DNA of 64,000 nucleotides from an uncultured Gemmatimonadales bacterium (GCA_963704805.1 CAVPHS010000001.1:594496-658495); one strand, 5' to 3'; counted from the first letter of the stretch, positions 1 to 64,000 are shown. Notes: generated from the sequence alone by a model not told the origin. Program-made: numbers and translations.

Positions 1-1
1 C

Positions 2-2584
2 TCGCTGCTGCTCGGTATCGTGACGGGCGGAATCGCGTTCGTCTTCCTGTACGGCAACCTGCGGTTCGCTCAGCGCGGGGTGGTGCCGAACCCGGTCGTC
101 ATGCAGATGAACGCGCAGATGCCCGCGCTGGACGTGACGCGTCTCGTGCGCCGCCTGGCGCTGCCCAGCGCGCTCGCGCTGGCGCTGTTCATCGGCCTCG
201 CCATGTCGTCCGGTTGGATGCCGGTGCTGCAGTTCCTGCATCAAACGCCTTTTGGCGTGAAGGATCCGGTGTTCGACCGGGACATCGCCTACTATGTCTT
301 CACGCTGCCCATCGTGACCGGCGTGCTCGCGATCTTGACCGTTCTCGTCACGCTGTCGCTGCTCGCCTGCGGCGCGCTGTACACGCTGCGCCGCGACGTC
401 GTGTTCTATCGCCGCACGGTGACGATCGAGCCGTCCGCGCGGTTGCACATGGGGCTGCTCATCGCCGCGATGTTGGTGCTCACCGCGCTGCGGATCTACT
501 TCGTCCGGTTGCCGGGTCTGCTGTACTCGACGACCGGTCCGCTGTCCGGCGCGAGCTTCGCCGATCTGCACGGCAAGCTCATCGGCCTGCGCATCGCAGG
601 GGTGGCCGCGATCCTGGGTGCGGGGCTGGTGCTCGCGGGCTTGCGCAGCAAGCGCCTGGGACGCAACGCGGTGCTCGCGGTCGCGATCTATTTCGGGGTC
701 TCGCTGCTGGCCGTGTTCGCCTATCCCGCCATCGTCCAGAGGCTCGTGGTTGCGCCCAACGAGCTCGCCAAGGAGACGCCGCAGCTGCGCCGCCACATCG
801 ACGCGACGCGCCGGGCCTGGGGGCTCGACAGCGTGCTGGTGCGCGATCTCTCGGGGGAGGCGCGGCTCACCGGGCGCGAGATCCAGGCGAACCGGCCGAC
901 GATCGACAACGTGCGGCTGTGGGACCGCGATCCACTGCTGCAGACCTTCGGCCAGCTCCAGGAGATTCGCACCTACTACGACTTCGTGTCGGTGGATGAC
1001 GATCGCTACGTGATCGACGGGCGCTACCGGCAGGTGATGCTGTCGCCGCGCGAGCTCAATTCGGCGTCGCTGCCGACGCGCACCTACATCAACGAGCGGC
1101 TCACTTTTACCCACGGCATGGGACTGACGCTGGGACCCGTCAATGAGGTGACCGAGGAGGGGCTGCCGGTTCTGTTCATCAAGGATCTGCCGCCCGCCTC
1201 CAGCGTGTCGCTCGCGGTCAAGCGGCCGGAGATCTACTTCGGCGAGCTGACGGACAACTGGGTGTTCGCCAACACGGGACAGCAGGAGTTCGACTATCCC
1301 TCGGGCGACGAGAACATCTTCGGGACCTACAAGGGCAACGGCGGGGTCGTGGTCGGCGGGCTGCTGCGCCGCCTCGTGCTCGCCGCCTATTTCCGCTCGC
1401 TCAAGGTGCTGCTGTCGAGCGACATCACGAGCGCGAGCCGGGCGATGTATATCCGCAACATCCGCGAGCGGGCGCATACGGCGCTGCCGTTTTTGCTCTT
1501 CGACGCCGACCCGTACATGGTGATCGATGGCGCCGGGGGGGGGCGGCTGCGCTGGATCCTCGATGGCTATACTGCGACGAGCCGTTATCCATACTCGCAG
1601 CCGCTGCAGAGCGGCATCAACTACATGCGCAACAGCGTGAAGGTCGTGATCGACGCGTACGACGGCTCCGTCACCGCCTATCAGGCCGACGCCGCCGATC
1701 CGCTGGTGCGCACCTTTGCCAAGATCTTTCCGGGGATCTTCCACCCGCTCGATTCGATGCCGGCCGATCTGCGCGCGCATCTGCGCTATCCCGAGGATCT
1801 GTTTCACGTCCAGACCGAGCTGTACGGCACCTATCACATGGCGGAGCCGGACATTTTCTATCATCGCGAGGACCAGTGGCAGAAGCCGGTGCTCTCGATC
1901 GCGCCGGAGCGGCCCGATCCGTTCCTGCGCCACATGGTGATGCGGCTGCCGGAGGAAAAGCAGGCGGAGTTCATTCTCATGGTGCCGTTCACGCCGCGCG
2001 GCAAGGACAACCTGGCGTCGTGGATGGTGGCGCGGAACGACGGCACGCATTACGGCGAGCTGGTCGTGTATCGCTTCCCCAAGCAGAGCCTCGTGTTCGG
2101 GCCCACGCAGATCGTGAACCGGATCAATCAGGACACGGAGATCGCGCGCCAGCTGGCGTTGTGGGATCAGGGCGGCTCGCAGGTGATCCGCGGCAATCTG
2201 CTGGTGATTCCCATCGAAGAGTCGCTGATCTACGTGATGCCGCTGTATCTGCGGGCGCAGGGGGGCCGTATCCCCGAGCTCAAGCGCGTCGTGGTGGCCT
2301 ATCAGAATCGGGTCGTGATGGAGGAGACGCTGGACGCGGGGTTGACGCAGCTCTTCGGCGGTGCCGGCGCGGCGACGCGCGAGCCGGGGGCCGCGGGGGC
2401 CGCGAATGCCGCTCCGGCGATGAATGCCCGCGCCGCCGATCTCGCGCGCCGCGCCAACGAGTCGTTGCGCCGGGCGGTGGAAGCGCAGCGCGCGGGGGAT
2501 TGGGCGCGCTATGGGCAGGAGCTGCGCCAGCTCGAGGACGTGCTGCGGCAGCTGCAGGCCGCGGTGGAGGAGAGGAAACCTTAG
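2..2584 (+). CDS. UPF0182 family integral membrane protein (5' partial, open to window edge)
   Basis: Frame open from base 2. Multi-TM N-terminal region then a large soluble part with RLWDRDPLLQTFGQLQEIRTYYDFVSVDDDRY, which I recognise as UPF0182-like. Ala/Arg-rich coiled tail. Confidence 0.75.
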   Translation, partial: SLLLGIVTGGIAFVFLYGNLRFAQRGVVPNPVVMQMNAQMPALDVTRLVRRLALPSALALALFIGLAMSSGWMPVLQFLHQTPFGVKDPVFDRDIAYYVFTLPIVTGVLAILTVLVTLSLLACGALYTLRRDVVFYRRTVTIEPSARLHMGLLIAAMLVLTALRIYFVRLPGLLYSTTGPLSGASFADLHGKLIGLRIAGVAAILGAGLVLAGLRSKRLGRNAVLAVAIYFGVSLLAVFAYPAIVQRLVVAPNELAKETPQLRRHIDATRRAWGLDSVLVRDLSGEARLTGREIQANRPTIDNVRLWDRDPLLQTFGQLQEIRTYYDFVSVDDDRYVIDGRYRQVMLSPRELNSASLPTRTYINERLTFTHGMGLTLGPVNEVTEEGLPVLFIKDLPPASSVSLAVKRPEIYFGELTDNWVFANTGQQEFDYPSGDENIFGTYKGNGGVVVGGLLRRLVLAAYFRSLKVLLSSDITSASRAMYIRNIRERAHTALPFLLFDADPYMVIDGAGGGRLRWILDGYTATSRYPYSQPLQSGINYMRNSVKVVIDAYDGSVTAYQADAADPLVRTFAKIFPGIFHPLDSMPADLRAHLRYPEDLFHVQTELYGTYHMAEPDIFYHREDQWQKPVLSIAPERPDPFLRHMVMRLPEEKQAEFILMVPFTPRGKDNLASWMVARNDGTHYGELVVYRFPKQSLVFGPTQIVNRINQDTEIARQLALWDQGGSQVIRGNLLVIPIEESLIYVMPLYLRAQGGRIPELKRVVVAYQNRVVMEETLDAGLTQLFGGAGAATREPGAAGAANAAPAMNARAADLARRANESLRRAVEAQRAGDWARYGQELRQLEDVLRQLQAAVEERKP

Positions 2585-2682
2585 CGCGATCAGGGACGCC
2601 CGTTCAGAATCGCTTGCCACCCTACGTCTGCTCGCAACACGTCTGCTGATCCTGACAGAAGGGTATGTGTCCTCGAGATTCA

Positions 2683-2704
2683 GATACGTGTACATACACG
2701 TATC
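2683..2704. repeat. Inverted repeat GATACGTGT-ACAT-ACACGTATC in an AT-richer intergenic spacer
   Basis: Perfect 9-bp arms with a 4-nt spacer, read directly. Lies between UPF0182 and the AlkD-like gene. Function unknown. Confidence 0.5.
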
Positions 2705-2802
2705 AGCGTTCGTGCGGCTGCAGGTGCTGGTATTAGCGGATTGACGGCGCGTGATTCCGGAGCGGGTTAGCGGGCGGGAGGTGCGGACTGTCTACGACAT
2801 CT

Positions 2803-3507
2803 GTGCGACGTGAGCTGCGCGCGGGCGCGAACCTGCGCCGGGCCGTGTTCGTGAGCCGCTTCTTCAAGACCGGTCCCGGGGAGTATGGCGCGGGGGACCG
2901 GTTCCTCGGGCTCACCGTACCGGCGGTGCGAGGGCTCGCCGCCAAATACCAGGCGCTTGCTTTGCGCGACATTACCGTCCTCCTCAAGTCGCGCTGGCAC
3001 GAGGAGCGGACGCTCGCGTTGTTTCTCCTGGTGCGGCAGTACACGAAAGGCACAGCGGAACGCCGGGCAGCAATCTACCGGCTCTATCTGCGCCATACCG
3101 CGCACATCAACAACTGGGACCTCGTCGACTGCTCGGCCCCGTACATCGTGGGACCGCACCTGGGCACCGGCAAGCGCCGTGTTTTGCGACGGCTTGCCAA
3201 GTCGAAGCTCTTATGGGAACGGCGGATCGCCATCATCGCGACACTTGCCTACATCAAGCGCGGCGACTTTGCCGAGACGCTCTACCTCGCCCGCCTGTTA
3301 CGCCACGACCCGCACGATCTGATTCACAAGGCGGTGGGCTGGATGCTGCGGGAGGTGGGGAAGCGCGATCGCGCTACGCTAGAGGGGTTCCTCGAGCGGC
3401 ATGCGCAGCGGATGCCGAGGACGATGCTGCGGTACGCGATCGAGCGTTTCCCGCCGGCCTTGCGACGACGTTATCTCTCAGCGCGCGCGGACATCGCGGG
3501 CGACTAG
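2803..3507 (+). CDS. DNA alkylation repair protein (AlkD-like HEAT-repeat family)
   Basis: 234 aa. FFKTGPGEYGAGDRFLGLTVP...WERRIAIIATL...HDLIHKAVGWMLRE matches my memory of the DNA_alkylation family. GTG start. Confidence 0.75.
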   Translation: MRRELRAGANLRRAVFVSRFFKTGPGEYGAGDRFLGLTVPAVRGLAAKYQALALRDITVLLKSRWHEERTLALFLLVRQYTKGTAERRAAIYRLYLRHTAHINNWDLVDCSAPYIVGPHLGTGKRRVLRRLAKSKLLWERRIAIIATLAYIKRGDFAETLYLARLLRHDPHDLIHKAVGWMLREVGKRDRATLEGFLERHAQRMPRTMLRYAIERFPPALRRRYLSARADIAGD

Positions 3508-3614
3508 GTAGCGGCAGTCCGTAAGCGGACAAATTCCTTGCACACGCGTTGCACGATCACCGCAGTATTGTTACGTGCGCCACGCATGCTTCGCAGCCCA
3601 AAGCAGAGGACTCC

Positions 3615-4142
3615 ATGAGCTCAATCCCGGTATGGGACGAGAGTGAATCGTGCATCGAAGCGCTGGGCGAGCGTGCCGCGGGCCCCGTCCGCATCGGCGC
3701 GCGCGCACCGGATTTCGCGCTGCCCGTGCACACGGGAGGGTGGCTGCGTCTCTGGGACATGATCGGCAGGAAGGCTGTGGTCCTCTATTTCTATCCCGGC
3801 GACGGCACGCCGGGCTGTATTCGCGAGGCGCGGGCGTTTCGCGACCGCTATGAGCAGTTTGCCGCGGCGGGCAGCGAGGTCGTCGGCGTCAGTAGCGATT
3901 CAGTAAAGTCGCACCGGCAGTTCGCCGACCGGATGCATTTGCCCTTTCCGCTCCTGTCGGATGAAGCCGGGATCGCGCGAGGTATCTACGGAGTCGAGAA
4001 GACGCTGGGCCTCATTCCTGGCCGGGCCACCTTCATCATAGACAAGACGGGGATCGTGCGGCACATCTATGTGTCGCAGTTCGCGCCCGCGCGTCACGTG
4101 GACGAGGCGCTGAACGCGCTACGCAAGCTCTTCCAACCTTAG
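3615..4142 (+). CDS. bcp: Peroxiredoxin, Bcp-type (AhpC/TSA family)
   Basis: YFYPGDGTPGCIRE peroxidatic-Cys context and LPFPLLSDE. ATG at 3615 preceded by GAGGA. The ORF extends upstream to 3549. Confidence 0.8.
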   Translation: MSSIPVWDESESCIEALGERAAGPVRIGARAPDFALPVHTGGWLRLWDMIGRKAVVLYFYPGDGTPGCIREARAFRDRYEQFAAAGSEVVGVSSDSVKSHRQFADRMHLPFPLLSDEAGIARGIYGVEKTLGLIPGRATFIIDKTGIVRHIYVSQFAPARHVDEALNALRKLFQP

Positions 4143-4177
4143 TACTCCTCCTCGCGCTCGCGCAGGGCGCAGACTCG

Positions 4178-5467
4178 GTGCCCGCCGAGCGTGTCGCCGC
4201 GCGCGAGTGGTATCGCGACGCCAAGTTCGGGATGTTCATCCATTGGGGCGTCTATAGCCTGCTCGGCCAGGGCGAGTGGGTGATGCAGAATCGGTCGATT
4301 GCCGAGGCCGATTACGAGTGGCTCGCCGGGACGTTCAATCCCCAAAAATTCGACGCGCGCGCGTGGGCCCTTCTCGCCAAGTCCGCCGGCATGAAATACA
4401 TCACGATCACGGCGCGGCATCACGACGGGTTTTCGATGTTCGCGACGCGCGCGACGCGGTACAACATCGTGGATTGGACGCCGTTCCGGCGCGATCCGCT
4501 GCGCGAGCTGGCGGAGGAGTGCCGGCGGCAGGGGATCAGGCTTTTCTTCTACTATTCGCAGCTCGATTGGCATCATGCCAATTACTTCCCCCGAGGCTCG
4601 ACCGGCCAAGGAGCCGGGAGACAGGAGTCAGGAGACTGGAGTCGGTATCTCGATTTCATGGATACACAGCTCACCGAACTGCTAACGAATTACGGATCGC
4701 TCGGCGGGATTTGGTTCGACGGGATGTGGGATAAGCCGGAGGCTGACTGGCGACTCGGGCAGACTTACGCGCTGATCCATCGGTTGCAGCCGGCGGCGCT
4801 GGTCATTCCCAATCATCACAAGGCGCCGCTCGCGGGCGAGGACGTGCAGACGTTCGAGCAGGATTTGCCGGGGGCGAACACGGCGGGGTTCAACACGCGC
4901 GAGGTGGGCGGGCTGCCGCTCGAGACGTCGCTGACGATGAATGAGTCATGGGGGTTCAATCTCACCGATCACAAGTACAAGTCGCCGCGGGAGCTGATCG
5001 GTTATCTCGTTCGCGCCGCGGGCTATGGCGCGAATCTGCTGCTCAACATCGGCCCGCGCCCCGATGGGACGATTCCGCCCGAGGCGGAGGAGCGGCTGCG
5101 GGCGATCGGCAGCTGGCTGGCGACGTATGGCGGGTCGATCTACGGCACGCGCGCGGGCCCGATCGCGCCGCGGAGCTGGGGGGTGACGACCGAGCGGCCT
5201 CACCCCCCGTCCCCCTCTCCCTCCGGGAGTCCTCACCCCCCGTCCCCCTCTCCCTCCGGGAGAGGGGGAGATACCGTTTTCGTGCATGTGCTGGACTGGA
5301 AGGATCCCACGCTTGCGTTGCCGTCACTCGGCCCAGGGCGATGGACGGCAAGGAGTTGGCCGGATGGAAAGGCTCTGGCGCTGGTGCAGACGGCGGGAGG
5401 GATGATGCTCACGTTACCGCCGGTGACGGAGCAGCCCGACAGAGTGGTCGTTCTCACGCGCCGGTAA
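4178..5467 (+). CDS. Alpha-L-fucosidase (GH29) carrying an in-frame palindromic-element insertion
   Basis: WYRDAKFGMFIHWGVYS, ITARHHDGFSMF and WFDGMW are GH29 hallmarks. The segment PHPPSPSPSGSPHPPSPSPSGRGG is encoded by repeat 5198-5270. Confidence 0.85.
   Translation: MPAERVAAREWYRDAKFGMFIHWGVYSLLGQGEWVMQNRSIAEADYEWLAGTFNPQKFDARAWALLAKSAGMKYITITARHHDGFSMFATRATRYNIVDWTPFRRDPLRELAEECRRQGIRLFFYYSQLDWHHANYFPRGSTGQGAGRQESGDWSRYLDFMDTQLTELLTNYGSLGGIWFDGMWDKPEADWRLGQTYALIHRLQPAALVIPNHHKAPLAGEDVQTFEQDLPGANTAGFNTREVGGLPLETSLTMNESWGFNLTDHKYKSPRELIGYLVRAAGYGANLLLNIGPRPDGTIPPEAEERLRAIGSWLATYGGSIYGTRAGPIAPRSWGVTTERPHPPSPSPSGSPHPPSPSPSGRGGDTVFVHVLDWKDPTLALPSLGPGRWTARSWPDGKALALVQTAGGMMLTLPPVTEQPDRVVVLTRR
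5198..5270. repeat. Family-A palindromic element (CCTCACCCCCC..CCCCCTCTCC..GGAGAGGGGG), left half tandemly duplicated
   Basis: cctcaccccccgtccccctctccctccggga occurs twice in tandem and is then closed by gagaggggg. Lies inside the fucosidase CDS, in frame. Confidence 0.85.
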
Positions 5468-5470
5468 CCG

Positions 5471-5941
5471 TTATCTGGGGTGCTCGCCCCGCAGGCGACG
5501 AATCTCCTCGAGCGCCTCGATATCCGCCGCATCTCGCAACCGACCGGTACGCTTGGTTTCGATCAAGTCATCGAGGGAGATGAGCGGAATCTTCACGCTC
5601 GTCACCGTAACAGTGTCGGAACGAGGCGCCGCTTGCTCGTACTTGATCCTCCCCGCAACCGTGAACACATCGACTCGAGGGTCATCACCGATAATGGTGA
5701 TGGGGCGGCGCAATAGCTCGACCGCCGTCCACTCGCGAGCGAAGCCATAGCCCAGCGTGCTGAGCGCCCGCAGTGTGCGGTCAGCGTTGGCTTCGGTGCG
5801 CTCGATCAAGATGTCGATGTCCTCCGTAGCGCGACCGAGGCCATGAAGGATGCAAGCAACGCCGCCGATCACCAGGTACTTGACCTTCGCCCGATTGAGC
5901 GTGGCACAGACCTGCGTTACACGCGATTGGCTTTCTTCCAC
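5471..5941 (-). CDS. Nucleotidyltransferase-fold protein (possible toxin partner of upstream RHH gene)
   Basis: KYLVIGGVACILHGLGRATEDIDILI is the G-x-motif plus DxD pattern of minimal nucleotidyltransferases. Overlaps the RHH gene by 25 nt. Confidence 0.6.
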   Translation of the reverse strand: MEESQSRVTQVCATLNRAKVKYLVIGGVACILHGLGRATEDIDILIERTEANADRTLRALSTLGYGFAREWTAVELLRRPITIIGDDPRVDVFTVAGRIKYEQAAPRSDTVTVTSVKIPLISLDDLIETKRTGRLRDAADIEALEEIRRLRGEHPR

Positions 5942-6291
5942 TCGTAGAAATCCTCATAGCTGTCGAAGCCAATGATCTGATGACGCTGACCGCGCCGCGG
6001 GCGCCGGCTGCGGGCCAAGCGCGCGACCTCTTCCGAGTGGCGCAATCGCTCCGCTGGGGATTTGGCAAGGTCTCGTTCGAGCTGCTTGCGGCTTGCAAGA
6101 CCGAAGTCGTCGGGTCCGTAGGTTGGGGTGGCCCCTTCCCGGACCGCCGAGGGGGGGGAGGCATTGGCGAGGTATGCGCGCAACGCGTCCACGATCACCC
6201 GGCTCCGAGAGCGGTCCAGGTCTCTGGCGCGCCTATCGAGGCTGGTCAGAACGTCCTTCGGGAGTGTGATAGCAATGCGAGCGTAGGCCAT
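5917..6291 (-). CDS. Ribbon-helix-helix (CopG/Arc-type) protein
   Basis: N-terminus MAYARIAITLPKDVLTSLDRRARDLDRSRSRVIVDALRAYL has a typical RHH beta-strand and helices. Confidence 0.7.
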   Translation of the reverse strand: MAYARIAITLPKDVLTSLDRRARDLDRSRSRVIVDALRAYLANASPPSAVREGATPTYGPDDFGLASRKQLERDLAKSPAERLRHSEEVARLARSRRPRRGQRHQIIGFDSYEDFYEWKKANRV

Positions 6292-6398
6292 GGCATACTC
6301 AGTATTACTGGGTATTACGAATATAAGAAGATCCAGAGCCTAGAGAAAGGGGTGGTGTCCGTGCGCCAAGAGCCTGCCCTGACGGGTTCCCGACCCGC

Positions 6399-8058
6399 TC
6401 ATTTCACCGCAGGCAAAATGAACTGCGGGACGAACACGCGTTGCGAGGTGTACATCACGGGGTCGCTGTAATTGCCGCCCGTAAACACGATGACCAGATC
6501 CAGGTCCGGAATCCCCATGGAGACCTGGCCGCCGTTCCCGCCCGCGAAGAACGCGCGAATCTTCCTGCCGCTCAAGTCGTACGCGACGGAATTCCACAAA
6601 TAGCCGTACTGCTGGTAGGCGTTCAGATCGCGCAGTGGCGCGGTCGCGCGTTGCACCCAATCGTGATTCACGATCTGCTTTCCGTTCCAGCGGCCGTCGT
6701 TCACCATCAGCTGCGCGAGCTTCAGGAAGTCGCGTGAGGTGAACCGGTGCCCGCCGCCACCGTAGGCGTCGCCGTCGCGGAGAATGAGGTGATGAGTGCC
6801 CATGTGGAGCGGGCGGGCGATGAGCCGCTCGAACAGCTCGAGCTGGGACTCGTGCGCGACCTTGGCCAGCATGCCGCCCGCGAGATTCGGCTCGGTGCTG
6901 CAGTAGAAGATCTTCTCGCCTGGCGCCGAGACGAGCGCGGTCTTGAGCGTGTAATCGTACCAGTCCTGAACCCCGCGATCGTCCATGACATCCTCGTTGG
7001 CCGACGTGGTGTCGTTGGCGTCGCAGTTGAAGCCCGCGGTCATCGTCAACAGGTGCTCGAGCGTCATCGCCTGCTTGCGCGGATCGAGACCCGAGGGGAC
7101 TGTGCCGAGCATCGTCTGGTAGACGGGCGTGTCGAGGCGCAGCGGGATTCCGGCCTCGATCGCCGCGCCGATCAGCGTCGCGGTATGGCTTTTCGAGGCT
7201 GAGCGCAGGTCGTGCGGCTGGTCGCGACTCGCGCCGTGGAAGTATTCCTCGAGGACGAGCTTGCCGTGCCGCGCGATCAGCACGCTGTGGACCTCGGGCG
7301 AGCTCAATGAATCCATCGGCATGTCGATGAGCATCTGGACGAAGCGCTCGATCTGCTCGCGCGAGATGCCGACGTCTTCGAGCGTGGCGACGGGCCAGTC
7401 GTCGTCGAACCGTAATGGCGGTGTGTAGTGATAGCGCGCGGGCGGGTTGCCCGCGGGGATAGAAGTCGCTGCTGCTCGTGTCCGTGACTTTGGTGAAGTC
7501 GTACGTCCCGCCGCGCAGCGGCAGGGAGATCACGCCGTCCTCGTAGCGCCCCTCGGCGAGTGTCGTTTCGGGACCGCGCCCGAACATCGATCCCATCAGC
7601 CGCACATCCTTGCCGTTCACCTCGATCCGCGTCGCCCGCGTGAACCAACCAACGTTGCGGTCGGGATTGCGGAGGTAGGTATGCAGGGTTCCATCGGGCT
7701 GGCGCGTGATCGGCAAGAAAAAGGTGAAGCGGCTCTCGAGCGGGACGACGGTGCCACGCCAGCGGTCCTTGCCATCGGGCACGAGCGTGACGGGAGTCGC
7801 GAAACCTTGGGGCTGGATCCAATGGCCGTTCTTGAAAGCGCCCTTGCCGTCGGGCAGCTGGAACGTGAACTCCTGCCCGTTGCGCTTGGCGGGGACGGTG
7901 AAGCCCGCAATGTCGGCGCGGTAACCGTCCGTCGTTTGGCGAATGATCAGGGTGCCGGCGATATCGGGACCGAAGCGGAGCGTGGCGCCCCAGAGGCCGG
8001 TGAGATCGGCGGCGGTCGCCTGGGCGAGCAGCAGAGCTGGGACGAGGAGGAGGGTCAT
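6399..8058 (-). pseudogene. Serine hydrolase (beta-lactamase fold) with N-terminal secreted domain, split by a 1-nt frameshift near 7432-7445
   Basis: The signal peptide and N-domain (MTLLLVPALLLAQA...DFYPRG) are in the 6340..8223 frame. The frame switches within cgcgggcaacccgcccgcgcgctatcac to ..ARYHYTPPLRFDDDWPVATLEDVGIS..SASKSHT (SxxK) in the 6399..7334 frame. Confidence 0.8.
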
Positions 8059-8138
8059 GGGGGGAAGTTGGTCGAGATACCTTGAAGACACCACGATTAC
8101 GGCATGAGTTGGCTCTCTACGGGCGTGAGTTGGCGCGG

Positions 8139-8318
8139 CCAAAAGCAGGTCCTTCGCGCCTGCGAGAGAAGGGTTGTCTTGCCAAAAGCAGGTCCCTCGC
8201 GCCTGCGGCGCTCGGGATGACACGCGCGCTTACGCTTGTGAGGAAGAAGAAGTGTGAGAGAAGGGTTGTTTTGCCAAAAGCAGGTCCCTCGCGCCTGGCG
8301 GCGCTCGGGATGACACGC
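8139..8318. repeat. Family-B intergenic repeats (AAAGCAGGTCCYTCGC..CGCTCGGGATGAC), three tandem copies
   Basis: ccaaaagcaggtcc[c/t]tcgcgcctg occurs at ~8139, 8182 and 8272. Two copies are followed by gcgctcgggatgacacgc. Confidence 0.85.
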
Positions 8319-8365
8319 TCGCGGCCGTTATTGAATAAAAAAAGAGGATATGATGTCCTGCCCCG

Positions 8366-8968
8366 CTAGGGCGCCCTCACCCAGTAGACCGGATGCAGCT
8401 CCCACAGGGCACGAGCTGAGGAGTTGCATCGGCCGTGAGCTCCATCGGTCCGGTCGCGATGAGTGGCGCCGCCGCGGTGCTCGCCGTCGAAGAACGCAGC
8501 ACCAATAAACCTGAGGCGCACGGCCGGCGTCACATCGCCCTGCGCGTTCCAAGACAACAAGTTCCCCAAGTTGGTACGCGCGTCCTGATACTTTGCGCTC
8601 AGCTCTGCCGGCGGAATCTCCACGACGATGCAGGAGTCAGTTGGGCTGTTCTGTCTGGCGGTGAGCTCTACGTGCCAGTCGCCATCGGTCTCACCGGTTT
8701 TTACGCGCCGCACCCAGCCGAGGACTGAGTAGACGCGTAGCTCACGACCTGCACGGTCTGCGCATTTGAATTGTGCCTGGCTGGTAAAAGGGAGCAGCGC
8801 CCAAGTCCGCAACATCGCTCCGACAGATGTTTGCACGGCGGTGACCGACGCGAGCGACTCGTCGGTTTTTTCGGTCCAGCGGTAATGGGGCTCGGTGCAC
8901 GTCTGCGCCGAGGATTGAGTAGCGGCGAGAACCAACGCTGCGGCTAGAAGCGTGACGGTGGCGCGCAT
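8366..8968 (-). CDS. Hypothetical secreted protein
   Basis: Start at MRATVTLLAAALVLAATQSSAQ (signal peptide). No domain recognised. Confidence 0.55.
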   Translation of the reverse strand: MRATVTLLAAALVLAATQSSAQTCTEPHYRWTEKTDESLASVTAVQTSVGAMLRTWALLPFTSQAQFKCADRAGRELRVYSVLGWVRRVKTGETDGDWHVELTARQNSPTDSCIVVEIPPAELSAKYQDARTNLGNLLSWNAQGDVTPAVRLRFIGAAFFDGEHRGGATHRDRTDGAHGRCNSSARALWELHPVYWVRAP

Positions 8969-9024
8969 GATCGGTCCCATCCTCTCGCCGGTCGAATCTG
9001 CGCCGCAACCTGGCAATGGTTAGG

Positions 9025-9095
9025 GCGTTTTTGCGGCACGAAGGGGCCTTTTTGCGGCAGGTCCCTCGCGCCTGCGGTGCTCTGGATGAACGCCT
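9025..9095. repeat. Family-B repeat copy
   Basis: tttgcggcaggtccctcgcgcctgcggtgctctggatgaacgc, preceded by a degenerate half copy. Confidence 0.7.
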
Positions 9096-9171
9096 CGCGC
9101 TGGTTCGCTGAAAGAGAAGGGAGGAAGAGGGTGATGAACGCCCGTTGACACCGCCGGAGTACCATCGCGCC

Positions 9172-9366
9172 ATGAAGAACGTTGCCGAGCGAGTCGAGGA
9201 CGCCATGAGGGAGGTGGGCACGCTTGTCATCGCGTTCGCGCCGCTCGATGCTGCATTCGCAGAGGGGGCCGAACGAGCCGGTCTTCTCTTGCTCTTCGCG
9301 ATCTACGGAGTACTGTTATTCGTGGGATCGTTGTGGCTTGAGAGGAGACGCTCACGTGACATTTGA
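9172..9366 (+). CDS. Small 2-TM membrane protein (module gene 1)
   Basis: MKNVAERVEDAMREVGTLVIAFAPLD...LLLLFAIYGVLLFVGSLWLERRR. Homologous by eye to 37656..37865. Confidence 0.5.
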   Translation: MKNVAERVEDAMREVGTLVIAFAPLDAAFAEGAERAGLLLLFAIYGVLLFVGSLWLERRRSRDI

Positions 9367-9484
9367 TCTTGCGTTGATCTATGGTGCTGCCCTGGGACTC
9401 TTGGCGCTGATCGGAATCCTGGTTGCGTTGCGTGAGATTCGGCGCGACGAGGCCCGCCGCCGTGCTGCGAAAGACCAGCCATAG
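9356..9484 (+). CDS. Small 1-TM peptide with basic tail (module gene 2)
   Basis: GTG preceded by GAGGAGA. VTFDLALIYGAALGLLALIGILVALREIRRDEARRRAAKDQP. Overlaps the gene 1 stop by 11 nt. Confidence 0.45.
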   Translation: MTFDLALIYGAALGLLALIGILVALREIRRDEARRRAAKDQP

Positions 9485-9497
9485 GGGGCGCGGGCTC

Positions 9498-9606
9498 GAA
9501 CAGCAGGTCCGTCGCTGCGCGCGCGTTCCGCGCGCTTCGCTCAGGATGACAGGTCGCGGTGTCTTCCAAAGCAGGTCCCTCGCGCCTGCGGCGCTCGGGA
9601 TGACAG
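9498..9606. repeat. Family-B repeats, two copies
   Basis: cagcaggtccgtcgc..cgctcaggatgacagg and caaagcaggtccctcgcgcctgcggcgctcgggatgacagg. Confidence 0.8.
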
Positions 9607-9649
9607 GCTTCGCGGCGGTTTCTTGAATAAAGAGAAAGACGGGGGTCCC

Positions 9650-9775
9650 ATGCCAAGTAATGATCTGGTGGCGTTTGGTGGGGTAGGGCTGCTCGGCCTT
9701 ATTGCGTTTCTGATCGATCTCTATCTGATCCGGCGCGACGAGGCCCGGCGGCGAGCGAATAGCGCGAAAGAGTAG
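9650..9775 (+). CDS. Small 1-TM peptide, paralogue of 9356..9484 (below ORF-track length cutoff)
   Basis: MPSNDLVAFGGVGLLGLIAFLIDLYLIRRDEARRRANSAKE shares the IRRDEARRRA tail motif with 9356..9484. Confidence 0.45.
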   Translation: MPSNDLVAFGGVGLLGLIAFLIDLYLIRRDEARRRANSAKE

Positions 9776-9796
9776 CTCCCGCCCGAGGAGCGCAGG

Positions 9797-10195
9797 CGGG
9801 TCGTCCACCGAAAGAGCCAGGTAGATCGCCGAACGCCCGTGCCGGTCCAACCGATGCGCGTGCTGGTGCACAAATTGTCCTAGTCGGCCCCGCCGATTAG
9901 GGGATATCCCCAGGAAATGTGCTGACCGGTCCACCCCGCGAGCACACTGATCCAACGAAGCAGCGCTCTGGTCCACGTCATCAGCAATCCCCTACGCGCG
10001 TTGTGCCTCCCGGTTCATCGCACAAACTCGCCGGTCCACAAAAACAGCGAGCGGTCCCGAGGATGCGAAACACTGCGACACGCAATGGGCGGACAGGTTT
10101 CGTCGCGGCATTTCTTGATTCCTCAAATTCGCGCGCCAAAAATTCCGCAGAGCGTCCTCATCCGGAGACAGCGTCGATTGGTCCGCGAGCACCGT
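9797..10195. repeat. 21-bp-phased array of GTCCAC-like hexamers
   Basis: GTCCAC at 9803, 9929, 9971 and 10034; GTCCGC at 10181. In-phase variants are GTCCAA 9845, GTGCAC 9866, ATCCAA 9950 and GTTCAT 10013. All offsets are exact multiples of 21. Confidence 0.75.
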
Positions 10196-10279
10196 GCACC
10201 GTGGCACGCGTTAGGCACACGCTCCCGAGCGTCGGGAGAAGTTCAACACACGACACGGATCCCGACGCCGTGTCATCAT

Positions 10280-10312
10280 CCCCTGACCCCCTCTCCGCAA
10301 GCGGAGAGGGGG
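10280..10312. repeat. Family-A palindromic element
   Basis: cccctgaccccctctccgcaagcggagaggggg, 22 nt upstream of the ATG at 10334. Confidence 0.85.
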
Positions 10313-10333
10313 AACGATGGGAGGGAGGTTTGT

Positions 10334-11020
10334 ATGAATGCCGTGGTACGCAGGCGGCTGGAAATGGCCGCGCGGGTCCGAGATTTCCTCCGGACCCACA
10401 AGACGGACGGAGTTGGTGAGGGGCTGGGACTCGCCAAGCTCGAGGAGCTCATCACGCGGGCGGAGGCGCTCGCGTCTCAGCAGCGGGGTGGTCAGGTCGC
10501 GACGCGGGCGGCGACGATGCAGCGCGCCGACATTCGCGAGCTGCTCAAGACCAAGCTACTCCGGTATCTGGTGGCGGTGGGCGCGGTGGCGGCGCGCGGG
10601 AATGTGGAGTTGTCGGCCCATTTCCGTCTGCCGCGCAAGTCCAGCCATCAGGCGTTCTTGACGGCTGCGCGTGGGATGCTGGACAAGGCGACCGCGCAGA
10701 AGGACGTCCTGGTGGGCGAAGGGATGTCGGCGACGTTGCTCGACGACCTCACCGCCAAGCTCGCAGAGTTCGAGAAGACGTTGGAGGCTTCGCGGGCGGG
10801 GCGGCGCGAGCATGTCGAGGCGAGCGCCGATCTCGAAGCCGTTGCCGCCGAGATCGCCGAGCGAGTACGGATGCTCGACGGGCTGGTGCGGTATCGGTTT
10901 GGGGACAACCCGGCGCTGATGGAAGGCTGGGCGAGCGCCCGGGATGTGCTGGGGCCGTTCCGGTCGAAGGCACCGCAGGAGCCAGAGGCCGGCGGTAGTG
11001 AGACGCCCAAGGCTGCATGA
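10334..11020 (+). CDS. Hypothetical all-alpha protein ('gene X'); its 3' end is repeated twice downstream
   Basis: ATG at 10334 (MNAVVRRRLEMAARVRDFL...). No family recognised. The ORF-track start at 10001 runs through a repeat and looks non-coding. Confidence 0.6.
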   Translation: MNAVVRRRLEMAARVRDFLRTHKTDGVGEGLGLAKLEELITRAEALASQQRGGQVATRAATMQRADIRELLKTKLLRYLVAVGAVAARGNVELSAHFRLPRKSSHQAFLTAARGMLDKATAQKDVLVGEGMSATLLDDLTAKLAEFEKTLEASRAGRREHVEASADLEAVAAEIAERVRMLDGLVRYRFGDNPALMEGWASARDVLGPFRSKAPQEPEAGGSETPKAA

Positions 11021-11032
11021 CGGCGGCTTAGG

Positions 11033-11072
11033 GGCGCGGCAGACTGATCACCTGCCGCGCCTTTGTCTTCTC
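11033..11072 (+). terminator. Intrinsic terminator of gene X
   Basis: 10-bp stem ggcgcggcag/ctgccgcgcc with a 9-nt loop, followed by tttgtcttctc. Confidence 0.6.
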
Positions 11073-11076
11073 AGAA

Positions 11077-12117
11077 CTAGTCCAAGACCGCGATTGTAAC
11101 ACCCACACTGCGGAACGAATCCATCGCTGCGAGCTCGGGGCCGACCTGCGACAGGGTGATCGTCTTTCCTAACAGTTTCTCAGGATGCAGGTGTCCCTTG
11201 GTTATCAAATCCAGCATCCCCACGTATTCCCTCGCCTGCAGCCCGTGCGTCCCTCTGATTTCGAGCTCCCGCGCGATCACCTGACTCATCGGCACGGGAG
11301 GATCGCTCTCACGGCCGAGGAGCAGTCCGACCTGGATGTGCCGTCCCCGCTTCCTGAGAGAAAGGATGGAATTGCGGCAGGTGGCGGGACTGCCGAGCGC
11401 ATCGATCGAGACATGGGCGCCGCCTCCCGTCACCTCCCGGATCGCGCCCGGCACATCCGCCACCTTCTGCGCGTCGATGACGATTTCGGCACCAGCACAC
11501 CGAGCCAGCTCGAGTTTCTCCGCGGTGATGTCGACGGCGATCACGCGTGCATCGAGAGCCCGCGCGATCATGGTGGTCGAGAGGCCAACGCCACCGCAGC
11601 CGTGCACGGCCACCCATTCGCCGGGCCGGGTTTGGCCCTGTCCGACGACGGCGCGGTACGCGGTCGCGAAACGGCACCCGAGCAATGCGGCGGTCGTGAA
11701 GGCCATGGCATCGGGGAGCCGCACCAGGTTCAGGTCGGCATAGGGGAGGGCGACGTACTCCGCGAAGCTGCCCCAGCCCGTGAAGCCCGGCTGGTAGTAG
11801 CGATCGCAGATCTGCTCGTCGCCCGCGCGGCAACGCTCGCACGAGCCGCATCCCATCGAGAAGGGGACGGTAATGCGGTCGCCCTGCTTCCATTTGCGTA
11901 CGGCGTTGCCCGTTGCGACCACCGTGCCGGCGAACTCGTGTCCAGGGACGTGTGGCACTTTGACGTCGGCGTCGTGGCCCTTCCATCCGTGCCAGTCGGA
12001 GCGGCAGAGTCCCGAGGCGCCGACTCTTATAACGACGCCGTCGGGGGTCGGCGTGGGATCGGGTACGTCGACTAGGCGAAGCGGGCCTTCGAATTGATCG
12101 TAGCGAACCGCTTTCAT
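11077..12117 (-). CDS. Zinc-binding alcohol dehydrogenase (MDR family)
   Basis: GLCRSDWHGWKG, GHEFAGTVVATG, the structural-Zn Cys cluster GCGSCERC and VHGCGGVGLS. Confidence 0.85.
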   Translation of the reverse strand: MKAVRYDQFEGPLRLVDVPDPTPTPDGVVIRVGASGLCRSDWHGWKGHDADVKVPHVPGHEFAGTVVATGNAVRKWKQGDRITVPFSMGCGSCERCRAGDEQICDRYYQPGFTGWGSFAEYVALPYADLNLVRLPDAMAFTTAALLGCRFATAYRAVVGQGQTRPGEWVAVHGCGGVGLSTTMIARALDARVIAVDITAEKLELARCAGAEIVIDAQKVADVPGAIREVTGGGAHVSIDALGSPATCRNSILSLRKRGRHIQVGLLLGRESDPPVPMSQVIARELEIRGTHGLQAREYVGMLDLITKGHLHPEKLLGKTITLSQVGPELAAMDSFRSVGVTIAVLD

Positions 12118-12205
12118 GTCGGGTGAATCTTACGTAAAAGCAGATCCCGCGCCGCACTTCCGCAGCCCTCATGGGTTCGCTCTATTCCACCGGCAATTCG
12201 CTCCA

Positions 12206-13921
12206 ATGGCCGTGGATTCCCCAGTGAACGCTATGTCTCTTCCTTCTGCCCAAGCGGAGCTTGAGCAATGGCGCGCGGTTCGCGCTGTCGTTCTCGCTCG
12301 CGACTCGCACATTTGCAGGGCTTGCGGCGAAACATGCTCTCAGGGCGAAGCCGACGTTCATCATCTGATTCCCCGTGCCGCCGGTGGGGTCGATGACCCC
12401 GCCAACCTGATCACACTGTGCGATGGCTGTCATGCTGCGCACCATCCGAACCTTCAAGGTACGCTTGCTCGCCGGATGATAGAGCGCTGGGGATTGAGGC
12501 TGGCTAGGGCACTGGATTTCCGGCACGAGTTGGCTGGCGTTGATGAATCGCTCGGCGCGGCGATGCGGCTGCTTGGAGTTACCCATCTCCGCACTCCCCA
12601 GCTAGACGTGATTCTCGCGGCCCTCCGAGGCGAGTCACTCCTTCTCGTCAGCGCGACCGGCTCTGGAAAGTCGCTCTGTTTTCAGGTGCCAATCCTGTTA
12701 ACGCGCGGGTGCGGGTTCGTGATTTCACCGTTGAAGGCGCTCATGAGCCAGCAGGTGGCCGACCTTACGATGAGAAAGGTCCCGGGCACCTTCATCAACG
12801 GTGACCTTGGCCCGCACGAAAAGGAGATCCGGTACCAACTGCTAAGGGATGGCGCAATCAAGTTCCTGTATTGCACGCCGGAGCGCTTCGATCCGAGAAT
12901 GGTTCGCCAGGCTGAAGTGGACGAGATCACTGGTACCCGGCCGGCCTACTTGGTGATCGACGAAGCGCATTGCATCGATCGTTGGGGAAATGACTTCCGC
13001 CCGAACTACGGCAAGTTGGGTGCAATTCGCCAGGCGCTTGGCAGCCCGCCGGTGTTGGCGTTCACCGCCACGGCCGGAACGCAGGGCCAGCGCCGCATTC
13101 TCGAATCGCTCGGCATACCAAACGCTCGCGTAGTGGTGACCGGGGTGAACCGACCGAACATCAAGTTCGTCCGTCTGCCGAACATGAAGGACAAGGTGCG
13201 GTTTTCCCTGATCATGAACCTCCTCAGGGTCATGCCGCATGGTCGTGCCATGTTGTTCGTGCCCACGGTCAACACCGGAAAGCAGCTCCAGGAGGGCCTT
13301 CGCTCGGTGGGATTAGACCTTCCCTTCTTCCACTCCAAACTCGGTACGGCTAACGACCGCGACATGCTGCTGGGCCAGTTCACGGGCCGCGTCGACCCGC
13401 CCGTGAGAGTCGTCATCTGTACCAATGCTTTCGGCATGGGACTCGATTTGCCCGACGTTCGACTCGTGGTTCACTGGCAGCATCCCGCGTCACCGGAAGA
13501 CTACCTTCAGGAATTCGGACGCGCTGGTCGGGATGGCAAGCCTTCGGTCGCTGTCATGTTCACAGCAGAGAGCGACGAAGGATTGCTCAGGTTCATGGCG
13601 GAGAAGACATCCGAGATGGCAGTCGACGACGCGTCCAAGGCCTCGGTGCTCGAAGCCAAGCTCGAAGCAATCAAGGAAATGCGGCGCATTGCGACGTCGA
13701 GAGGCGTCTGCGTTCGCAACAATATCGTCCAGTACTTTGGGGAAATGCCTTCGCCTCGGCGTAGAAGCATCGCCGTACGAATTGCGGAATGGGTGCTCTC
13801 ACGGTCCGTCCGTCTCCGACGAACCCGATTCTGCTGTGACCGGTGCGATCAGGTGAATGTCGACGATGTCGACGACGTCATCGCTTGGGCCGTCGGGGTT
13901 TTTGCACAGGAGGGTAGGTAG
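12206..13921 (+). CDS. HNH endonuclease domain fused to RecQ-family DEAH helicase
   Basis: HNH: CRACGE..DVHHLIPRAAGG..NLITLCDGCHAAHH. Helicase: SATGSGKSLCFQ, VIDEAHCIDRWGNDFRPNY, FTATA, RQLQEFGRAGRDG-like and a Zn-binding CCDRCD tail. Start uncertain (12116, 12206 or 12233). Confidence 0.75.
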   Translation: MAVDSPVNAMSLPSAQAELEQWRAVRAVVLARDSHICRACGETCSQGEADVHHLIPRAAGGVDDPANLITLCDGCHAAHHPNLQGTLARRMIERWGLRLARALDFRHELAGVDESLGAAMRLLGVTHLRTPQLDVILAALRGESLLLVSATGSGKSLCFQVPILLTRGCGFVISPLKALMSQQVADLTMRKVPGTFINGDLGPHEKEIRYQLLRDGAIKFLYCTPERFDPRMVRQAEVDEITGTRPAYLVIDEAHCIDRWGNDFRPNYGKLGAIRQALGSPPVLAFTATAGTQGQRRILESLGIPNARVVVTGVNRPNIKFVRLPNMKDKVRFSLIMNLLRVMPHGRAMLFVPTVNTGKQLQEGLRSVGLDLPFFHSKLGTANDRDMLLGQFTGRVDPPVRVVICTNAFGMGLDLPDVRLVVHWQHPASPEDYLQEFGRAGRDGKPSVAVMFTAESDEGLLRFMAEKTSEMAVDDASKASVLEAKLEAIKEMRRIATSRGVCVRNNIVQYFGEMPSPRRRSIAVRIAEWVLSRSVRLRRTRFCCDRCDQVNVDDVDDVIAWAVGVFAQEGR

Positions 13922-13938
13922 GATTAGGAGCTAACACG

Positions 13939-14245
13939 TTGGAGGCTTCACGGGCGGGGCGGCGCGAGCATGTGGAGGCGAGCGCCGATCTCGAGGCCGT
14001 GGCCGCCGAGATCGCCGAACGCGTCAGGAGCTCGACGGGCTGGTGCGGTATCGGTTAGGGGACAACGCGGCGCTGATGGAAGGCTGGTCGAGCGCTCGGG
14101 ATCCTTTGCTGCGCTCAGGACGAGTTGTGTTGGGACCGTTCCGGTCGAAGGCAGCGCAGGAGCCCGAGGCCGGCGGTAGTGAGACGCCGAAGGCTGCATG
14201 ACGGCGGCTTAGGGGCGCGGCAGACTGATCACCTGCCGTGCCATT
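13939..14245 (+). pseudogene. Degenerate duplicate of the 3' end plus terminator of gene X
   Basis: Aligns by eye to 10781-11065, from ttggaggcttc[g/a]cgggcggggcggcgcgagcatgt to ggctgcatgacggcggcttaggggcgcggcagactgatcacctgccg. It has indels and a ~30-nt insert. Confidence 0.8.
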
Positions 14246-14285
14246 TTGCGGTCCATCTCCAAAAGCAGATCAACGATAGGAGGAT

Positions 14286-14525
14286 ATGCCAATGACGAAG
14301 CGAGTGTTTACGTGGTCGAGCCACGAGATGGAGGCGACTGGGCAGCGCAACGTCGTGGGACGGAGCGTGCCCCGGTCGTTACGGAGAACAAGGCCGAGGC
14401 GATCAACTGAAGCCCGCAGGCTCGCACAGCAGCATCCGCTGAGCCAAGTGGTCATCAAAAGCGACAACGGCAGGGTCGAGCGCGAGTACACGTACGGCGA
14501 AGACCCGCATCGGTTCCGCGGATGA
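14286..14525 (+). pseudogene. DUF2188-like gene with frameshifts
   Basis: The C-terminus ARRLAQQHPLSQVVIKSDNGRVEREYTYGEDP is in the listed frame. The N-terminal VYVVEPRDGGDWAAQRRGTERAPVVTENKAEAIN is in another frame. The frames join at atcaacTgaagcc (~14405), with a second slip at the T-run ~14307. Confidence 0.6.
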
Positions 14526-14577
14526 GTGGCGCTGGAGGCTTAGGCGTGCCGCAAGGGGCTAGCGAGACCCATGACGA

Positions 14578-16332
14578 TCAGTCCTCCGGAGGACAATTTT
14601 CGGCACCCAAGACCTTTAGCAGAGAATCCTGGTCCATCGCATGGCGTGCCTCAATGATCGAGATGAGAGAATCCAGCGACCGCCGGTTGCTGGGTGATGA
14701 CTGGCGTTTCGATTTCAGGACCGCAAGACTGTCCAGGTCAGCCTGGGCTCGGCGCTGGGCAGCCTGGACAGCCGAAGACGCTTTTGTGCAGGGTCCCTGT
14801 GGGAGAGATAAGCACCCCGTCGGCTGGCCGTGTTCAGGTGCCAGGACATTATCGAGTCGGACGTGGGGGCGCTCTGCGGACACGAGGAATTCTTCCTTGC
14901 GCGCACCAATGGTCACCGTCACGCTGGTCGCACGCAGGTAGTTTCCCTGGACTGCAGTTTCAGGTCCGCATTTCTTTCCCATCTTAGAGAGTGCCACTCG
15001 AATGGACGAACTGTCACCGAATTCGATTCGTGCGGGAACCGCAGCCATTCTCAGGGAATCTGTCGACAGAACCCAGACAAATACTAGTCGCGGTGGATGA
15101 TCAGGTAGCGATGCGATGACAGCGGGAAGCAAGTTTTCCGTGACGATCCCCCTCGGGACGTGGACGCCGCTCCGGTCTAGATCGCCCTCGCCCGTCAGAG
15201 AATACTGTCCGCTGTCGATCAGTGCCTGAGCAGAATACCCCGCCACTTCACGAGAATAACTCGTGCGCTGAACGTAGCTGTGAATGGTGGACATACCACG
15301 ATCGACTTCGGTCCGCCACTCGTCAGTGTACTGGTCTTTGTTCCCCTCATTCCACGTCGATGAGACGTAGCGCTCGAGAATTGCAGTCCCCTCGGGAGAA
15401 AGAGTCTTCGAGTAAACGGTCCTCGTACTTATAGTTCGTATATGGTTGTTGTCCTTCTCAAAGAACGTCACTCCATCAAGGACATCGGGATCGATCCGCA
15501 ACGAATCGTTCACGCTCGCCTTTGCCAGAGACGGGTCAGGCGGCGCTTCGCGGTGAACCGAAGACCCAAAGGTCACACGAACAGCTTCGGAAAGAGGCAC
15601 CGCGTCCTGCGAAGCAATCGTCCCTAGCTGAGCGCGAACGTAGTTGATTGGAAGCGCGAAGTTCAGGTTTTGCGCCCCTGGTTCTGCCCATGTCCCGAGG
15701 ACGAGCCCGATCGCATGACCCCCCTCATCGAGTATGGGTCCACCGCTACTCCCGGGCGACGTAGGAGCCGAAATCTGAAAGAGCCTGTGATCCCCCTGGT
15801 TCCTCACACCGCTGAGTAGCCCATCACTGACCGTTGCCTCAAACCCCTCTGGTGCCCCAACAACGTAGATCCGCTGTCCCACCGAAGTACTATCCGAATT
15901 GCCAAGGGTGATCGTAGGGAGATCGACTCCCTCCATTTTGATGATGGCATAATCGAACCGGTGATCCACGCGATAGACTCCGGTAACTACCCGCGTGTCC
16001 CCGTCTGGCAGGCGAACGGAAGCTGAAGAGGCGCCGTCGATGACGTGAGCGGCCGTGACTAACAACCCGTTGGGAGAGATAACGAAGCCGCTCCCAGTAA
16101 AACCGCCACTCGCCTTCTTAACCGCGATGAATGCTGTTGCCCTCCTCGCCGCGTCGATGGTTCGAGCGCCCGCGGGATGCTGCGCATGAAGCGCGGAGGA
16201 GAACGACCCCAGGACAAGAAGGAGGCCGATATCTCTCGGACTTAGTTTTGTGGCCAAGAATGAAGAACTCCGTGCGTACGGTGCCCCCTTACGGGATGCG
16301 CCTAAGGTGCGGCGCCAGGCTTTCATGTTCAC
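14578..16332 (-). CDS. Secreted trypsin-like serine protease (S1C-like) with ~330-aa unknown C-terminal region
   Basis: GSGFVISPNGLLVTAAHV (His), DYAIIKM (Asp), GSSGGPILD (Ser), and an N-terminal signal/TM. Confidence 0.75.
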   Translation of the reverse strand: MNMKAWRRTLGASRKGAPYARSSSFLATKLSPRDIGLLLVLGSFSSALHAQHPAGARTIDAARRATAFIAVKKASGGFTGSGFVISPNGLLVTAAHVIDGASSASVRLPDGDTRVVTGVYRVDHRFDYAIIKMEGVDLPTITLGNSDSTSVGQRIYVVGAPEGFEATVSDGLLSGVRNQGDHRLFQISAPTSPGSSGGPILDEGGHAIGLVLGTWAEPGAQNLNFALPINYVRAQLGTIASQDAVPLSEAVRVTFGSSVHREAPPDPSLAKASVNDSLRIDPDVLDGVTFFEKDNNHIRTISTRTVYSKTLSPEGTAILERYVSSTWNEGNKDQYTDEWRTEVDRGMSTIHSYVQRTSYSREVAGYSAQALIDSGQYSLTGEGDLDRSGVHVPRGIVTENLLPAVIASLPDHPPRLVFVWVLSTDSLRMAAVPARIEFGDSSSIRVALSKMGKKCGPETAVQGNYLRATSVTVTIGARKEEFLVSAERPHVRLDNVLAPEHGQPTGCLSLPQGPCTKASSAVQAAQRRAQADLDSLAVLKSKRQSSPSNRRSLDSLISIIEARHAMDQDSLLKVLGAENCPPED

Positions 16333-16509
16333 AAACCCAATTCTACGCTAAATGATGGGTTCCCTTACCAAGCTGCATGGAGGCGCGATCAGACCTCGTG
16401 ACCAGCACGCGCTCCACATGACTTTGGCGGTTCCTTCAGCCATTGCTTCACTCCGCCATGTGCTCGCTCACTAGGACTGGAGCTACTGAGACCTGCTGTG
16501 CCAGTGATC

Positions 16510-17766
16510 TCATCGCAGATCCCAGTACCAGTTAAAATCGTAACCATCGGTCAATTCAAAACGCCGGAACCCCATGGTGCGCAATGTCCCAAAGAAGTCG
16601 GTGTTCTGAGACATCTGGTGCGCGGTTACGCGCCCGGCCAGGACGTATTTCATGTGTAGCGTCGTCGCTGCGCGGCCGAGCACGGTTACCTCCACATCCA
16701 TCCCCTGGTCGAGAAACAATGACTCCGCGCGCTTTGCAAACTCGCGGCGGTTTTGAATTATCGTCGCTTCAGTAGCACGAAGCGCCGCCTGTTGTAGCAG
16801 ACTGTCTTGATGTAATGCTTTTCTAAGGAGTTGCGCTCGTCGTTGCTGCTGTGGAGCAGTGAGCGGCGAATACAGAGCATTTAACTGCTCTCTCGCAGGT
16901 GCGATCCTCCCCCACCCGTCCTTGTTGGGGCGCAACAGCACGTCTGCGGAATCAAGTCGTCTCGTGACTGCACGGACATGGAGAGAATCGTGAGGAATAG
17001 TGAGGTGCGAACCGTGAACAAGGTCTTCAAATCGAAAAAGGTCTGCTGTGGTTCGCGTGGCAGGCACGCGCAGACTTGCCATCAGCTGCATGGCCGATGC
17101 ACTGTCGCCATGCCGCTTATCAGCAGACGCTGCGGGAGCAACGGAGCGCGATTCAGGTCTGCCGCTAACGGAGCCGACAAATATGCCCGCAAGCGCAGCG
17201 GCTACCATGGCAATGACAGTTCCCCGTGACAACTGCTGAATTGAAGGTCTGGGAACCGTTGTTTCTGTGGAGTGTCCCCCAGGGGTGAATACCGTTCCGC
17301 ATCGAGAACACAGGAAGGACGATTCCCATCGCGTGACGAGCTTTGGCAGCTCAGTCTGATTCCACTGCTTCTGTCGCCAGAGATATCGCGCGCACGGGAT
17401 TGCCAGCAGGACGCCGAAGAGGATACCTGCACCGGGATTGGCGAGGCCTCCGAAGTAGAGAGCCAGCCCCGCAAGTACACCCATCGCAGCCCACCCGCTC
17501 AATCTTAGAACTTGGGGTGGAGCGAGATCGCGTGCGAGCAGAGTCTTGTGAGTTCCCTGCGTCTTCGAACCAAAAACGCCTACTCCAAGCCCGCCCCGCG
17601 CCACGCCTGCACCGACTCCTCCGGTCTGCTCATCCACCATAGTCGTTCCTTCACGGTAGACGAGCGATACCCGACGAACGTCCGCAGCGCCGCAGCTGGG
17701 GCACGAGAGATCCATTTTCAGCTCCCGACGGAGGGCTTTCAGAAGATGCGTCGCAAAACGAACCAT
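16510..17766 (-). CDS. Membrane protein with two zinc-ribbon motifs and unknown C-terminal domain
   Basis: CPSCGA and CSRCGTVF motifs flank predicted TM helices (WAAMGVLAGLALYFGG.., VIAMVAAALAGIFVG). Start at 17766 or 17715. Confidence 0.55.
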   Translation of the reverse strand: MVRFATHLLKALRRELKMDLSCPSCGAADVRRVSLVYREGTTMVDEQTGGVGAGVARGGLGVGVFGSKTQGTHKTLLARDLAPPQVLRLSGWAAMGVLAGLALYFGGLANPGAGILFGVLLAIPCARYLWRQKQWNQTELPKLVTRWESSFLCSRCGTVFTPGGHSTETTVPRPSIQQLSRGTVIAMVAAALAGIFVGSVSGRPESRSVAPAASADKRHGDSASAMQLMASLRVPATRTTADLFRFEDLVHGSHLTIPHDSLHVRAVTRRLDSADVLLRPNKDGWGRIAPAREQLNALYSPLTAPQQQRRAQLLRKALHQDSLLQQAALRATEATIIQNRREFAKRAESLFLDQGMDVEVTVLGRAATTLHMKYVLAGRVTAHQMSQNTDFFGTLRTMGFRRFELTDGYDFNWYWDLR

Positions 17767-17794
17767 GGTTAGTGTTAGGTCTTGTGGAGATCGC

Positions 17795-17953
17795 CGAGCA
17801 GCTGCGGCTGCTCGGAGGGGCCTGTGCGGTGTCGGGTTCGGGATAGCGTCGACCTGATGGAGGCGTGGGCCAGCGCGCGGAATGTGCTGCGGCCGTTGAA
17901 GCCGAAGGGGCGGCTCGAAGACAGGTGGTGGTGAAAGGCCGAAGGCGGCGTGA
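17795..17953 (+). pseudogene. Third, more diverged 3' fragment of a gene-X homologue
   Basis: EIAEQLRLL..VDLMEAWASARNVLRPLKPKG parallels EIAERVRMLDGLVRYRFGDNPALMEGWASARDVLGPFRSKA of gene X. Confidence 0.6.
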
Positions 17954-17955
17954 TG

Positions 17956-18019
17956 CCTCACCCCCCGGCCCCTCTCCCGTTCGCTACGCTCAGGGGAGGC
18001 CCTTTCGGAAGAGGGGGAG
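17956..18019. repeat. Family-A element, long-loop variant
   Basis: cctcaccccccggcccctctccc...ggaagagggggag. Confidence 0.6.
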
Positions 18020-18043
18020 TGTAAGCAGACAGGCGCTCTGGGT

Positions 18044-18088
18044 GAAGGTCACGATCCTTCGCGCCTCGCGGCGCTCAGGACAACGCCT
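18044..18088. repeat. Family-B repeat, degenerate copy
   Basis: gatccttcgcgcctcgcggcgctcaggacaacgc. Confidence 0.5.
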
Positions 18089-18121
18089 GGCGCGCCCTGT
18101 TCACTCGAGGACCTCTTTGAT

Positions 18122-18420
18122 TTACGCCGTCCTGAACTCCATCCACATCGGTCTGTGATCTGATATGTGGTACTTCACGAAGGTCTTGTAGTCCTTTGTG
18201 CCGCGGGTCTGATAGAGATCGGGGAAGAGCACCTGGTCGTAGTCGAAGACTCCCATTTCCCTGTGAACGCCTGGCCGACAACGCCGGGGAAGAACGCGAT
18301 CTGGTCGTAGTGCGCGCCGAAGCAATCGAAGAGCCAACCTGAGAGGAGCGTCCAGGCACCTGCAGGCCCTTTTTCGTGAGAGCCTTGTAGATCGGATCCG
18401 CGGGGTCACATCAACGAATG
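18122..18420 (-). pseudogene. Remnant of an endonuclease/exonuclease/phosphatase (EEP) family gene
   Basis: Terminal peptide GVFDYDQVLFPDLYQTRGTKDYKTFVKYHISDHRPMWMEFRTA carries the SDHRP motif typical of EEP C-termini. The upstream part is scattered over other frames. Confidence 0.55.
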
Positions 18421-18568
18421 TGCCGCGTTTCCGCCTGTCAGTGCCGCAAAAACGCCCTAGCTCCGCTCGTTCGGCCCCGGCATCATTTCCCTTGTCAGCT
18501 GAGGCCGGAGGAGCACTGCTGGCCGCATTTCGGTCCGGGCGCTACTTAATGTCTCGGAGGGCACCACT

Positions 18569-19111
18569 ATGAACGCGATCAGACATCTCGTCGTCGGATG
18601 GATGCTCACGGCTTTGCTGCCGGTGCAAGCAGCTACAGCCCAAGCTCCCTCTGGCGCCACCGCTCGGTGTCGGGACAGTTCGTATTCGTATAGTACAAAC
18701 CACAGTGGCACGTGCTCGCATCACGGAGGCGTCGCCCAATGGCTCTCGCCGAGCACGGCAGCGCCGGCATCGAAGTCCCGTGATTCTGGCCCGGTTCGCC
18801 AAGGGACTCTTACCGCAGCTCAAGCAAGGGATCACGTGGGCGAGACCGCGACGGTGTGCGGCGTCGTATCGAGCGCGCGGTACGCTGCGTCCAGTCGCGG
18901 TCAGCCGACGTTTCTGAATCTCGATGAACCCTATCCGGCCCAGATTTTCACCATCGTCATCTGGGGATCAGCGCGCGGTGCGTTTACGCAAGCGCCTGAG
19001 GCAGCCTACTACGGCAAGAAGATCTGCGTTACCGGACTCATCGATACGTACCGCGGGAGCCCTCAGATCGTGGTTGGCAATCCCGATGCGATTCGAGTGA
19101 TGACGCACTAG
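18569..19111 (+). CDS. Secreted DUF3761-domain protein
   Basis: Signal peptide, then ATARCRDSSYSYSTNHSGTCSHHGGV, which matches the DUF3761 motif as I recall it. C-terminal beta-rich domain. Confidence 0.65.
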   Translation: MNAIRHLVVGWMLTALLPVQAATAQAPSGATARCRDSSYSYSTNHSGTCSHHGGVAQWLSPSTAAPASKSRDSGPVRQGTLTAAQARDHVGETATVCGVVSSARYAASSRGQPTFLNLDEPYPAQIFTIVIWGSARGAFTQAPEAAYYGKKICVTGLIDTYRGSPQIVVGNPDAIRVMTH

Positions 19112-19148
19112 TCTTGCGTTTCCCATCGCGGGCGAGAGGCGGATCCGT

Positions 19149-19505
19149 ATGAAACTTGCCATGATCGTGGGCACGCTGTGTTTGAGCCTTGTCTCGATTT
19201 CGGGAATGGCCTGGTCCCCTCATCCAGGCGTGGCATCCTGTGATGCCTCCGACTTGAGTGAGATCGTTGGTTACACTGCCGTTACATCGACCAATGTGGT
19301 TGGCGAATTCGAAGGAGCGGACTACGATAAGCCGGTGAAGCTTGACAACGGAATGATCTTCGAGTTCACAGAATACAACTATTCGTACAGCTATCGCCCT
19401 GATGTTATTATCTTCGCTCGGTCCGCAACCATCCAAGACCGTCAAGTCAATTTGTACAAGCTATTGATCGCGGATGAACTCTACGATGTTATTCGCGTGC
19501 GATAG
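19149..19505 (+). CDS. Hypothetical secreted protein
   Basis: MKLAMIVGTLCLSLVSISG signal-like N-terminus. Lower-GC codon usage. No family recognised. Confidence 0.5.
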   Translation: MKLAMIVGTLCLSLVSISGMAWSPHPGVASCDASDLSEIVGYTAVTSTNVVGEFEGADYDKPVKLDNGMIFEFTEYNYSYSYRPDVIIFARSATIQDRQVNLYKLLIADELYDVIRVR

Positions 19506-19937
19506 CCAGTGACGGGGTCGCCAATTCGAGTAGTTCGAAGTGAGTCCGCCCAATCGAGAACGCAGAATTTCGTCGTGAGTTCACCGACCGCATGATGGGA
19601 TACCTCTTTAACCCCGCAACGACGTGAGAGGGAAGACCAGTCGAGTTCGTTGCTAGCTTCCCACCCGCACCCTGAATGCCTTTTGATAACCGTTTCGAAT
19701 CATAGATGACCGATCGTCGTTCAATCGGCGAATGACGGACTCCAAGTCCTGATGAACCTGGCTAATGCACGAATTCGCGTAGTCAGGATCGGCGACGTGA
19801 AAGGGCTGGACCAGGAATGGGCCAGTCGATGGCTGAATCTGGCCGCGACATGACTGGTCGAGCTCAGGTAGGTAAACGGACGTCTGGATTGTCGACCTGC
19901 AGTTGACACAGTCTGAAACGACTGTAATTCATATCGT

Positions 19938-20300
19938 GTGGCTATTCCTCGGTGGGTCAAGTCTCTCGTCGTCTACCTATCCGGGGGTACCCTTGCCATC
20001 GGGTCGGTCTCATCTGTCGCGGTCGCGCAAAACCCGAAACCAAAGCCACCCGTCGAAAAAGATTCGACAAGAATCCTCATTGATTCCGGGTACACGCGTT
20101 TGGGAGAGAAGTTTCTCCTCACCCGTGCCGACTCTCTCGTGGTTCGTGCAAATGGTGACACCGCGCACTTTAAGCGGAGCCACCCGACGACGGGCCACGC
20201 GTCGCACGCGTCGCACGCGTCTCACGCCTCACATGCCTCACACGCCTCGCACTCATCGCACTCCTCACACTCGTCCCATTCCTCGGGCGGCTGGATCTGA
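19938..20300 (+). CDS. hxsA: His-Xaa-Ser repeat precursor protein (HxsA-like)
   Basis: 120 aa, GTG start, signal-like N-terminus. C-terminus is GHASHASHASHASHASHASHSSHSSHSSHSSGGWI: 6x HAS plus 4x HSS. Confidence 0.8.
   Translation: MAIPRWVKSLVVYLSGGTLAIGSVSSVAVAQNPKPKPPVEKDSTRILIDSGYTRLGEKFLLTRADSLVVRANGDTAHFKRSHPTTGHASHASHASHASHASHASHSSHSSHSSHSSGGWI
20196..20285 (+). repeat. Ten tandem 9-nt His-Xaa-Ser coding repeats
   Basis: cacgcgtcg-type units read directly. Codon choice varies between units, so conservation is at the peptide level. Confidence 0.9.
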
Positions 20301-20307
20301 CCTGCCG

Positions 20308-20652
20308 GTGAGTACCAACGATGGGGCTCCAGCTTTCGAAACAGTCGAGAGGACGGACGATTTCGTTCTACTGCGGGTCGATACTAAGCTGTATGCTCGC
20401 GAGTCCCTCTTCCGCGCGTGCTACCAGTTCACCGATCGTTGTTACTTGTTTCTGCGCTCTGATGGCGACAACGCGATCGTCGTCGAGATTCGTCGTAGAC
20501 CCGCGTCCGCGCCGCTCGGCGAACTGCTTGGTGACTTCGGCAACGAGCTCCTGAATCAACAAGTCCGGACCGACATTGCGCGAGAAACCCGCGCGATTCG
20601 GGAGATGATCGTTGCCCAGGCGTTCCGAGAGTCCGATTTGCATGCGGGGTAG
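20308..20652 (+). CDS. hxsD: HxsD-like small protein
   Basis: In-frame GTG at 20308. FVLLRVDTKLYARESLFRACYQFTDRCYLFL...GNELLNQQVRTDIARETRAIREMIVAQAF resembles the LLNDYxLRE-motif family named HxsD in TIGRFAMs (from memory). Confidence 0.65.
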   Translation: MSTNDGAPAFETVERTDDFVLLRVDTKLYARESLFRACYQFTDRCYLFLRSDGDNAIVVEIRRRPASAPLGELLGDFGNELLNQQVRTDIARETRAIREMIVAQAFRESDLHAG

Positions 20653-20872
20653 GAGCGTGGTGCTGTCTCATACGATCTACCCGCGATCGGCATTGGAATC
20701 GGCGCGGTCAGCCTTTGCGGGGCTGTGTGACATCGATGTACGGAGTGACGGAGCGGATGTGCGTGTAACGATATCGGCCCGGGATGGCGCGCCCCTTGAA
20801 GCGGTTGATGAGTTCCTGTCATACGTGCTCTCGGCGGCGATTGAGTCTCACCTCGCCAGCTCGACTCAATGA
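20642..20872 (+). CDS. Second HxsD-like small protein (diverged paralogue)
   Basis: VVLSHTIYPRSALESARSAFAGLCDIDVRSDGADVRVTI..AVDEFLSYVLSAAIE parallels the N-terminal two-thirds of 20308..20652. Its start overlaps the previous stop, and its stop overlaps the next ATG (ATGA). Confidence 0.5.
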   Translation: MRGRSVVLSHTIYPRSALESARSAFAGLCDIDVRSDGADVRVTISARDGAPLEAVDEFLSYVLSAAIESHLASSTQ

Positions 20873-22365
20873 CGAAGGTGGTCTTTCATCCTCCCGCTCG
20901 CTATGCCGGGCCTGGGGACTATGAGCTTTTGCCATTTCGCTTCATTGATCTGGACGATCGCAAGGTCGTCGTCAACGAAGTCGGCGAGTACGAACTGCTC
21001 GACCAGAACGCGTTCCAGCAGTTCGTAAGACACTCGCTCTCTCCGACCTCGGACACCTATCGCAACCTCAAGGCCAAGCATTTCCTCCGGGACCCAGAGT
21101 CGTTGGTCCCGCTTAGACTTCTGTCCACCAAATACAGGACCAAGCGCGCGTTTCTAGAGGGGTTTACTAGGCTCCACATCTTCGTCGTCACGCTGCGGTG
21201 CGATCACTCCTGTCACTATTGCCAGGTGTCGCGCGTCAGCATGAACCGCTCAAAGTACGACATGTCACCAGAGTCCGCGCGAGCGGCGCTCGATTGGGTG
21301 TTTCGCTCCCCCTCCCGATATCTCAAGATCGAATTCCAAGGCGGCGAGCCGCTGCTCAATATCGAGCTCATCAGAGACATTACAGAGGAGGCGAAGCGGC
21401 GGGCCGTGGCCTCGGAGAAAGAGGTTGAGTTCGTCGTGGCAACGAACCTTTCCTTCCTGAGCGACGACATTCTGGCGTTCCTGAAGGCGCATAACATCGG
21501 CATCTCGACATCCCTCGATGGGCCCGCATTCATCCACAACGTCAACCGCCCTCGGCCTGGTAATGACGCTCACGAAACGACGGTGCGCGGCATAGCCCGG
21601 GCGCGAGCAGCCCTCGGACGGGGTGCTGTTTCAGCCTTGATGACAACGACACGGCTGAGTCTTGAGCATCCCGAGGCGATCGTGGATGAATACATCAAGC
21701 AAGGTTTTGACCGAATCTTCCTGCGCCCCATCAGTCCGTATGGGTTTGCGGTGCGGACGCAGCAGAAGACCGGCTATGACGTGCAGGCCTTCCTGGAGTT
21801 CTACAAACGCGCGTTAGATCGAGTGATTGCGATCAATCGGAGCGGCAAATGGATGGTCGAGATCTACGCGCGCATTTTGCTGACAAAAATCCTGACTCCC
21901 TTCGCTACAGGCTATGTCGACCTGCAATCGCCGGCTGGCGCTGGAGTTAGCGTTGCGGTCTACAGCTACGATGGCGACGTCTATGCAACGGACGAATCGC
22001 GGATGCTCGCCGAGATGGGCGACCGCACCTTTCGTTTAGGCAACGTTCATTCGAACAGTTATGAAGAGGTGTTCGGCGGTCCACTGCTGAGGTCCCTCGT
22101 CGCGGCCTCCTGTGTCGAGTCCCTTCCCGGTTGCTCAGACTGTGCATTCCAAACCTTTTGCGGCGCGGATCCCGTGGAAAACTACGCCACCCAGGGGGAT
22201 GTCTTCGGCCATCGACCGACGAGTCGCTTCTGTGCTCGGAATATGGAGATCATCAGGCATCTACTCCGTCTATACCACAGCGGAGATGCGTTCATTCAAC
22301 AGTTGTTTTGGAGCTGGGTCGAAAACGTGCCGGTGGATTCCCTTACGGAACGCTTACCAAACTAA
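20869..22365 (+). CDS. hxsB: Radical SAM/SPASM maturase (HxsB-like)
   Basis: CDHSCHYCQ (CxxxCxxC) and GGEPLL. C-terminal Cys-rich SPASM-like region CVESLPGCSDCAFQTFCGADP. Confidence 0.8.
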   Translation: MTKVVFHPPARYAGPGDYELLPFRFIDLDDRKVVVNEVGEYELLDQNAFQQFVRHSLSPTSDTYRNLKAKHFLRDPESLVPLRLLSTKYRTKRAFLEGFTRLHIFVVTLRCDHSCHYCQVSRVSMNRSKYDMSPESARAALDWVFRSPSRYLKIEFQGGEPLLNIELIRDITEEAKRRAVASEKEVEFVVATNLSFLSDDILAFLKAHNIGISTSLDGPAFIHNVNRPRPGNDAHETTVRGIARARAALGRGAVSALMTTTRLSLEHPEAIVDEYIKQGFDRIFLRPISPYGFAVRTQQKTGYDVQAFLEFYKRALDRVIAINRSGKWMVEIYARILLTKILTPFATGYVDLQSPAGAGVSVAVYSYDGDVYATDESRMLAEMGDRTFRLGNVHSNSYEEVFGGPLLRSLVAASCVESLPGCSDCAFQTFCGADPVENYATQGDVFGHRPTSRFCARNMEIIRHLLRLYHSGDAFIQQLFWSWVENVPVDSLTERLPN

Positions 22366-22367
22366 CG

Positions 22368-23585
22368 ATGCGCTTATGGTCAGCTGGGCAGGCACACGGC
22401 ATCACGCGGCCAGTGCTGGGCAGAGTTACGACGCAGCCAGTACCCGAGGGCGAACGTCACGACTTCATCGCGTATGGGAGCGAAACCGAGCTAGCCCGTT
22501 TCGGACCTGAGCTCGCTCGCTATCCGGGTGTCCTGTGTCGCGGCTCCCTGGGCGCCATCCCCAAGACAGCGGTCATTCATTCGGCCCCCCATCTGGAATA
22601 CTTGTCTGATGGTGACGTCGTTCGACTGTCGCCGGACGGAACGATCAACGTGCTGTATCGGCGCTCTTCACACTACAACACGATTCTCACCACGGAGCGC
22701 TGCAACAGTTTCTGCCTGATGTGTTCGCAGCCACCCAAACCAGCGGACGACTCATACCGCGTTGCCATGATTCTGCGCCTGCTCGAGCTCATCGACCTAG
22801 AGGCGATCGAATTGATCATCAGCGGCGGTGAACCAACGCTCCTGGGCGGACGCTTTCTGGATATCATCGAGAAAGCCAGGGTGACCCTGCCAAGGACAGC
22901 CCTGCACGTTTTGACGAACGGTCGGCACTTCAAGAGCAAAGACTTTGCACGTCGCCTCGCGGATATCGATCACCATGATTTGATGCTGGGCATTCCGCTC
23001 TACTCCGACATTCCCGAACTGCACGACTACGTCGTCCAAGCGTCCAATGCGTTTGATGAGACGCTCGAAGGGTTCTACAACCTGGCGGCGACAGGAGTGC
23101 GGCTGGAGCTACGTGTTGTTTTGCATAAACAAACCTGCGAACGCCTACCCCGACTGGCTGAGTTCGTGACCCGGAATCTCCCTTTCGTCGAGCACGTCGC
23201 ACTCATGGGGCTCGAGATGTTCGGGTTCACTCCGCGTAATCTGGACGTGCTGTGGATCGACCCTGCAGACTACGCGCCGCAACTCGAAGAGGCCACTTTG
23301 ACGTTGGCCACGAGAGGAATGAACGTTTCGATCTACAATCATCAGCTCTGCACGATTCCGCGATCGCTCTGGCCGTACGCACGAAAGTCCATATCTGACT
23401 GGAAGAATGTGTACCTGGACGTCTGCGCTTCGTGTGGAGTGAAGGACTTCTGCGGTGGATTCTTCCAGTCTGCGACCAAGAAGCACAGCGCTCACATAGC
23501 GCCCTGTGCGGCGTTAACAGGCAGGGCACTTAACTACATGCGCAAGCTCCACAGCCTGGATTCCGCTGCGACGCGGGTGAACTAA
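22368..23585 (+). CDS. hxsC: Radical SAM protein (HxsC-like)
   Basis: CNSFCLMCSQ (CxxxCxxC) and SGGEPTLL. C-terminal CASCGVKDFCGG. ATG lies 3 nt after the HxsB stop. The listed start at 22131 overlaps hxsB and is rejected. Confidence 0.75.
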   Translation: MRLWSAGQAHGITRPVLGRVTTQPVPEGERHDFIAYGSETELARFGPELARYPGVLCRGSLGAIPKTAVIHSAPHLEYLSDGDVVRLSPDGTINVLYRRSSHYNTILTTERCNSFCLMCSQPPKPADDSYRVAMILRLLELIDLEAIELIISGGEPTLLGGRFLDIIEKARVTLPRTALHVLTNGRHFKSKDFARRLADIDHHDLMLGIPLYSDIPELHDYVVQASNAFDETLEGFYNLAATGVRLELRVVLHKQTCERLPRLAEFVTRNLPFVEHVALMGLEMFGFTPRNLDVLWIDPADYAPQLEEATLTLATRGMNVSIYNHQLCTIPRSLWPYARKSISDWKNVYLDVCASCGVKDFCGGFFQSATKKHSAHIAPCAALTGRALNYMRKLHSLDSAATRVN

Positions 23586-24904
23586 TGCTGCGTGTCGAAG
23601 GGTTGGGCTCGTTTGTGGACCGCACTGCAGAAGATACCCTCCCCCAAAGACGTATCGCGGGCGTATCGATTTCAGTGGCCCACCAGGGGATGCTCCTATA
23701 TGCGGATGGTCATGGTTACGCGAACCTCATAGAGGGTACGAAGGCAACAGCGTCAACGGTGTACAGTCTAGGGTCGATGACAAAGCAGTTCACGGCGGTT
23801 GCGGTGCTGCAGCTCGTCGAGCGAGGACGCATTGCGTTGGATGCTTCGATCGGCTCGGCGCTCCCACTAAAGAAACCGTCGAGATCTGCGGTCCCGATCC
23901 GCCATTTGTTGTCGCACACAGCCGGCATTCGTGCCGACGTGGAGCTGGCGATGCTTGCCGATTCGCGTGGCCCCAATGCCATGTCTCGAGATGCAGCTTT
24001 GTCGCTGTTCACTGACGATGTATTCGATGCGGGGCCGGGTGAGGTGTGGCGGTACAGCAACTTTGGGTACTACCTGTTGGGGCTGTTGATTGAAGAAATC
24101 GCCGGAATGAGCTACTCGGACTATCTCAAGACAGAGATTCTCCACCCGGCTGGCCTGACCAACACGACGTGCGGCGCCGAGTCAGTTCCCATGGGATTGC
24201 TCGCCCAGGGCTACGCCGAGCGGCAGGGTGAATTCGCTTCGGTCGATACGCCGGCGACCAGCCAGACGTTCTCTTCCGGCGCGCTCTTTTCAAACGTGCT
24301 GGACCTTCAAATGTGGCGGGCTGCCATCGAAGATGGGCGGCTGATCCAGACCAGCACGTATCGACAAATGACCAGTCCAGCTGTTCTACTGAACGGCGAG
24401 GCAACCAGCTATGGGCTCGGACTCTTCCTTGGGGCTTGCGGGCCATTTCGTGAGATCGGCCATGACGGCACTAGCGGCGGATTCTCTGGGCAGGCTGCGT
24501 ACTACCCAGATGTAGACCTGTCCGTTGTTGTGTTAATGAATTCCGAACGACACGAAGCAGAGCGGCTCGAGAAGATGATCAGTCGGCGTGTGTTAGGCGT
24601 CTCGGAGCCCACGGCCCAGAATCAGAAGATGATTGTCTCGGAAGGTGAGCTAGTTAAGTATACAGGCATCTATCTACATAAGGGTCTTGAACTGCCTGTT
24701 GAGACACAGGAGTCCGGTCTTGTTATCGTCATTCCAAACAGACGAATTCTGCCCCTGACGTATCAGGGCAATAACATGTTTGTGGAAGCTGACGATCCAT
24801 CCATCCAAATTGAATTCATGGTCCAGTCGGCACGCGCAGACGGCTTTGTCGTGTCGAGGGAAGGTAAGACGATTGCGAATGCCCGCCGCTTATCAGGCAG
24901 TTGA
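23585..24904 (+). CDS. Serine hydrolase (beta-lactamase/DD-peptidase fold), translationally coupled to hxsC
   Basis: SMTKQFTAV (SxxK) and YSNFGY. The ATG overlaps the hxsC TAA by 1 nt (aacTAATGctg). Confidence 0.8.
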   Translation: MLRVEGLGSFVDRTAEDTLPQRRIAGVSISVAHQGMLLYADGHGYANLIEGTKATASTVYSLGSMTKQFTAVAVLQLVERGRIALDASIGSALPLKKPSRSAVPIRHLLSHTAGIRADVELAMLADSRGPNAMSRDAALSLFTDDVFDAGPGEVWRYSNFGYYLLGLLIEEIAGMSYSDYLKTEILHPAGLTNTTCGAESVPMGLLAQGYAERQGEFASVDTPATSQTFSSGALFSNVLDLQMWRAAIEDGRLIQTSTYRQMTSPAVLLNGEATSYGLGLFLGACGPFREIGHDGTSGGFSGQAAYYPDVDLSVVVLMNSERHEAERLEKMISRRVLGVSEPTAQNQKMIVSEGELVKYTGIYLHKGLELPVETQESGLVIVIPNRRILPLTYQGNNMFVEADDPSIQIEFMVQSARADGFVVSREGKTIANARRLSGS

Positions 24905-24912
24905 ACCTGGCC

Positions 24913-26211
24913 TCACCTGCCTAATACTGAAAGAATTGCGCTAGCCCGATACGCGTCTGGCGTGGTGATGAATAGAGCGGAACCTGAACCGTCCTTAGTC
25001 AGCGCAAGCAGATTACGATCATAATCGAGCTGAACATGGAGCAACTTCTTTAGGGGAATGGACGTCGTCCCATCATGGATCAGCAGGAGTCGTTTGTCGG
25101 TGATGAGCAAGGCCCCTTCCTTCTCAATTACCGGGGCGCGGACCTTGTATCGCTGACCGGCGCTCTGAAAGGACCGCACCGTTTTGATTTTTAGCAGCCG
25201 CGCGTCGCCTTCGTAATAACAGACCTCACCCTCGGGAAGCGAGACACTTGGCTTAATCGGTTCAAGGGCTCCGCTGAGAATAGACCTTATCTGTTTGAGA
25301 TGCACGACGAATCCAAGCTCCGGAAGAACTGCGTGCTCGTCGATCTCCAGTTCTTCTCTGATGTGTCGTAGCGCGTCCTCCTCTTCCTCGGTGAGTTCAT
25401 GATCAGCGACGCATTCTAGGTAAACTCTTCGAAAAACATTCAAGTGCGATTCGTGCAAGAACTCTTCCGTCAAGCTGCACAATTGGCTTATCTGACGAAG
25501 GAGGGTTTTTTCTTCATCGGAAACCCGACCGTCCGTCACGATCGTTTCGAGGGCATTCAGGTAAGAGGTCTTCCCATAGTATTCCCGATCGGAGTCTGTG
25601 ACGCGCGGATCGCTAATTGCAGATCGGAGCTCAGCCATCTCTGTCGGGGACAGTTCTCTGGTGGTTGAGAATCTCTCAGCGAGCCGCGTGCCGAGTGCTG
25701 CACCTCGACGATTCTTCCTCCAGGCATGAATCATTGGGGCAGGCCAGAGGGAGAGCAGAGCGGCGAGTACCACAGTTGCGATTGTGCGAACTTGGGGACT
25801 AAGAAGGGCTTGATTGCGCAGTATTGCACCGCCAATCACGGCGAGAGTTGGCAAAAGAAGATAAACGGCTATGCTAAGTGTCTTTCGCCGCAGTGTTGAT
25901 TCCAGAGTGGGGAGGGATGAGGACGGGATACTCGCGAGAGGGTAAGTGACATTGGCATCCCCGCTAATCGTAAACGGATCCTCCGGTTCTGATACACCAG
26001 CCTCCGATAGTCTATTGGCACTCGGATTTGAAGCACTGCCGAGCGATTGTCGGAAATACAGACCACCACGCCCCGCGTGCACGTAACCACGCCCGGTCGA
26101 CGTAATACCAATACGCGCTCCGGGAACACCAACGGACAGTCCCAGTCCGCTCTTGGAGAGATTCAGACGCAGAGGTCCTGCACTGAAACTCTTGCGAAGG
26201 TAGAAGCCCAC
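24913..26211 (-). CDS. DUF4236-domain membrane protein with TerB-like motifs and C-terminal bacterial PH-like domain
   Basis: N-terminus MGFYLRKSFSAGPLRLNLSKSGLGLSVGVPGARIG (DUF4236). Two TM helices. DGRVSDEEKTLLRQI and ELTEEEEDALRHI motifs. Tail LLITDKRLLLIHDG. Domain calls other than DUF4236 are tentative. Confidence 0.6.
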   Translation of the reverse strand: MGFYLRKSFSAGPLRLNLSKSGLGLSVGVPGARIGITSTGRGYVHAGRGGLYFRQSLGSASNPSANRLSEAGVSEPEDPFTISGDANVTYPLASIPSSSLPTLESTLRRKTLSIAVYLLLPTLAVIGGAILRNQALLSPQVRTIATVVLAALLSLWPAPMIHAWRKNRRGAALGTRLAERFSTTRELSPTEMAELRSAISDPRVTDSDREYYGKTSYLNALETIVTDGRVSDEEKTLLRQISQLCSLTEEFLHESHLNVFRRVYLECVADHELTEEEEDALRHIREELEIDEHAVLPELGFVVHLKQIRSILSGALEPIKPSVSLPEGEVCYYEGDARLLKIKTVRSFQSAGQRYKVRAPVIEKEGALLITDKRLLLIHDGTTSIPLKKLLHVQLDYDRNLLALTKDGSGSALFITTPDAYRASAILSVLGR

Positions 26212-26309
26212 GGGTGAAGTGCCTCAGTAGTACAAGAAAACAGGGCGACAAGTGTTTCCGAGTTGCTGTGCCAATTCGGAGCCTAGCTCAAAATCGCAGC
26301 CGTCGACAC

Positions 26310-26513
26310 TCACCTATTGCACGCACACCCCGGCCCGACGTTGCACGTCGCTGTTGCCGCGATACATGTGTCGCCGCACGCCTTCCCAGTCGAGCAGACC
26401 TTACAGCAACCCGGTCCTGTTCCATTTCCACAAGCTGCGGTGAGTGGTGGACCACTTGCGGCCCCGAGCGCGAACAGAAGCGATCCGATAAGACGCAGTT
26501 TCTTCCAAAGCAT
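26310..26513 (-). CDS. Small secreted cysteine-rich protein (7-Cys module)
   Basis: MLWKKLRLIGSLLFALGAASG signal, then CCKVCSTGKACGDTCIAATATCNVGPGCACNR. The same Cys spacing occurs in the tail of 27649..28662. Confidence 0.6.
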   Translation of the reverse strand: MLWKKLRLIGSLLFALGAASGPPLTAACGNGTGPGCCKVCSTGKACGDTCIAATATCNVGPGCACNR

Positions 26514-26633
26514 GGTCGCGTTCCTCCCAAACGAAACCTGCGTTAGCGCGCTGCCCGACGCTCGCCGACGTGCGCCTGGAGCCGTGACGCGCAGTTGCGC
26601 AATCTCTCTGGTCAAGAGTTCCCATTAAAACGC

Positions 26634-27281
26634 CTAAGCCTCCGTTCTCCGATCCAAGACAAAGACCGAACCCTGTTGGGTCTTTGCATGTCCCAACATC
26701 TCAATTGCCAGTTCCGCAATCTGCGAAAAGTGCTCGTAGCGCCGGTGCTGATTCGTTACGACGCCCATAGATGCTCTGATGTTTGGCATACTTAAACCAC
26801 CCGTAATGGTTTTAGTAGGGCGATGGAAATGCAAGTCGAAAGACTCTAGGATTTGACTACACACTTCTCCAATCTTAGCGGCGGGAAGGATCAGGATGAA
26901 CCGCACCTTCCCAACCCGGGCAACAAACCCTTCTACAGAGGGATCTAGAACTAGCTGGTCTACGATCGCACTCAGTACCGCAACCACGTCCTCTGTGGTT
27001 CCACCGAATTTCTTGACGTGCTCCTCGTGGCGATCAATGTCGAGAAAACAGACGGCGAACCATTGTCCATCAAGGAGGCGAATCCGACACTGGTGGTGAA
27101 TGTCAAAGTAGGTTTGTTCAGCTGGAGTGTGCGGCTCGGTGCCTTCCCTCCAGCGGTCGTCAAGGAATCCGGGAGCCACTTCGCGACACCACGCCTCCCA
27201 CTTGCCGTATAACTCATCGAGGAACTCGCCGTAGGTTAGCGACCGCGCATCATGGCACCATGCTTCAAAGACATCAGTCAT
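26634..27281 (-). CDS. Degenerate GGDEF-fold protein
   Basis: FAVCFLDIDRHEEHVKKFGGTTEDVVAVLSAIV, ARVGKVRFILILP (GKVRF in place of GGDEF), IRASMGVV and AIEMLGHAKTQQGSVFVL follow the GGDEF domain layout. Confidence 0.55.
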   Translation of the reverse strand: MTDVFEAWCHDARSLTYGEFLDELYGKWEAWCREVAPGFLDDRWREGTEPHTPAEQTYFDIHHQCRIRLLDGQWFAVCFLDIDRHEEHVKKFGGTTEDVVAVLSAIVDQLVLDPSVEGFVARVGKVRFILILPAAKIGEVCSQILESFDLHFHRPTKTITGGLSMPNIRASMGVVTNQHRRYEHFSQIAELAIEMLGHAKTQQGSVFVLDRRTEA

Positions 27282-27648
27282 TGTCTGGCCTCGCGGGCCG
27301 ACTCACACGCCGAACCAAATCCCGGTGTCTACCGAGACCTGTCGCGCGCGGGCTCGAGCATACAACCAACTTGATCACTTGAAGCGTTGCCTGCCACCAT
27401 TAGGTCAAGCTGGGGACAAGCGTCTAGGCTCCTTCTCTCTTCTCCCCTATCCGTTAAGTCGTCGAGGTGGCAGCAGCGCACTGGCTCGTACAGGACGCCC
27501 GTCGTGAATCCCTCCAAGACACTTCGGAGCTCGGCGACCCTACTGGCATCACTCTGAAAAGCGAAACTACCTCTAACCGACGGGGGCAGCCACTACGCTG
27601 GCTCCTCGTCTTCGGCAAGCGCGACAAGTCGGTTCTTGGTGCAGATTC

Positions 27649-28662
27649 ATGTTCGTGACACACCGCACCTCTAACTCCGGTCTTGTCGGGGGTATCCTCT
27701 GGCTGCTCGCCAGCCCTCTTCCCGCCCAGCAACTCGAAATTCACTTCCTCAACGTCGGCCAAGGCGACGCCGCCATTATTCAGGAAGGCGGCCACACCGC
27801 CATCATCGATGCCGGCACAGGAGCCGGCATCGGCGCATACCTCCAGAGGTTTCACGTCGACACGATCGACCTCGTCGTCGCGAGTCACCCGCACGCCGAC
27901 CACATCGGCGGCATGCCGGCGCTGCTCCAATCAACCGTTGTCCGCTTCTACCTCGACAACGGCGTGCCGTACACGACCGGGGTCTATCGTCAGACAATGA
28001 CCGCGGTCCGCGCGAGCGGCGCGCAATACCTGAACGCCACGAAACGGACGATCACCCTCGGCGCCGCTCTGCTCCACGTCCTCGCGCCACCCGCGGATAA
28101 TGAAATCAACAACGGCTCCGTCGGCATCCTGATCGAATACGGCCAGTTCCACGCGCTGTTCACGGGCGACTCTGAGCTCAAGGAGTTGAGCTACTGGCTC
28201 GGATCCGAGACCATCCCGCGCGTAAACGTGCTCAAGGTTGCCCACCACGGGAGCCCGAACGGCACGAGCCCGGAATGGATCGCCGCTACGAGGCCGCAGG
28301 TCGCCGTCATCTCGGTCGGGGCAGGGAATTCCTACGGCCATCCCTCAGCTGCCGTGATCACAGAATGGCAGAGCGCCGGAGCGCGGGTCTATCGCACCGA
28401 TGAGGATGGCAGCGTGCTCGTCGTCGCCAACGACGACGGCAGCTTTGTCGTCACGACCGATCGCTCCACGTCGAGCGGCGTCGTACAATTCCAACCGTTC
28501 GTCCAGGACTCGGGTCCCTCCCCCGCGGTCACGCCCGCGGAAGCCCCACCCCGAGCGTGCTGCCGGATCTGCACCACAGGAAAAGCGTGCGGCAACTCCT
28601 GCATCGCGAAGGACCGGCAGTGCCATCAACCGGTCGGCTGCGCCTGCAACGCCAAGCCGTGA
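27649..28662 (+). CDS. MBL-fold hydrolase (ComEC C-terminal-like) with C-terminal 7-Cys module
   Basis: LNVGQGDAAII, SHPHADHIGG, KVAHHGSPNG and SVGAGNSYGHPS. Tail CCRICTTGKACGNSCIAKDRQCHQPVGCACNAKP. Confidence 0.8.
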   Translation: MFVTHRTSNSGLVGGILWLLASPLPAQQLEIHFLNVGQGDAAIIQEGGHTAIIDAGTGAGIGAYLQRFHVDTIDLVVASHPHADHIGGMPALLQSTVVRFYLDNGVPYTTGVYRQTMTAVRASGAQYLNATKRTITLGAALLHVLAPPADNEINNGSVGILIEYGQFHALFTGDSELKELSYWLGSETIPRVNVLKVAHHGSPNGTSPEWIAATRPQVAVISVGAGNSYGHPSAAVITEWQSAGARVYRTDEDGSVLVVANDDGSFVVTTDRSTSSGVVQFQPFVQDSGPSPAVTPAEAPPRACCRICTTGKACGNSCIAKDRQCHQPVGCACNAKP

Positions 28663-28931
28663 AATACGCCTTCTACGCCGTCGACCGCTTCGAGCGCAAC
28701 GTCGCGGTTCTCGTGAGCGACACCGGCGAGACAATCGACCTGCCGCGGGCCGAGCTGCCCAAAGGCATAGGTGAAGGCTCGGTGCTACGGGTGCCCCTTG
28801 GAGCGCAGAACCAGCCGGATTGGTCGAGCGCGGCGATCGATAAGAAGGAAGAGGAGCGGCGTCTCAAAGAGGCGAAGGACCTGCTCGATGAGATGAAACG
28901 CAGCGACCCCGGAGGGGATATTACGCTCTAG
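28659..28931 (+). CDS. DUF3006-like protein
   Basis: GTG overlaps the MBL stop (gtGTGAaa). YAVDRFERNVAVLVSDTGETIDLPRAELPKGIGEGSVL fits DUF3006, a family commonly found next to such MBL genes. Confidence 0.6.
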   Translation: MKYAFYAVDRFERNVAVLVSDTGETIDLPRAELPKGIGEGSVLRVPLGAQNQPDWSSAAIDKKEEERRLKEAKDLLDEMKRSDPGGDITL

Positions 28932-29176
28932 GAAGCACCCAGGAGACTGTCACACCCCTCCGCCAGTCTTCGCTCATGGATCTCGGCCCAGTCATCCGCA
29001 TCATCGAAAACATCCCCGCCGCCCTCCCCGTTGAGCGGCAGCCCAACGCGGCCGCGCCGAAGGAACCAGCACCCACCAGGATCGAGGAGCCCGTGCCGGC
29101 GTGACCTCCGCCGTCGGTGCTGTCGCCGTCACCCGTGCAGGCTGATCTGAAATCCAGCGTGTCCCGGTTAGTGTGA

Positions 29177-29210
29177 TCCGTCGGCTGAAGCCGGTCCTTC
29201 AGGATACGGA
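29177..29210. repeat. Family-C element, short form
   Basis: tccgtcggctgaagccggtccttcaggatacgga: the outer arms of family C without the central part. Confidence 0.55.
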
Positions 29211-29264
29211 CAACGAACCCAGCGGGAACTGCACCCATGTCACCAGCACCTGTGGAGGCTGATT

Positions 29265-29684
29265 TTAGGGCGGCGACACGACGCGTACCGGCAACACCGC
29301 AGCGATCCGGCTGAAGTCGTCCTGGTCATACGTCATCACGGCGGCGTCATACGCCCACGCCGTCGCGGCCAGGAGCACGTCATTGCGCAACACGCGGAGC
29401 CGCGCCGGCCCAAACAGACTCCGCCGGGCCAACACGCTGAGCACTTGGCCCGCGAGGATCCAGGCCGTGGCTGGTGGATTCACCAGGCGCCGCTGTCGCT
29501 GCGCTGTGTGAAGCAGTCGCTCGCAGTCCGCACGCTCGGCCGCCAACTGGGCGCCGGCCCACAATTCCTGCAGCGCGATGGTGGAGACCAGCAGCTTCGC
29601 ATGTCCGTCGCGCCCGAGCTGGAACGAGACAGGCGTTTCAGTCAGCCAGTCGATCCAAACGGTTGTGTCGGGTATGACCCTCAC
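29265..29684 (-). CDS. vapC: PIN-domain toxin (VapC-like)
   Basis: MRVIPDTTVWIDWL (N-terminal acidic residue), and acidic residues later in LRNDVLLAATA...TYDQDDF. Confidence 0.7.
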   Translation of the reverse strand: MRVIPDTTVWIDWLTETPVSFQLGRDGHAKLLVSTIALQELWAGAQLAAERADCERLLHTAQRQRRLVNPPATAWILAGQVLSVLARRSLFGPARLRVLRNDVLLAATAWAYDAAVMTYDQDDFSRIAAVLPVRVVSPP

Positions 29685-29911
29685 CGCGGGCGGTGCCGGC
29701 GACGCGGCGGCGGCCGCCGAGTGAGAGGAGAGCGAAACGTCTTCCAGCTCGGCGACGCTTCCCGGAACAGCTGCATCAAGTCCCGCTCGAAGACAATGTC
29801 GTCCAGGAGCCGGTCGATGACCTCCGTCTCGGTCTCGAGCTTGAGATACTCGCGCGCCTGCCGCAGCTTCGCGGCATCAATATTGAGCGTCTTGCGCACC
29901 TTCCGTCCCAT
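29681..29911 (-). CDS. vapB: Type II antitoxin (VapB-like)
   Basis: MGRKVRKTLNIDAAKLRQAREYLKLETETEVIDRLLDDIV. 4-nt overlap with vapC. Confidence 0.6.
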   Translation of the reverse strand: MGRKVRKTLNIDAAKLRQAREYLKLETETEVIDRLLDDIVFERDLMQLFREASPSWKTFRSPLTRRPPPRRRHRPR

Positions 29912-30319
29912 CACACACCCCGCCATAATCGTGTACGCACAATATGCATACGGTATCCGTATGGCGCGACTCGGATCACTAAAACGCGGGCGGTGTCGCA
30001 CCGGCGCCGTATCGTCGTGGCAATGACAAAAACCGAGCGCTGGCTCAACCTCCTCGCCTTCCTCCTCGACCGCCACTACCCGGCCTCGCGCGAGGAGATT
30101 CTGAGCCAGGTCTCAGACTACAAAGAGGACTGGGTCGGCGGCGACGCGCGCGCGCGCGAGACGGTCCGCCGCAAGTTCGAACGCGACAAGAAGGAGCTGA
30201 AGGACCTCGGCGTCACGCTCGAGCCGCTGAAAGAGAAGATCCTCGCGGATCACGCAGATCAGGAAGTCGAAGCCTACCAGCTCAAGCCTCGCGATTTCTA
30301 TCTACCCTATCTCAGCGTT

Positions 30320-30370
30320 CCCCCTCTCCGGGAACGGAGAGGGGGTCAGGGGGTGAGGACGGGGGTGAGG
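30320..30370. repeat. Family-A palindromic element with double GGGGGTGAGG tail
   Basis: ccccctctccgggaacggagagggggtcagggggtgaggacgggggtgagg. In frame, encoding PPLRERRGGQGVRTGVR. Confidence 0.85.
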
Positions 30371-30726
30371 CCCTATTTCTTGAACGAGGTCGCGCTCTCA
30401 TCAGATGATCTCCCCGTTCTCCGTCGCGCCGCCGAGCGCATCGCCGCGCTCACCGATACGCCCCTCGGCACCGCTGCACGCTCGGCGATCCGCAAGCTGT
30501 CGTTCGATCTTCCGGAGCTGAACGTCGGTTCCGAAGAGCGAGCCTTCACGGCACCCGCCGAGGTCGACGCCCAGTTCGCGATTCTGCGACAGGCGGTCGA
30601 ATCGCGGCGGGCGGTCCGCTGCCGCTACTACTCGATTCGACGCGACGTAGAGGGCGAGCGGGTGATCGAGCCGTACGGACTGATGCTGTCGTGGGGACAT
30701 TGGTACTGCGTCGCCCGTCTCGCGCC

Positions 30727-30756
30727 CTGGCCCCCTCTCCGCACGCGGAGAGGGGG
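30727..30756. repeat. Family-A palindromic element (core only)
   Basis: ctggccccctctccgcacgcggagaggggg inside the WYL domain coding region. Confidence 0.8.
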
Positions 30757-31167
30757 ACGATCGAGTGCGGGTGTTCCGGCTCGATCGCATGAAGGACGTC
30801 CATATAGTAGAAGGGGAGCAGGGCGAGTTCACCGTGCCCAAGGGCTTCAAGATCGCGAGCTACCTGAACCGCGCCCCGTGGGAGCTGTCCGACGAGAAGC
30901 CGGTCACGGCGCGCGTGCGCATCAACTTCCCGCAGTCGCGCTGGGTCATCGGCGAGCGGCTCGGCAAGGTCGTCAAAGCGGTGACCGACGACGCCGGCAG
31001 CGAGTTCGAATTCGAGGTCCGCGCCGTCGATGCCTTCGTGCGCTGGCTGCTCCCGCTCGGCAAGCAGGTCGAAGTCCTTTCGCCAACCGTCGATCAAGAA
31101 ACAGCTCGACGAAGCTCGCGCGGCACCGGGCTCTGCACGCGCACACGCACCACGCCCACGCACCTAG

Positions 31168-32102
31168 ATGTCAGACACCGCCGTCACCCAGGCCCCTCGA
31201 CTCATCGAGCTGATCGCGTGGCTGTCACAGAGCGACAACGGGGGGGGCACGACGATTTCGTATAAGGCAGCGGCGAAGAAACTGGGCGTGACCGAGAAGC
31301 AGCTGCGCGACGATCTCGACGTGCTGCTCGAGCTGTCATCCGACCACAAGGACTGGCTCGGCAGCCTGCGCGTCGCGCTCGTGGCGGACGGATTCACGGT
31401 GATCAGCCGCGGCGCATTCCGCCGGCCAATTCAATTCACCGCTGAGGAAGGTCTCGCGCTGCTGCTCGGACTCGGCGCGGTGCGCGGCGGCAGCAGCGTC
31501 GCGGCCAAGTTCGCGAACGGACAGCGCGGCCGGCGCTCCCGAGGCGATCGAGTCGGCCTATGCGATCGGAACGGCGCCGAGCGCCGAGCTGGACGGCGTG
31601 CTCGCGGTGGCGCGGACGGCGCGCGATGAGAAACGCAAGCTCGAGCTGTTGTACTGTGGATCGGATGGCGAGCCTTCGCGCCGCATCGTGCACGTGCATC
31701 AGATCGTCGAGAGCGCCGGGCGCTGGTACGTCATCGCGTGGTGCGAGAAAGATGCAGGATTTCCGGCGGTTTCGGGCAGAGCGGATCCTCGAGGCTCGGC
31801 TGCTCTCGCAGGACTTCCGTCCGCAGGTGCTGTTCAAGCCGATCAAGGACCCTAAGGAGCTGCTGAGCGCGGACGGGACGGTGCCGGCGGAGGTCGCGTT
31901 CAGCAAGAAGATCGCGCGCTGGCTAAAGGAGAAGTATCCGAACGGGCGCGAGCAGCGCGATGGGCGCTACGTCGTCACGTTCCAGGTGGCGGATCCGGCG
32001 TGGTTCGTGCGTGAGGTGTTGCAGTACGGGGCTGAGGCTGAGGTGTTGGGGCCGGAGGGGTTGAGAGAAGCGGTGAAGCGGATGGTGGAGTCCGTCGGCT
32101 GA
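31168..32102 (+). pseudogene. Second HTH-WYL regulator (PafC-like), two apparent frameshifts
   Basis: RLIELIAWLSQ..ISYKAAAKKLGVTEKQLRDDLDVL. The frame switches near 31525-31533 to APEAIESAYAIGTAPSAELDGVLAVARTARDEKRKLELLYCG..GRWYVIAWCEKDAGF, and near 31760-31765 to RRFRAERILEA..LQYGAEAEVLGPEGLREAV. Confidence 0.7.
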
Positions 32103-32173
32103 AGCCGCGGCTCGGCCACTACGCGAGCCCTTAAGGGCTCACGCCTTTGCCGAGCTGGCGCTTCAGCGCACGG
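32091..32173. repeat. Family-C long hairpin element
   Basis: tccgtcggctgaagccgcggctcggccactacgcgagcccttaagggctcacgcctttgccgagctggcgcttcagcgcacgga. Supplies the last codons and stop of 31168..32102. Confidence 0.85.
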
Positions 32174-32179
32174 ACACCA

Positions 32180-32476
32180 ATGTCACACACGTCGGATAGA
32201 CTCCTTCCATGTCCGAGGACCCAATCCGCTACCTACGCCGGACCGCCGCCCCCTCCACAGCAACCGCTGCTCGAAGCCCTGCTCGTCGATCGCGATCGGA
32301 TGATTCGGATGCTCCGCATCGCGCTGGCGGAGCTGCACAGTCGGCGGCTCACGACACCACAGTGTACCGGTTACGCAGATTTCCCGGAGGTGCTCCGATA
32401 CTGGGAAGAAGTATTCGGCTGGATCAAGCAACAGAATGCGGCGGACATCGTGCTTATGAGGCGCCGAACGTTCTAA
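32180..32476 (+). CDS. Hypothetical small protein
   Basis: The C-terminal half LLEALLVDRDRMIRMLRIALAELHSRR..VLRYWEEVFGWIKQQNAADIVLM looks protein-like. Start uncertain. Confidence 0.35.
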   Translation: MSHTSDRLLPCPRTQSATYAGPPPPPQQPLLEALLVDRDRMIRMLRIALAELHSRRLTTPQCTGYADFPEVLRYWEEVFGWIKQQNAADIVLMRRRTF

Positions 32477-32567
32477 ACACGAAAGCCGGAGAGCTCCTTG
32501 GCGGAATCTTCACGATCCCCTTAAGCGCGCCCGGTTAGCCTCGCGTCAGACCGAACGAGGAGTCTCT

Positions 32568-33134
32568 ATGCGCAGCTATGCGATCACGGCGGCACTCCTG
32601 TTCGCCGCCGCTCCCCTTGCCGGCCAAGGCCGCGAGATTGTCGTGTCACTGTACGGCGGCGGTGCCGATCACCTCGCCGACCTCCAGGAGTCACCGCCCG
32701 CGTGGTTCATGCCCGGCTACGCCCTCGGCGGTAGCGTCGGCGTCCCGCTCAACCAAAAATTCAGCATTCACGGCGATTTCACATACACGCGCAATCCCGT
32801 CGAGGGCAGCGGCGCCATGGTAGGCGGCGACGTGAACCGCTTCTTCTACGGCGTCCACGTCGAATACCGCTATCCCATGGGGAAGTGGAACCCGTTCATC
32901 TTTGGCGGACTTGGCGCCGTCTCGATCGATCAACTGAACCCGGAGGCCTTTGACCCGACCACCCGTCCCGCCGCGATGTTCGGTGGAGGCCTGTTCTACC
33001 AGATTCCGGACTCGCGCCTCGAGATACTGGGTGAAATAAAGGGCCTGACCTACAACTGGAACATGGCGGGCTTCAATCGCAACCAACTGGACGTGACCTA
33101 CGTCGCCGGGCTGGCCTATCGCTTCGGCCTCTAG
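32568..33134 (+). CDS. Outer-membrane beta-barrel protein (small OMP family)
   Basis: Signal MRSYAITAALLFAAAPLAGQG, alternating beta-strand pattern, and terminal YVAGLAYRFGL (aromatic near the C-terminus). Confidence 0.7.
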   Translation: MRSYAITAALLFAAAPLAGQGREIVVSLYGGGADHLADLQESPPAWFMPGYALGGSVGVPLNQKFSIHGDFTYTRNPVEGSGAMVGGDVNRFFYGVHVEYRYPMGKWNPFIFGGLGAVSIDQLNPEAFDPTTRPAAMFGGGLFYQIPDSRLEILGEIKGLTYNWNMAGFNRNQLDVTYVAGLAYRFGL

Positions 33135-33156
33135 TCGCTGCTTCATCCTGCTCGGC

Positions 33157-34830
33157 GTGCTCTCCGCCGCATGCAGCAGCGACAACGGTCTCGGCCCGCC
33201 TCCACCCGCGGGCTTCGATGCGACGGGCGACTGGAGCTTCACCGACGACGTCAGCGAAAGCTCCCTGCACATCAGATGCACGAGCACCGGCATTTTCTCA
33301 ATAACCGTCACCGGCACCACGGTCACCGGCTCCGGGTACGGCGAGGGCACCTGCACTGGACCAGGCGGCTCCGTCACCGATAGCAGCACCGTGTCGCTCA
33401 GCGGGACCCTGAACGGCCAGACCATCCATTTCACCGACGACAACGGTTGTACGTACGACGGCACGCTGTACGACGCCGGCTCGCAGACAAAATCGTCCGG
33501 ATCGGAGAGTTGTCTGGTCGATGACGGCTCCGGCCACATCTACACGCTGCACGGCAGCTGGTCGGCGGTCTATGTCATCGATCGGACTCCTCCAGGGGTG
33601 GGCGGGAGCCGTGCCGGGCCCTTTGGTGATACCGTCCTCGTCGTCAGCGACTCACTGTCCATTGCGATTCATGCGACGGACAACAAGAAGCTGGCGTGGG
33701 TCGGCTACACACTGGGCGCGCCGGTCGTCAAACGAGACTCGGTCGCGGTGACCGGCACGAGTGCCGACGTGACCCTGCGGACCGAGATCCCGCTCATCAC
33801 CGCCGGCCAGATGGCGGTGAACGTGTTCGCGCGCGATTCAGCGGGGTACGTCCGCGATTTCACGCTCGACCCGATCTCGGTGGTGAGCGGCACCCGGCGA
33901 GCGATGCATGTGCTCACGCTCCCCGCGCCGGTGTACGAGGTGGCGATGGATACGAAGCGCGGCCTCGCCTATCTGAGCTACGTGGGCCGGCACGAGATCG
34001 GCGTCATCAATCTCACCACCGGCACATTCGCGCCATCGATCAGCACGACGTTCTGGCCGCGCAAACTCGACCTCAGTGCCGGCGGCGATTCGCTGATCGT
34101 CTCGATCGACAGCCAGCCCGCGCTCGCGATCATGAGGCTGACTACGCAGCCGCCCACCACGGCCGTCGTGCGTGTGGATTCGAATTACGTCGGCGGCGCC
34201 TGGCAGGTGGCGGACAATGTGCGGGCGATGGGGAACGGCAAGCTGCTCGTTACCCTGAAGTTCCGCGACGCGTATAGCTGTTGCTCCGCTCGGATCGTCG
34301 ACTACGATCTCGCAACCGGGCTCTCGCGCCAGCGCCTCATGTCCGACGAGCGCCAATGGCTGGCGCGCTCCTGGGATCGCACGGTGCTTGCCACGGCGAC
34401 GGGATCGTCGACGCCGGTGGCGGCGCAGCTCTACACCGCCGCGACCGATACCTTCACAGACCGGCAACTCATCACGCTCCCGGCCTGGCTGTACGCCGCC
34501 TCCGCGGACTCGACGGGCAGCCGCTATCTCTTTGTGAACGCGTTGTTCGATGGAGCGCTGAGCTCGCTCGGTTCCTTTACCGACGCGGATTACCAGCAGG
34601 GAGGCGGGACGGTGCTGTCACCCAACGGCAGCACGGCATACCTCGGCACCTGGACCGGATTCTCGATCGTGCGCACGTCGGACGGCGTGGTGCTCGAGCG
34701 CTCGCGCCTGCCGTTCTGGCCCTACCAGCTGGCGATCAGCGCGGATGGGAAAACATTGATTGCGGTTGGTGGAACGCCGACCTATTTCGACCCGCCGAAC
34801 AATCAGGTGGCGATTATTTCGGTGCAGTGA
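33157..34830 (+). CDS. Hypothetical lipoprotein/secreted protein, probable beta-propeller C-terminal half
   Basis: The GTG start gives VLSAACSSDNG (lipobox-like, but the signal looks truncated). Repeated ..YV.....I.V.. strand patterns. No family assigned. Confidence 0.5.
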   Translation: MLSAACSSDNGLGPPPPAGFDATGDWSFTDDVSESSLHIRCTSTGIFSITVTGTTVTGSGYGEGTCTGPGGSVTDSSTVSLSGTLNGQTIHFTDDNGCTYDGTLYDAGSQTKSSGSESCLVDDGSGHIYTLHGSWSAVYVIDRTPPGVGGSRAGPFGDTVLVVSDSLSIAIHATDNKKLAWVGYTLGAPVVKRDSVAVTGTSADVTLRTEIPLITAGQMAVNVFARDSAGYVRDFTLDPISVVSGTRRAMHVLTLPAPVYEVAMDTKRGLAYLSYVGRHEIGVINLTTGTFAPSISTTFWPRKLDLSAGGDSLIVSIDSQPALAIMRLTTQPPTTAVVRVDSNYVGGAWQVADNVRAMGNGKLLVTLKFRDAYSCCSARIVDYDLATGLSRQRLMSDERQWLARSWDRTVLATATGSSTPVAAQLYTAATDTFTDRQLITLPAWLYAASADSTGSRYLFVNALFDGALSSLGSFTDADYQQGGGTVLSPNGSTAYLGTWTGFSIVRTSDGVVLERSRLPFWPYQLAISADGKTLIAVGGTPTYFDPPNNQVAIISVQ

Positions 34831-34878
34831 GCTCCTCTAAGTGTGGGATGCGGGGATGATGGGTCGGGGAGCCCGGGC

Positions 34879-34909
34879 AAAAAAAACCGGGGGCGGCCTG
34901 CCGCCCCCG
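34879..34909 (-). terminator. Intrinsic terminator of 34943..35257
   Basis: On the minus strand: cgggggcgg-cagg-ccgcccccg hairpin followed by T8 (plus-strand A8 at 34879-34886). Confidence 0.75.
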
Positions 34910-34942
34910 ATGTCCTGCTGTGCGTACTACTGCTTCACTCGA

Positions 34943-35257
34943 CTAGTTCTTCGATGCAATCTTGTGGAACGTCGAGTTCTTCACTTCGTACGTCTCGACA
35001 CGAGGCGTCCCGTCGATGACGGTCGCCAGGCTCGCCACGACGCCAGGATACGCATCGCGCGCAAACGATTCCGAATTCTCGCGGTTCTCCCACAAGGTTA
35101 TGGCAAGCGCATCCGTGCCGTTCGGAGCCACGAATGTGATCTCGTCCTTAAAGCCGTTCTGTTTGCGCAGCACCGGCAGGACGTTTGACTCCAGCATCCG
35201 ACTAAACTCGGACTGCGAATTGGCCTTCAGGTTCAGCGACACATTACGAGCATACAT
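34943..35257 (-). CDS. ABM-like (antibiotic biosynthesis monooxygenase fold) small protein
   Basis: ATG at 35257 preceded by GAGGAG. MYARNVSLNLKANSQSEFSRMLESNVLPVLRKQNGFKDEITFV..ALAITLWENRENSESF. Confidence 0.6.
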   Translation of the reverse strand: MYARNVSLNLKANSQSEFSRMLESNVLPVLRKQNGFKDEITFVAPNGTDALAITLWENRENSESFARDAYPGVVASLATVIDGTPRVETYEVKNSTFHKIASKN

Positions 35258-35434
35258 TTGACAATCTCCTCTGCAGACAACTGCTCTGCAACTGCAACAG
35301 CACTTTTCACTGCGAACACGACTCAACGGGAGCAACCTAGCTGAATGTACTACATTTGTCAAGTCACCATACGACATATGAGTCATAATTCACTTGATTA
35401 GTTAACTCCCATCTTGGCGAAGATGAGAGAGTTA

Positions 35435-35453
35435 CCCGTCGGCTGAAGCCGCG
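35435..35453. repeat. Family-C element, left-arm fragment
   Basis: cccgtcggctgaagccgcg only. Confidence 0.4.
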
Positions 35454-35487
35454 TGCGCGTGCGCTAAACACGACTATTATCCCTCAT

Positions 35488-35787
35488 ATGACCGCACACG
35501 AGTACCTCGCCCGGCGCCTGGATGGGGCGCGCGACCTCTACCTCCTGGCCCTGGCCGTCGGCGAGCGCGGCAGCGGCCCCGGTCCCTTGGGCCCCATGAT
35601 CCAGGAAGCCCGAATCCACTTCGAGAACGTGCTTGCGGAAGCGCGCATGGCGGGTCTCGACACAACCGACATCAGCACCATGCTGGCGAAACCCAGCAAG
35701 GAGCTCGCCGGCAACATCCGGCCGGAAATATGGGATCGCCTTGGGGAGCTGGTTGCGGAGCGCGGCCGCACGAAACGCCGCGGGTGA
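35488..35787 (+). CDS. Hypothetical protein upstream of kinase
   Basis: 99-aa ORF with helical-looking sequence. No family recognised. Confidence 0.4.
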   Translation: MTAHEYLARRLDGARDLYLLALAVGERGSGPGPLGPMIQEARIHFENVLAEARMAGLDTTDISTMLAKPSKELAGNIRPEIWDRLGELVAERGRTKRRG

Positions 35788-35824
35788 GAAACGCAGCGAG
35801 GCTCCACTCGTAGGACGAGACACC

Positions 35825-37390
35825 ATGACCGCGTCGATCAGCCCCGAATTCCTCGTCCTGCAGGAGCTGCTTGCCGGCCGCTATTCGATCGAGCGCGAGC
35901 TTGGCCGAGGCGGTATGGGGATCGTGCTGCTCGCCCGGGATGTGGCGCTCGACCGCCCGGTCGCGATCAAGCTGCTCCCGCCGCACCTCGCGTCGCGCCC
36001 CGACGAACGGGACCGCTTCCTGCAAGAGGCGCGCACCGCCGCCGGCCTCGCGCATCCCAATATCGTGCCGATTCACCTCGTCGAGGCACACGGCGACCTC
36101 GTGTTCTTCGTGATGGGCTTCGTGGACGGCGAGACGCTGCGCGATCGGGTGGAGCGAGCCGGCCCGCTCCCGCCGCGCCTGGCGACGAAGCTGCTGCAGG
36201 AAGTGGCGTGGGCGCTGGGCGCCGCGCATCAGCGCGGCGTGATTCACCGCGACGTGAAGCCCGACAACATCATGATCGAGCGCGCGACCGAGCGCGCGGT
36301 CGTCACCGACTTCGGAATCGCGCTCGGCAGACGCGCGGGGGCGGGGGCCGAACAAAGCACGGACGGCTCAGTCACCGGGACGGCGCGCTACATGAGCCCC
36401 GAGCAGGCGTGCGGCGAGCCGGTGGACGCGCGCAGCGACCTCTACTCCCTGGGCGCGACGTTCTTCTACGCCCTCACGGGCCGGGCACCATTCGAGGCTG
36501 CCAACGTGCCCGCGATCCTGACGAAACACGTCTACGAGATCGCGCCCCAGGTTCACGCGCTCCGGCCCGAGGTGCCCGCCAAACTCTCAGCCGTAATCGA
36601 GCGCCTGCTCCGCAAAGCGCCGCCGGAGCGGTTTCAGACGGCGGACGATCTCGCGCGGGTCGCGGGCGAGCTCGTGGGCCGGGACTTCCGCGCCCCGCCG
36701 CTGGTCCGAGCCTTCATGCGGAACGCGCAGGTCTCGACCATGGTGCTGCTGTCGCTGGCGGTCGCGGGGCAGGGGGCGGGAATAATCGGGGCGATCCTCA
36801 TCATCCAACTGGTCATCGTGGCCCGCCGGCTCTTGAAGGAAGGCTTCGCGTTCGACGACATCCGGGCGGCCTTGCTCGGCGAACGGCAAGTGCAGCAGGA
36901 GGAGGCGGAAGTCACCAAGCAGCGCAGCTGGTTCCGGAAGCTGGACTCGTTGTGGTACCGGATTTGGGCCGGAAAAGTCGGACGCGCATTCTTCCGGCTG
37001 GCGGGGATCGGCCTCACGGCAACCGCACGCCCGGCCCTGCCCTCGGTCGATCGGACCGAACTCGTGCTGGGACGCTCGGCGCTCTCCGCCTATAAGGCGC
37101 TGCCGGACGCGGAGCGGCGCCAGGCGCGAGACCTCCCGGCCGTTGTGGAGCGATTGGAGACCGGCGCAGAGGCACTGCGGGCACGGGGCGACACGGGCGA
37201 ATCGCTCACCGAAGCTGTGGCCGCGCTCGAGCACCTGCGCCTCGCCCTCGTGAAGCAGCAGTCCGGCGTGGGGTCGCCCTCCGATCTTACGCTCGCTCTC
37301 GAGCGCGCCAAGGAGATCGGGGACCACGTCGACCGCCGGCTTGCGGCGGCGGCGGAGGTGCAAGCGCTGCTCGGGGAAGTCAGGCAGTAG
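35825..37390 (+). CDS. Ser/Thr protein kinase with C-terminal TM and helical region
   Basis: GRGGMGIVLLARD, VAIKLL, HRDVKPDNIMI, DFGIA and TARYMSPEQ. ATG at 35825. Confidence 0.85.
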   Translation: MTASISPEFLVLQELLAGRYSIERELGRGGMGIVLLARDVALDRPVAIKLLPPHLASRPDERDRFLQEARTAAGLAHPNIVPIHLVEAHGDLVFFVMGFVDGETLRDRVERAGPLPPRLATKLLQEVAWALGAAHQRGVIHRDVKPDNIMIERATERAVVTDFGIALGRRAGAGAEQSTDGSVTGTARYMSPEQACGEPVDARSDLYSLGATFFYALTGRAPFEAANVPAILTKHVYEIAPQVHALRPEVPAKLSAVIERLLRKAPPERFQTADDLARVAGELVGRDFRAPPLVRAFMRNAQVSTMVLLSLAVAGQGAGIIGAILIIQLVIVARRLLKEGFAFDDIRAALLGERQVQQEEAEVTKQRSWFRKLDSLWYRIWAGKVGRAFFRLAGIGLTATARPALPSVDRTELVLGRSALSAYKALPDAERRQARDLPAVVERLETGAEALRARGDTGESLTEAVAALEHLRLALVKQQSGVGSPSDLTLALERAKEIGDHVDRRLAAAAEVQALLGEVRQ

Positions 37391-37391
37391 C

Positions 37392-37440
37392 CAGCAAACC
37401 GTTCCCAGAAGACGCACAGACGCCACAGGCGCAACAGCGG
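37392..37440 (+). repeat. Family-D ~50-nt conserved noncoding element
   Basis: cagcaaaccgttcccagaagacgcacagacgccacaggcgcaacagcgg, starting 2 nt after the kinase stop. Confidence 0.7.
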
Positions 37441-37516
37441 TCTTCAGTGCACCGTTGATAGGAAATCAAAACCCTCCAGGGCACGGACACGGCAATCCCA
37501 TCACCCCTGTAACGCG

Positions 37517-37645
37517 CTAGGCGGTCGCCTGGTGATCCTTCGGCGGGCGACGGTTCGAAGCCTCGCGACGCTGGATGCGTTTCGCAATCGCGTAGAGAAT
37601 GAGGATGTAGACAGTCATCAACCCGAGAACAACGAATCGAAACAT
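37517..37645 (-). CDS. Small 1-TM peptide with basic tail (module gene 2, second locus)
   Basis: MFRFVVLGLMTVYILILYAIAKRIQRREASNRRPPKDHQATA. Same size and architecture as 9356..9484. Confidence 0.45.
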   Translation of the reverse strand: MFRFVVLGLMTVYILILYAIAKRIQRREASNRRPPKDHQATA

Positions 37646-37655
37646 CGCAATCCCC

Positions 37656-37865
37656 CTAGCGCTCGATTTCAACCCGTATTCCGAGCCATAAACACAATCC
37701 ACTCACGAGCAGTATCCCAATGACGTACATCACCTGCACAGTGAAATCTAGCGCTTCCTTCCCACGCGATGACAGGTCCAGAAGGCCAAACACAAAAACG
37801 AGTACTGCCGCTTCGCGTAAGAACTCCCCGAACATTTCCAGCTTCGATTTTCTCTCGGAGGCCAT
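37656..37865 (-). CDS. Small 2-TM membrane protein (module gene 1, second locus)
   Basis: LEMFGEFLREAAVLVFVFGLLD...VIGILLVSGLCLWLGIRVE aligns by eye with 9172..9366 (VEDAMREVGTLVIAFAPLD...LLFVGSLWLERRR). Confidence 0.5.
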   Translation of the reverse strand: MASERKSKLEMFGEFLREAAVLVFVFGLLDLSSRGKEALDFTVQVMYVIGILLVSGLCLWLGIRVEIER

Positions 37866-38097
37866 AATGCGACGGTGGGTTGAGACAGCGACGTCGACTT
37901 AACCGCGCGAACGCGTCACGGAGTATTTCAGCTCAGGCGCGTGCGTTTTTTGGGTTATGCTCGCGTTTTCGGGCTTCCTATACTAGGCGGGTACTGCCTT
38001 TCGGAGCCTCCACACGAACCGCACTCAGGTAATCCGCAACGTCGCGCTAGCTACCGGCAGAACGTGCATTGCGTGCGGCCGTGCTGCTACTGGTAGA

Positions 38098-38427
38098 GTG
38101 GGCAATTATCCGGTATGTGCCCGCCATCGAATGACGGTGAAGACCCGCGATCCCAACTGGAAATGGAAAAACAACGTTCGAACGCGTCATGCGCGACGCA
38201 TGCACGCGCGGGCATGCGCATGGTGTGGACGACGTCGTGGACTCACTCGACATCATGATTGGTCAAAAGGCAGCTGGGGACATCCGCCGAGACCGGTCGT
38301 GTTGTGCCGCCGGTGTCATCGGATCGCGGACTCGGGATCTGCTTGGAAGGTCTGGCGGTGGCGACTCAAGCTAGCCACTCGCCCCTTGAGACCACTGCTG
38401 GGTCTGCTGCGCCTGTGCGTCTCCTAA
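38098..38427 (+). CDS. Possible small HNH-like zinc-finger protein
   Basis: CAWCGRRRGLTRHHDWSKG...VVLCRRCH gives a CxxC..HH..CxxCH layout. The C-terminus overlaps family-D element 38392-38440, so the coding status is uncertain. Confidence 0.35.
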   Translation: MGNYPVCARHRMTVKTRDPNWKWKNNVRTRHARRMHARACAWCGRRRGLTRHHDWSKGSWGHPPRPVVLCRRCHRIADSGSAWKVWRWRLKLATRPLRPLLGLLRLCVS

Positions 38428-38440
38428 GAACGGTGTGCTG
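38392..38440 (-). repeat. Family-D element
   Basis: Minus strand: cagcacaccgttcttaggagacgcacaggcgcagcagacccagcagtgg, just downstream of the stop of 38453..39457. Confidence 0.7.
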
Positions 38441-38452
38441 CTCGACTCCTCC

Positions 38453-39457
38453 CTACAGCGTCAGATATACAATCTTGACGAAGTCGTCGCCCTTGTATCT
38501 CCCCCCGGCCCAGTCGCCATCCAGATCGGTGAACGGCTTGGCGGCGATGGATTCCTCCAGTGATTTCCCGGACGCCTTGAGCCTCCGTACCCGGTCCGCT
38601 GCCGTGGAGAGCATGTCGCGATACTTCACGAGGTCGGCCCTGGTGGCGAGTCGGCCGTGGCCCGGAACGATCTTGGTGTCCGAGTCGGCCATGCTCAGCA
38701 GGCGGCCCGCCGCCGCGATCATCCCGTCGACCTTGCCGCCGGTCCCGCCGTCGATGAGGGGGTACCTGCCGTTGAAAAACACGTCGCCCGCGTGCAGCAG
38801 GTTGGCGTGCTCGAACCGCAGGATCACGTCGGTGTCGGTGTGCGCCGGCGGCACGTGTGAGACCTCGATCCGCTCGCCGTTTGCCTCGAGCTTGTAACCG
38901 TCCTTGAACACGCGCTGGGGCAGGGCGTTCTTTGGTGAGGGCGGGATGTCGAGCTCGAGTATCGCCATGCGCTGCGGGTGGGACATCCGCCGCTTGGTGT
39001 TCTCGTGGGCCACCACCGTCGCACCGCCGGCATGCAGCGGCGCGTTGTTGTCGGTGTGGTCGAAGTGCCAATGCGTATTGATCACGAACTTCACGGGCGC
39101 GCCCCCGCCTACTCCTTGGAGCGACTCCTGGAGCTTGGGCCACGCCGGCGCGACGAACGTGTCCACCACGATCAACCCCTCGGCGCCGTGCAGCACCACC
39201 ACGTTGCCCCCCGGCCCCGAGAGCAGGGTGAGGTTCTCGGAGAGCCGCTGCGTCTGGATCGGGACGGCGCCGATCTGGGCCCGAAACGCCGCCGTGCGGT
39301 CCTGAGTCGGCCGCTGCGTCCCGAGCGCAGCGAAGGACGCCAGCTCGCGGGGAATCAGCGCGTCGACCACCGCACCCGCGCCGAGCGCGGCCATCACCCG
39401 TAACCACTCGCGTCGCGTCGCGCTCGTCATCGCCCCCGCCGTCCTCTTCCGACTCAT
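38453..39457 (-). CDS. MBL-fold metallo-hydrolase with Tat-type signal
   Basis: TRREWLRVMAALGAGAVV (twin-Arg), INTHWHFDHTDNN (HxHxDH) and PGHG. Confidence 0.8.
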   Translation of the reverse strand: MSRKRTAGAMTSATRREWLRVMAALGAGAVVDALIPRELASFAALGTQRPTQDRTAAFRAQIGAVPIQTQRLSENLTLLSGPGGNVVVLHGAEGLIVVDTFVAPAWPKLQESLQGVGGGAPVKFVINTHWHFDHTDNNAPLHAGGATVVAHENTKRRMSHPQRMAILELDIPPSPKNALPQRVFKDGYKLEANGERIEVSHVPPAHTDTDVILRFEHANLLHAGDVFFNGRYPLIDGGTGGKVDGMIAAAGRLLSMADSDTKIVPGHGRLATRADLVKYRDMLSTAADRVRRLKASGKSLEESIAAKPFTDLDGDWAGGRYKGDDFVKIVYLTL

Positions 39458-39527
39458 CGGCCACCTGCGTGTTCGAGTAGCGGTGCAAATTCCTTCATTT
39501 TTTTCTCTCTAGCAAGCAAGCACGCAC

Positions 39528-39652
39528 GTCATCCCGAGCGCCGTTTGGCGCGCAGCGCCAAGGCGCGAGGGACCTGCTTTTGGATCCATCGCCAACTACA
39601 AAAGCAGGTCCCTCGCTCCGCGCGCCTACGGCGCGCTTCGCTCGGGATGACA
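39528..39652. repeat. Family-B repeats, two inverted copies forming a large hairpin
   Basis: gtcatcccgagcg...gagggacctgctttt and acaaaagcaggtccctcgc...cgctcgggatgacat. Confidence 0.85.
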
Positions 39653-39694
39653 TGCGCGCCTCGCTTGAAAAAGAGAAGGAGAGAAAGGAGAGAA

Positions 39695-39778
39695 TCCGTC
39701 GGCTAAAGCCGCGGCTCGGCAACTACACGAGCCCTTAAGGGCTCACGCCTCCGCCGAGCCGGCGCTTCAGCGCACGGA
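39695..39778. repeat. Family-C long hairpin element
   Basis: tccgtcggctaaagccgcggctcggcaactacacgagcccttaagggctcacgcctccgccgagccggcgcttcagcgcacgga. Confidence 0.85.
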
Positions 39779-39841
39779 AGCACGAAAGCCGGAGAGTGTT
39801 CTGATTGCAATGTCTCGACCGACTGCCAGATTCCGGTCCTC

Positions 39842-41311
39842 ATGACGCCGCCCACTCGTCGCCAATTCCTCCAGACCTCCCTCGCCAGCGCAGCAGCGCT
39901 CACCGGCCTGCCGCTCCGCCTCATCGATCCTCCAGCACCATTCGGCCCGCTCCCCTCACCCCGCCAACTCGCCTGGCATGCGCTCGAGTTCTACGGTTTC
40001 CTTCATTTCACCGTCAACACCTTCACCAACCGCGAATGGGGCGACGGCGACGAATCGCCCGCCATCTTCAATCCGACCGATTTCGACGCCGATCAGATCG
40101 TCGAGGCCGCGAAGACCGGCGGGATGAAAGGGCTGATCCTCACCTGCAAGCACCACGACGGCTTCTGCCTCTGGCCATCGCGCTACACCGACCACTCGGT
40201 GCAACGCAGTCCCTGGCGGGACGGTCGCGGGGACGTCGTGAAAGACATCTCCGAGGCGTGCGCGCGGCACGGCGTGCGGTTCGGCATTTACCTCTCGCCG
40301 TGGGATCGCAATCGCCCGGACTACGGCCGCGCCGAGTATCTCGTGTACTACCGCAATCAGCTGCGCGAGCTGCTGACGGAGTATGGCCCGGTCTTCGAGA
40401 TCTTCTTCGACGGTGCGAACGGCGGCGACGGCTACTACGGCGGCGCCTACGAGCGGCGCGCAATCGACAACCGCACCTACTACGATTGGCCCACGACGTG
40501 GCAGCTGGTGCGCGACCTGCAGCCCGACACCGTGCTCTTCAGCGACGCCGGCCCCGACATCCGCTGGGTGGGCAACGAGAACGGCATCGCAGGCGAGACC
40601 TGCTGGGCGACCCAGAACAGCGAGGGTCTCGCCCCCGGCCGCGCCGATCCGGCGCGCTTAACCCTAGGCGATCGGCCCGGCACACACTGGGTGCCGCCTG
40701 AGTGCGATGTGTCGATCCGGCCCGGCTGGTTCTATCACAAGCACGAGGACGAGCAGGTGAAAACGCCGCGGCAGCTCGTGGATCTCTATTACTCGTCCGT
40801 GGGCCGAGGGGCCTCGTTGCTGCTCAACCTGCCGCCGGACCGCCGCGGCAGGATTCACGAGAACGACGCGCGCTCGCTCGCGGAGTTCCGTCGCATCCTC
40901 GACGCGACGTTCGCCACCGATCTCGCCGCCGGCGCTCGCGTCCAGGCGACGAGCACGCGCGGCTCAGATCCGCGGTTTCAACCTGCCAGTGTGCTCGACG
41001 GCAAGCGCGACACCTACTGGGCGAGCGAGGATGCGGTGCACACACCCGCGCTCACCCTGGATCTCGGCCGAGAGAAGAGCATCAACGTGGTCCGCCTGCG
41101 CGAGTATCTGCCGCTCGGCCAGCGCATCGAGGCGATGGCGCTCGATGCGTGGCAGCACGGCCACTGGGAGGAGTTTGTGCGCGCCACCAGCATCGGCAAT
41201 TGCCGGCTGATTCGGGGGCCGCGACTCACGACGACGCGGGTGCGGCTGCGGGTGACGCGCGCGCCGGTGTGTCCGGCGGTGGCGGAGGTGGGACTGTTCT
41301 TGGAGCCGTGA
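39842..41311 (+). CDS. Alpha-L-fucosidase (GH29) with Tat signal and C-terminal F5/8 type C (discoidin)-like domain
   Basis: TRRQFLQTSLASAAALTG, FYGFLHFTVNTF, LTCKHHDGFCLWPS, and the C-terminal DGKRDTYWAS...VVRLREYL. Confidence 0.8.
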   Translation: MTPPTRRQFLQTSLASAAALTGLPLRLIDPPAPFGPLPSPRQLAWHALEFYGFLHFTVNTFTNREWGDGDESPAIFNPTDFDADQIVEAAKTGGMKGLILTCKHHDGFCLWPSRYTDHSVQRSPWRDGRGDVVKDISEACARHGVRFGIYLSPWDRNRPDYGRAEYLVYYRNQLRELLTEYGPVFEIFFDGANGGDGYYGGAYERRAIDNRTYYDWPTTWQLVRDLQPDTVLFSDAGPDIRWVGNENGIAGETCWATQNSEGLAPGRADPARLTLGDRPGTHWVPPECDVSIRPGWFYHKHEDEQVKTPRQLVDLYYSSVGRGASLLLNLPPDRRGRIHENDARSLAEFRRILDATFATDLAAGARVQATSTRGSDPRFQPASVLDGKRDTYWASEDAVHTPALTLDLGREKSINVVRLREYLPLGQRIEAMALDAWQHGHWEEFVRATSIGNCRLIRGPRLTTTRVRLRVTRAPVCPAVAEVGLFLEP

Positions 41312-41358
41312 GCTACCGTCCAGGCCTTTGTCTCTTCTTCAATAAAGCGCCCGGCGAT

Positions 41359-41468
41359 GTCATCCCTTCGCTGCGCTCAGGGCAGGCTCTGAGCGAGCGC
41401 GCACGCGCGAGCGAAGGACCTGCTTTCGGGAAGCGCGCAAGCGCGCCTTCGGCGCTCAGGATGACACG
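41359..41468. repeat. Family-B repeats (inverted pair, variant loops)
   Basis: gtcatcccttcgctgcgctcagg...gcgaaggacctgctttcggg...ccttcggcgctcaggatgacacgc. Confidence 0.8.
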
Positions 41469-41512
41469 CTCGCTCGCTTACGTGAAAAAAGAAGAAGACA
41501 AAGCCAAACTGG

Positions 41513-41905
41513 CTACGCGGAGACCAATACCGCCGCGGGTGCCGGCCCGGCGTCGACGAGCTGCTTCGTGACGGGTTCGACGCGGAAGTTGAGGCCTTCC
41601 AGAGTGCGAGAGCCCATCAGAGTCAGGTCGCCCGGCTCACCGAAGACCACGTCATCTCCCGTCCGCTTTCCCGCCACGGTGATCACGACGATGCCGGTCC
41701 AGCGCTCGAGCACCGTTCCGTTCGCCTGGCGGAAGCGCCATTGATTGTTGCGCTCCACACCTAACGATTCGAGCACTTCGGTTGGTACCCAACTCAACTC
41801 GGCACCCGTGTCGACCAGGACCGACCGGAGTGTGCGCTTAACGCCCGGCCTGGCCGGATTTTCCAAGTCCATGTCAACGCGAAAGGTCCCCATGTCGTTT
41901 GGCAT
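41513..41905 (-). CDS. Retropepsin-like aspartic protease
   Basis: LVDTGAELSWVP (D-T-G-A active-site motif), ~130 aa single lobe. Start at 41905 or 41893. Confidence 0.65.
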   Translation of the reverse strand: MPNDMGTFRVDMDLENPARPGVKRTLRSVLVDTGAELSWVPTEVLESLGVERNNQWRFRQANGTVLERWTGIVVITVAGKRTGDDVVFGEPGDLTLMGSRTLEGLNFRVEPVTKQLVDAGPAPAAVLVSA

Positions 41906-41995
41906 AGTAGCTCCTGAAGGCACGCCGAGTAGTACCAGATCAATGCGGGTCGTGTCAATGTGTCGAGGGACTTCCTGCAATCTCCACGCTGTAAA

Positions 41996-42045
41996 CCACT
42001 GCTGCGTCTGCTGCGTCTGTGGCGTCTTCTAAAAACGGTGTGCTG
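41996..42045 (-). repeat. Family-D element
   Basis: Minus strand: cagcacaccgtttttagaagacgccacagacgcagcagacgcagcagtgg, upstream of the aspartic protease gene. Confidence 0.7.
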
Positions 42046-42251
42046 ATTGCTATGTCTCTCCCGCGCCAGGTCATGCTCCGCCATTCGGGGGTTTTACCGA
42101 GACGCAAATGATGGGATGACCCAGCGCGGCCACATGTAACCTCACGGACCCAATGGCCCGGGTCACACCATCATGATCGTCAGATGAAATTCCCAAATGG
42201 CGGTTCTGAAACGCTCTCCATACCATGGAACCACTATCGCGGAGGTGGACC

Positions 42252-43502
42252 ATGGTTATGCGTTCCTGGTTCACGTGCTGCGCCCTCACGTCAATCACAG
42301 TTCTGTGGCTCGCTGGTTGCGAAAATCCTCAGCACGATGTCACGAATGCCGCGCTTGCCGACTCGACACTCGACGGCGGCGTCGAAGCGCTGGCCGCGTC
42401 GAGCCTCGGTGAGCCGTTCGCGGACCTCACGCCCGACGAGCAGGCGCGGTTCGAAGCCGGTCAGGACGAGTTCGAAGACGTCGAGACCGTTGAGGATGGG
42501 CTCGGCCCCGTATTCAACGAGGCGTCGTGCGCCACCTGTCACACCAACCCGGTGGGCGGCACGAACAACCGGCTGGAAACGCGCTTCGGCCGGCTCGTGG
42601 CCGGAGTGTTCGATCCGATGACCTTCGCCGGAGGCTCGCTGATCCAGGACCATGCGATTGGCGCGGTCGGTGGCGATCCGCCGACGTACGAGTACCTCGC
42701 CGAGGTCGTACCCGCTGACGCGACGATCCGAACGGGCCGCATCACCACGCCGCTCTTTGGCCTCGGCCTCGTCGACGCGGTGCCCGATGAGGTGTTCCTG
42801 AAGCTCGCGCGCCTTCAGGCCGCCAGAACGCCCTCCACCGCTGGAACACCGAACATGGTGCTCGAAATCAGCACAGGCCAAATGCGCGTCGGCCGATTCG
42901 GCTGGAAGGCACAGGTTCCGACGCTGCATCAGTTCTCGGGTGACGCGTACCTGAACGAGATGGGCATCACGAACCCCGACTTCCCGGCCGAGAGCTGTCC
43001 GCAAGGTGAGTGCGCCACACTGGCGTTCAATCCCGCGCCGGACTTGAACGACGACGGCGACGGCGTCGAGGCGTTCACCGATTTCATGACGTTCCTGGCG
43101 CCCCCGGCTCAGGGGCCGAGATCCGTCCAGGTGGTAAAAGGGGGCGTGCTGTTCAACAAGGTCGGCTGTGCCGACTGTCACACGCCCTCGCTCACCAGCG
43201 GAACCAGCCCTGTCGGGGCGCTGTCGCGCAAGGGGTTCGCCCCGTTCTCGGACTTCCTGCTGCACGACATGGGAAGCCTGGGGGACGGCATCGTCCAGGG
43301 CAACGCGACGGGCAGCCAGATGCGCACGGCGCCACTCTGGGGTGTCCGGACGCGCACGGCGCTGTTACACGACGGGCGGGCGGCGACGGTCGAGGCCGCA
43401 ATCGCCGCGCATGACGGGCAAGGCCGGTCGGCGCGAGACGGGTTCCTCGGGCTCAGCGCTAGCGGCCGCGCGGCGCTGCTCGCATTTGTGAACTCCTTGT
43501 AG
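42252..43502 (+). CDS. DUF1111 di-haem cytochrome c family lipoprotein (paralogue 1)
   Basis: LWLAGCENP lipobox and two CxxCH motifs (CATCH, CADCH). ATG follows GGAGGTGGACC. Confidence 0.8.
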   Translation: MVMRSWFTCCALTSITVLWLAGCENPQHDVTNAALADSTLDGGVEALAASSLGEPFADLTPDEQARFEAGQDEFEDVETVEDGLGPVFNEASCATCHTNPVGGTNNRLETRFGRLVAGVFDPMTFAGGSLIQDHAIGAVGGDPPTYEYLAEVVPADATIRTGRITTPLFGLGLVDAVPDEVFLKLARLQAARTPSTAGTPNMVLEISTGQMRVGRFGWKAQVPTLHQFSGDAYLNEMGITNPDFPAESCPQGECATLAFNPAPDLNDDGDGVEAFTDFMTFLAPPAQGPRSVQVVKGGVLFNKVGCADCHTPSLTSGTSPVGALSRKGFAPFSDFLLHDMGSLGDGIVQGNATGSQMRTAPLWGVRTRTALLHDGRAATVEAAIAAHDGQGRSARDGFLGLSASGRAALLAFVNSL

Positions 43503-43517
43503 ACTCAAAAAGCAGAT

Positions 43518-43601
43518 CCCGTCGGCTAAAGCCGCGGCTCGGCCACTTCACACGCCCTTAAGGGCGCGTGTCTCGGCCGAGCCGGTGCTTCAGCACACGG
43601 A
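43518..43601. repeat. Family-C long hairpin element
   Basis: cccgtcggctaaagccgcggctcggccacttcacacgcccttaagggcgcgtgtctcggccgagccggtgcttcagcacacgga. Overlaps the 3' end of 43558..44211. Confidence 0.85.
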
Positions 43602-44211
43602 GAATCCGTACGCCCGCTACACCTGCCAGTGGAAGCACTATCCCTGTCCCGAACAGCTCCCACCGGAATCGCGGCGGATCGGTGCGCATGAGCGCGTAGC
43701 GGTAATCCACGGTAAACGAGAGCAGCACCAGCACACCGCCAAGGATGGCGAGAGCCCCGGCTGGCCGCGACAGTTGCAGCGCCGGACGAGCGAGGAGCCA
43801 CAGCGATCCGGCCACGAGGCAGAGACTCACGATGACGGGCGCGATGACAGGGCCGAGCCAGGGGACCGGGATGAGGAACAAGACATCCCATGTGAGGAGC
43901 GATGGCGGCCAGCCGATGAAGACCCACAGCCATATATAGTAGAAGAGGTCCCAGATCCCGAACGCGAGCGCGAAGTAGAGGAACGCCTCCCGTAGGTTGC
44001 GGGCGGCGATCGCGGCGACCGCCACGATCATCACCAGCGTCGCCGCCTCGCGACCGACCTCGATCGGGACGAGGTGGGCGGGAATCTCGTGCAGCAGAAC
44101 GGTCAACGGCGCGTCGGGGGGGGGGTGCAGCGCGCGCAAGTACACGACCACGGCGGACTCGACCGCGGCCATCGCGGTCGCGTAGAGCGCGACCCACCAG
44201 GCGTTTCTCAT
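43558..44211 (-). CDS. Hypothetical polytopic membrane protein
   Basis: Six or more hydrophobic segments. The last ~15 codons are read from the family-C element. Confidence 0.55.
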   Translation of the reverse strand: MRNAWWVALYATAMAAVESAVVVYLRALHPPPDAPLTVLLHEIPAHLVPIEVGREAATLVMIVAVAAIAARNLREAFLYFALAFGIWDLFYYIWLWVFIGWPPSLLTWDVLFLIPVPWLGPVIAPVIVSLCLVAGSLWLLARPALQLSRPAGALAILGGVLVLLSFTVDYRYALMRTDPPRFRWELFGTGIVLPLAGVAGVRILRVLKHRLGRDTRP

Positions 44212-44217
44212 GTCTCC

Positions 44218-44272
44218 ACAAGCAGGTCCTTCGCTACGCGCGCGTTCCGCGCGCTCCGCTCAGGATGACAGG
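44218..44272. repeat. Family-B repeat
   Basis: acaagcaggtccttcgctacgcgcgcgttccgcgcgctccgctcaggatgacagg. Confidence 0.8.
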
Positions 44273-44314
44273 CTCGCTCCCTTAACGAGAAAGAAATGAA
44301 AAAGATGACGCGCG

Positions 44315-45672
44315 CTAGAGCCGATACGTCTCTTTCACGAGCTCGTACGCCAGCGCCCGCGCCATGAGACGCGCGTCGCTCGCCTCGATCACGTGCCGCG
44401 CCACCAAGCCGCCGAGATAATTGGCATCCATCCGCCGAGCCAGGTCGTGCCGCGCCGGGATGGAGCAGAACGCGCGCGTGTCGTCGTTGAACCCGGCTGT
44501 CTTGTAGATCGACGCCGTTTCGGTCGTGCGCTCGCGGAAGCGCCGCATGCCCTCCATGGAATCGTGGAACCACCAGGGCGGTCCGAGGCGCACCGCGGGA
44601 TAGTGGCCCGCGAGCGGCGCGAGCTCGCGACTGTAGGTCGATTCGTCCAGGGTGAACAACACGAGCGTAAACCGCGGATCGTTGCCGTAGGCGTTGAGCA
44701 GCGGGCGCAGGTTGCGCGTGAACTCCGTCGCCACCGGAATGTCGCCGCCCATGTTCGGGCCAAAGCGCTCGAAGACTTTGGTGTTGTGGTCCCGGAACGC
44801 GCCGGGATGGATCTGCATTACGAGGCCGTCCGCCAGCGACAGCTTCGCCATTTCCATGAGCAGGTGCGCGGTGAAGCGGCGTTCGTCTTCCGGCGTCGCC
44901 TCACCTTTACACGCCCGTTGAAACAGCCGCTCGGCCTCCTCCTCGGGGAGGAGGGCGGTGTACGGCTCGAGCACTGCGTGATCGGTCGCCGTGGCGCCCA
45001 GATGCTTGAAGTACGTCCGACGCTCGGCGATCGCGCGCACAAAGCTCGCGTAGATCGCGGACGGCGCCGAGCGCGTCGAGCGCTGCCGGCCACTCGGGCG
45101 ACGCGATCTTGAACAGCGCGTCCGGACGGAACGTCGGGATCACGCGGCCTTGCCAGCCCGATTTGCGAATCGCGTCATGGTGCGCGAGGCTGTCGGTTGC
45201 CGCGTCGGTCGTCGCCAGCACCTCGATGTTGAAGCGCTCGAACAGCGCGCGCGGCCGGAACTCTGGGCTCTTGAGCTTGCGCGACGATCTCGTCGTAAAT
45301 CCGCGCGGCCGTGTCACCCGACAGCTGCTCGCCGATGCCGAAGACTTCGTACAGCTCGTAGTCGAGCCACGCCCCGGTCGGTGTGCCGCGAAACAGGTGA
45401 TAATGCTCGGCGAACAGCTGCCACACCTGGCGAGGCTCAGCCTTCAGCAAGGATTCGAGCGGCACGCCATTGGCGTACAGCAGGCGCAGGATGTAGTGGT
45501 CGGGCTGAACGATCAGCGACGCCGGCTCCGGGAACGGCGCGTTCTCGGCAAGAATGCGCGGATCCACGTGGCCGTGGGGCGACACGATCGGAAGGCCCCG
45601 GGTCTCCTCGTACAGCGCGCGCGCGACGCGGCGGACTGAGGGGTCGGGGTCGAAGAAACGGTCGGGGTTCAG
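44315..45672 (-). pseudogene. uxaC: Glucuronate (uronate) isomerase, two apparent frameshifts and no canonical start
   Basis: LNPDRFFDPDPSVRRVARALYEETRGLPIVSPHGHVDP is in the 45175..46797 frame. LKSPEFRPRALFERFNIEVLATTD follows after ~45285. AIYASFVRAIAERRTYFKHLGATATDH..PPWWFHD follows after ~45060. Confidence 0.8.
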
Positions 45673-46985
45673 ACGGTGGGTGCCCAGCCGGGCGCGTACT
45701 CCCGTGACCAGTGAGCCATCGCCGCCTCGTCGCCCAAAATATGGCCGGTTGCGGGATCGACGCGCAGCGCGCGACCCGTCCACTGCGCGATGTTGCCCAG
45801 GTGGCAGAGCAGGTTGGTCTTCGCGCCCTCCTCGATCGGCTGCGTGACGGGCGACCCCGTGCGGACACCCTCGACGAAGTTCGCGATGTGCAGCGCCGTG
45901 AGCTGATCGTCGCCACTGAATGCGAGTGGATCGTTGCTCGGCTGAGGGGGGGCGACGTTCTGCTTCACGACCTTCTTGTCCATGTCGTACACGGTGTAGC
46001 CGTCCTGATCGACGACCATCGTCCCCGTCGTGCCGTGCACGATCGTACCGCGACCGCGGCCTTCGACAGGATAGGGATTGCAGCTCCGTCCCTGCCACGC
46101 GATTGCGCGGCCGCCTTCGAACTCGAACGCCGCTTCCTGCGTGTCGGTGAACTCCCAGTCGTCCTCGAAGTGGTAGCGGCCGCCCGCGGAGGTGACGCGC
46201 ACCGGATGATCCACGCCGAGGGCCCAGCGGGCGACGTCGATTTCGTGTGTGCCGTTGTTGTTGATCTCGCCCGTGCCCCAGCGGCGGAACCAGTGCCAGT
46301 TGTAGTGAATCACGTTGTCCTTGTACGGCGTGCGCGGCGCCGGCCCCTGCCACAGCTCGTAATCGAGATCCGCCGGCACCGGCACGGGCTTGCCGCGCCC
46401 GATGGACGCGCGGCGGTTCGCGTACCACGCGCGCGCGAAGTACGGGCGGCCGATGATCCCCTCGCGGATCGCCTGCACGGCTTCGATCGCGCGTGGCGAG
46501 CTGCGGCGCTGCGTACCCATCTGGACCACGCGCTTCGTCTTGCGCTGCGCGTCCACCAGCAGCTCGCCCTCGCGCGGGTTGTGGCTGCACGGTTTCTCCA
46601 GATAGACGTGCTTGCCGGCCGACAGCGCGAGAATCGTGGCGGGCGCGTGCCAGTGATCGGGCGCCGCGATCACGAGCGCGTCGATGGATTTGTCGTCGAG
46701 CGTGCGCCGGAAGTCGACGATGCTTTTCACTTGCTTGCCCTGCGCCTCGCTCACGGTCGCGGCGGCCTTGGCCAACACATTGGCGTCCACGTCGCACACC
46801 GCGGCGACCTCGGCGTTGGGCGTTTTGGCGAACACTTTGCCGAGCACGGTCCCGCGCTGGTTCAGGCCCATCACGCAGACCACGACTTTCTCGCTAGGCG
46901 AGCCTTTGGCGAATAGCGGCGCGCGTGCCGCAATGAGTCCGAACCCAGCGCTGGACACGGTTTTCACGAAGCGACGGCGTTTCAT
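45669..46985 (-). CDS. Gfo/Idh/MocA family oxidoreductase with Tat signal
   Basis: MKRRRFVKTVSSAGFGLIAA and CVMGLNQRGT Rossmann start. Confidence 0.8.
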   Translation of the reverse strand: MKRRRFVKTVSSAGFGLIAARAPLFAKGSPSEKVVVCVMGLNQRGTVLGKVFAKTPNAEVAAVCDVDANVLAKAAATVSEAQGKQVKSIVDFRRTLDDKSIDALVIAAPDHWHAPATILALSAGKHVYLEKPCSHNPREGELLVDAQRKTKRVVQMGTQRRSSPRAIEAVQAIREGIIGRPYFARAWYANRRASIGRGKPVPVPADLDYELWQGPAPRTPYKDNVIHYNWHWFRRWGTGEINNNGTHEIDVARWALGVDHPVRVTSAGGRYHFEDDWEFTDTQEAAFEFEGGRAIAWQGRSCNPYPVEGRGRGTIVHGTTGTMVVDQDGYTVYDMDKKVVKQNVAPPQPSNDPLAFSGDDQLTALHIANFVEGVRTGSPVTQPIEEGAKTNLLCHLGNIAQWTGRALRVDPATGHILGDEAAMAHWSREYAPGWAPTV

Positions 46986-47740
46986 AGTGGCCTCACTTTG
47001 ATATCACGGAAATAGACTTCGTCCCCGTGGTCCTGCAAGACGATGTGTCCGCGGCGCTTCTCGCCGAACCCGGGGATCGTCTTGTACTTGCTGGCCGCGA
47101 GCAGTGAATCCATGCGCGCGGTGCCGAGCTCGAACTGGACGACTTTCTGCCCGTTGAGCCAGTGCTCGCCGTGGGTGCCGCGGAAGACGATGCGTGAGCT
47201 GTTCCATTGGCCTACGGGGTGTAGTAGGGGCGCAGCATGCTGCGCCCCTACGTTCGGCGCGATCAGGTCGTACAACGCTGCGGAGCGGTGGCTCGGCAGC
47301 TTGCCATCCTCGTGCCGGTCGTCATCGAGAACCTGATACTCGAAGCCGAGCGCGGAGTGCGTCGGCCCGCCTTGCGTGCCCGCGCCCCCCTGGGCCAGCG
47401 ACATCGCTTCGGAGACGTTGTATTTGACGCCGCTGTTCGCCCCCTGTGTGACTTTCCACTCGAAGCTCAGCTCGAAATCGGCGAACGAATCCACCGTCAT
47501 GAGGTCGCCACCGACCAGTGGCCGCCCGTCGGCCACGCGCGGCACGTCCCCCGACGCGATCTTCTTGATCGCGCCGTTCACCACGACCCAGTGGGAAGTG
47601 GGCACGGTGTCGTAGCCGATGCCGCGCCAACCAGCGAGGGTGCGGCCGTCGAACAGGAGTTGCCAGCCGGCGGCGAGTTCGGCGGACGTGAGGGTGTTGG
47701 GATTCTGGACCAGAGCGATGATGAGGAATGTTGTGATCAT
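46982..47740 (-). CDS. DUF1080 (3-keto-disaccharide hydrolase-like) protein with in-frame palindrome insertion
   Basis: GWQLLFDGRTLAGWRG, GANSGVKY, HIVLQDHGDEVYFRDIKV. Start MITTF at 47740. Confidence 0.75.
   Translation of the reverse strand: MITTFLIIALVQNPNTLTSAELAAGWQLLFDGRTLAGWRGIGYDTVPTSHWVVVNGAIKKIASGDVPRVADGRPLVGGDLMTVDSFADFELSFEWKVTQGANSGVKYNVSEAMSLAQGGAGTQGGPTHSALGFEYQVLDDDRHEDGKLPSHRSAALYDLIAPNVGAQHAAPLLHPVGQWNSSRIVFRGTHGEHWLNGQKVVQFELGTARMDSLLAASKYKTIPGFGEKRRGHIVLQDHGDEVYFRDIKVRPL
47224..47251. repeat. 28-nt perfect palindrome GTAGGGGCGCAGCATGCTGCGCCCCTAC inside a CDS
   Basis: Read directly. Encodes ..VGAQHAAPLL.. in the DUF1080 frame. Confidence 0.85.
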
Positions 47741-47750
47741 TAGGGCTCCC

Positions 47751-47892
47751 ACAAAAGCAGGTCCTTCGCGCCTTCGGCGCTCAGGATGACAAGCGCGCTT
47801 GCTTCTCTTTTCTTTTTTTTCAAAAACAAGCAACAGCTTGTCATCCTGAGCGGAGCGCGCGGTACGCGCGCGTAGCGAAGGACCTGCTTTTC
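47751..47892. repeat. Family-B repeats, inverted pair flanking a T/A-rich spacer
   Basis: acaaaagcaggtccttcgcgccttcggcgctcaggatgacaag ... cttgtcatcctgagcggagcgcgcggtacgcgcgcgtagcgaaggacctgctttt. Confidence 0.85.
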
Positions 47893-47903
47893 AGTGACAG
47901 GGC

Positions 47904-49223
47904 TCATGACGTGGCCTCGGAGCTTCCCATCCGCGCCGGTTCAAGTCGCGGCGCCAGCAAGTGAATGATCGTCCAGGCCGTGATGTAGGCAAAGCCGCAG
48001 ACGGCGAAGATCGACGCGTAGTTGCCTCCGGTGGCGTCGAGAATCCGGCCGGTGAGCCACTGGAACAGCACGCCGCCCATGGCGCCGGCGAAACCGCCGA
48101 TGCCGGAGACGGACGCCACGGCGCTCGGCGGGAACATGTCGCTCGCGAGCGTATAGACGTTGGCCGACCAGCCCTGGTGCGCGGCGGCCGCGAGGCTGAC
48201 GATGAGCACCGCCGTCCACAGGCTGCCCGCGCGCGGCGCCAGCGCCGTGGGCACGATCGCGAGAGCCATCAGCAACATCGCCGTCTTGCGGGCGCGGTTC
48301 ACGGTCCAGCCGCGTTTGAGCAGGCCGCTCGACAGCCAACCCCCGCCGATCGACCCGACATCGGCGATCACATACACCGTAATAAGAGGAAGGGCGACCT
48401 GGGCGAGCTTGATGCCGTACGTCGCATCCAGAAACTTCGGGAGCCAGTACAGATAGAACCACCAGACCGGGTCGGCGAGGAACTTGCCGGCGACGATCGC
48501 CCAGGTTTGGCGGAAAGAGAGAAGCCGAAGCCATGGCACCCGGGGCGGGGCCCCGAAGTCCTCACCCCCTGGCCCCCTCTCCGTTCCGGAGAGGGGGGAC
48601 GCAGGGCTGCGGTACAATACGAGCCACAGGAACAGCCAGAGGAAGCCAAGCGAACCGGTGACGACGAACGCCCAGCGCCAGCCCCACGTCAGCGCGATCC
48701 ACGGAACGACGAGCGGCGTGAGGATCGCGCCGGTGTTGGTGCCGGCGTTGAAGATGCCCGTGGCCAGGGCGCGCTCATCCTTGGGGAACCACTCGCCCAC
48801 GCTTTTGATGGCGCCGGGGAAGTTGGCCGACTCGCCCAGGCCGAGCAGCGCGCGCGCGGCCGAGAAGGCGGCGGTGGTGCGGGCGAGGGCATGGCCGATC
48901 GCCGCCAGGCTCCATACGACAACCGCCGTGGCGAAGCCGCGGCGCACGCCCACGCGGTCGAGCCAGCGCCCGGCGATCAGGAAGCCGAACGCGTACACCA
49001 GGGTGAACGAGTAGACCACGGCCGCGTACTGCGACTCCGACCAGCTCAGCTCGCGCTGTAACGTCGGCGCGAGGATGCTGAGCACCTGCCGGTCCATGTA
49101 GTTGATCGTGGTGACGAGGAACAGCAGCGCGCAGATCGTCCAGCGGTACGGCGGCCTCACCCCCTGGCCCCCTCTCCCTTCGGGAGAGGGGGGACGCGGG
49201 GCGGGGGACGAGTCGAGCGACAT
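47904..49223 (-). CDS. MFS transporter, hexuronate-transporter (ExuT)-like, with two in-frame family-A insertions
   Basis: LFLVTTINYMDRQVLSILAP and GRWLDRVGVRRGF. Insert peptides are PPSPEGRGGQGVRPP (N-terminus) and SPLSGTERGPGGED (central loop). Confidence 0.8.
   Translation of the reverse strand: MSLDSSPAPRPPSPEGRGGQGVRPPYRWTICALLFLVTTINYMDRQVLSILAPTLQRELSWSESQYAAVVYSFTLVYAFGFLIAGRWLDRVGVRRGFATAVVVWSLAAIGHALARTTAAFSAARALLGLGESANFPGAIKSVGEWFPKDERALATGIFNAGTNTGAILTPLVVPWIALTWGWRWAFVVTGSLGFLWLFLWLVLYRSPASPLSGTERGPGGEDFGAPPRVPWLRLLSFRQTWAIVAGKFLADPVWWFYLYWLPKFLDATYGIKLAQVALPLITVYVIADVGSIGGGWLSSGLLKRGWTVNRARKTAMLLMALAIVPTALAPRAGSLWTAVLIVSLAAAAHQGWSANVYTLASDMFPPSAVASVSGIGGFAGAMGGVLFQWLTGRILDATGGNYASIFAVCGFAYITAWTIIHLLAPRLEPARMGSSEATS
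48560..48598. repeat. Family-A palindromic element
   Basis: cctcaccccctggccccctctccgttccggagagggggg. Confidence 0.85.
49155..49193. repeat. Family-A palindromic element
   Basis: cctcaccccctggccccctctcccttcgggagagggggg. Confidence 0.85.
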
Positions 49224-49254
49224 GGCGACTCCAAAGCTACTTTCAGAACACGCG

Positions 49255-50182
49255 ATGACTACTCGCAGGGAGTTTCTCGCAACCGCCGCCGCACTCGCCC
49301 TTACGTTCCCCCTCTCCGGAACGGAGAGGGGGTCAGGGGGTGAGGACTGGAGCGGGGGTGAGGCTGCCGCTCGGCTTCTCAACGCTTGGTTGCCCGACCT
49401 GGCCCTGGTCCGAGATTCTCGACTTCGCGGCCGAGCACCAGTTCGCCTCGATCGAGCTACGCGGGATCCTCGAGAACATGGATCTCACTAAAGTGCCCGA
49501 GCTCGCGCCCGATCGTTTGGGCGAGGCGAAACGGCAGCTCGCGGCCCACGGGCTGGTGGTGTCGTGCCTCGGCGCGTCGGCGCAGATGCACGACATGGAC
49601 CCGGTCAAGCATGCCGCGCAGCTCGACGAGGCGCGCCGCTTCATCGATCTCGCCCAGGCGCTCGGCGCCCCGTACGTGAGGGTATTCGGGAACGAGTACG
49701 TGAAGGATGTGCCGCGCGACGAGATGCTCGCGCACATCGCGGGCGCGCTGCACGCGCTCGGCGACTACGCCAAGCCGAAGAACGTCACGGTCGTCATCGA
49801 GTCGCACGGCGACTTCACCGACTCGCCGGCGTTGCTCGAGATCCTCCAGAAAGCGGACTCATCCAACGTGGCGCTGCTCTGGGATGCGCATCACACGTTC
49901 GTGTCGGGCAAGGAGGAGCCGGAGGACACGGTGCGCCAGCTCGGCCGCTACATCCGGCACGTGCATCTGAAAGACTCGGTCCCCGCCGGCAACGACCGCC
50001 GCTACGTGCTCACGGGCACCGGCCAGGTCCCGGTGAAACGACAGATCGAAGCGCTCGTGAAGCTCGGGTACCGCGGCTACTACAATTTCGAGTGGGAGAA
50101 GCGCTGGCATCCGGAGATCGAGGCTCCCGAGGTCGCGTTTGCGCAGTATGCCACAGTCGCGGCGCAGTATTTAGGCAGGTAG
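49255..50182 (+). pseudogene. Xylose-isomerase-like TIM-barrel protein; Tat signal and catalytic domain are in different frames across a family-A element
   Basis: MTTRREFLATAAALALT starts at 49255 (49102 frame). RLPLGFSTLGCPTWPW...IELRG..YVRVFG..HLKD is in the 49340 frame. Confidence 0.7.
49308..49363. repeat. Family-A palindromic element with double GGGGGTGAGG tail
   Basis: ccccctctccggaacggagagggggtcagggggtgaggactggagcgggggtgagg. Confidence 0.85.
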
Positions 50183-51022
50183 AGCACGGAGCCGCTGGCG
50201 GGCGGAGCCGAGCCCGTCAATGCCCAGCTCGACCTCGTCACCGTCGACCAGAAACCGCGGCGGCTTCTGCCCCATCGCGACGCCCGCGGGGGTCCCAGTC
50301 GAAATCACGTCGCCCGGCAACAGAGTCATGAACTGGCTGATGTAGCTGACGAGCGTGGGCACGTCGAAGACGAGGTCCTTGGTCGAGCCGGATTGCTTGG
50401 TCTCCCCATTCACCTTGAGCCACAGGCGCAGGTTGTGGACGTCGGGGATCTCGTCGGGCGTCGCGAGAAAGGGGCCGAGGGGCGCGAACGTGTCGCAGCT
50501 CTTACCCTTGACCCACTGTCCCCCCCGCTCAAGCTGGAAGGACCGCTCCGAGTAGTCGTTGTGCAGCACGTAGCCCGCCACGTGGGCCAGGGCGGCGTCC
50601 CGCTCGACGTAGCTCGCGCGGCGCCCGATGACCACCGCAAGCTCTACCTCCCAGTCGGTCTTGGTGCTGCCCTTGGGGATGACGACGTCGTCGTTCGGAC
50701 CGGCGAGCGCGGTCGTGGCCTTGAAGAACAGCACGGGCTCGGCGGGGACCGCCTGGCCCGTCTCGCGCGCGTGGTCGCGGTAGTTGAGCCCGACGCACAC
50801 GATCTTGCTCGGCCGCGCGATCGGCGGGCCGAGACGCACGGAGTCGGGGACGACGGGAGGGCCTTCCTTCGCGAGCCAGCGCGCCAGTCGCTCGAGGCCG
50901 CCTGAGCCGAAGAACGCCTCGTCGTAATCGGCGCCGAAACCCGAGACATCGATGCGCCGCCCTCCGTCCACAATTAGGCCGGGCCGTTCCCGTCCCGGTT
51001 CACCGAAACGAATGAGTTTCAT
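50171..51022 (-). CDS. Fumarylacetoacetate hydrolase (FAH) family protein
   Basis: MKLIRFGEPGRERPGLIV, KIVCVGLNYRDHA, DWEVELAVVIG and PGDVISTGTPAGV. Confidence 0.85.
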   Translation of the reverse strand: MKLIRFGEPGRERPGLIVDGGRRIDVSGFGADYDEAFFGSGGLERLARWLAKEGPPVVPDSVRLGPPIARPSKIVCVGLNYRDHARETGQAVPAEPVLFFKATTALAGPNDDVVIPKGSTKTDWEVELAVVIGRRASYVERDAALAHVAGYVLHNDYSERSFQLERGGQWVKGKSCDTFAPLGPFLATPDEIPDVHNLRLWLKVNGETKQSGSTKDLVFDVPTLVSYISQFMTLLPGDVISTGTPAGVAMGQKPPRFLVDGDEVELGIDGLGSARQRLRALPA

Positions 51023-52050
51023 CGCTCACCCCCGAGACCTTCCCACAGTCCCTGGAGATACGTCGCGCCCAGCGCGCGGTCGTACAATCCGTACCCCGGC
51101 CGCCCGCGCTCGCCCCAGATCATCCGCCCGTGGTCGGGGCGCATCGGACCGGCGAAGCCAGTGTCGCGCAATGCGCGGAGCACGTCGGCAAGCCTGACGT
51201 CACCCGAAGGATGCGGCGTCTCGTGGAACTGTCGGTCCCCGGTGATGTGCACGTTGCGGCAGTGCGCAAAGTGGATGCGGGGGCCGAGTCGCCGCACCAT
51301 CGCGGGGAGGTCGTTCTCCGGGAGAGCGCCGAGCGAGCCCGTGCAGAACGTCAGACCGTTGGCGGGGCGGTCGACGAGCTTCAGGAGTCGCTCCAAGTCC
51401 CGGCCGCGGCAGATGATCCGCGGCAGCCCGAAGATGGGCCAGGGTGGATCGTCGGGGTGGATGGCCATGCGCACGCCCGCTTGCTCGGCGACGGGGACGA
51501 CGCGCTCGAGGAAGTACGCGAGATGATCCCACAGCCGTTCCGCATCCACCTCGCGATAGGCCGCGAAGAGCCCGCGCAGCGCGTCTGCATCATAGGCCGC
51601 GGCCCAGCCGGGGAGATCCCCAGTCCCGCGCGCGATGTCCATGCGGGCGAGCGCCGCTTCATCGTAGGCGAGCGCAGTCGATCCGTCGGGCAGCCGCATC
51701 GCGAGATCGGTGCGCATCCAGTCGAACACGGGCATGAAGTTGTAACACAGCACCTGCACGCCCAGCTCGCCCATCGTACGGACGCTCTCGCAGTAGTTCG
51801 CGATCAGACGGTCTCGCGTCGGCCGTCCGAGCTTGATGTCTTCGTGGACCGGAATGCTCTCGACGACGGCCAGGCGCAGTCCTGCGTCCGCGATGTCGTC
51901 CTGCAGGTGCGCGAGCCGGCCCTTCGGCCACGCCTCGCCGACCGGCACGTCGTACAGCGCGCTCACGACTCCCTGCACGCCGGGGATTTGGCGGATGTGC
52001 GCGAGCGGGATCGGGTCCGTCGGCCCGAACCAGCGGAACGTCATGAACAT
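51019..52050 (-). CDS. uxuA: Mannonate dehydratase
   Basis: MFMTFRWFGPTDPIPLAHIRQIPGVQGVVSAL is a classic UxuA N-terminus. 4-nt overlap with the FAH gene. Confidence 0.85.
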   Translation of the reverse strand: MFMTFRWFGPTDPIPLAHIRQIPGVQGVVSALYDVPVGEAWPKGRLAHLQDDIADAGLRLAVVESIPVHEDIKLGRPTRDRLIANYCESVRTMGELGVQVLCYNFMPVFDWMRTDLAMRLPDGSTALAYDEAALARMDIARGTGDLPGWAAAYDADALRGLFAAYREVDAERLWDHLAYFLERVVPVAEQAGVRMAIHPDDPPWPIFGLPRIICRGRDLERLLKLVDRPANGLTFCTGSLGALPENDLPAMVRRLGPRIHFAHCRNVHITGDRQFHETPHPSGDVRLADVLRALRDTGFAGPMRPDHGRMIWGERGRPGYGLYDRALGATYLQGLWEGLGGER

Positions 52051-53414
52051 CGGGCCGTCTCCACCAGTTGGCTCAACGCGGTCTCGACGCCGCCCTGCGC
52101 CAGGACGGCCATCCACTGTGTCGTGGCAGCAACGAACTCCGGGATGCGCGCCGCCTCGCCCAGCGACTCGAGCGGCGCGCCCGTGTACGTCAGATGCGCC
52201 GCCGTGGCAAGAGCGAGACCGGTACGGAGGGTTTTGTCCGTGCCCTGAAGGGCCGGCTCGGCTACTACGCGCGTCCTAAAGGACGCAAGGATGAGTGGCA
52301 CGACGCGAATCCGAAACTTCTCCTCCTGATTCGTCGCGATGACGCGCCACTCGTGCTCGAGCCACGGATTGGCAAACCGCTCGAGCACCGCGTGCGCGAA
52401 CGCGCGCGCTTCGTCCGCCGGGATATCGGTCGCGGGGATGATCTCGTCGAACAGCAAGCGTTTCTGGAACGCGCCGAGCAGCGGATCCCGGGTGGCGTCG
52501 CGCACGATGCGGAGGCCGGCGAGCAACGCGACGGGCGTGGTCGCCGTGTGCAGCGCGTTGAGCAGGCGCAGCTTGCGCTCACGATAGAAGGTGATATCGG
52601 GTGCGAACACGACACTCGCGCTCTCGATCGGGAAGGCAGCGCGCAGCTCGGCGGGGCCTGCTTCGATGGCCCACAGGGCGTACGGTTCGGCCACGGTGAG
52701 CAGGGCGTCGCGGTAGCCGAGCTGCGCTTCGAGGGCGGCGTGCTGGTCGGGCGGCGGGGCGGTCACGATTCGGTCCACGAGCGAAGAGCAGAATCGCACG
52801 CGAGCCTTGAGCCAGTCGCGAAAGCTTCGAGCCGCATCGTGCCGCCCAGCCAGCTCGTCAACCATCGCCGCTAGGCGCGGTCCGTTATCTGGGACGAGCT
52901 CCGTCGGGATGACGAACACGGGCGGAGCATCCGGTGCGCGGGTGAATCGAGCGTGCAGGGCATCAGTGAGCCGCGCGGGGAAGGGCGCGTCGATCCGGAA
53001 CCCGGCCTCCGAGACATTGCTGATGATCACCTGAGTCTCGGGCCGCGCGGCCACGTCGCGCACGGCGTTCCACTGAGTGTCGGCGGCGAGCGCGCGCGAG
53101 ATCGCGCCGATCAAGCCAATCCGCTCGAGCGGCGCGCCGCCGGTCAGGCCGCGCTCGACTAGCGTGTACAGTCCGTCCTGGGCGTTCAGGGCGCGGGCGC
53201 GGGACGCTCCTTCCGCGGTGCTCTGCACGACGACGATGCGACCGGCGCGTGCGCCCGCGCGGTTTGCCGAGTCCACCGCGGCCGCGCATAGCGCGCGCAG
53301 CAGCATGCCGCTGCCGAACTGGAGCACGCGCTCGGGCAACCGATCTCGATCGTAGGCGGTGGCGGGCCAGTGCGCGCCGGTCAGAGGGGGAAGCACACCG
53401 GATAAGCTGTGCAA
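52041..53414 (-). CDS. Mannitol dehydrogenase family protein (tagaturonate/fructuronate reductase-like)
   Basis: RVLQFGSGMLLRALCA N-terminal Rossmann motif, ~457 aa, in uronate context. Confidence 0.75.
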   Translation of the reverse strand: MHSLSGVLPPLTGAHWPATAYDRDRLPERVLQFGSGMLLRALCAAAVDSANRAGARAGRIVVVQSTAEGASRARALNAQDGLYTLVERGLTGGAPLERIGLIGAISRALAADTQWNAVRDVAARPETQVIISNVSEAGFRIDAPFPARLTDALHARFTRAPDAPPVFVIPTELVPDNGPRLAAMVDELAGRHDAARSFRDWLKARVRFCSSLVDRIVTAPPPDQHAALEAQLGYRDALLTVAEPYALWAIEAGPAELRAAFPIESASVVFAPDITFYRERKLRLLNALHTATTPVALLAGLRIVRDATRDPLLGAFQKRLLFDEIIPATDIPADEARAFAHAVLERFANPWLEHEWRVIATNQEEKFRIRVVPLILASFRTRVVAEPALQGTDKTLRTGLALATAAHLTYTGAPLESLGEAARIPEFVAATTQWMAVLAQGGVETALSQLVETARCS

Positions 53415-53442
53415 TGTCGCACCGCGTCACCAGATTGAATCC

Positions 53443-54916
53443 ATGCCTCACCGTCTCTCGAAGTCGCGCTACACCGCCGGCGTCCAATGCCACAAGCTCC
53501 TCTGGTGGAAAGTCCACGAGCCCCTCGCCGTCGAGCTCCAGCCCGACAAAGTGCTGCAGGACCGCTTCGACCAGGGCGCACAGGTCGGCGCGCTCGCGCG
53601 CGAGACAGGTTTCCCGGTGGCGTGCTCGATCGACCTGCCGCATCAAGCTGTCGCTGAACGCGTCAAACTCACCCGCAAGCTGATCGACGACGGCGCGCCG
53701 GCAATCTTCGAAGCGAGCTTCCTCGCCGACAACACCTTCGTCGCGGTTGACGTCTTGACGCCCCAGGACGGCGGCTTTCACCTCACCGAGGTGAAGTCGT
53801 CGTCCTCACAGAAGGAGGAGCACCTCCCCGACGTCGCCGTGCAGATACACGTCCTGGCGCAGAGCGGCATTCACGTCACGGGCGTCGACATCATGCACTT
53901 GAACAAGGAGTGCCATTTCCCGGACCTGGCGAATCTGTTCGAGCGCACCGATGTGACCGAAGCGGTGCAGCCACTCCTCGGCAAAGTCGGCTGGGAAATC
54001 GACGCGCAGCTCGCAGATGCTCGACGGCCCGCTGCCCGACGTGCCGATCGGACTGCAGTGCCACGAGCCGTACGCATGTCCCTTCATGGAGCGCTGCTGG
54101 CCCAAGGATCCCGATCACATCATGCGGCTCTACAACATCGGGCCGAAGAAGGGCTGCGACTTCCTGCTGACCGGCGTGAACCGGATCTCCGATCTTCCCG
54201 CGACGCAGAAGCTCAACGTCACGCAGAAGCGTCAGATCCGCGCGATGAAAGAGGGCCGCATCATCGTCGAGCCGGGCCTCAGCAAGGCGTTGGAAGCGCT
54301 TTGACGGGAGGCTCGGCTTTCTCGACTTCGAGACGATTTCGCGCGCGGTGCCGGTGTGGCCGGGCATGGTGCCGTGGGAGCAGGCGCCGGCGCAGTTCAG
54401 CTATCACGAAGCGAACGGCGACGGCACGTATACGCACGCCGAGTACCTGGCGGAGGGACCGAAGGACTGCCGGCCGGAGCTGGCGCGGCGCATGATCGAA
54501 GCGACGCAGAACGCGGAGAAGGTCGCGACGTACTCGGGCTTTGAGAAGACGAAGATTCGTGGGCTGCAGAAAGGCGGTACCAGAAGTACGAGCTGAGCTC
54601 GAGACGCTCGAAGAGCAAGTTGGTGGATCTACTACCGGTGGTTCGGGAGAACGTATACCACCCGGAGTTCCTCGGCAGCTTCAGTCTCAAGTACGTGCTG
54701 CATCCGCTGGTGCCGGAGCTGACGTACGACGATCTCGTGATCGTGGACGGGCTCGTGGCAAGCGTGGAGATCGCTCGGCTGCTCTTCGTGGCGGGGAAGA
54801 TTCCGGGTGAGGAGCACGACCGCGTGCGGCAGGATCTGCTCAACTACTGCGAGCGGGATACGTGGGCGATGGTGAAAGTGCTGGAGCGGCTGCGCGACCT
54901 CTCTCACAACCTGTGA
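53443..54916 (+). pseudogene. DUF2779 (RecB/Cas4-like nuclease family) gene with about four frameshifts
   Basis: MPHRLSKSRYTAGVQCHKLLWW. Frame pieces: ..EIDAQLA / MLDGPLPDVPIGLQCHEPYACPFMERCW / DGRLGFLDFETISRAVPVWPG..YSGFEKTKIRGLQK / AVPEVRAELETLEEQ / LVDLLPVVRENVYHPEFLGSFSLKYVL. Shifts are near 54015, 54302, 54570 and 54620. Confidence 0.75.
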
Positions 54917-54927
54917 GGCGCATCACC

Positions 54928-55028
54928 GACCCAACGGGTCAGTCGCATGCGTTAGGCATCATGACCCAACGCTCCGGTCACATGTGTTAGGCATGATGAC
55001 CCAACGATCCGGTCACATGTGTCTAGGG
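54928..55028. repeat. Three tandem ~35-bp direct repeats (GACCCAACGnnCCGGTCACATGTGTTAGGCATnAT)
   Basis: Units start at 54928, 54963 and 54998, upstream of DUF1111 paralogue 2. A related motif atgacccagcgcggccacatgtaacc lies at ~42114-42140 upstream of paralogue 1. Confidence 0.8.
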
Positions 55029-55115
55029 AATTACCGAGTAGTGTAGGGGGAACCTCTCGCGATAGCATCCATCCACTATTCAGGAGGTGGACCATGTGTA
55101 AGCGGGAGGTGGACC

Positions 55116-56387
55116 ATGCATAAGCGTTCGCGATTTACATGCAGCGCCCTCACGTCAGTCGCAGTTCTGTTGCTCGCTGGTTGCGAAAACCCACAGAGTG
55201 ATGTCACGAATCCCGCGTCTCCCGACACGACGGTCGCAGACATCGAAGGCATCGATGGCGCCGTCGTAGCGCTGGCCGCGTCGAGGCTGGGTGAGCCGTT
55301 CGCGCGGCTCAATGCCGACGAGCAGGCGCGGTTCGACGCCGGTCGGGACGAGTTCGAAGAGGTCGAGGAGGTCGAGGATGGGCTCGGCCCCGTCTTCAAC
55401 GAGGCGTCGTGCGCCACGTGCCACACCAACCCGGTGGGCGGCACGAACAACCGGATCGAAACGCGCTTCGGCAAGACGACGAACGGAGTGTTCGATCCGC
55501 TGGCGAACTTTGGCGGCTCGCTGATCCAGGACCATGCGATCGGCGCGGTCGGTGGCGATCCGCCGACGCACGAGTTCCTCGCCGAGGTCGTACCTGCCGT
55601 CGCGAACGTCCGCACGGGCCGCATCACGACGCCGCTCTTTGGCCTCGGTCTCGTCGACGCGGTGCCGGATGAGGTGTTCCTGCAGCTCGCACGCCGTCAG
55701 GCCGCCAGAACGCCGCGTACCGCCGGGACACCGAACATGGTGCTCGAAATCAGCACGGGCCGTATGCGCGTGGGCCGGTTCGGCTGGAAAGCACAGGTGC
55801 CGACGCTGCATCAGTTCGCGGGGGACGCGTACCTGAACGAGATGGGCATCACGAACCCCGACTTCCCGGCCGAGAGCTGTCCGCAAGGTGACTGCGCCGC
55901 AGTGGCGGCTTTCAATCCCGCGCCGGACTTGAACGACGACGGCACGGGCGTCGCGGCGTTCGCCGATTTCATGACCCTGATGGCGCCCCCGCCGCGGGGG
56001 CGGAAAACCTTCCAGGTGGCCCAGGGGGGCTCGCTGTTCGCCCAAATCGGCTGTGCCGACTGTCACACGCCCTCGCTCACCAGCTCGGCCAGCCCTGTCG
56101 GGGCGCTGTCGAAGAAGACGTTCAGCCCGTTCTCGGACTTCCTGCTGCACGACATGGGCAGACTGGGCGACGGCATCGTCCAGGGCAACTCGACGGGCCG
56201 CCAGATGCGCACAGCGCCGCTCTGGGGTGTCCGGACGCGCACGATGTTGTTACACGACGGGCGGGCGAGGTCGATCGAGGCGGCAATCGCCGCGCATGAC
56301 GGGCAAGGCCGCTCGGCGCGCGATCGGTTCTTCCGGCTCAGTCGTCGGAGCCGCGCGACACTGGTCGCATTTGTAAACTCCTTGTAG
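55116..56387 (+). CDS. DUF1111 di-haem cytochrome c family lipoprotein (paralogue 2)
   Basis: LLLAGCENP lipobox, CATCH and CADCH. Long runs are identical to 42252..43502. Confidence 0.8.
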   Translation: MHKRSRFTCSALTSVAVLLLAGCENPQSDVTNPASPDTTVADIEGIDGAVVALAASRLGEPFARLNADEQARFDAGRDEFEEVEEVEDGLGPVFNEASCATCHTNPVGGTNNRIETRFGKTTNGVFDPLANFGGSLIQDHAIGAVGGDPPTHEFLAEVVPAVANVRTGRITTPLFGLGLVDAVPDEVFLQLARRQAARTPRTAGTPNMVLEISTGRMRVGRFGWKAQVPTLHQFAGDAYLNEMGITNPDFPAESCPQGDCAAVAAFNPAPDLNDDGTGVAAFADFMTLMAPPPRGRKTFQVAQGGSLFAQIGCADCHTPSLTSSASPVGALSKKTFSPFSDFLLHDMGRLGDGIVQGNSTGRQMRTAPLWGVRTRTMLLHDGRARSIEAAIAAHDGQGRSARDRFFRLSRRSRATLVAFVNSL

Positions 56388-56405
56388 TCTCGAGCGGCGG
56401 CACGG

Positions 56406-56442
56406 AAAAACGAAAGCCGGGAAGCATTGCTTCCCGGCTTTC
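56406..56442 (-). terminator. Intrinsic terminator between convergent genes
   Basis: 14-bp stem gaaagccgggaagc/gcttcccggctttc with a 3-nt loop. On the minus strand it is followed by GTTTTTCC. Confidence 0.65.
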
Positions 56443-56462
56443 TAGCGTAGCGAAACCGGCGT

Positions 56463-56934
56463 CTAGGCGGTCTCGCCAGGCTCCTCGCGCTTGCCGCTGC
56501 GGCGCTCGACGAAGGCACGATGACCGCACGCGCACTGCTCGAGCATGCGGCCGTACCGGTCGGTGCGGAATTCGAGGTACTCGCGACAGACGGGACAACG
56601 CGCCGGCCCGCGATCGACCACGAGTGGACTCCGCGCCGCCGCGCGATGGGGCTTAATTGGGCCACCCCGAGCCCGCGACGAATCCCCGCGGGGCAGCAGG
56701 CGTTGAGGCGGTAGGGGCGGGGGCAGGGGCGGGGGCCGGGGCCGGGGCGGGTTTAGCAGCCGGAGCAAGAGCAGGAGCCAAAGCCGGGGCGGACTCGAAC
56801 AGCACGGCATGCTCGCAGGTGCACAGCGCGCTGCGCGGCGCCTTCGGCGGCGTCGCAGTACTCGGCGAGCGATAAATGGTGCTCGCTGGGTTGTCGATGA
56901 AGCCACCGCAGACGTGGCAGTGAATCGTAGGCAT
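56463..56934 (-). CDS. Zinc-ribbon protein(s) joined by an Ala/Pro-rich linker; either one frameshifted gene or two genes
   Basis: MPTIHCHVCGG..CTCEH then (AP)n is in one frame, stopping at 56653. ..RCPVCREYLEFRTDRYGRMLEQCACGH is in another frame, ending at 56463. Confidence 0.45.
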
Positions 56935-57011
56935 CGCACAAGCTAGCGGTTCGTACCACCATTGTCGAACATTCGGCCGCATTTGAGCACAAACCCGGTT
57001 ATTTTGAGTGC

Positions 57012-57533
57012 ATGTCTCTCACCTTCACCCGCCTGCGCGTCCCGCCCCCCGTTGGCGAGCTGGTCATCACCGCGTCCGACACGGCGATCACCGGCGTGTA
57101 CTTCCAGAAATCGCGCCGCGGCCCGCCGCCGACGCATCAGGCCGGCTGGGTCGAAGCGGGCAGCGAAGGACCAGCCGCGGCATTGCTCGCGCGCGCCCGC
57201 CAGCAGCTCGAGGAATACTTCGCCCACACGCGCACCACGTTCGACCTGCCGCTCGAAGCCCTCGGCTCCGCCTTCGAGCATCGCGTGTGGAACGCGCTAC
57301 GCGCGATCCCCTATGGCACGACGATGAGCTATGGCGAGCTCGCCAAGAGCCTGGGCGACAAGAGCGCCACGCGCGCCGTCGGGCTCGCGAACGCCAAGAA
57401 CCCGATCCCGATCATCGTCCCGTGTCACCGGGTGGTGGGATCGAAAGGCGAGCTGACGGGATTCGGCGGTGGACTGGACACGAAGCGGTGGCTGCTCGAG
57501 CACGAAGGGGCGCTGATGCAGCTGGGAGTGTAG
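57012..57533 (+). CDS. ogt: Methylated-DNA--protein-cysteine methyltransferase
   Basis: IPYGTTMSYGELA and NPIPIIVPCHRVVGSKGELTGFGGGL (PCHR active site). Confidence 0.9.
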   Translation: MSLTFTRLRVPPPVGELVITASDTAITGVYFQKSRRGPPPTHQAGWVEAGSEGPAAALLARARQQLEEYFAHTRTTFDLPLEALGSAFEHRVWNALRAIPYGTTMSYGELAKSLGDKSATRAVGLANAKNPIPIIVPCHRVVGSKGELTGFGGGLDTKRWLLEHEGALMQLGV

Positions 57534-57580
57534 CCGAGGCTACTCTTGTATAACAGCGTTAGGATGCGTTAGTTTTAGAC

Positions 57581-58339
57581 ATGCCTGCCAAGCCCCACAA
57601 GACCATCGACGATGATCTCGCCGCCGCGATCGGCGCCCTCGCCAAGCGCGTCGCTCGCCGCACCAAGTCCGGACACGTCATCACCGGCCGCCTGAAACGG
57701 CCGTTGGGCAACAAGATCTTCATCGCGGTCGCGGATGACGACACCCTCACGCTGCATGCGATCAAGCGGAGTATTGGGGGGGGGCGCCGTCGCCAGACTC
57801 AGTCCCGCGACATCGCCACGCGCCTCGCGGAGATCGAGGCCGTGCTGGAGGAATTCGAGCCGCGCGCACGTGCCCCCCTGACCGACGCCGAAGCGGAAGT
57901 GCTGGCTGAAGGTGGGGCCAAGGTGCCGGGTGACAGCACAGCATTGGCGGATGATGCGCGCGTCCGCGCCGCGGCGGCGTATTCGCGTCTCCTCCGGGAC
58001 AGCTACTCGACCGCGCAGGCAGCGAAGCAGCTTCGCGTGAACACGAGTCGTGTCCGCCAGCGCTTGTCCGGCACGCCGCCGACGCTGTATGGCATCAGGG
58101 TCGGAAAAGAGTGGCGCATCCCGCGCTTTCAGTTCGATCGCGATCACGTGATTCCCGGCCTCGAAGCGGTGCTGGGCGCACTGTCCCGCGACGTGCATCC
58201 GGTCGCCCTGCACGAGTGGTTCACGCTGCGTCACGGCGATCTGTGTGATGAGAGCGGCGCTGAGTGTTACTCTCCCATCGAATGGTTACGCAGCGGTCGG
58301 CCGGCGAGCACGGTCGCGCAATTGGCGGCTGAGCTCTGA
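57581..58339 (+). CDS. Putative antitoxin of RES toxin (HTH plus DUF2384-like C-terminus), unusually long
   Basis: STAQAAKQLRVNTSRVRQRL (HTH-like) and C-terminal YSPIEWLRSGRPASTV. Immediately upstream of the RES gene. Confidence 0.55.
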   Translation: MPAKPHKTIDDDLAAAIGALAKRVARRTKSGHVITGRLKRPLGNKIFIAVADDDTLTLHAIKRSIGGGRRRQTQSRDIATRLAEIEAVLEEFEPRARAPLTDAEAEVLAEGGAKVPGDSTALADDARVRAAAAYSRLLRDSYSTAQAAKQLRVNTSRVRQRLSGTPPTLYGIRVGKEWRIPRFQFDRDHVIPGLEAVLGALSRDVHPVALHEWFTLRHGDLCDESGAECYSPIEWLRSGRPASTVAQLAAEL

Positions 58340-58345
58340 CGTTAG

Positions 58346-58972
58346 GTGCCGAAGTTTCCTGAGCCGCCACCCGCCGCGGAACTTGCCAGGCTCGCCCCAG
58401 ACGAAGCGACGCTTCGGAAGGGCACCCTGTGCTGGCGGATCTACTTCGCCGGTGGCCCCAATCCTTCGACGTGGAATTCCTTCCGGTCGTTTGGTCCTTT
58501 GGCAACGGGTCGCTTCGACCATCACGAGGAGCCGCAACATGTGCAGAAGCGGGGCATTCTGTATGGGGCGGCGCGGGTTTTTACCTGCTTCGCCGAGGTG
58601 TTTCAGGAAACGCACACGATCGAGCGGAATCGCAACGAGCCGTGGCTCGTCGGATTTCGGCTCGCGCGCGATGTGAAGTTGCTCGACCTGTCCGGAAGGT
58701 GGCCGACGAGGGCCAAGGCATCGATGGCGATCGTTTCCGGCAACCGCGCCCGTGCGCGGCGTTGGTCGCGAGCGATTTACGAGGCGTATCCCAAGCTCGA
58801 AGGACTGTTGTATGGCTCGTCCATGGATAGCAACAGACCCACATACGCGTTCTACGAACGGGCCGAGGACGCTCGGCCCACGTCGCCGAGTCTCCATCGC
58901 GCGCTGCGCGATCCCGCGATCGCCGCTGTCGTAGATGCGGCGGGCAAGGAGTTCGACTACCTCGTGGTCTAA
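58346..58972 (+). CDS. RES domain toxin
   Basis: GRFDHH (R), CFAEVFQE (E) and LLYGSSMD (S), spaced as in RES domains. GTG start. Confidence 0.7.
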   Translation: MPKFPEPPPAAELARLAPDEATLRKGTLCWRIYFAGGPNPSTWNSFRSFGPLATGRFDHHEEPQHVQKRGILYGAARVFTCFAEVFQETHTIERNRNEPWLVGFRLARDVKLLDLSGRWPTRAKASMAIVSGNRARARRWSRAIYEAYPKLEGLLYGSSMDSNRPTYAFYERAEDARPTSPSLHRALRDPAIAAVVDAAGKEFDYLVV

Positions 58973-59409
58973 CTCTGTGGTGCGGGACCGATGTGCAGCG
59001 CGACCATCCTCCAGCCCAACGGTCCTCCTCGTGCATACACCGCCGTGTACCGGCGGCGTGTGGTATTCGTGTTGCCATTGCTTGTCCACGACCACTCCGC
59101 CAGCCCGATCAGCACACCCGCGCTACCAAGCGATCGGACCCGAACATCGCTCGTTCGGAAGTAATGGATCTGGAATCCTGGCTGCGCCGGCCCGACATCC
59201 GCCATCTCACCTTTCTTGTCCTTGAGCCGGCCGTTCCCGCTCGTCACGATCAGACTGTCGTCGAACAGCTTGGACGCGAGCGCCGTGTCGTTGGTCGCGT
59301 AGCTCCGCGCCCACGCGCTGTCGAGCCTCAGGAGCGTGTCCCTCGCCGTTTGCGCCGCCGCCGAATGAGCGAGCGCCGCCAGGATTACGCAAACCGTCGC
59401 AGTTCTCAT
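58969..59409 (-). CDS. NTF2-like/SnoaL-like (DUF4440) secreted protein
   Basis: Signal MRTATVCVILAALAHSAAA. LLRLDSAWARSYATNDTALASKLFDDSLIVTSGNG. Confidence 0.65.
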   Translation of the reverse strand: MRTATVCVILAALAHSAAAQTARDTLLRLDSAWARSYATNDTALASKLFDDSLIVTSGNGRLKDKKGEMADVGPAQPGFQIHYFRTSDVRVRSLGSAGVLIGLAEWSWTSNGNTNTTRRRYTAVYARGGPLGWRMVALHIGPAPQS

Positions 59410-59413
59410 TGGT

Positions 59414-60058
59414 TTACCTCGCAAGCAGTGCGTCGATGACCTGTCGTACTTTCTCCGCATTCGTCACACTGAAATGCACCTCGCGAACGCCCGCGTCGCG
59501 AATCTTCCGCACGTTGGTCGCATTGATTGCGCCGCCCGGCAGAATCCCGATGCGACTCTTGGACTGACGGACCAGACGGGCAATCTGTTCCACCCCTTCG
59601 ATCGCCGTAGGCGCGCCTCCTGAGGTCAGCACCCGCACAACGCCCAGCCGAATCAGCGTTTCCAGCGACGTCGCAAGATCGCGACACTCGTCGAACGCGC
59701 GATGAAACGTGAATGGGAGCGGACGCGCCGCCGCGATCAGCTCTGCCGTACGCTCCTCTGCGATGTGATCGCCCAACAGTTCACCGCTCACGACGCCGTG
59801 CGCTCCCACCTCCTTCGCCCGCCGAATCTGCTCGAGCATCGTGCGATGCTCCGCATCGGTGTAGACGAAGTCGCCGGCCCGCGATCGTACCAGCACAAAG
59901 ATTGGAATCGACAGCTGCGATCGGCATTGGCGGAGCAGCGGGATTTCCGGCGTGGTGCCGCCGTGCGCGAGATCGGCACACAGCTCGAGGCGATGCGCGC
60001 CACCTTCGGCCGACGCGAGCGCGGCCTCGAGGGACTCCACTGCCGCTTCGATGAGAAT
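59414..60058 (-). CDS. cutC: Copper homeostasis protein CutC
   Basis: VESLEAALASAEGGAHRLELCADLAHGGTTP. The frame is open up to ATT at 60056-60058, directly after the neighbouring stop. The listed GTG at 60040 may be the start. Confidence 0.75.
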   Translation of the reverse strand: MLIEAAVESLEAALASAEGGAHRLELCADLAHGGTTPEIPLLRQCRSQLSIPIFVLVRSRAGDFVYTDAEHRTMLEQIRRAKEVGAHGVVSGELLGDHIAEERTAELIAAARPLPFTFHRAFDECRDLATSLETLIRLGVVRVLTSGGAPTAIEGVEQIARLVRQSKSRIGILPGGAINATNVRKIRDAGVREVHFSVTNAEKVRQVIDALLAR

Positions 60059-60059
60059 A

Positions 60060-60584
60060 CTAGCGGCGCTTCGAATACTTCACGTCGTAATTCAGCAACA
60101 CCGTGCCGGTCTTCTTGAAGAGCCTCTGCTTGGTCAATACGAGCTTCGCGCTGCCCGTCGATTTCGGCAGCAGCGGCAGCCCATCGCCGAGCAGCACCGG
60201 GATCACGGCGACTTCCACCGCGTCGACGAGCTGCAGCTCTAGCATGCTGCGGAACAGCTCGCCGCCGCCGAACAGCCAGATGTCCTTGCCCTTCGCTTTC
60301 TTCAACTCGGCGACGGTCCGCTTCGGATCTCTTGAGACTGTCGCGTCTGGGACGTCGGATTGCCGCAACGTTGTGGAGAAGACATAGGCCTTCGGTCCCG
60401 GCATCCCGTAGCCTGTGCCCTGGGCGGCCTCGTAGGATTTCCGGCCCATCAGCACGGCATCGTAGTTCTTGAACATCTCCCCAAAGTCGATTTCCGGATC
60501 CATCACGATCCAGTCGTACTCGCCCCTGGGACCCGCGATGTAGCCGTCGAGGCTCATCGCGACCGAATAGCGCACGCGCCGCAT
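60060..60584 (-). CDS. Dihydrofolate reductase family protein (RibD C-terminal domain-like)
   Basis: MRRVRYSVAMSLDGYIAGPRGEYDW..YDAVLMGRKSYE..IWLFGGGELF. Confidence 0.8.
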   Translation of the reverse strand: MRRVRYSVAMSLDGYIAGPRGEYDWIVMDPEIDFGEMFKNYDAVLMGRKSYEAAQGTGYGMPGPKAYVFSTTLRQSDVPDATVSRDPKRTVAELKKAKGKDIWLFGGGELFRSMLELQLVDAVEVAVIPVLLGDGLPLLPKSTGSAKLVLTKQRLFKKTGTVLLNYDVKYSKRR

Positions 60585-60586
60585 CG

Positions 60587-61030
60587 TCACGGCTCCAATT
60601 TGAGGCGGGCAAGCTGGTCGAGGAAGCCTGCTTGTCCGGGCAGGATCTTCTCCTTCGCCATATCCAGACCAAACCAGCCGGCGCGATCGATCTCGGGAAA
60701 CTCCCGGCCCTTCCACGTGAAGGTATTGCTCTTCACCTGCGCCGGATCGCAGTCGCCCCGAACGGCCCACGCGTGCACGATCTTGCCGCTCCGCTGCTTC
60801 AACGGCGTGAGCGGCAGGAAGTCTCCGGCGACCGTGCAGCCCGTCTCTTCGGTAAACTCACGGCGCGCAGCCATGAGTGCGTCCTCGCCAGGCGCGAGCT
60901 CGCCCTTCGGGATCGACCACGCGCCATCGTCCTTCTTTGCCCAGAAGGGGCCGCCCGGATGCACGAGAAACACCTCGAGTGCACCGGCTTGGTAGCGGTA
61001 CAGTAGAAGCCCAGCGCTAGTTTTTGGCAT
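60587..61030 (-). CDS. NUDIX hydrolase
   Basis: SIPKGELAPGEDALMAARREFTEETG (Nudix box GX5EX7REUXEEXGU). Confidence 0.85.
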   Translation of the reverse strand: MPKTSAGLLLYRYQAGALEVFLVHPGGPFWAKKDDGAWSIPKGELAPGEDALMAARREFTEETGCTVAGDFLPLTPLKQRSGKIVHAWAVRGDCDPAQVKSNTFTWKGREFPEIDRAGWFGLDMAKEKILPGQAGFLDQLARLKLEP

Positions 61031-61041
61031 ACATTAAAATC

Positions 61042-62025
61042 ATGCGTCGCCGCCCCTTCGCCGCCGCCGTTCTGGTCGCCGCCTCATTCGCCGCCTGTAG
61101 TGACGGCTCCGGCCCCGCCCCTCTGATCGCGAACGGCACGCTGCTCGCGGCGGAACTCGACACGCTGCACGCGGCCCTCGCGTCCCCGCAACTCAAGAGC
61201 CTGGGCAGCCTCGCGCTGCCGCTGCTGAACCTCCGCGTCACAGTCTACACGATGGATTCGACGATGCTGGGGCGGACAGTGGAGTGGGATCCAATCCGTC
61301 GCCAGCTGCAGTTCACGTCGCGGAGCGGCGCGCCGTCCAATGTGATCAAGCTGATCCTTTATAAGACCGACGACACCGGCTTGCCTGCGTACCCCCCAGA
61401 AGAGGTCGGTTACGCCTATCTCGAGCCGATGAATGAGCGCACCGGCGGCCAGCCGGACAGCGTGTCGCTGCGCTTTGTTGTGTTCAACAACGCGACTCCG
61501 ATCTCAGCCGTCGTAGCGGACATCATGGCGTGGCGCCTTCCGTCCGATGTGGGATGCGGCCAATGCGCGAGCTTCAGTGCATCGGCGGGGCCTGTCAGTA
61601 TCGGGAATCGCACGATCTACCTCGAGGTACCGTATCAAATCCCCGTCGACGGTGACGGACAGTTTTCCGCCACTTCGTGGGGCGGTGGCTTCAACTTCAA
61701 TCACTTCGCGACACTTCCGGGACCGAGCTCGACGGCGGCGACCGCCAATCTGGGTTTTCGTTTCGGAGACGACTCGATCGAGGCAATTTCGGGGCCACTT
61801 CATCCCAACTCGGGCAGGCTGATCGGTAAATCGGAGATCACCATCAACGGTGTCCACTTCGCCACCGTCACGCGTACGGCAACCGGCATTTCGGCGACCG
61901 GGCCCAATGGCCAGCATATGCGCGGCACAGATTTACGTGTGCTCGAAGGGCTCTTCTCGGTTCCCGCGGATATCGCGTATTACATCGAGTGGCCGACGTT
62001 TGTCGTCTTTTTCTGCGGGTGCTAG
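61042..62025 (+). CDS. Hypothetical lipoprotein
   Basis: MRRRPFAAAVLVAASFAACSDG lipobox. No family recognised. Confidence 0.55.
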   Translation: MRRRPFAAAVLVAASFAACSDGSGPAPLIANGTLLAAELDTLHAALASPQLKSLGSLALPLLNLRVTVYTMDSTMLGRTVEWDPIRRQLQFTSRSGAPSNVIKLILYKTDDTGLPAYPPEEVGYAYLEPMNERTGGQPDSVSLRFVVFNNATPISAVVADIMAWRLPSDVGCGQCASFSASAGPVSIGNRTIYLEVPYQIPVDGDGQFSATSWGGGFNFNHFATLPGPSSTAATANLGFRFGDDSIEAISGPLHPNSGRLIGKSEITINGVHFATVTRTATGISATGPNGQHMRGTDLRVLEGLFSVPADIAYYIEWPTFVVFFCGC

Positions 62026-62951
62026 CGCACCTTCTCTCGCAGTGCCCGCATCATCGCTTCCGCCGCCGGTGGATCGAGATTCGCGAGCACGATGAGGTCG
62101 TAGCCCCCCGGTAGATCGGTCTCGACGACCGCGTTGAGCCCGGGCGCGCCGCCCGCGATCCCGAAGCCGAGCCTTGGACCGTTCGGAATCTTCCCCTCGC
62201 GCAACGCATTGAGCAGGCGGAGCAGATCGTGCGCGGTAGAGTAGCCGCCACCTGCTGAACTTCCTCGCCCTGGTAATAGCTCGGAGTTGCGGCCTCCCGT
62301 TGTATAGCCGATAGCGGTGTTCTCCGGCAACGAGTCCACAGCAAAGTGAGCGGTTCGAATCATTCCCGCTGGGTCGTAGATGTGTTTTTGCACGTAGGAG
62401 TAGTAGCTCTCACCAGACAGCCGCTCGACGAGCAGTCCCAACACCACATATCCCGCATTGGAGTATTGCTGTTGCGCACCCGGCTCGAAGCGCATCGGCT
62501 CGTTCACGAACAGCGGCAGAAAGTCGGCGAGCTTGCGGATATCGCTGCGCTTACCGCCCGGTGGGGCATCGAAGATGTTGCCGCCCAGCCCACCGCGATG
62601 CTCGAGCAGCTGGTTAATCGTGACTCGCCGCACCGCTGGATTGGGATAGTCTGGCCAGTAGTGGCCTATGCCCGAATCGATGTTGAGTTTGCCCTGCGCG
62701 GCGAGCTGCCGGATGGCGATTTGCGTGAAGAACTTATTGATCGAGCCCAGGTTGAACGCCGTCTCGACGTTGTTGGCTCGGCCGGCTTCGCGGTCCGCCA
62801 TCCCGTAGGCCTTCTCGAAGACCGACGCGCCACCGCGGGCAATGAGCACGACGCCGGAGAAGTGCTGGGCGGTGACAAGACTGTCGACTGTGGGGCCGAG
62901 GCTCAGGGCCTGCAGCAAGAGGAGGAGTGTCATGCTGTTGAAGACGCTCAC
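62022..62951 (-). CDS. Serine hydrolase (beta-lactamase fold)
   Basis: SINKFFTQIAI (SxxK) and YSNAGY. Confidence 0.8.
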   Translation of the reverse strand: MSVFNSMTLLLLLQALSLGPTVDSLVTAQHFSGVVLIARGGASVFEKAYGMADREAGRANNVETAFNLGSINKFFTQIAIRQLAAQGKLNIDSGIGHYWPDYPNPAVRRVTINQLLEHRGGLGGNIFDAPPGGKRSDIRKLADFLPLFVNEPMRFEPGAQQQYSNAGYVVLGLLVERLSGESYYSYVQKHIYDPAGMIRTAHFAVDSLPENTAIGYTTGGRNSELLPGRGSSAGGGYSTAHDLLRLLNALREGKIPNGPRLGFGIAGGAPGLNAVVETDLPGGYDLIVLANLDPPAAEAMMRALREKVR

Positions 62952-62983
62952 GGCCTCACGAAGGTCGCATAGTTTTCACCCTC

Positions 62984-64000
62984 GTGCTCCTGTCCGCGCT
63001 TGTCCAGACCTCGAACCAGGTGGCCGCCACCTCCGGTCGTCTCGCCAAGATCGAGCTCCTGGCTGACCTGCTGAAGCGGGCCAGCGGCGAGGAGGTCGAG
63101 ATCGTCATCGCCTACCTCTCGGGGACGACGCGCCAGGCCAAGGTGGGTGTCGGGTGGGCGACGCTCCAGGCGGCCCGCGGTCATCCTGCACCGACGCCGA
63201 CCATCGAAATCGGTGACGTGGATGCGACGCTCGAGAGCATCGGAAAGCAGGCAGGGAAGGGGTCGGCGGGTGCCAAGACCAAGCTGTTGGGCGACCTCTT
63301 TGCCCGGGCTACGCGAGAGGAGCAGGACTTTTTGTTTCGGCTGCTAACCGGTGAGCTGCGCCAAGGTGCGCTCGAGGGGATCATGGTCGAAGCGCTCGCG
63401 AAGGCGCGCGATTTACCACCAAATGAAGTGCGGCGCGCCATGATGCTCGCGGGGAATCTGGGCGCCGTGGCGAAGGGTGACCTCTCGAGCTTCAAGATCG
63501 AGCTGTTCCGGGCGATCAAGCCGATGCTCGCGAAGACGGCGACCGATGTGGACGACGCGCTTGCCGAGCTCGGAGGGGGGCCGGCTTCATTCGAGTACAA
63601 GCTGGACGGGATTCGGATTCAGGTGCATAAAAACGCGGATCGGGTGCGCATTTATTCACGCACGCTGAACGACATCACCGCGGAGCTCCCCGCCATTGTC
63701 GACATATCCAAGAGTGTTGATATGAACGAGGGGATACTGGATGGGGAGGCGATCGTGCTTACCGCCGGCAATCGCCCGGTCCGCTTTCAGGAAACAATGA
63801 AGGGTCTCGGCGGCGGCATTCCTTTCTTCTTTGATATCCTCTATCTGGACGGCACGTCCTTGCTGGATCAGCCCTACTCGACGCGCGCCAAGATTCTCGC
63901 CGAGCGCGTCCCGGAATCGCACCGCCCGCCCCGTCTGGTGACGGCCGACGCGAAGCAAGCGCAGGACTTCTTCGACGCCGCCATCGCTGCCGGCCAGGAA
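62984..64000 (+). CDS. ATP-dependent DNA ligase (3' partial; absent from ORF track because unterminated)
   Basis: My own translation: VLLSALVQTSNQVAATSGRLAKIELLADLL...FEYKLDGIRIQVH (KxDG adenylation motif)...ILDGEAIV...FFFDILYLDG. Frame open to base 64000. Confidence 0.85.
   Translation, partial: MLLSALVQTSNQVAATSGRLAKIELLADLLKRASGEEVEIVIAYLSGTTRQAKVGVGWATLQAARGHPAPTPTIEIGDVDATLESIGKQAGKGSAGAKTKLLGDLFARATREEQDFLFRLLTGELRQGALEGIMVEALAKARDLPPNEVRRAMMLAGNLGAVAKGDLSSFKIELFRAIKPMLAKTATDVDDALAELGGGPASFEYKLDGIRIQVHKNADRVRIYSRTLNDITAELPAIVDISKSVDMNEGILDGEAIVLTAGNRPVRFQETMKGLGGGIPFFFDILYLDGTSLLDQPYSTRAKILAERVPESHRPPRLVTADAKQAQDFFDAAIAAGQE

What the first reader, a model, noticed from the sequence alone, without database searches (positions are those of the whole stretch)
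19938..23585. Complete His-Xaa-Ser (Hxs) radical-SAM peptide-maturation cluster
A 120-aa protein with a signal-like N-terminus ends in ten consecutive His-Xaa-Ser triplets (6x HAS, 4x HSS). It is followed, with overlapping or abutting stops and starts, by small HxsD-like proteins and two radical-SAM enzymes carrying CxxxCxxC (CDHSCHYC, CNSFCLMC). The first enzyme also has a SPASM-like Cys-rich tail. From memory, TIGRFAMs names exactly this gene set HxsA/HxsB/HxsC/HxsD. To my knowledge neither the chemistry on the HxS repeat nor the biological role has been determined. That makes this the best candidate in the window for an essentially uncharacterised RiPP-like or metal-binding peptide system. 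It sits in an AT-richer accessory segment.
Basis: partly seen in the sequence, partly recalled or inferred. Interest (0 to 1): 0.85.

Follow-up and report, generated by a model that had tools for sequence, protein, structure and literature searches.

The report
His-Xaa-Ser radical-SAM anti-phage operon
This is a real, complete His-Xaa-Ser (Hxs) gene cluster in a Gemmatimonadales genome, but the family has long been catalogued and a 2026 paper showed a distant E. coli relative is an anti-phage system that blocks phage DNA entry, so it is a new member of a known kind.

Summary
Window 19938-23585 (+) encodes a 120-aa signal-peptide-like protein ending in ten uninterrupted His-Xaa-Ser triplets. 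Tightly abutting genes follow: hxsD, an hxsD-like paralogue, hxsB and hxsC. All four score above NCBIfam trusted cut-offs. HxsA itself scores below the cut-off of every named HxsA model, and gene callers miss it.

Li et al. (Nat Commun 2026, PMC13128918) showed that E. coli HXS is an anti-phage system. There, HxsB, HxsC and HxsD mature HxsA (N-terminal cleavage, a +8 Da change in the last repeat) into a periplasmic effector that delays phage DNA entry.

The window's enzymes are only 35-37% identical to that type. Its HxsA lacks the peptidoglycan-binding domain, has no basic residues in its repeats, and the gene order is A-D-D'-B-C. That layout is the norm in 80 environmental loci, where 77 have an HxS-repeat ORF next to hxsD. 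Those loci sit among defence and mobile genes and often next to secreted nucleases. A Leptospira phage carries the same layout.

Best reading: a defence module of the known HXS family, confidence about 0.6 for the defence function. Moderate-to-low interest.

The parts
19938..20300 (+). hxsA: 120-aa precursor/effector with a signal-like N-terminus, a conserved pre-repeat motif, 10 HxS repeats and a GGWI tail
   Evidence: ORF and translation. Sub-threshold hits to HxsA4 (39.7 bits, cut-off 55) and HxsA2 (19.1, cut-off 48), and no TIGR03979 hit. Homologous to the HxsA of Gemmatimonas MAG L001, including the GEKF(L/I)LT..DS.V.RA motif and the SGGWI end. Not called by gene finders on identical metagenome contigs, and the exact sequence is absent from the protein collection.
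19938..20027 (+). Signal-peptide-like N-terminus of HxsA (aa 1-30, AVA|Q)
   Evidence: Two basic residues, then a hydrophobic stretch and an AxA site. Judged by eye; no signal-peptide predictor was available. Related HxsA proteins have the same layout.
20106..20126 (+). Conserved pre-repeat motif EKFLLTR (aa 57-63), a candidate recognition element for the maturation enzymes
   Evidence: A hydrophobic-hydrophobic-L-x-(R/K)-like motif precedes the repeats in most of the 80 loci and in Klebsiella HxsA (DLVIAP). In E. coli the corresponding residues 23-47 are required for activity. The role as a recognition element is inferred.
20196..20285 (+). Ten tandem His-Xaa-Ser codon triplets (6 HAS, 4 HSS)
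   Evidence: Variation between units is mainly synonymous.
20308..20652 (+). hxsD (114 aa)
   Evidence: TIGR03976 73.9 bits, cut-off 50. 89 homologues carry Pfam PF27806 HxsD. AlphaFold model has pLDDT 88: beta2-alpha-beta2 plus a long C-terminal helix.
20660..20872 (+). hxsD-like paralogue (70 aa)
   Evidence: NF038315 HxsD_rel 43 bits, cut-off 41. 31% identical to HxsD over 68 aa. Found at the same position in 10 of 80 related loci. AGGAG lies 5 nt upstream of the GTG.
20869..22365 (+). hxsB: radical SAM maturase with a SPASM-like (five-Cys) C-terminal domain
   Evidence: TIGR03978 626.3 bits, cut-off 370. Pfam Radical_SAM. 35% identical to Klebsiella HxsB; CDHSCHYC and C-x2-C-x5-C align with the residues mutated in E. 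coli.
22368..23585 (+). hxsC: second radical SAM maturase (405 aa)
   Evidence: TIGR03977 387.8 bits, cut-off 267.9. 37% identical to Klebsiella HxsC; CNSFCLMC and C353-x2-C356-x5-C362 are conserved. Start as called on metagenome contigs.
23585..24904 (+). Beta-lactamase/S12-family serine hydrolase whose start overlaps the hxsC stop by 1 nt (TAATG); a possible locus-specific operon member, not a core Hxs gene
   Evidence: PF00144 199 bits. Best NCBIfam hit is D-aminopeptidase at 106.6 bits, far below its cut-off of 443. SMTK motif; no N-terminal hydrophobic signal stretch is visible in the translation, judged by eye. A same-strand neighbour of this family occurs only in L011 among 80 loci.
18569..19111 (+). 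Secreted DUF3761 + OB-fold protein upstream; a possible accessory gene
   Evidence: PF12587 62.9 bits. The C-terminal domain gives a sub-threshold OB-fold hit (PF01336, E=0.001, 19.4 bits against cut-off 27). JGI names homologues 'DNA/RNA endonuclease YhcR' and some carry PF01336. Homologues of the OB domain lie within 6 kb of hxs in 8 of 80 loci from several lineages.
24913..26211 (-). DUF4236 / TerB-like protein, convergent neighbour; resembles a PADLOC defence candidate
   Evidence: PF14020 55.8 bits. PADLOC PDC-S48 E=7.6e-11. DUF4236 proteins sit directly after hxsC in 5 Verrucomicrobiota loci and nearby in L019 and L027.

Best explanation
This is a complete operon of the known His-Xaa-Ser (HXS) family in a Gemmatimonadales chromosome, and it most likely works as an anti-phage module.

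Proposed course of events:
1. hxsA is translated as a 120-aa precursor. The ORF and its conservation are shown; translation is inferred.
2. In the cytoplasm, HxsC acts in complex with the small protein HxsD, perhaps also with the extra HxsD-like paralogue. The SPASM-like enzyme HxsB acts alongside. Together they recognise HxsA, probably through the conserved EKFLLTR-type motif before the repeats. They then carry out radical-SAM chemistry on the HxS array. In E. coli this chemistry is a +8 Da change in the last repeat, S-H-x-S-S followed by a Gly run (SHRSSSGGG in Klebsiella HxsA). The window ends with S-H-S-S directly followed by G-G. Transfer of this step to the window is inferred by homology.
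3. The N-terminus is removed and the peptide is exported. This is inferred from the signal-like N-terminus and from the E. coli data.
4. The mature His/Ser-rich peptide interferes with incoming phage DNA at the cell envelope. This is inferred from the E. coli phenotype and from the genomic context here.

This HxsA has no peptidoglycan-binding domain and no Lys or Arg in its repeats. Any DNA contact would therefore have to rely on histidine protonation, on the basic segment at residues 31-86, or on partner proteins such as the neighbouring secreted OB-fold protein.
For: Family membership: HxsB, HxsC, HxsD and the HxsD-like protein are all above NCBIfam trusted cut-offs.

Catalytic residues: the CxxxCxxC motifs and the auxiliary C-x2-C-x5-C cysteines align with the residues whose mutation abolishes or reduces E. 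coli HXS function.

Substrate: 77 of 80 related loci have an HxS-repeat ORF beside hxsD, with the same pre-repeat motif.

Function of the family: Li et al. 2026 report >=10^3-fold protection against most of the 110 of 113 coliphages that were restricted, delayed T7 DNA entry, periplasmic HxsA, the +8 Da modification, and an HxsC-HxsD complex.

Context in the window: a low-GC island carrying an HNH-RecQ-like helicase, a trypsin-like protease with weak PADLOC hits, a PDC-S48-like gene and a WYL-domain protein.

Context across loci: the 138 nearest neighbours include pAgo, a CBASS cyclase, SIR2-Aga, AbiEi, AriA, Old and SspA. They also include integrases, resolvases, transposases and relaxases. 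The commonest neighbour family is a secreted SNase nuclease, in 8 loci.

Mobility: the same A-D-B-C layout with a short HxsA is carried by Leptospira phage LE1-like KF114877 and by plasmids.
Against: - The only experimental data come from a distant subtype: HxsB is 35% and HxsC 37% identical, and HxsD shows no BLASTP similarity.
- In E. coli the peptidoglycan-binding domain of HxsA is required. The window's HxsA has none.
- The published electrostatic model leans on basic residues in the repeats. Here X is only Ala or Ser, and the repeat tail carries about +0.6 charge at pH 7.
- Across the family, 42 of 80 HxsA proteins have no Lys/Arg in the repeats and some have HDS or HES repeats.
- PADLOC 2.0.0 has no HXS model, so no independent defence-database call was possible.
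- The neighbour survey has no genome-wide background control.
Confidence: 0.6

Rival explanations
1. The cluster makes a modified periplasmic or secreted His/Ser-rich peptide with a role outside phage defence. Candidate roles are metal (Ni/Zn/Cu) binding or buffering, or another envelope function. On this view the E. coli phenotype does not transfer to this subtype.
For: Ten evenly spaced histidines with neutral neighbours look more like a metal-chelating array than a DNA-binding one. There is no peptidoglycan anchor. The enzymes are only 35-37% identical to the characterised ones. Ion-channel genes recur next to hxs in 5-6 loci.
Against: No metal transporter, metallochaperone or metal regulator was seen next to hxs in the window or among the recurrent neighbours. 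The recurrent neighbours are nucleases, an OB-fold protein, methyltransferases, defence genes and mobile-element genes. The system rides on a phage and on plasmids.
Confidence: 0.2
2. It is a defence module, but the mechanism differs from the published electrostatic peptidoglycan-anchored barrier. The short HxsA would act as a free periplasmic factor together with DNA-directed partners, so that stalled or exposed phage DNA is bound or cut. Those partners would be the secreted OB-fold protein here and SNase or HNH nucleases in other loci.
For: A secreted OB-fold protein lies 827 nt upstream on the same strand. OB-fold homologues occur in 8 loci, SNase in 8 (plus the Methylobacter plasmid) and HNH in 3-4, often directly after hxsC. 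Neutral or acidic repeats are common.
Against: Most loci (about 60 of 80) have none of these partners within 6 kb. The E. coli four-gene system is sufficient on its own. The OB-fold call is sub-threshold and that protein family is very abundant (785 hits), so chance adjacency is not excluded.
Confidence: 0.15
3. The HxS frame is not the real product: the overlapping 19903 frame or the minus-strand ORF 20010-20225 is translated instead. Or the cluster is a decaying remnant.
For: Automatic gene callers chose the minus-strand 71-aa ORF or an extended hxsD instead of hxsA on identical metagenome contigs. HxsA is below the cut-off of every HxsA HMM.
Against: The HxS reading frame is conserved at the same position in 77 of 80 loci across many phyla, with variable codons. 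GC3 is highest in this frame (0.68 overall, 0.80 in the repeats). HxsD homologues are 93-151 aa and their first ~20 residues are unconserved, so the upstream extension is not HxsD. All five genes are intact with catalytic motifs.
Confidence: 0.02

Closest known systems
E. coli / Klebsiella HXS anti-phage system (Li et al., Nat Commun 2026, PMC13128918; e.g. Klebsiella plasmid NZ_CP032173 hxsD-B-C-A)
   Same: Same four protein families, HxsA/B/C/D. The two rSAM enzymes have conserved CxxxCxxC and C-x2-C-x5-C motifs. HxsA has a signal peptide, a hydrophobic pre-repeat motif and tandem HxS repeats, the last followed by Ser/Gly.
   Different: - HxsB is 35% and HxsC 37% identical, and HxsD is not detectable by BLASTP.
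- Gene order is A-D-D'-B-C instead of D-B-C-A.
- HxsA is 120 aa rather than 211-214 aa. Its repeats are at the C-terminus, there are 10 rather than 5, X is Ala/Ser rather than Arg/Ser, and it has no Ser-rich linker or peptidoglycan-binding domain.
- There is an extra HxsD-like paralogue and a fused-in serine hydrolase gene.
- The host is Gemmatimonadales rather than Pseudomonadota.
His-Xaa-Ser system as defined in silico (Haft & Basu 2011, cited in PMC9062424; NCBIfam TIGR03976-03979, NF038296, NF038309, NF038313, NF038315)
   Same: HxsB, HxsC, HxsD and HxsD_rel pass the curated cut-offs. The A-D-B-C layout with a short HxsA is annotated in public records, for example Leptospira phage KF114877.
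   Different: HxsA fits none of the four named HxsA models (best is HxsA4 at 39.7 bits against 55). The same is true of the nine environmental HxsA proteins tested from eight related loci.
Radical SAM/SPASM peptide-maturation (RiPP) systems such as SCIFF/ScfB, PapB ranthipeptide, QhpD and CbpB
   Same: HxsB gives partial hits (E 1e-21 to 1e-32) to these maturases. It acts on a small repeat-bearing precursor encoded alongside.
   Different: All those hits are far below their cut-offs. HxsB has five rather than seven C-terminal cysteines. The small partner HxsD does not have a PqqD-like recognition fold: its best solved-structure matches are weak Rpb11-like or secretion-chaperone-like folds with E>6e-3. 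In E. coli the product is a protein effector kept by the cell, not a released natural product.
Prokaryotic viperins (pVip), the other radical-SAM anti-phage family
   Same: Radical SAM domain; weak PADLOC pVip hits for HxsB (33 bits) and HxsC (25 bits).
   Different: The hits cover only the shared rSAM core. Viperins make chain-terminating nucleotides and have no peptide substrate.

Membership tests
His-Xaa-Ser (HXS) system | HxsB radical SAM maturase above the TIGR03978 trusted cut-off | tested here: met
   626.3 bits against 370, full-length match 1-466/466
His-Xaa-Ser (HXS) system | HxsC radical SAM maturase above the TIGR03977 trusted cut-off, adjacent to hxsB | tested here: met
   387.8 bits against 267.9; hxsC starts 2 nt after the hxsB stop
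His-Xaa-Ser (HXS) system | HxsD small protein (TIGR03976) | tested here: met
   73.9 bits against 50. Homologues carry PF27806. A second paralogue passes NF038315 at 43 bits against 41.
His-Xaa-Ser (HXS) system | Adjacent small protein with a signal peptide and tandem His-Xaa-Ser repeats (HxsA) | tested here: met
   Ten uninterrupted repeats and a signal-like N-terminus, 7 nt upstream of hxsD
His-Xaa-Ser (HXS) system | HxsA recognised by a curated HxsA model (TIGR03979, HxsA2, HxsA3 or HxsA4) | tested here: not met
   HxsA4 39.7 bits against 55; HxsA2 19.1 against 48; no TIGR03979 or HxsA3 hit. Nine environmental HxsA proteins from eight related loci also fail, so this reflects model coverage, not absence of the feature.
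His-Xaa-Ser (HXS) system | Intact rSAM CxxxCxxC and auxiliary-cluster cysteines in both enzymes (required for function in E. coli) | tested here: met
   HxsB C111/115/118 and C422/425/431; HxsC C112/116/119 and C353/356/362. These align with the Klebsiella residues, and the E. coli mutants are described.
Experimentally characterised enterobacterial HXS subtype | HxsA carries a C-terminal peptidoglycan-binding domain (required for defence in E. coli) | tested here: not met
   No Pfam domain in the 120-aa protein, and the repeats are followed by only GGWI. Klebsiella HxsA has the domain.
Experimentally characterised enterobacterial HXS subtype | Gene order hxsD-hxsB-hxsC-hxsA (99.6% of systems in Li et al.) | tested here: not met
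   The order here is hxsA-hxsD-hxsD'-hxsB-hxsC. This order is the rule in the 80 related loci.
Experimentally characterised enterobacterial HXS subtype | Basic residues enriched in the HxS repeats | tested here: not met
   X is Ala (6) or Ser (4), and there is no Lys or Arg in residues 87-120
His-Xaa-Ser (HXS) system | Confers phage resistance by delaying DNA entry; HxsA receives the +8 Da modification and N-terminal cleavage | not testable with these tools
   Needs cloning, plaque assays and mass spectrometry
Canonical RiPP rSAM/SPASM pathways | PqqD-like RiPP recognition element, fused or stand-alone | tested here: not met
   The HxsD model (pLDDT 88) gives no solved-structure match at E<1e-3, and none of the top matches is PqqD-like. 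The HxsB and HxsC N-termini were not modelled.
Canonical RiPP rSAM/SPASM pathways | Seven-cysteine SPASM domain | tested here: inconclusive
   HxsB has five C-terminal Cys (C-x6-C-x2-C-x5-C ... C). No SPASM-domain model appeared among the 25 best of 52 NCBIfam hits shown.

The most novel reading that the evidence does not exclude
The short-HxsA, anchor-less subtype seen here dominates in Acidobacteriota, Gemmatimonadota, Verrucomicrobiota and other environmental phyla. It may work differently from the E. coli model.

On this reading, a free C-terminal HxS array with neutral or even acidic X residues is modified by HxsB/C. It would then act through metal- or pH-dependent chemistry, or together with secreted DNA-directed partners (OB-fold protein, SNase, HNH), rather than as an electrostatic peptidoglycan-tethered DNA trap.

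In this locus an operon-encoded S12/beta-lactamase-family hydrolase might supply the unexplained N-terminal processing step.
Probability: 0.2. Interest if true: 0.6.

Novelty: new member of a known kind. Interest (0 to 1): 0.3.

Why it matters
The HXS family now has an assigned biological role, blocking phage DNA entry. That role is known only from one enterobacterial representative, and its authors reported 99.7% of systems in Pseudomonadota.

This locus and the 80 relatives examined show that the enzyme pair is widespread in soil and freshwater phyla. There the effector has a different architecture: a short HxsA, or HxsA with other C-terminal domains, and often no basic residues in the repeats. 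These are cases the published electrostatic model does not obviously explain.

Such loci are natural test cases for two questions. The first is what the conserved His and Ser positions are really for. The second is what the +8 Da chemistry is. A ten-repeat, sequence-simple substrate like this one could help mass-spectrometric work.

A practical point also follows. hxsA genes of this type are missed by gene callers and by the curated HxsA models.

Tried and rejected
- **HxsD as a PqqD-like recognition element.** The AlphaFold model is confident, but Foldseek against the PDB gave only weak Rpb11-like or secretion-chaperone-like matches. Rejected as a PqqD fold; the chaperone-like resemblance is too weak to claim.
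- **Beta-lactamase-family gene as a conserved Hxs component.** It is a same-strand neighbour only in L011 among 80 loci. Other occurrences are distant or on the other strand, and the family is abundant in these phyla. Kept only as a locus-specific possibility.
- **Island borders.** There are no tRNA genes in the window, no convincing flanking direct repeats, and no integrase within 15-28 kb. The borders rest on GC content alone.
- **Regulatory RNA or promoter upstream of hxsA.** Rfam found nothing at E<=1 in 18000-26500. Promoter and terminator scans were at or below the shuffled expectation.
- **PADLOC.** Version 2.0.0 has no HXS model, and the only hits are weak viperin matches through the shared rSAM core.
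- **Synteny with relatives.** Only hxsB and hxsC match other loci at the DNA level, so flanks gave no taxonomic or island information. The taxon came instead from a 90%-identity cluster of a core gene named Gemmatimonadales.
- **Alternative reading frames over hxsA.** Rejected; see the rival explanations.
- **Solved structures for the DUF3761-OB protein.** Nothing useful was found.

Full report
**What is there**

Window 19938-20300 (+) encodes a 120-aa protein. It has four parts:
- a signal-like N-terminus (R5, K8, hydrophobic residues 9-30, AVA|Q);
- a basic linker;
- ten uninterrupted His-Xaa-Ser triplets (HAS x6, HSS x4; nt 20196-20285);
- the tail GGWI.

At the DNA level the repeat is a 9-nt tandem array. 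Its units differ mainly at synonymous positions, and GC3 is highest in this frame (0.80 in the repeats). Selection is therefore acting on the peptide.

Five further genes follow on the same strand with 7-nt, 7-nt, -4, 2-nt and -1 junctions:

| Gene | Coordinates |
|---|---|
| hxsD | 20308-20652 |
| hxsD-like paralogue | 20660-20872 |
| hxsB | 20869-22365 |
| hxsC | 22368-23585 |
| beta-lactamase/S12-family hydrolase | 23585-24904 |

**Family tests**

| Protein | Model | Bits | Cut-off |
|---|---|---|---|
| HxsB | TIGR03978 | 626.3 | 370 |
| HxsC | TIGR03977 | 387.8 | 267.9 |
| HxsD | TIGR03976 | 73.9 | 50 |
| HxsD-like | NF038315 | 43 | 41 |
| HxsA | HxsA4 (NF038313) | 39.7 | 55 |
| HxsA | HxsA2 (NF038296) | 19.1 | 48 |

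HxsA gave no TIGR03979 hit. This is a property of the models, not of this gene. [quoted passage not shown] All nine environmental HxsA proteins tested, from eight related loci, also fall below every cut-off.

Gene callers also miss the gene. On two metagenome contigs carrying the identical HxsB, hxsA was not called. One contig had a 71-aa minus-strand ORF called in its place, and the other had an extended hxsD. The exact HxsA sequence is absent from a 15-billion-protein collection.

HxsB has the CDHSCHYC motif plus five C-terminal cysteines (C415, C422-x2-C425-x5-C431, C455). HxsC has CNSFCLMC plus C353-x2-C356-x5-C362.

**What is known**

A literature search found Li et al., Nat Commun 2026 (PMC13128918). 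Their main findings for the E. coli operon:
- hxsD-B-C-A restricts 110 of 113 coliphages without abortive infection and without blocking adsorption.
- T7 DNA entry is delayed, and escape mutations map to the ejectosome proteins gp15 and gp16.
- HxsA (214 aa) has a signal peptide, five HxS repeats and a peptidoglycan-binding domain. It is cleaved at the N-terminus, carries a +8 Da modification in SHRSS (the last repeat), is periplasmic and binds DNA.
- All four genes, both sets of cluster cysteines, the HxsD motifs, every repeat and the peptidoglycan-binding domain are required.
- HxsC and HxsD form a complex.
- The chemistry of the +8 Da change is unresolved.

The family itself was defined in silico by Haft & Basu (cited in PMC9062424).

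**How this locus compares**

A Klebsiella plasmid operon of the characterised type (L081) is only distantly related. HxsB is 35% identical and HxsC 37%, with the catalytic cysteines aligned. HxsD shows no BLASTP similarity, although both pass TIGR03976.

Klebsiella HxsA has the repeats HRSHSSHRSHSSHRS near its N-terminus, then a Ser-rich linker and a peptidoglycan-binding domain. The window's HxsA lacks the anchor, places ten repeats at the C-terminus and has only Ala or Ser at X. The repeat tail carries about +0.6 charge at pH 7 and +7.5 at pH 5.5.

**Relatives**

A scan of one genome per GTDB species found 408 confirmed HxsB relatives, and the best 80 loci were examined. The closest is a Gemmatimonas MAG at 64% identity. 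The rest come from many phyla:
- mainly Acidobacteriota and Verrucomicrobiota;
- also Eremiobacterota, Melainabacteria/Nostoc, Nitrospirota, Omnitrophota, a CPR bacterium, Dehalococcoidia, Bacteroidota and Proteobacteria.

The window itself is Gemmatimonadales. A core gene lies in a 90%-identity cluster so named, and the window comes from a 1.83-Mb contig.

Findings across the 80 loci:
- In 77 of 80 an HxS-repeat ORF lies just upstream of hxsD. Two of the three exceptions are cut by contig ends.
- The order is A-D-(D')-B-C, with hxsA divergent in eight Verrucomicrobiota loci.
- The HxsD-like paralogue occurs in 10 loci.
- HxsA is modular. Short forms end 2-5 residues after the repeats, as here (GGWI, GGFA, SRY and similar). 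Long forms add 130-270-aa C-terminal domains, including a peptidoglycan-binding domain in Hymenobacter.
- A hydrophobic pre-repeat motif is shared: KFLLTR here, KYLLKS, KLVLKQ and PFVLER elsewhere, and DLVIAP in Klebsiella. In E. coli it falls in residues 23-47, which are required for activity.
- X in HxS follows S > A > R > Y > G > E, V, T, D. In 42 of 80 proteins the repeats have no Lys or Arg, and some are HDS or HES.
- The median is 7 repeats and the maximum 12.

The window's HxsA aligns best with the Gemmatimonas one, sharing GEKF(L/I)LT..DS.V.RA and the SGGWI end.

**HxsD**

An AlphaFold model built from 43 homologues is confident (pLDDT 88). It shows two beta-hairpins around a helix, followed by a 40-residue C-terminal helix.

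Foldseek against the PDB gave no match at E<1e-3. The weak top hits are Rpb11-like subunits, followed by type III secretion chaperones. HxsD is not a PqqD-type recognition element. The HxsD-like paralogue is 31% identical to HxsD; at 70 aa against 114 it is too short to include the full C-terminal helix.

**Context**

The cluster lies in a 15-28 kb segment with GC 0.53-0.61, against 0.62-0.69 elsewhere. Genes in and around this segment:
- an HNH-RecQ-like helicase (12116-13921);
- a trypsin-like protease with weak PADLOC hits (14578-16332);
- a DUF4236/TerB-like protein matching PADLOC candidate PDC-S48 (24913-26211, minus strand);
- a degenerate GGDEF protein;
- a WYL-domain protein (29693-31213).

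No tRNA, integrase or flanking repeats mark the borders. No Rfam family or above-chance promoter or terminator was found.

Among the 138 nearest neighbours of the related loci are pAgo, a CBASS cyclase, SIR2-Aga, AbiEi, AriA, Old and SspA. Integrases, resolvases, transposases and relaxases are also present.

Recurrent neighbours:

| Neighbour | Loci |
|---|---|
| Small class-I methyltransferase | 10 |
| Secreted SNase nuclease | 8, plus a Methylobacter plasmid |
| YhcR-type OB-fold secreted protein | 8 |
| HNH endonuclease | 3-4 |
| DUF4236 | 5-7 |
| K+ channel | 5-6 |
| Serine recombinase | 8 |

The window's upstream gene 18569-19111 is a DUF3761 plus OB-fold protein of that same type. A Leptospira LE1-like phage carries a complete hxsA-D-B-C with a 99-aa HxsA. 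Hundreds of plasmids carry hxsB. All this is the signature of a mobile defence module.

**Conclusion**

The finding is a correctly identified, intact member of the HXS family. Its most likely function is anti-phage defence through an rSAM-matured, exported HxsA (confidence about 0.6).

The mechanism cannot simply be copied from E. coli, because the anchor domain and the basic repeat residues are missing. What the family conserves is His and Ser at fixed spacing, the pre-repeat motif and the enzyme trio.

The system is not uncharacterised, so the interest is moderate to low. The residual interest lies in three things:
- the unexplored environmental subtype;
- its possible DNA-directed partners;
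- the unsolved +8 Da chemistry.

Noticed in passing
window 18569-19111 (+); L004, L016, L018, L020, L028, L029, L036, L080: A secreted DUF3761 + YhcR-type OB-fold protein lies 827 nt upstream of hxsA. Close homologues of its OB domain (E 1e-33 to 1e-83) lie within 6 kb of hxs in 8 of 80 loci from Acidobacteriota and Opitutia, several directly after hxsC. The OB-fold call is sub-threshold in Pfam (E=0.001), but JGI names homologues 'DNA/RNA endonuclease YhcR'.
   Followed up: partly
L044, L046, L049, L052, L056, L057, L059, L065 and L082 (Methylobacter plasmid NZ_CP091425): Secreted staphylococcal-nuclease (SNase, some with an Excalibur domain) genes sit next to hxs, often starting within 15 nt of the hxsC stop. 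This is the commonest nearest-neighbour Pfam family (8 of 138). It is not mentioned in the 2026 HXS paper.
   Followed up: partly
L016, L018, L020, L028, L029, L037, L043, L054, L074, L077: A small class-I SAM methyltransferase (PADLOC mad2-like) recurs directly beside hxs in 10 of 80 loci. It is absent from the window.
   Followed up: no
window 23585-24904 (+): A beta-lactamase/S12-family serine hydrolase has a start that overlaps the hxsC stop (TAATG). It has an SMTK motif, no N-terminal hydrophobic signal stretch is visible by eye, and its best but sub-threshold NCBIfam hit is D-aminopeptidase. It could be a locus-specific processing enzyme or an unrelated gene captured in the operon. A same-strand neighbour of this family is seen only in L011.
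   Followed up: partly
window 24913-26211 (-); L048, L064, L066, L068, L072, L019, L027: A DUF4236-domain protein (here with a TerB-like region and a PADLOC PDC-S48 hit, E=7.6e-11) is convergent with the operon. DUF4236 proteins also sit 4 nt after hxsC on the opposite strand in at least three of the five Verrucomicrobiota loci that carry one.
   Followed up: partly
L083 (Leptospira phage LE1-like KF114877, 78952-82261): A phage genome carries a complete hxsA-hxsD-hxsB-hxsC cluster with a 99-aa HxsA, next to a 'mobilome CxxCx11CxxC' protein and an IS66 transposase. This is compatible with prophage-encoded exclusion of other phages.
   Followed up: partly
window 19938-20300; metagenome contigs: hxsA is not called by the gene finders used for public metagenome assemblies. 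They call a minus-strand 71-aa ORF or an over-extended hxsD instead. All four curated HxsA HMMs also miss this HxsA and the nine environmental HxsA proteins tested from eight related loci, so effector genes of this subtype are probably systematically under-annotated.
   Followed up: yes
L003, L005-L007, L009-L011, L017, L021, L022, L024, L026, L027, L030, L031: In Pyrinomonadaceae and Thermoanaerobaculia the HxS repeats are followed by a conserved C-terminal domain of about 230-270 aa. Other lineages have a ~136-aa domain. These domains were not identified here and replace the peptidoglycan-binding domain of the enterobacterial HxsA.
   Followed up: no
window 12116-13921 (+), 14578-16332 (-), 29693-31213 (+): An HNH-RecQ-like helicase fusion, a 584-aa trypsin-like protease with weak PADLOC hits (RT-Protease_XI, LmuA, PDC-M35A) and a WYL-domain protein lie in or next to the low-GC island. 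They may belong to other defence systems.
   Followed up: no
L001 4633-5127 and 5153-5542; L077, L078, L061: Some loci encode two tandem hxsA genes, or one HxsA with two separate HxS arrays.
   Followed up: no
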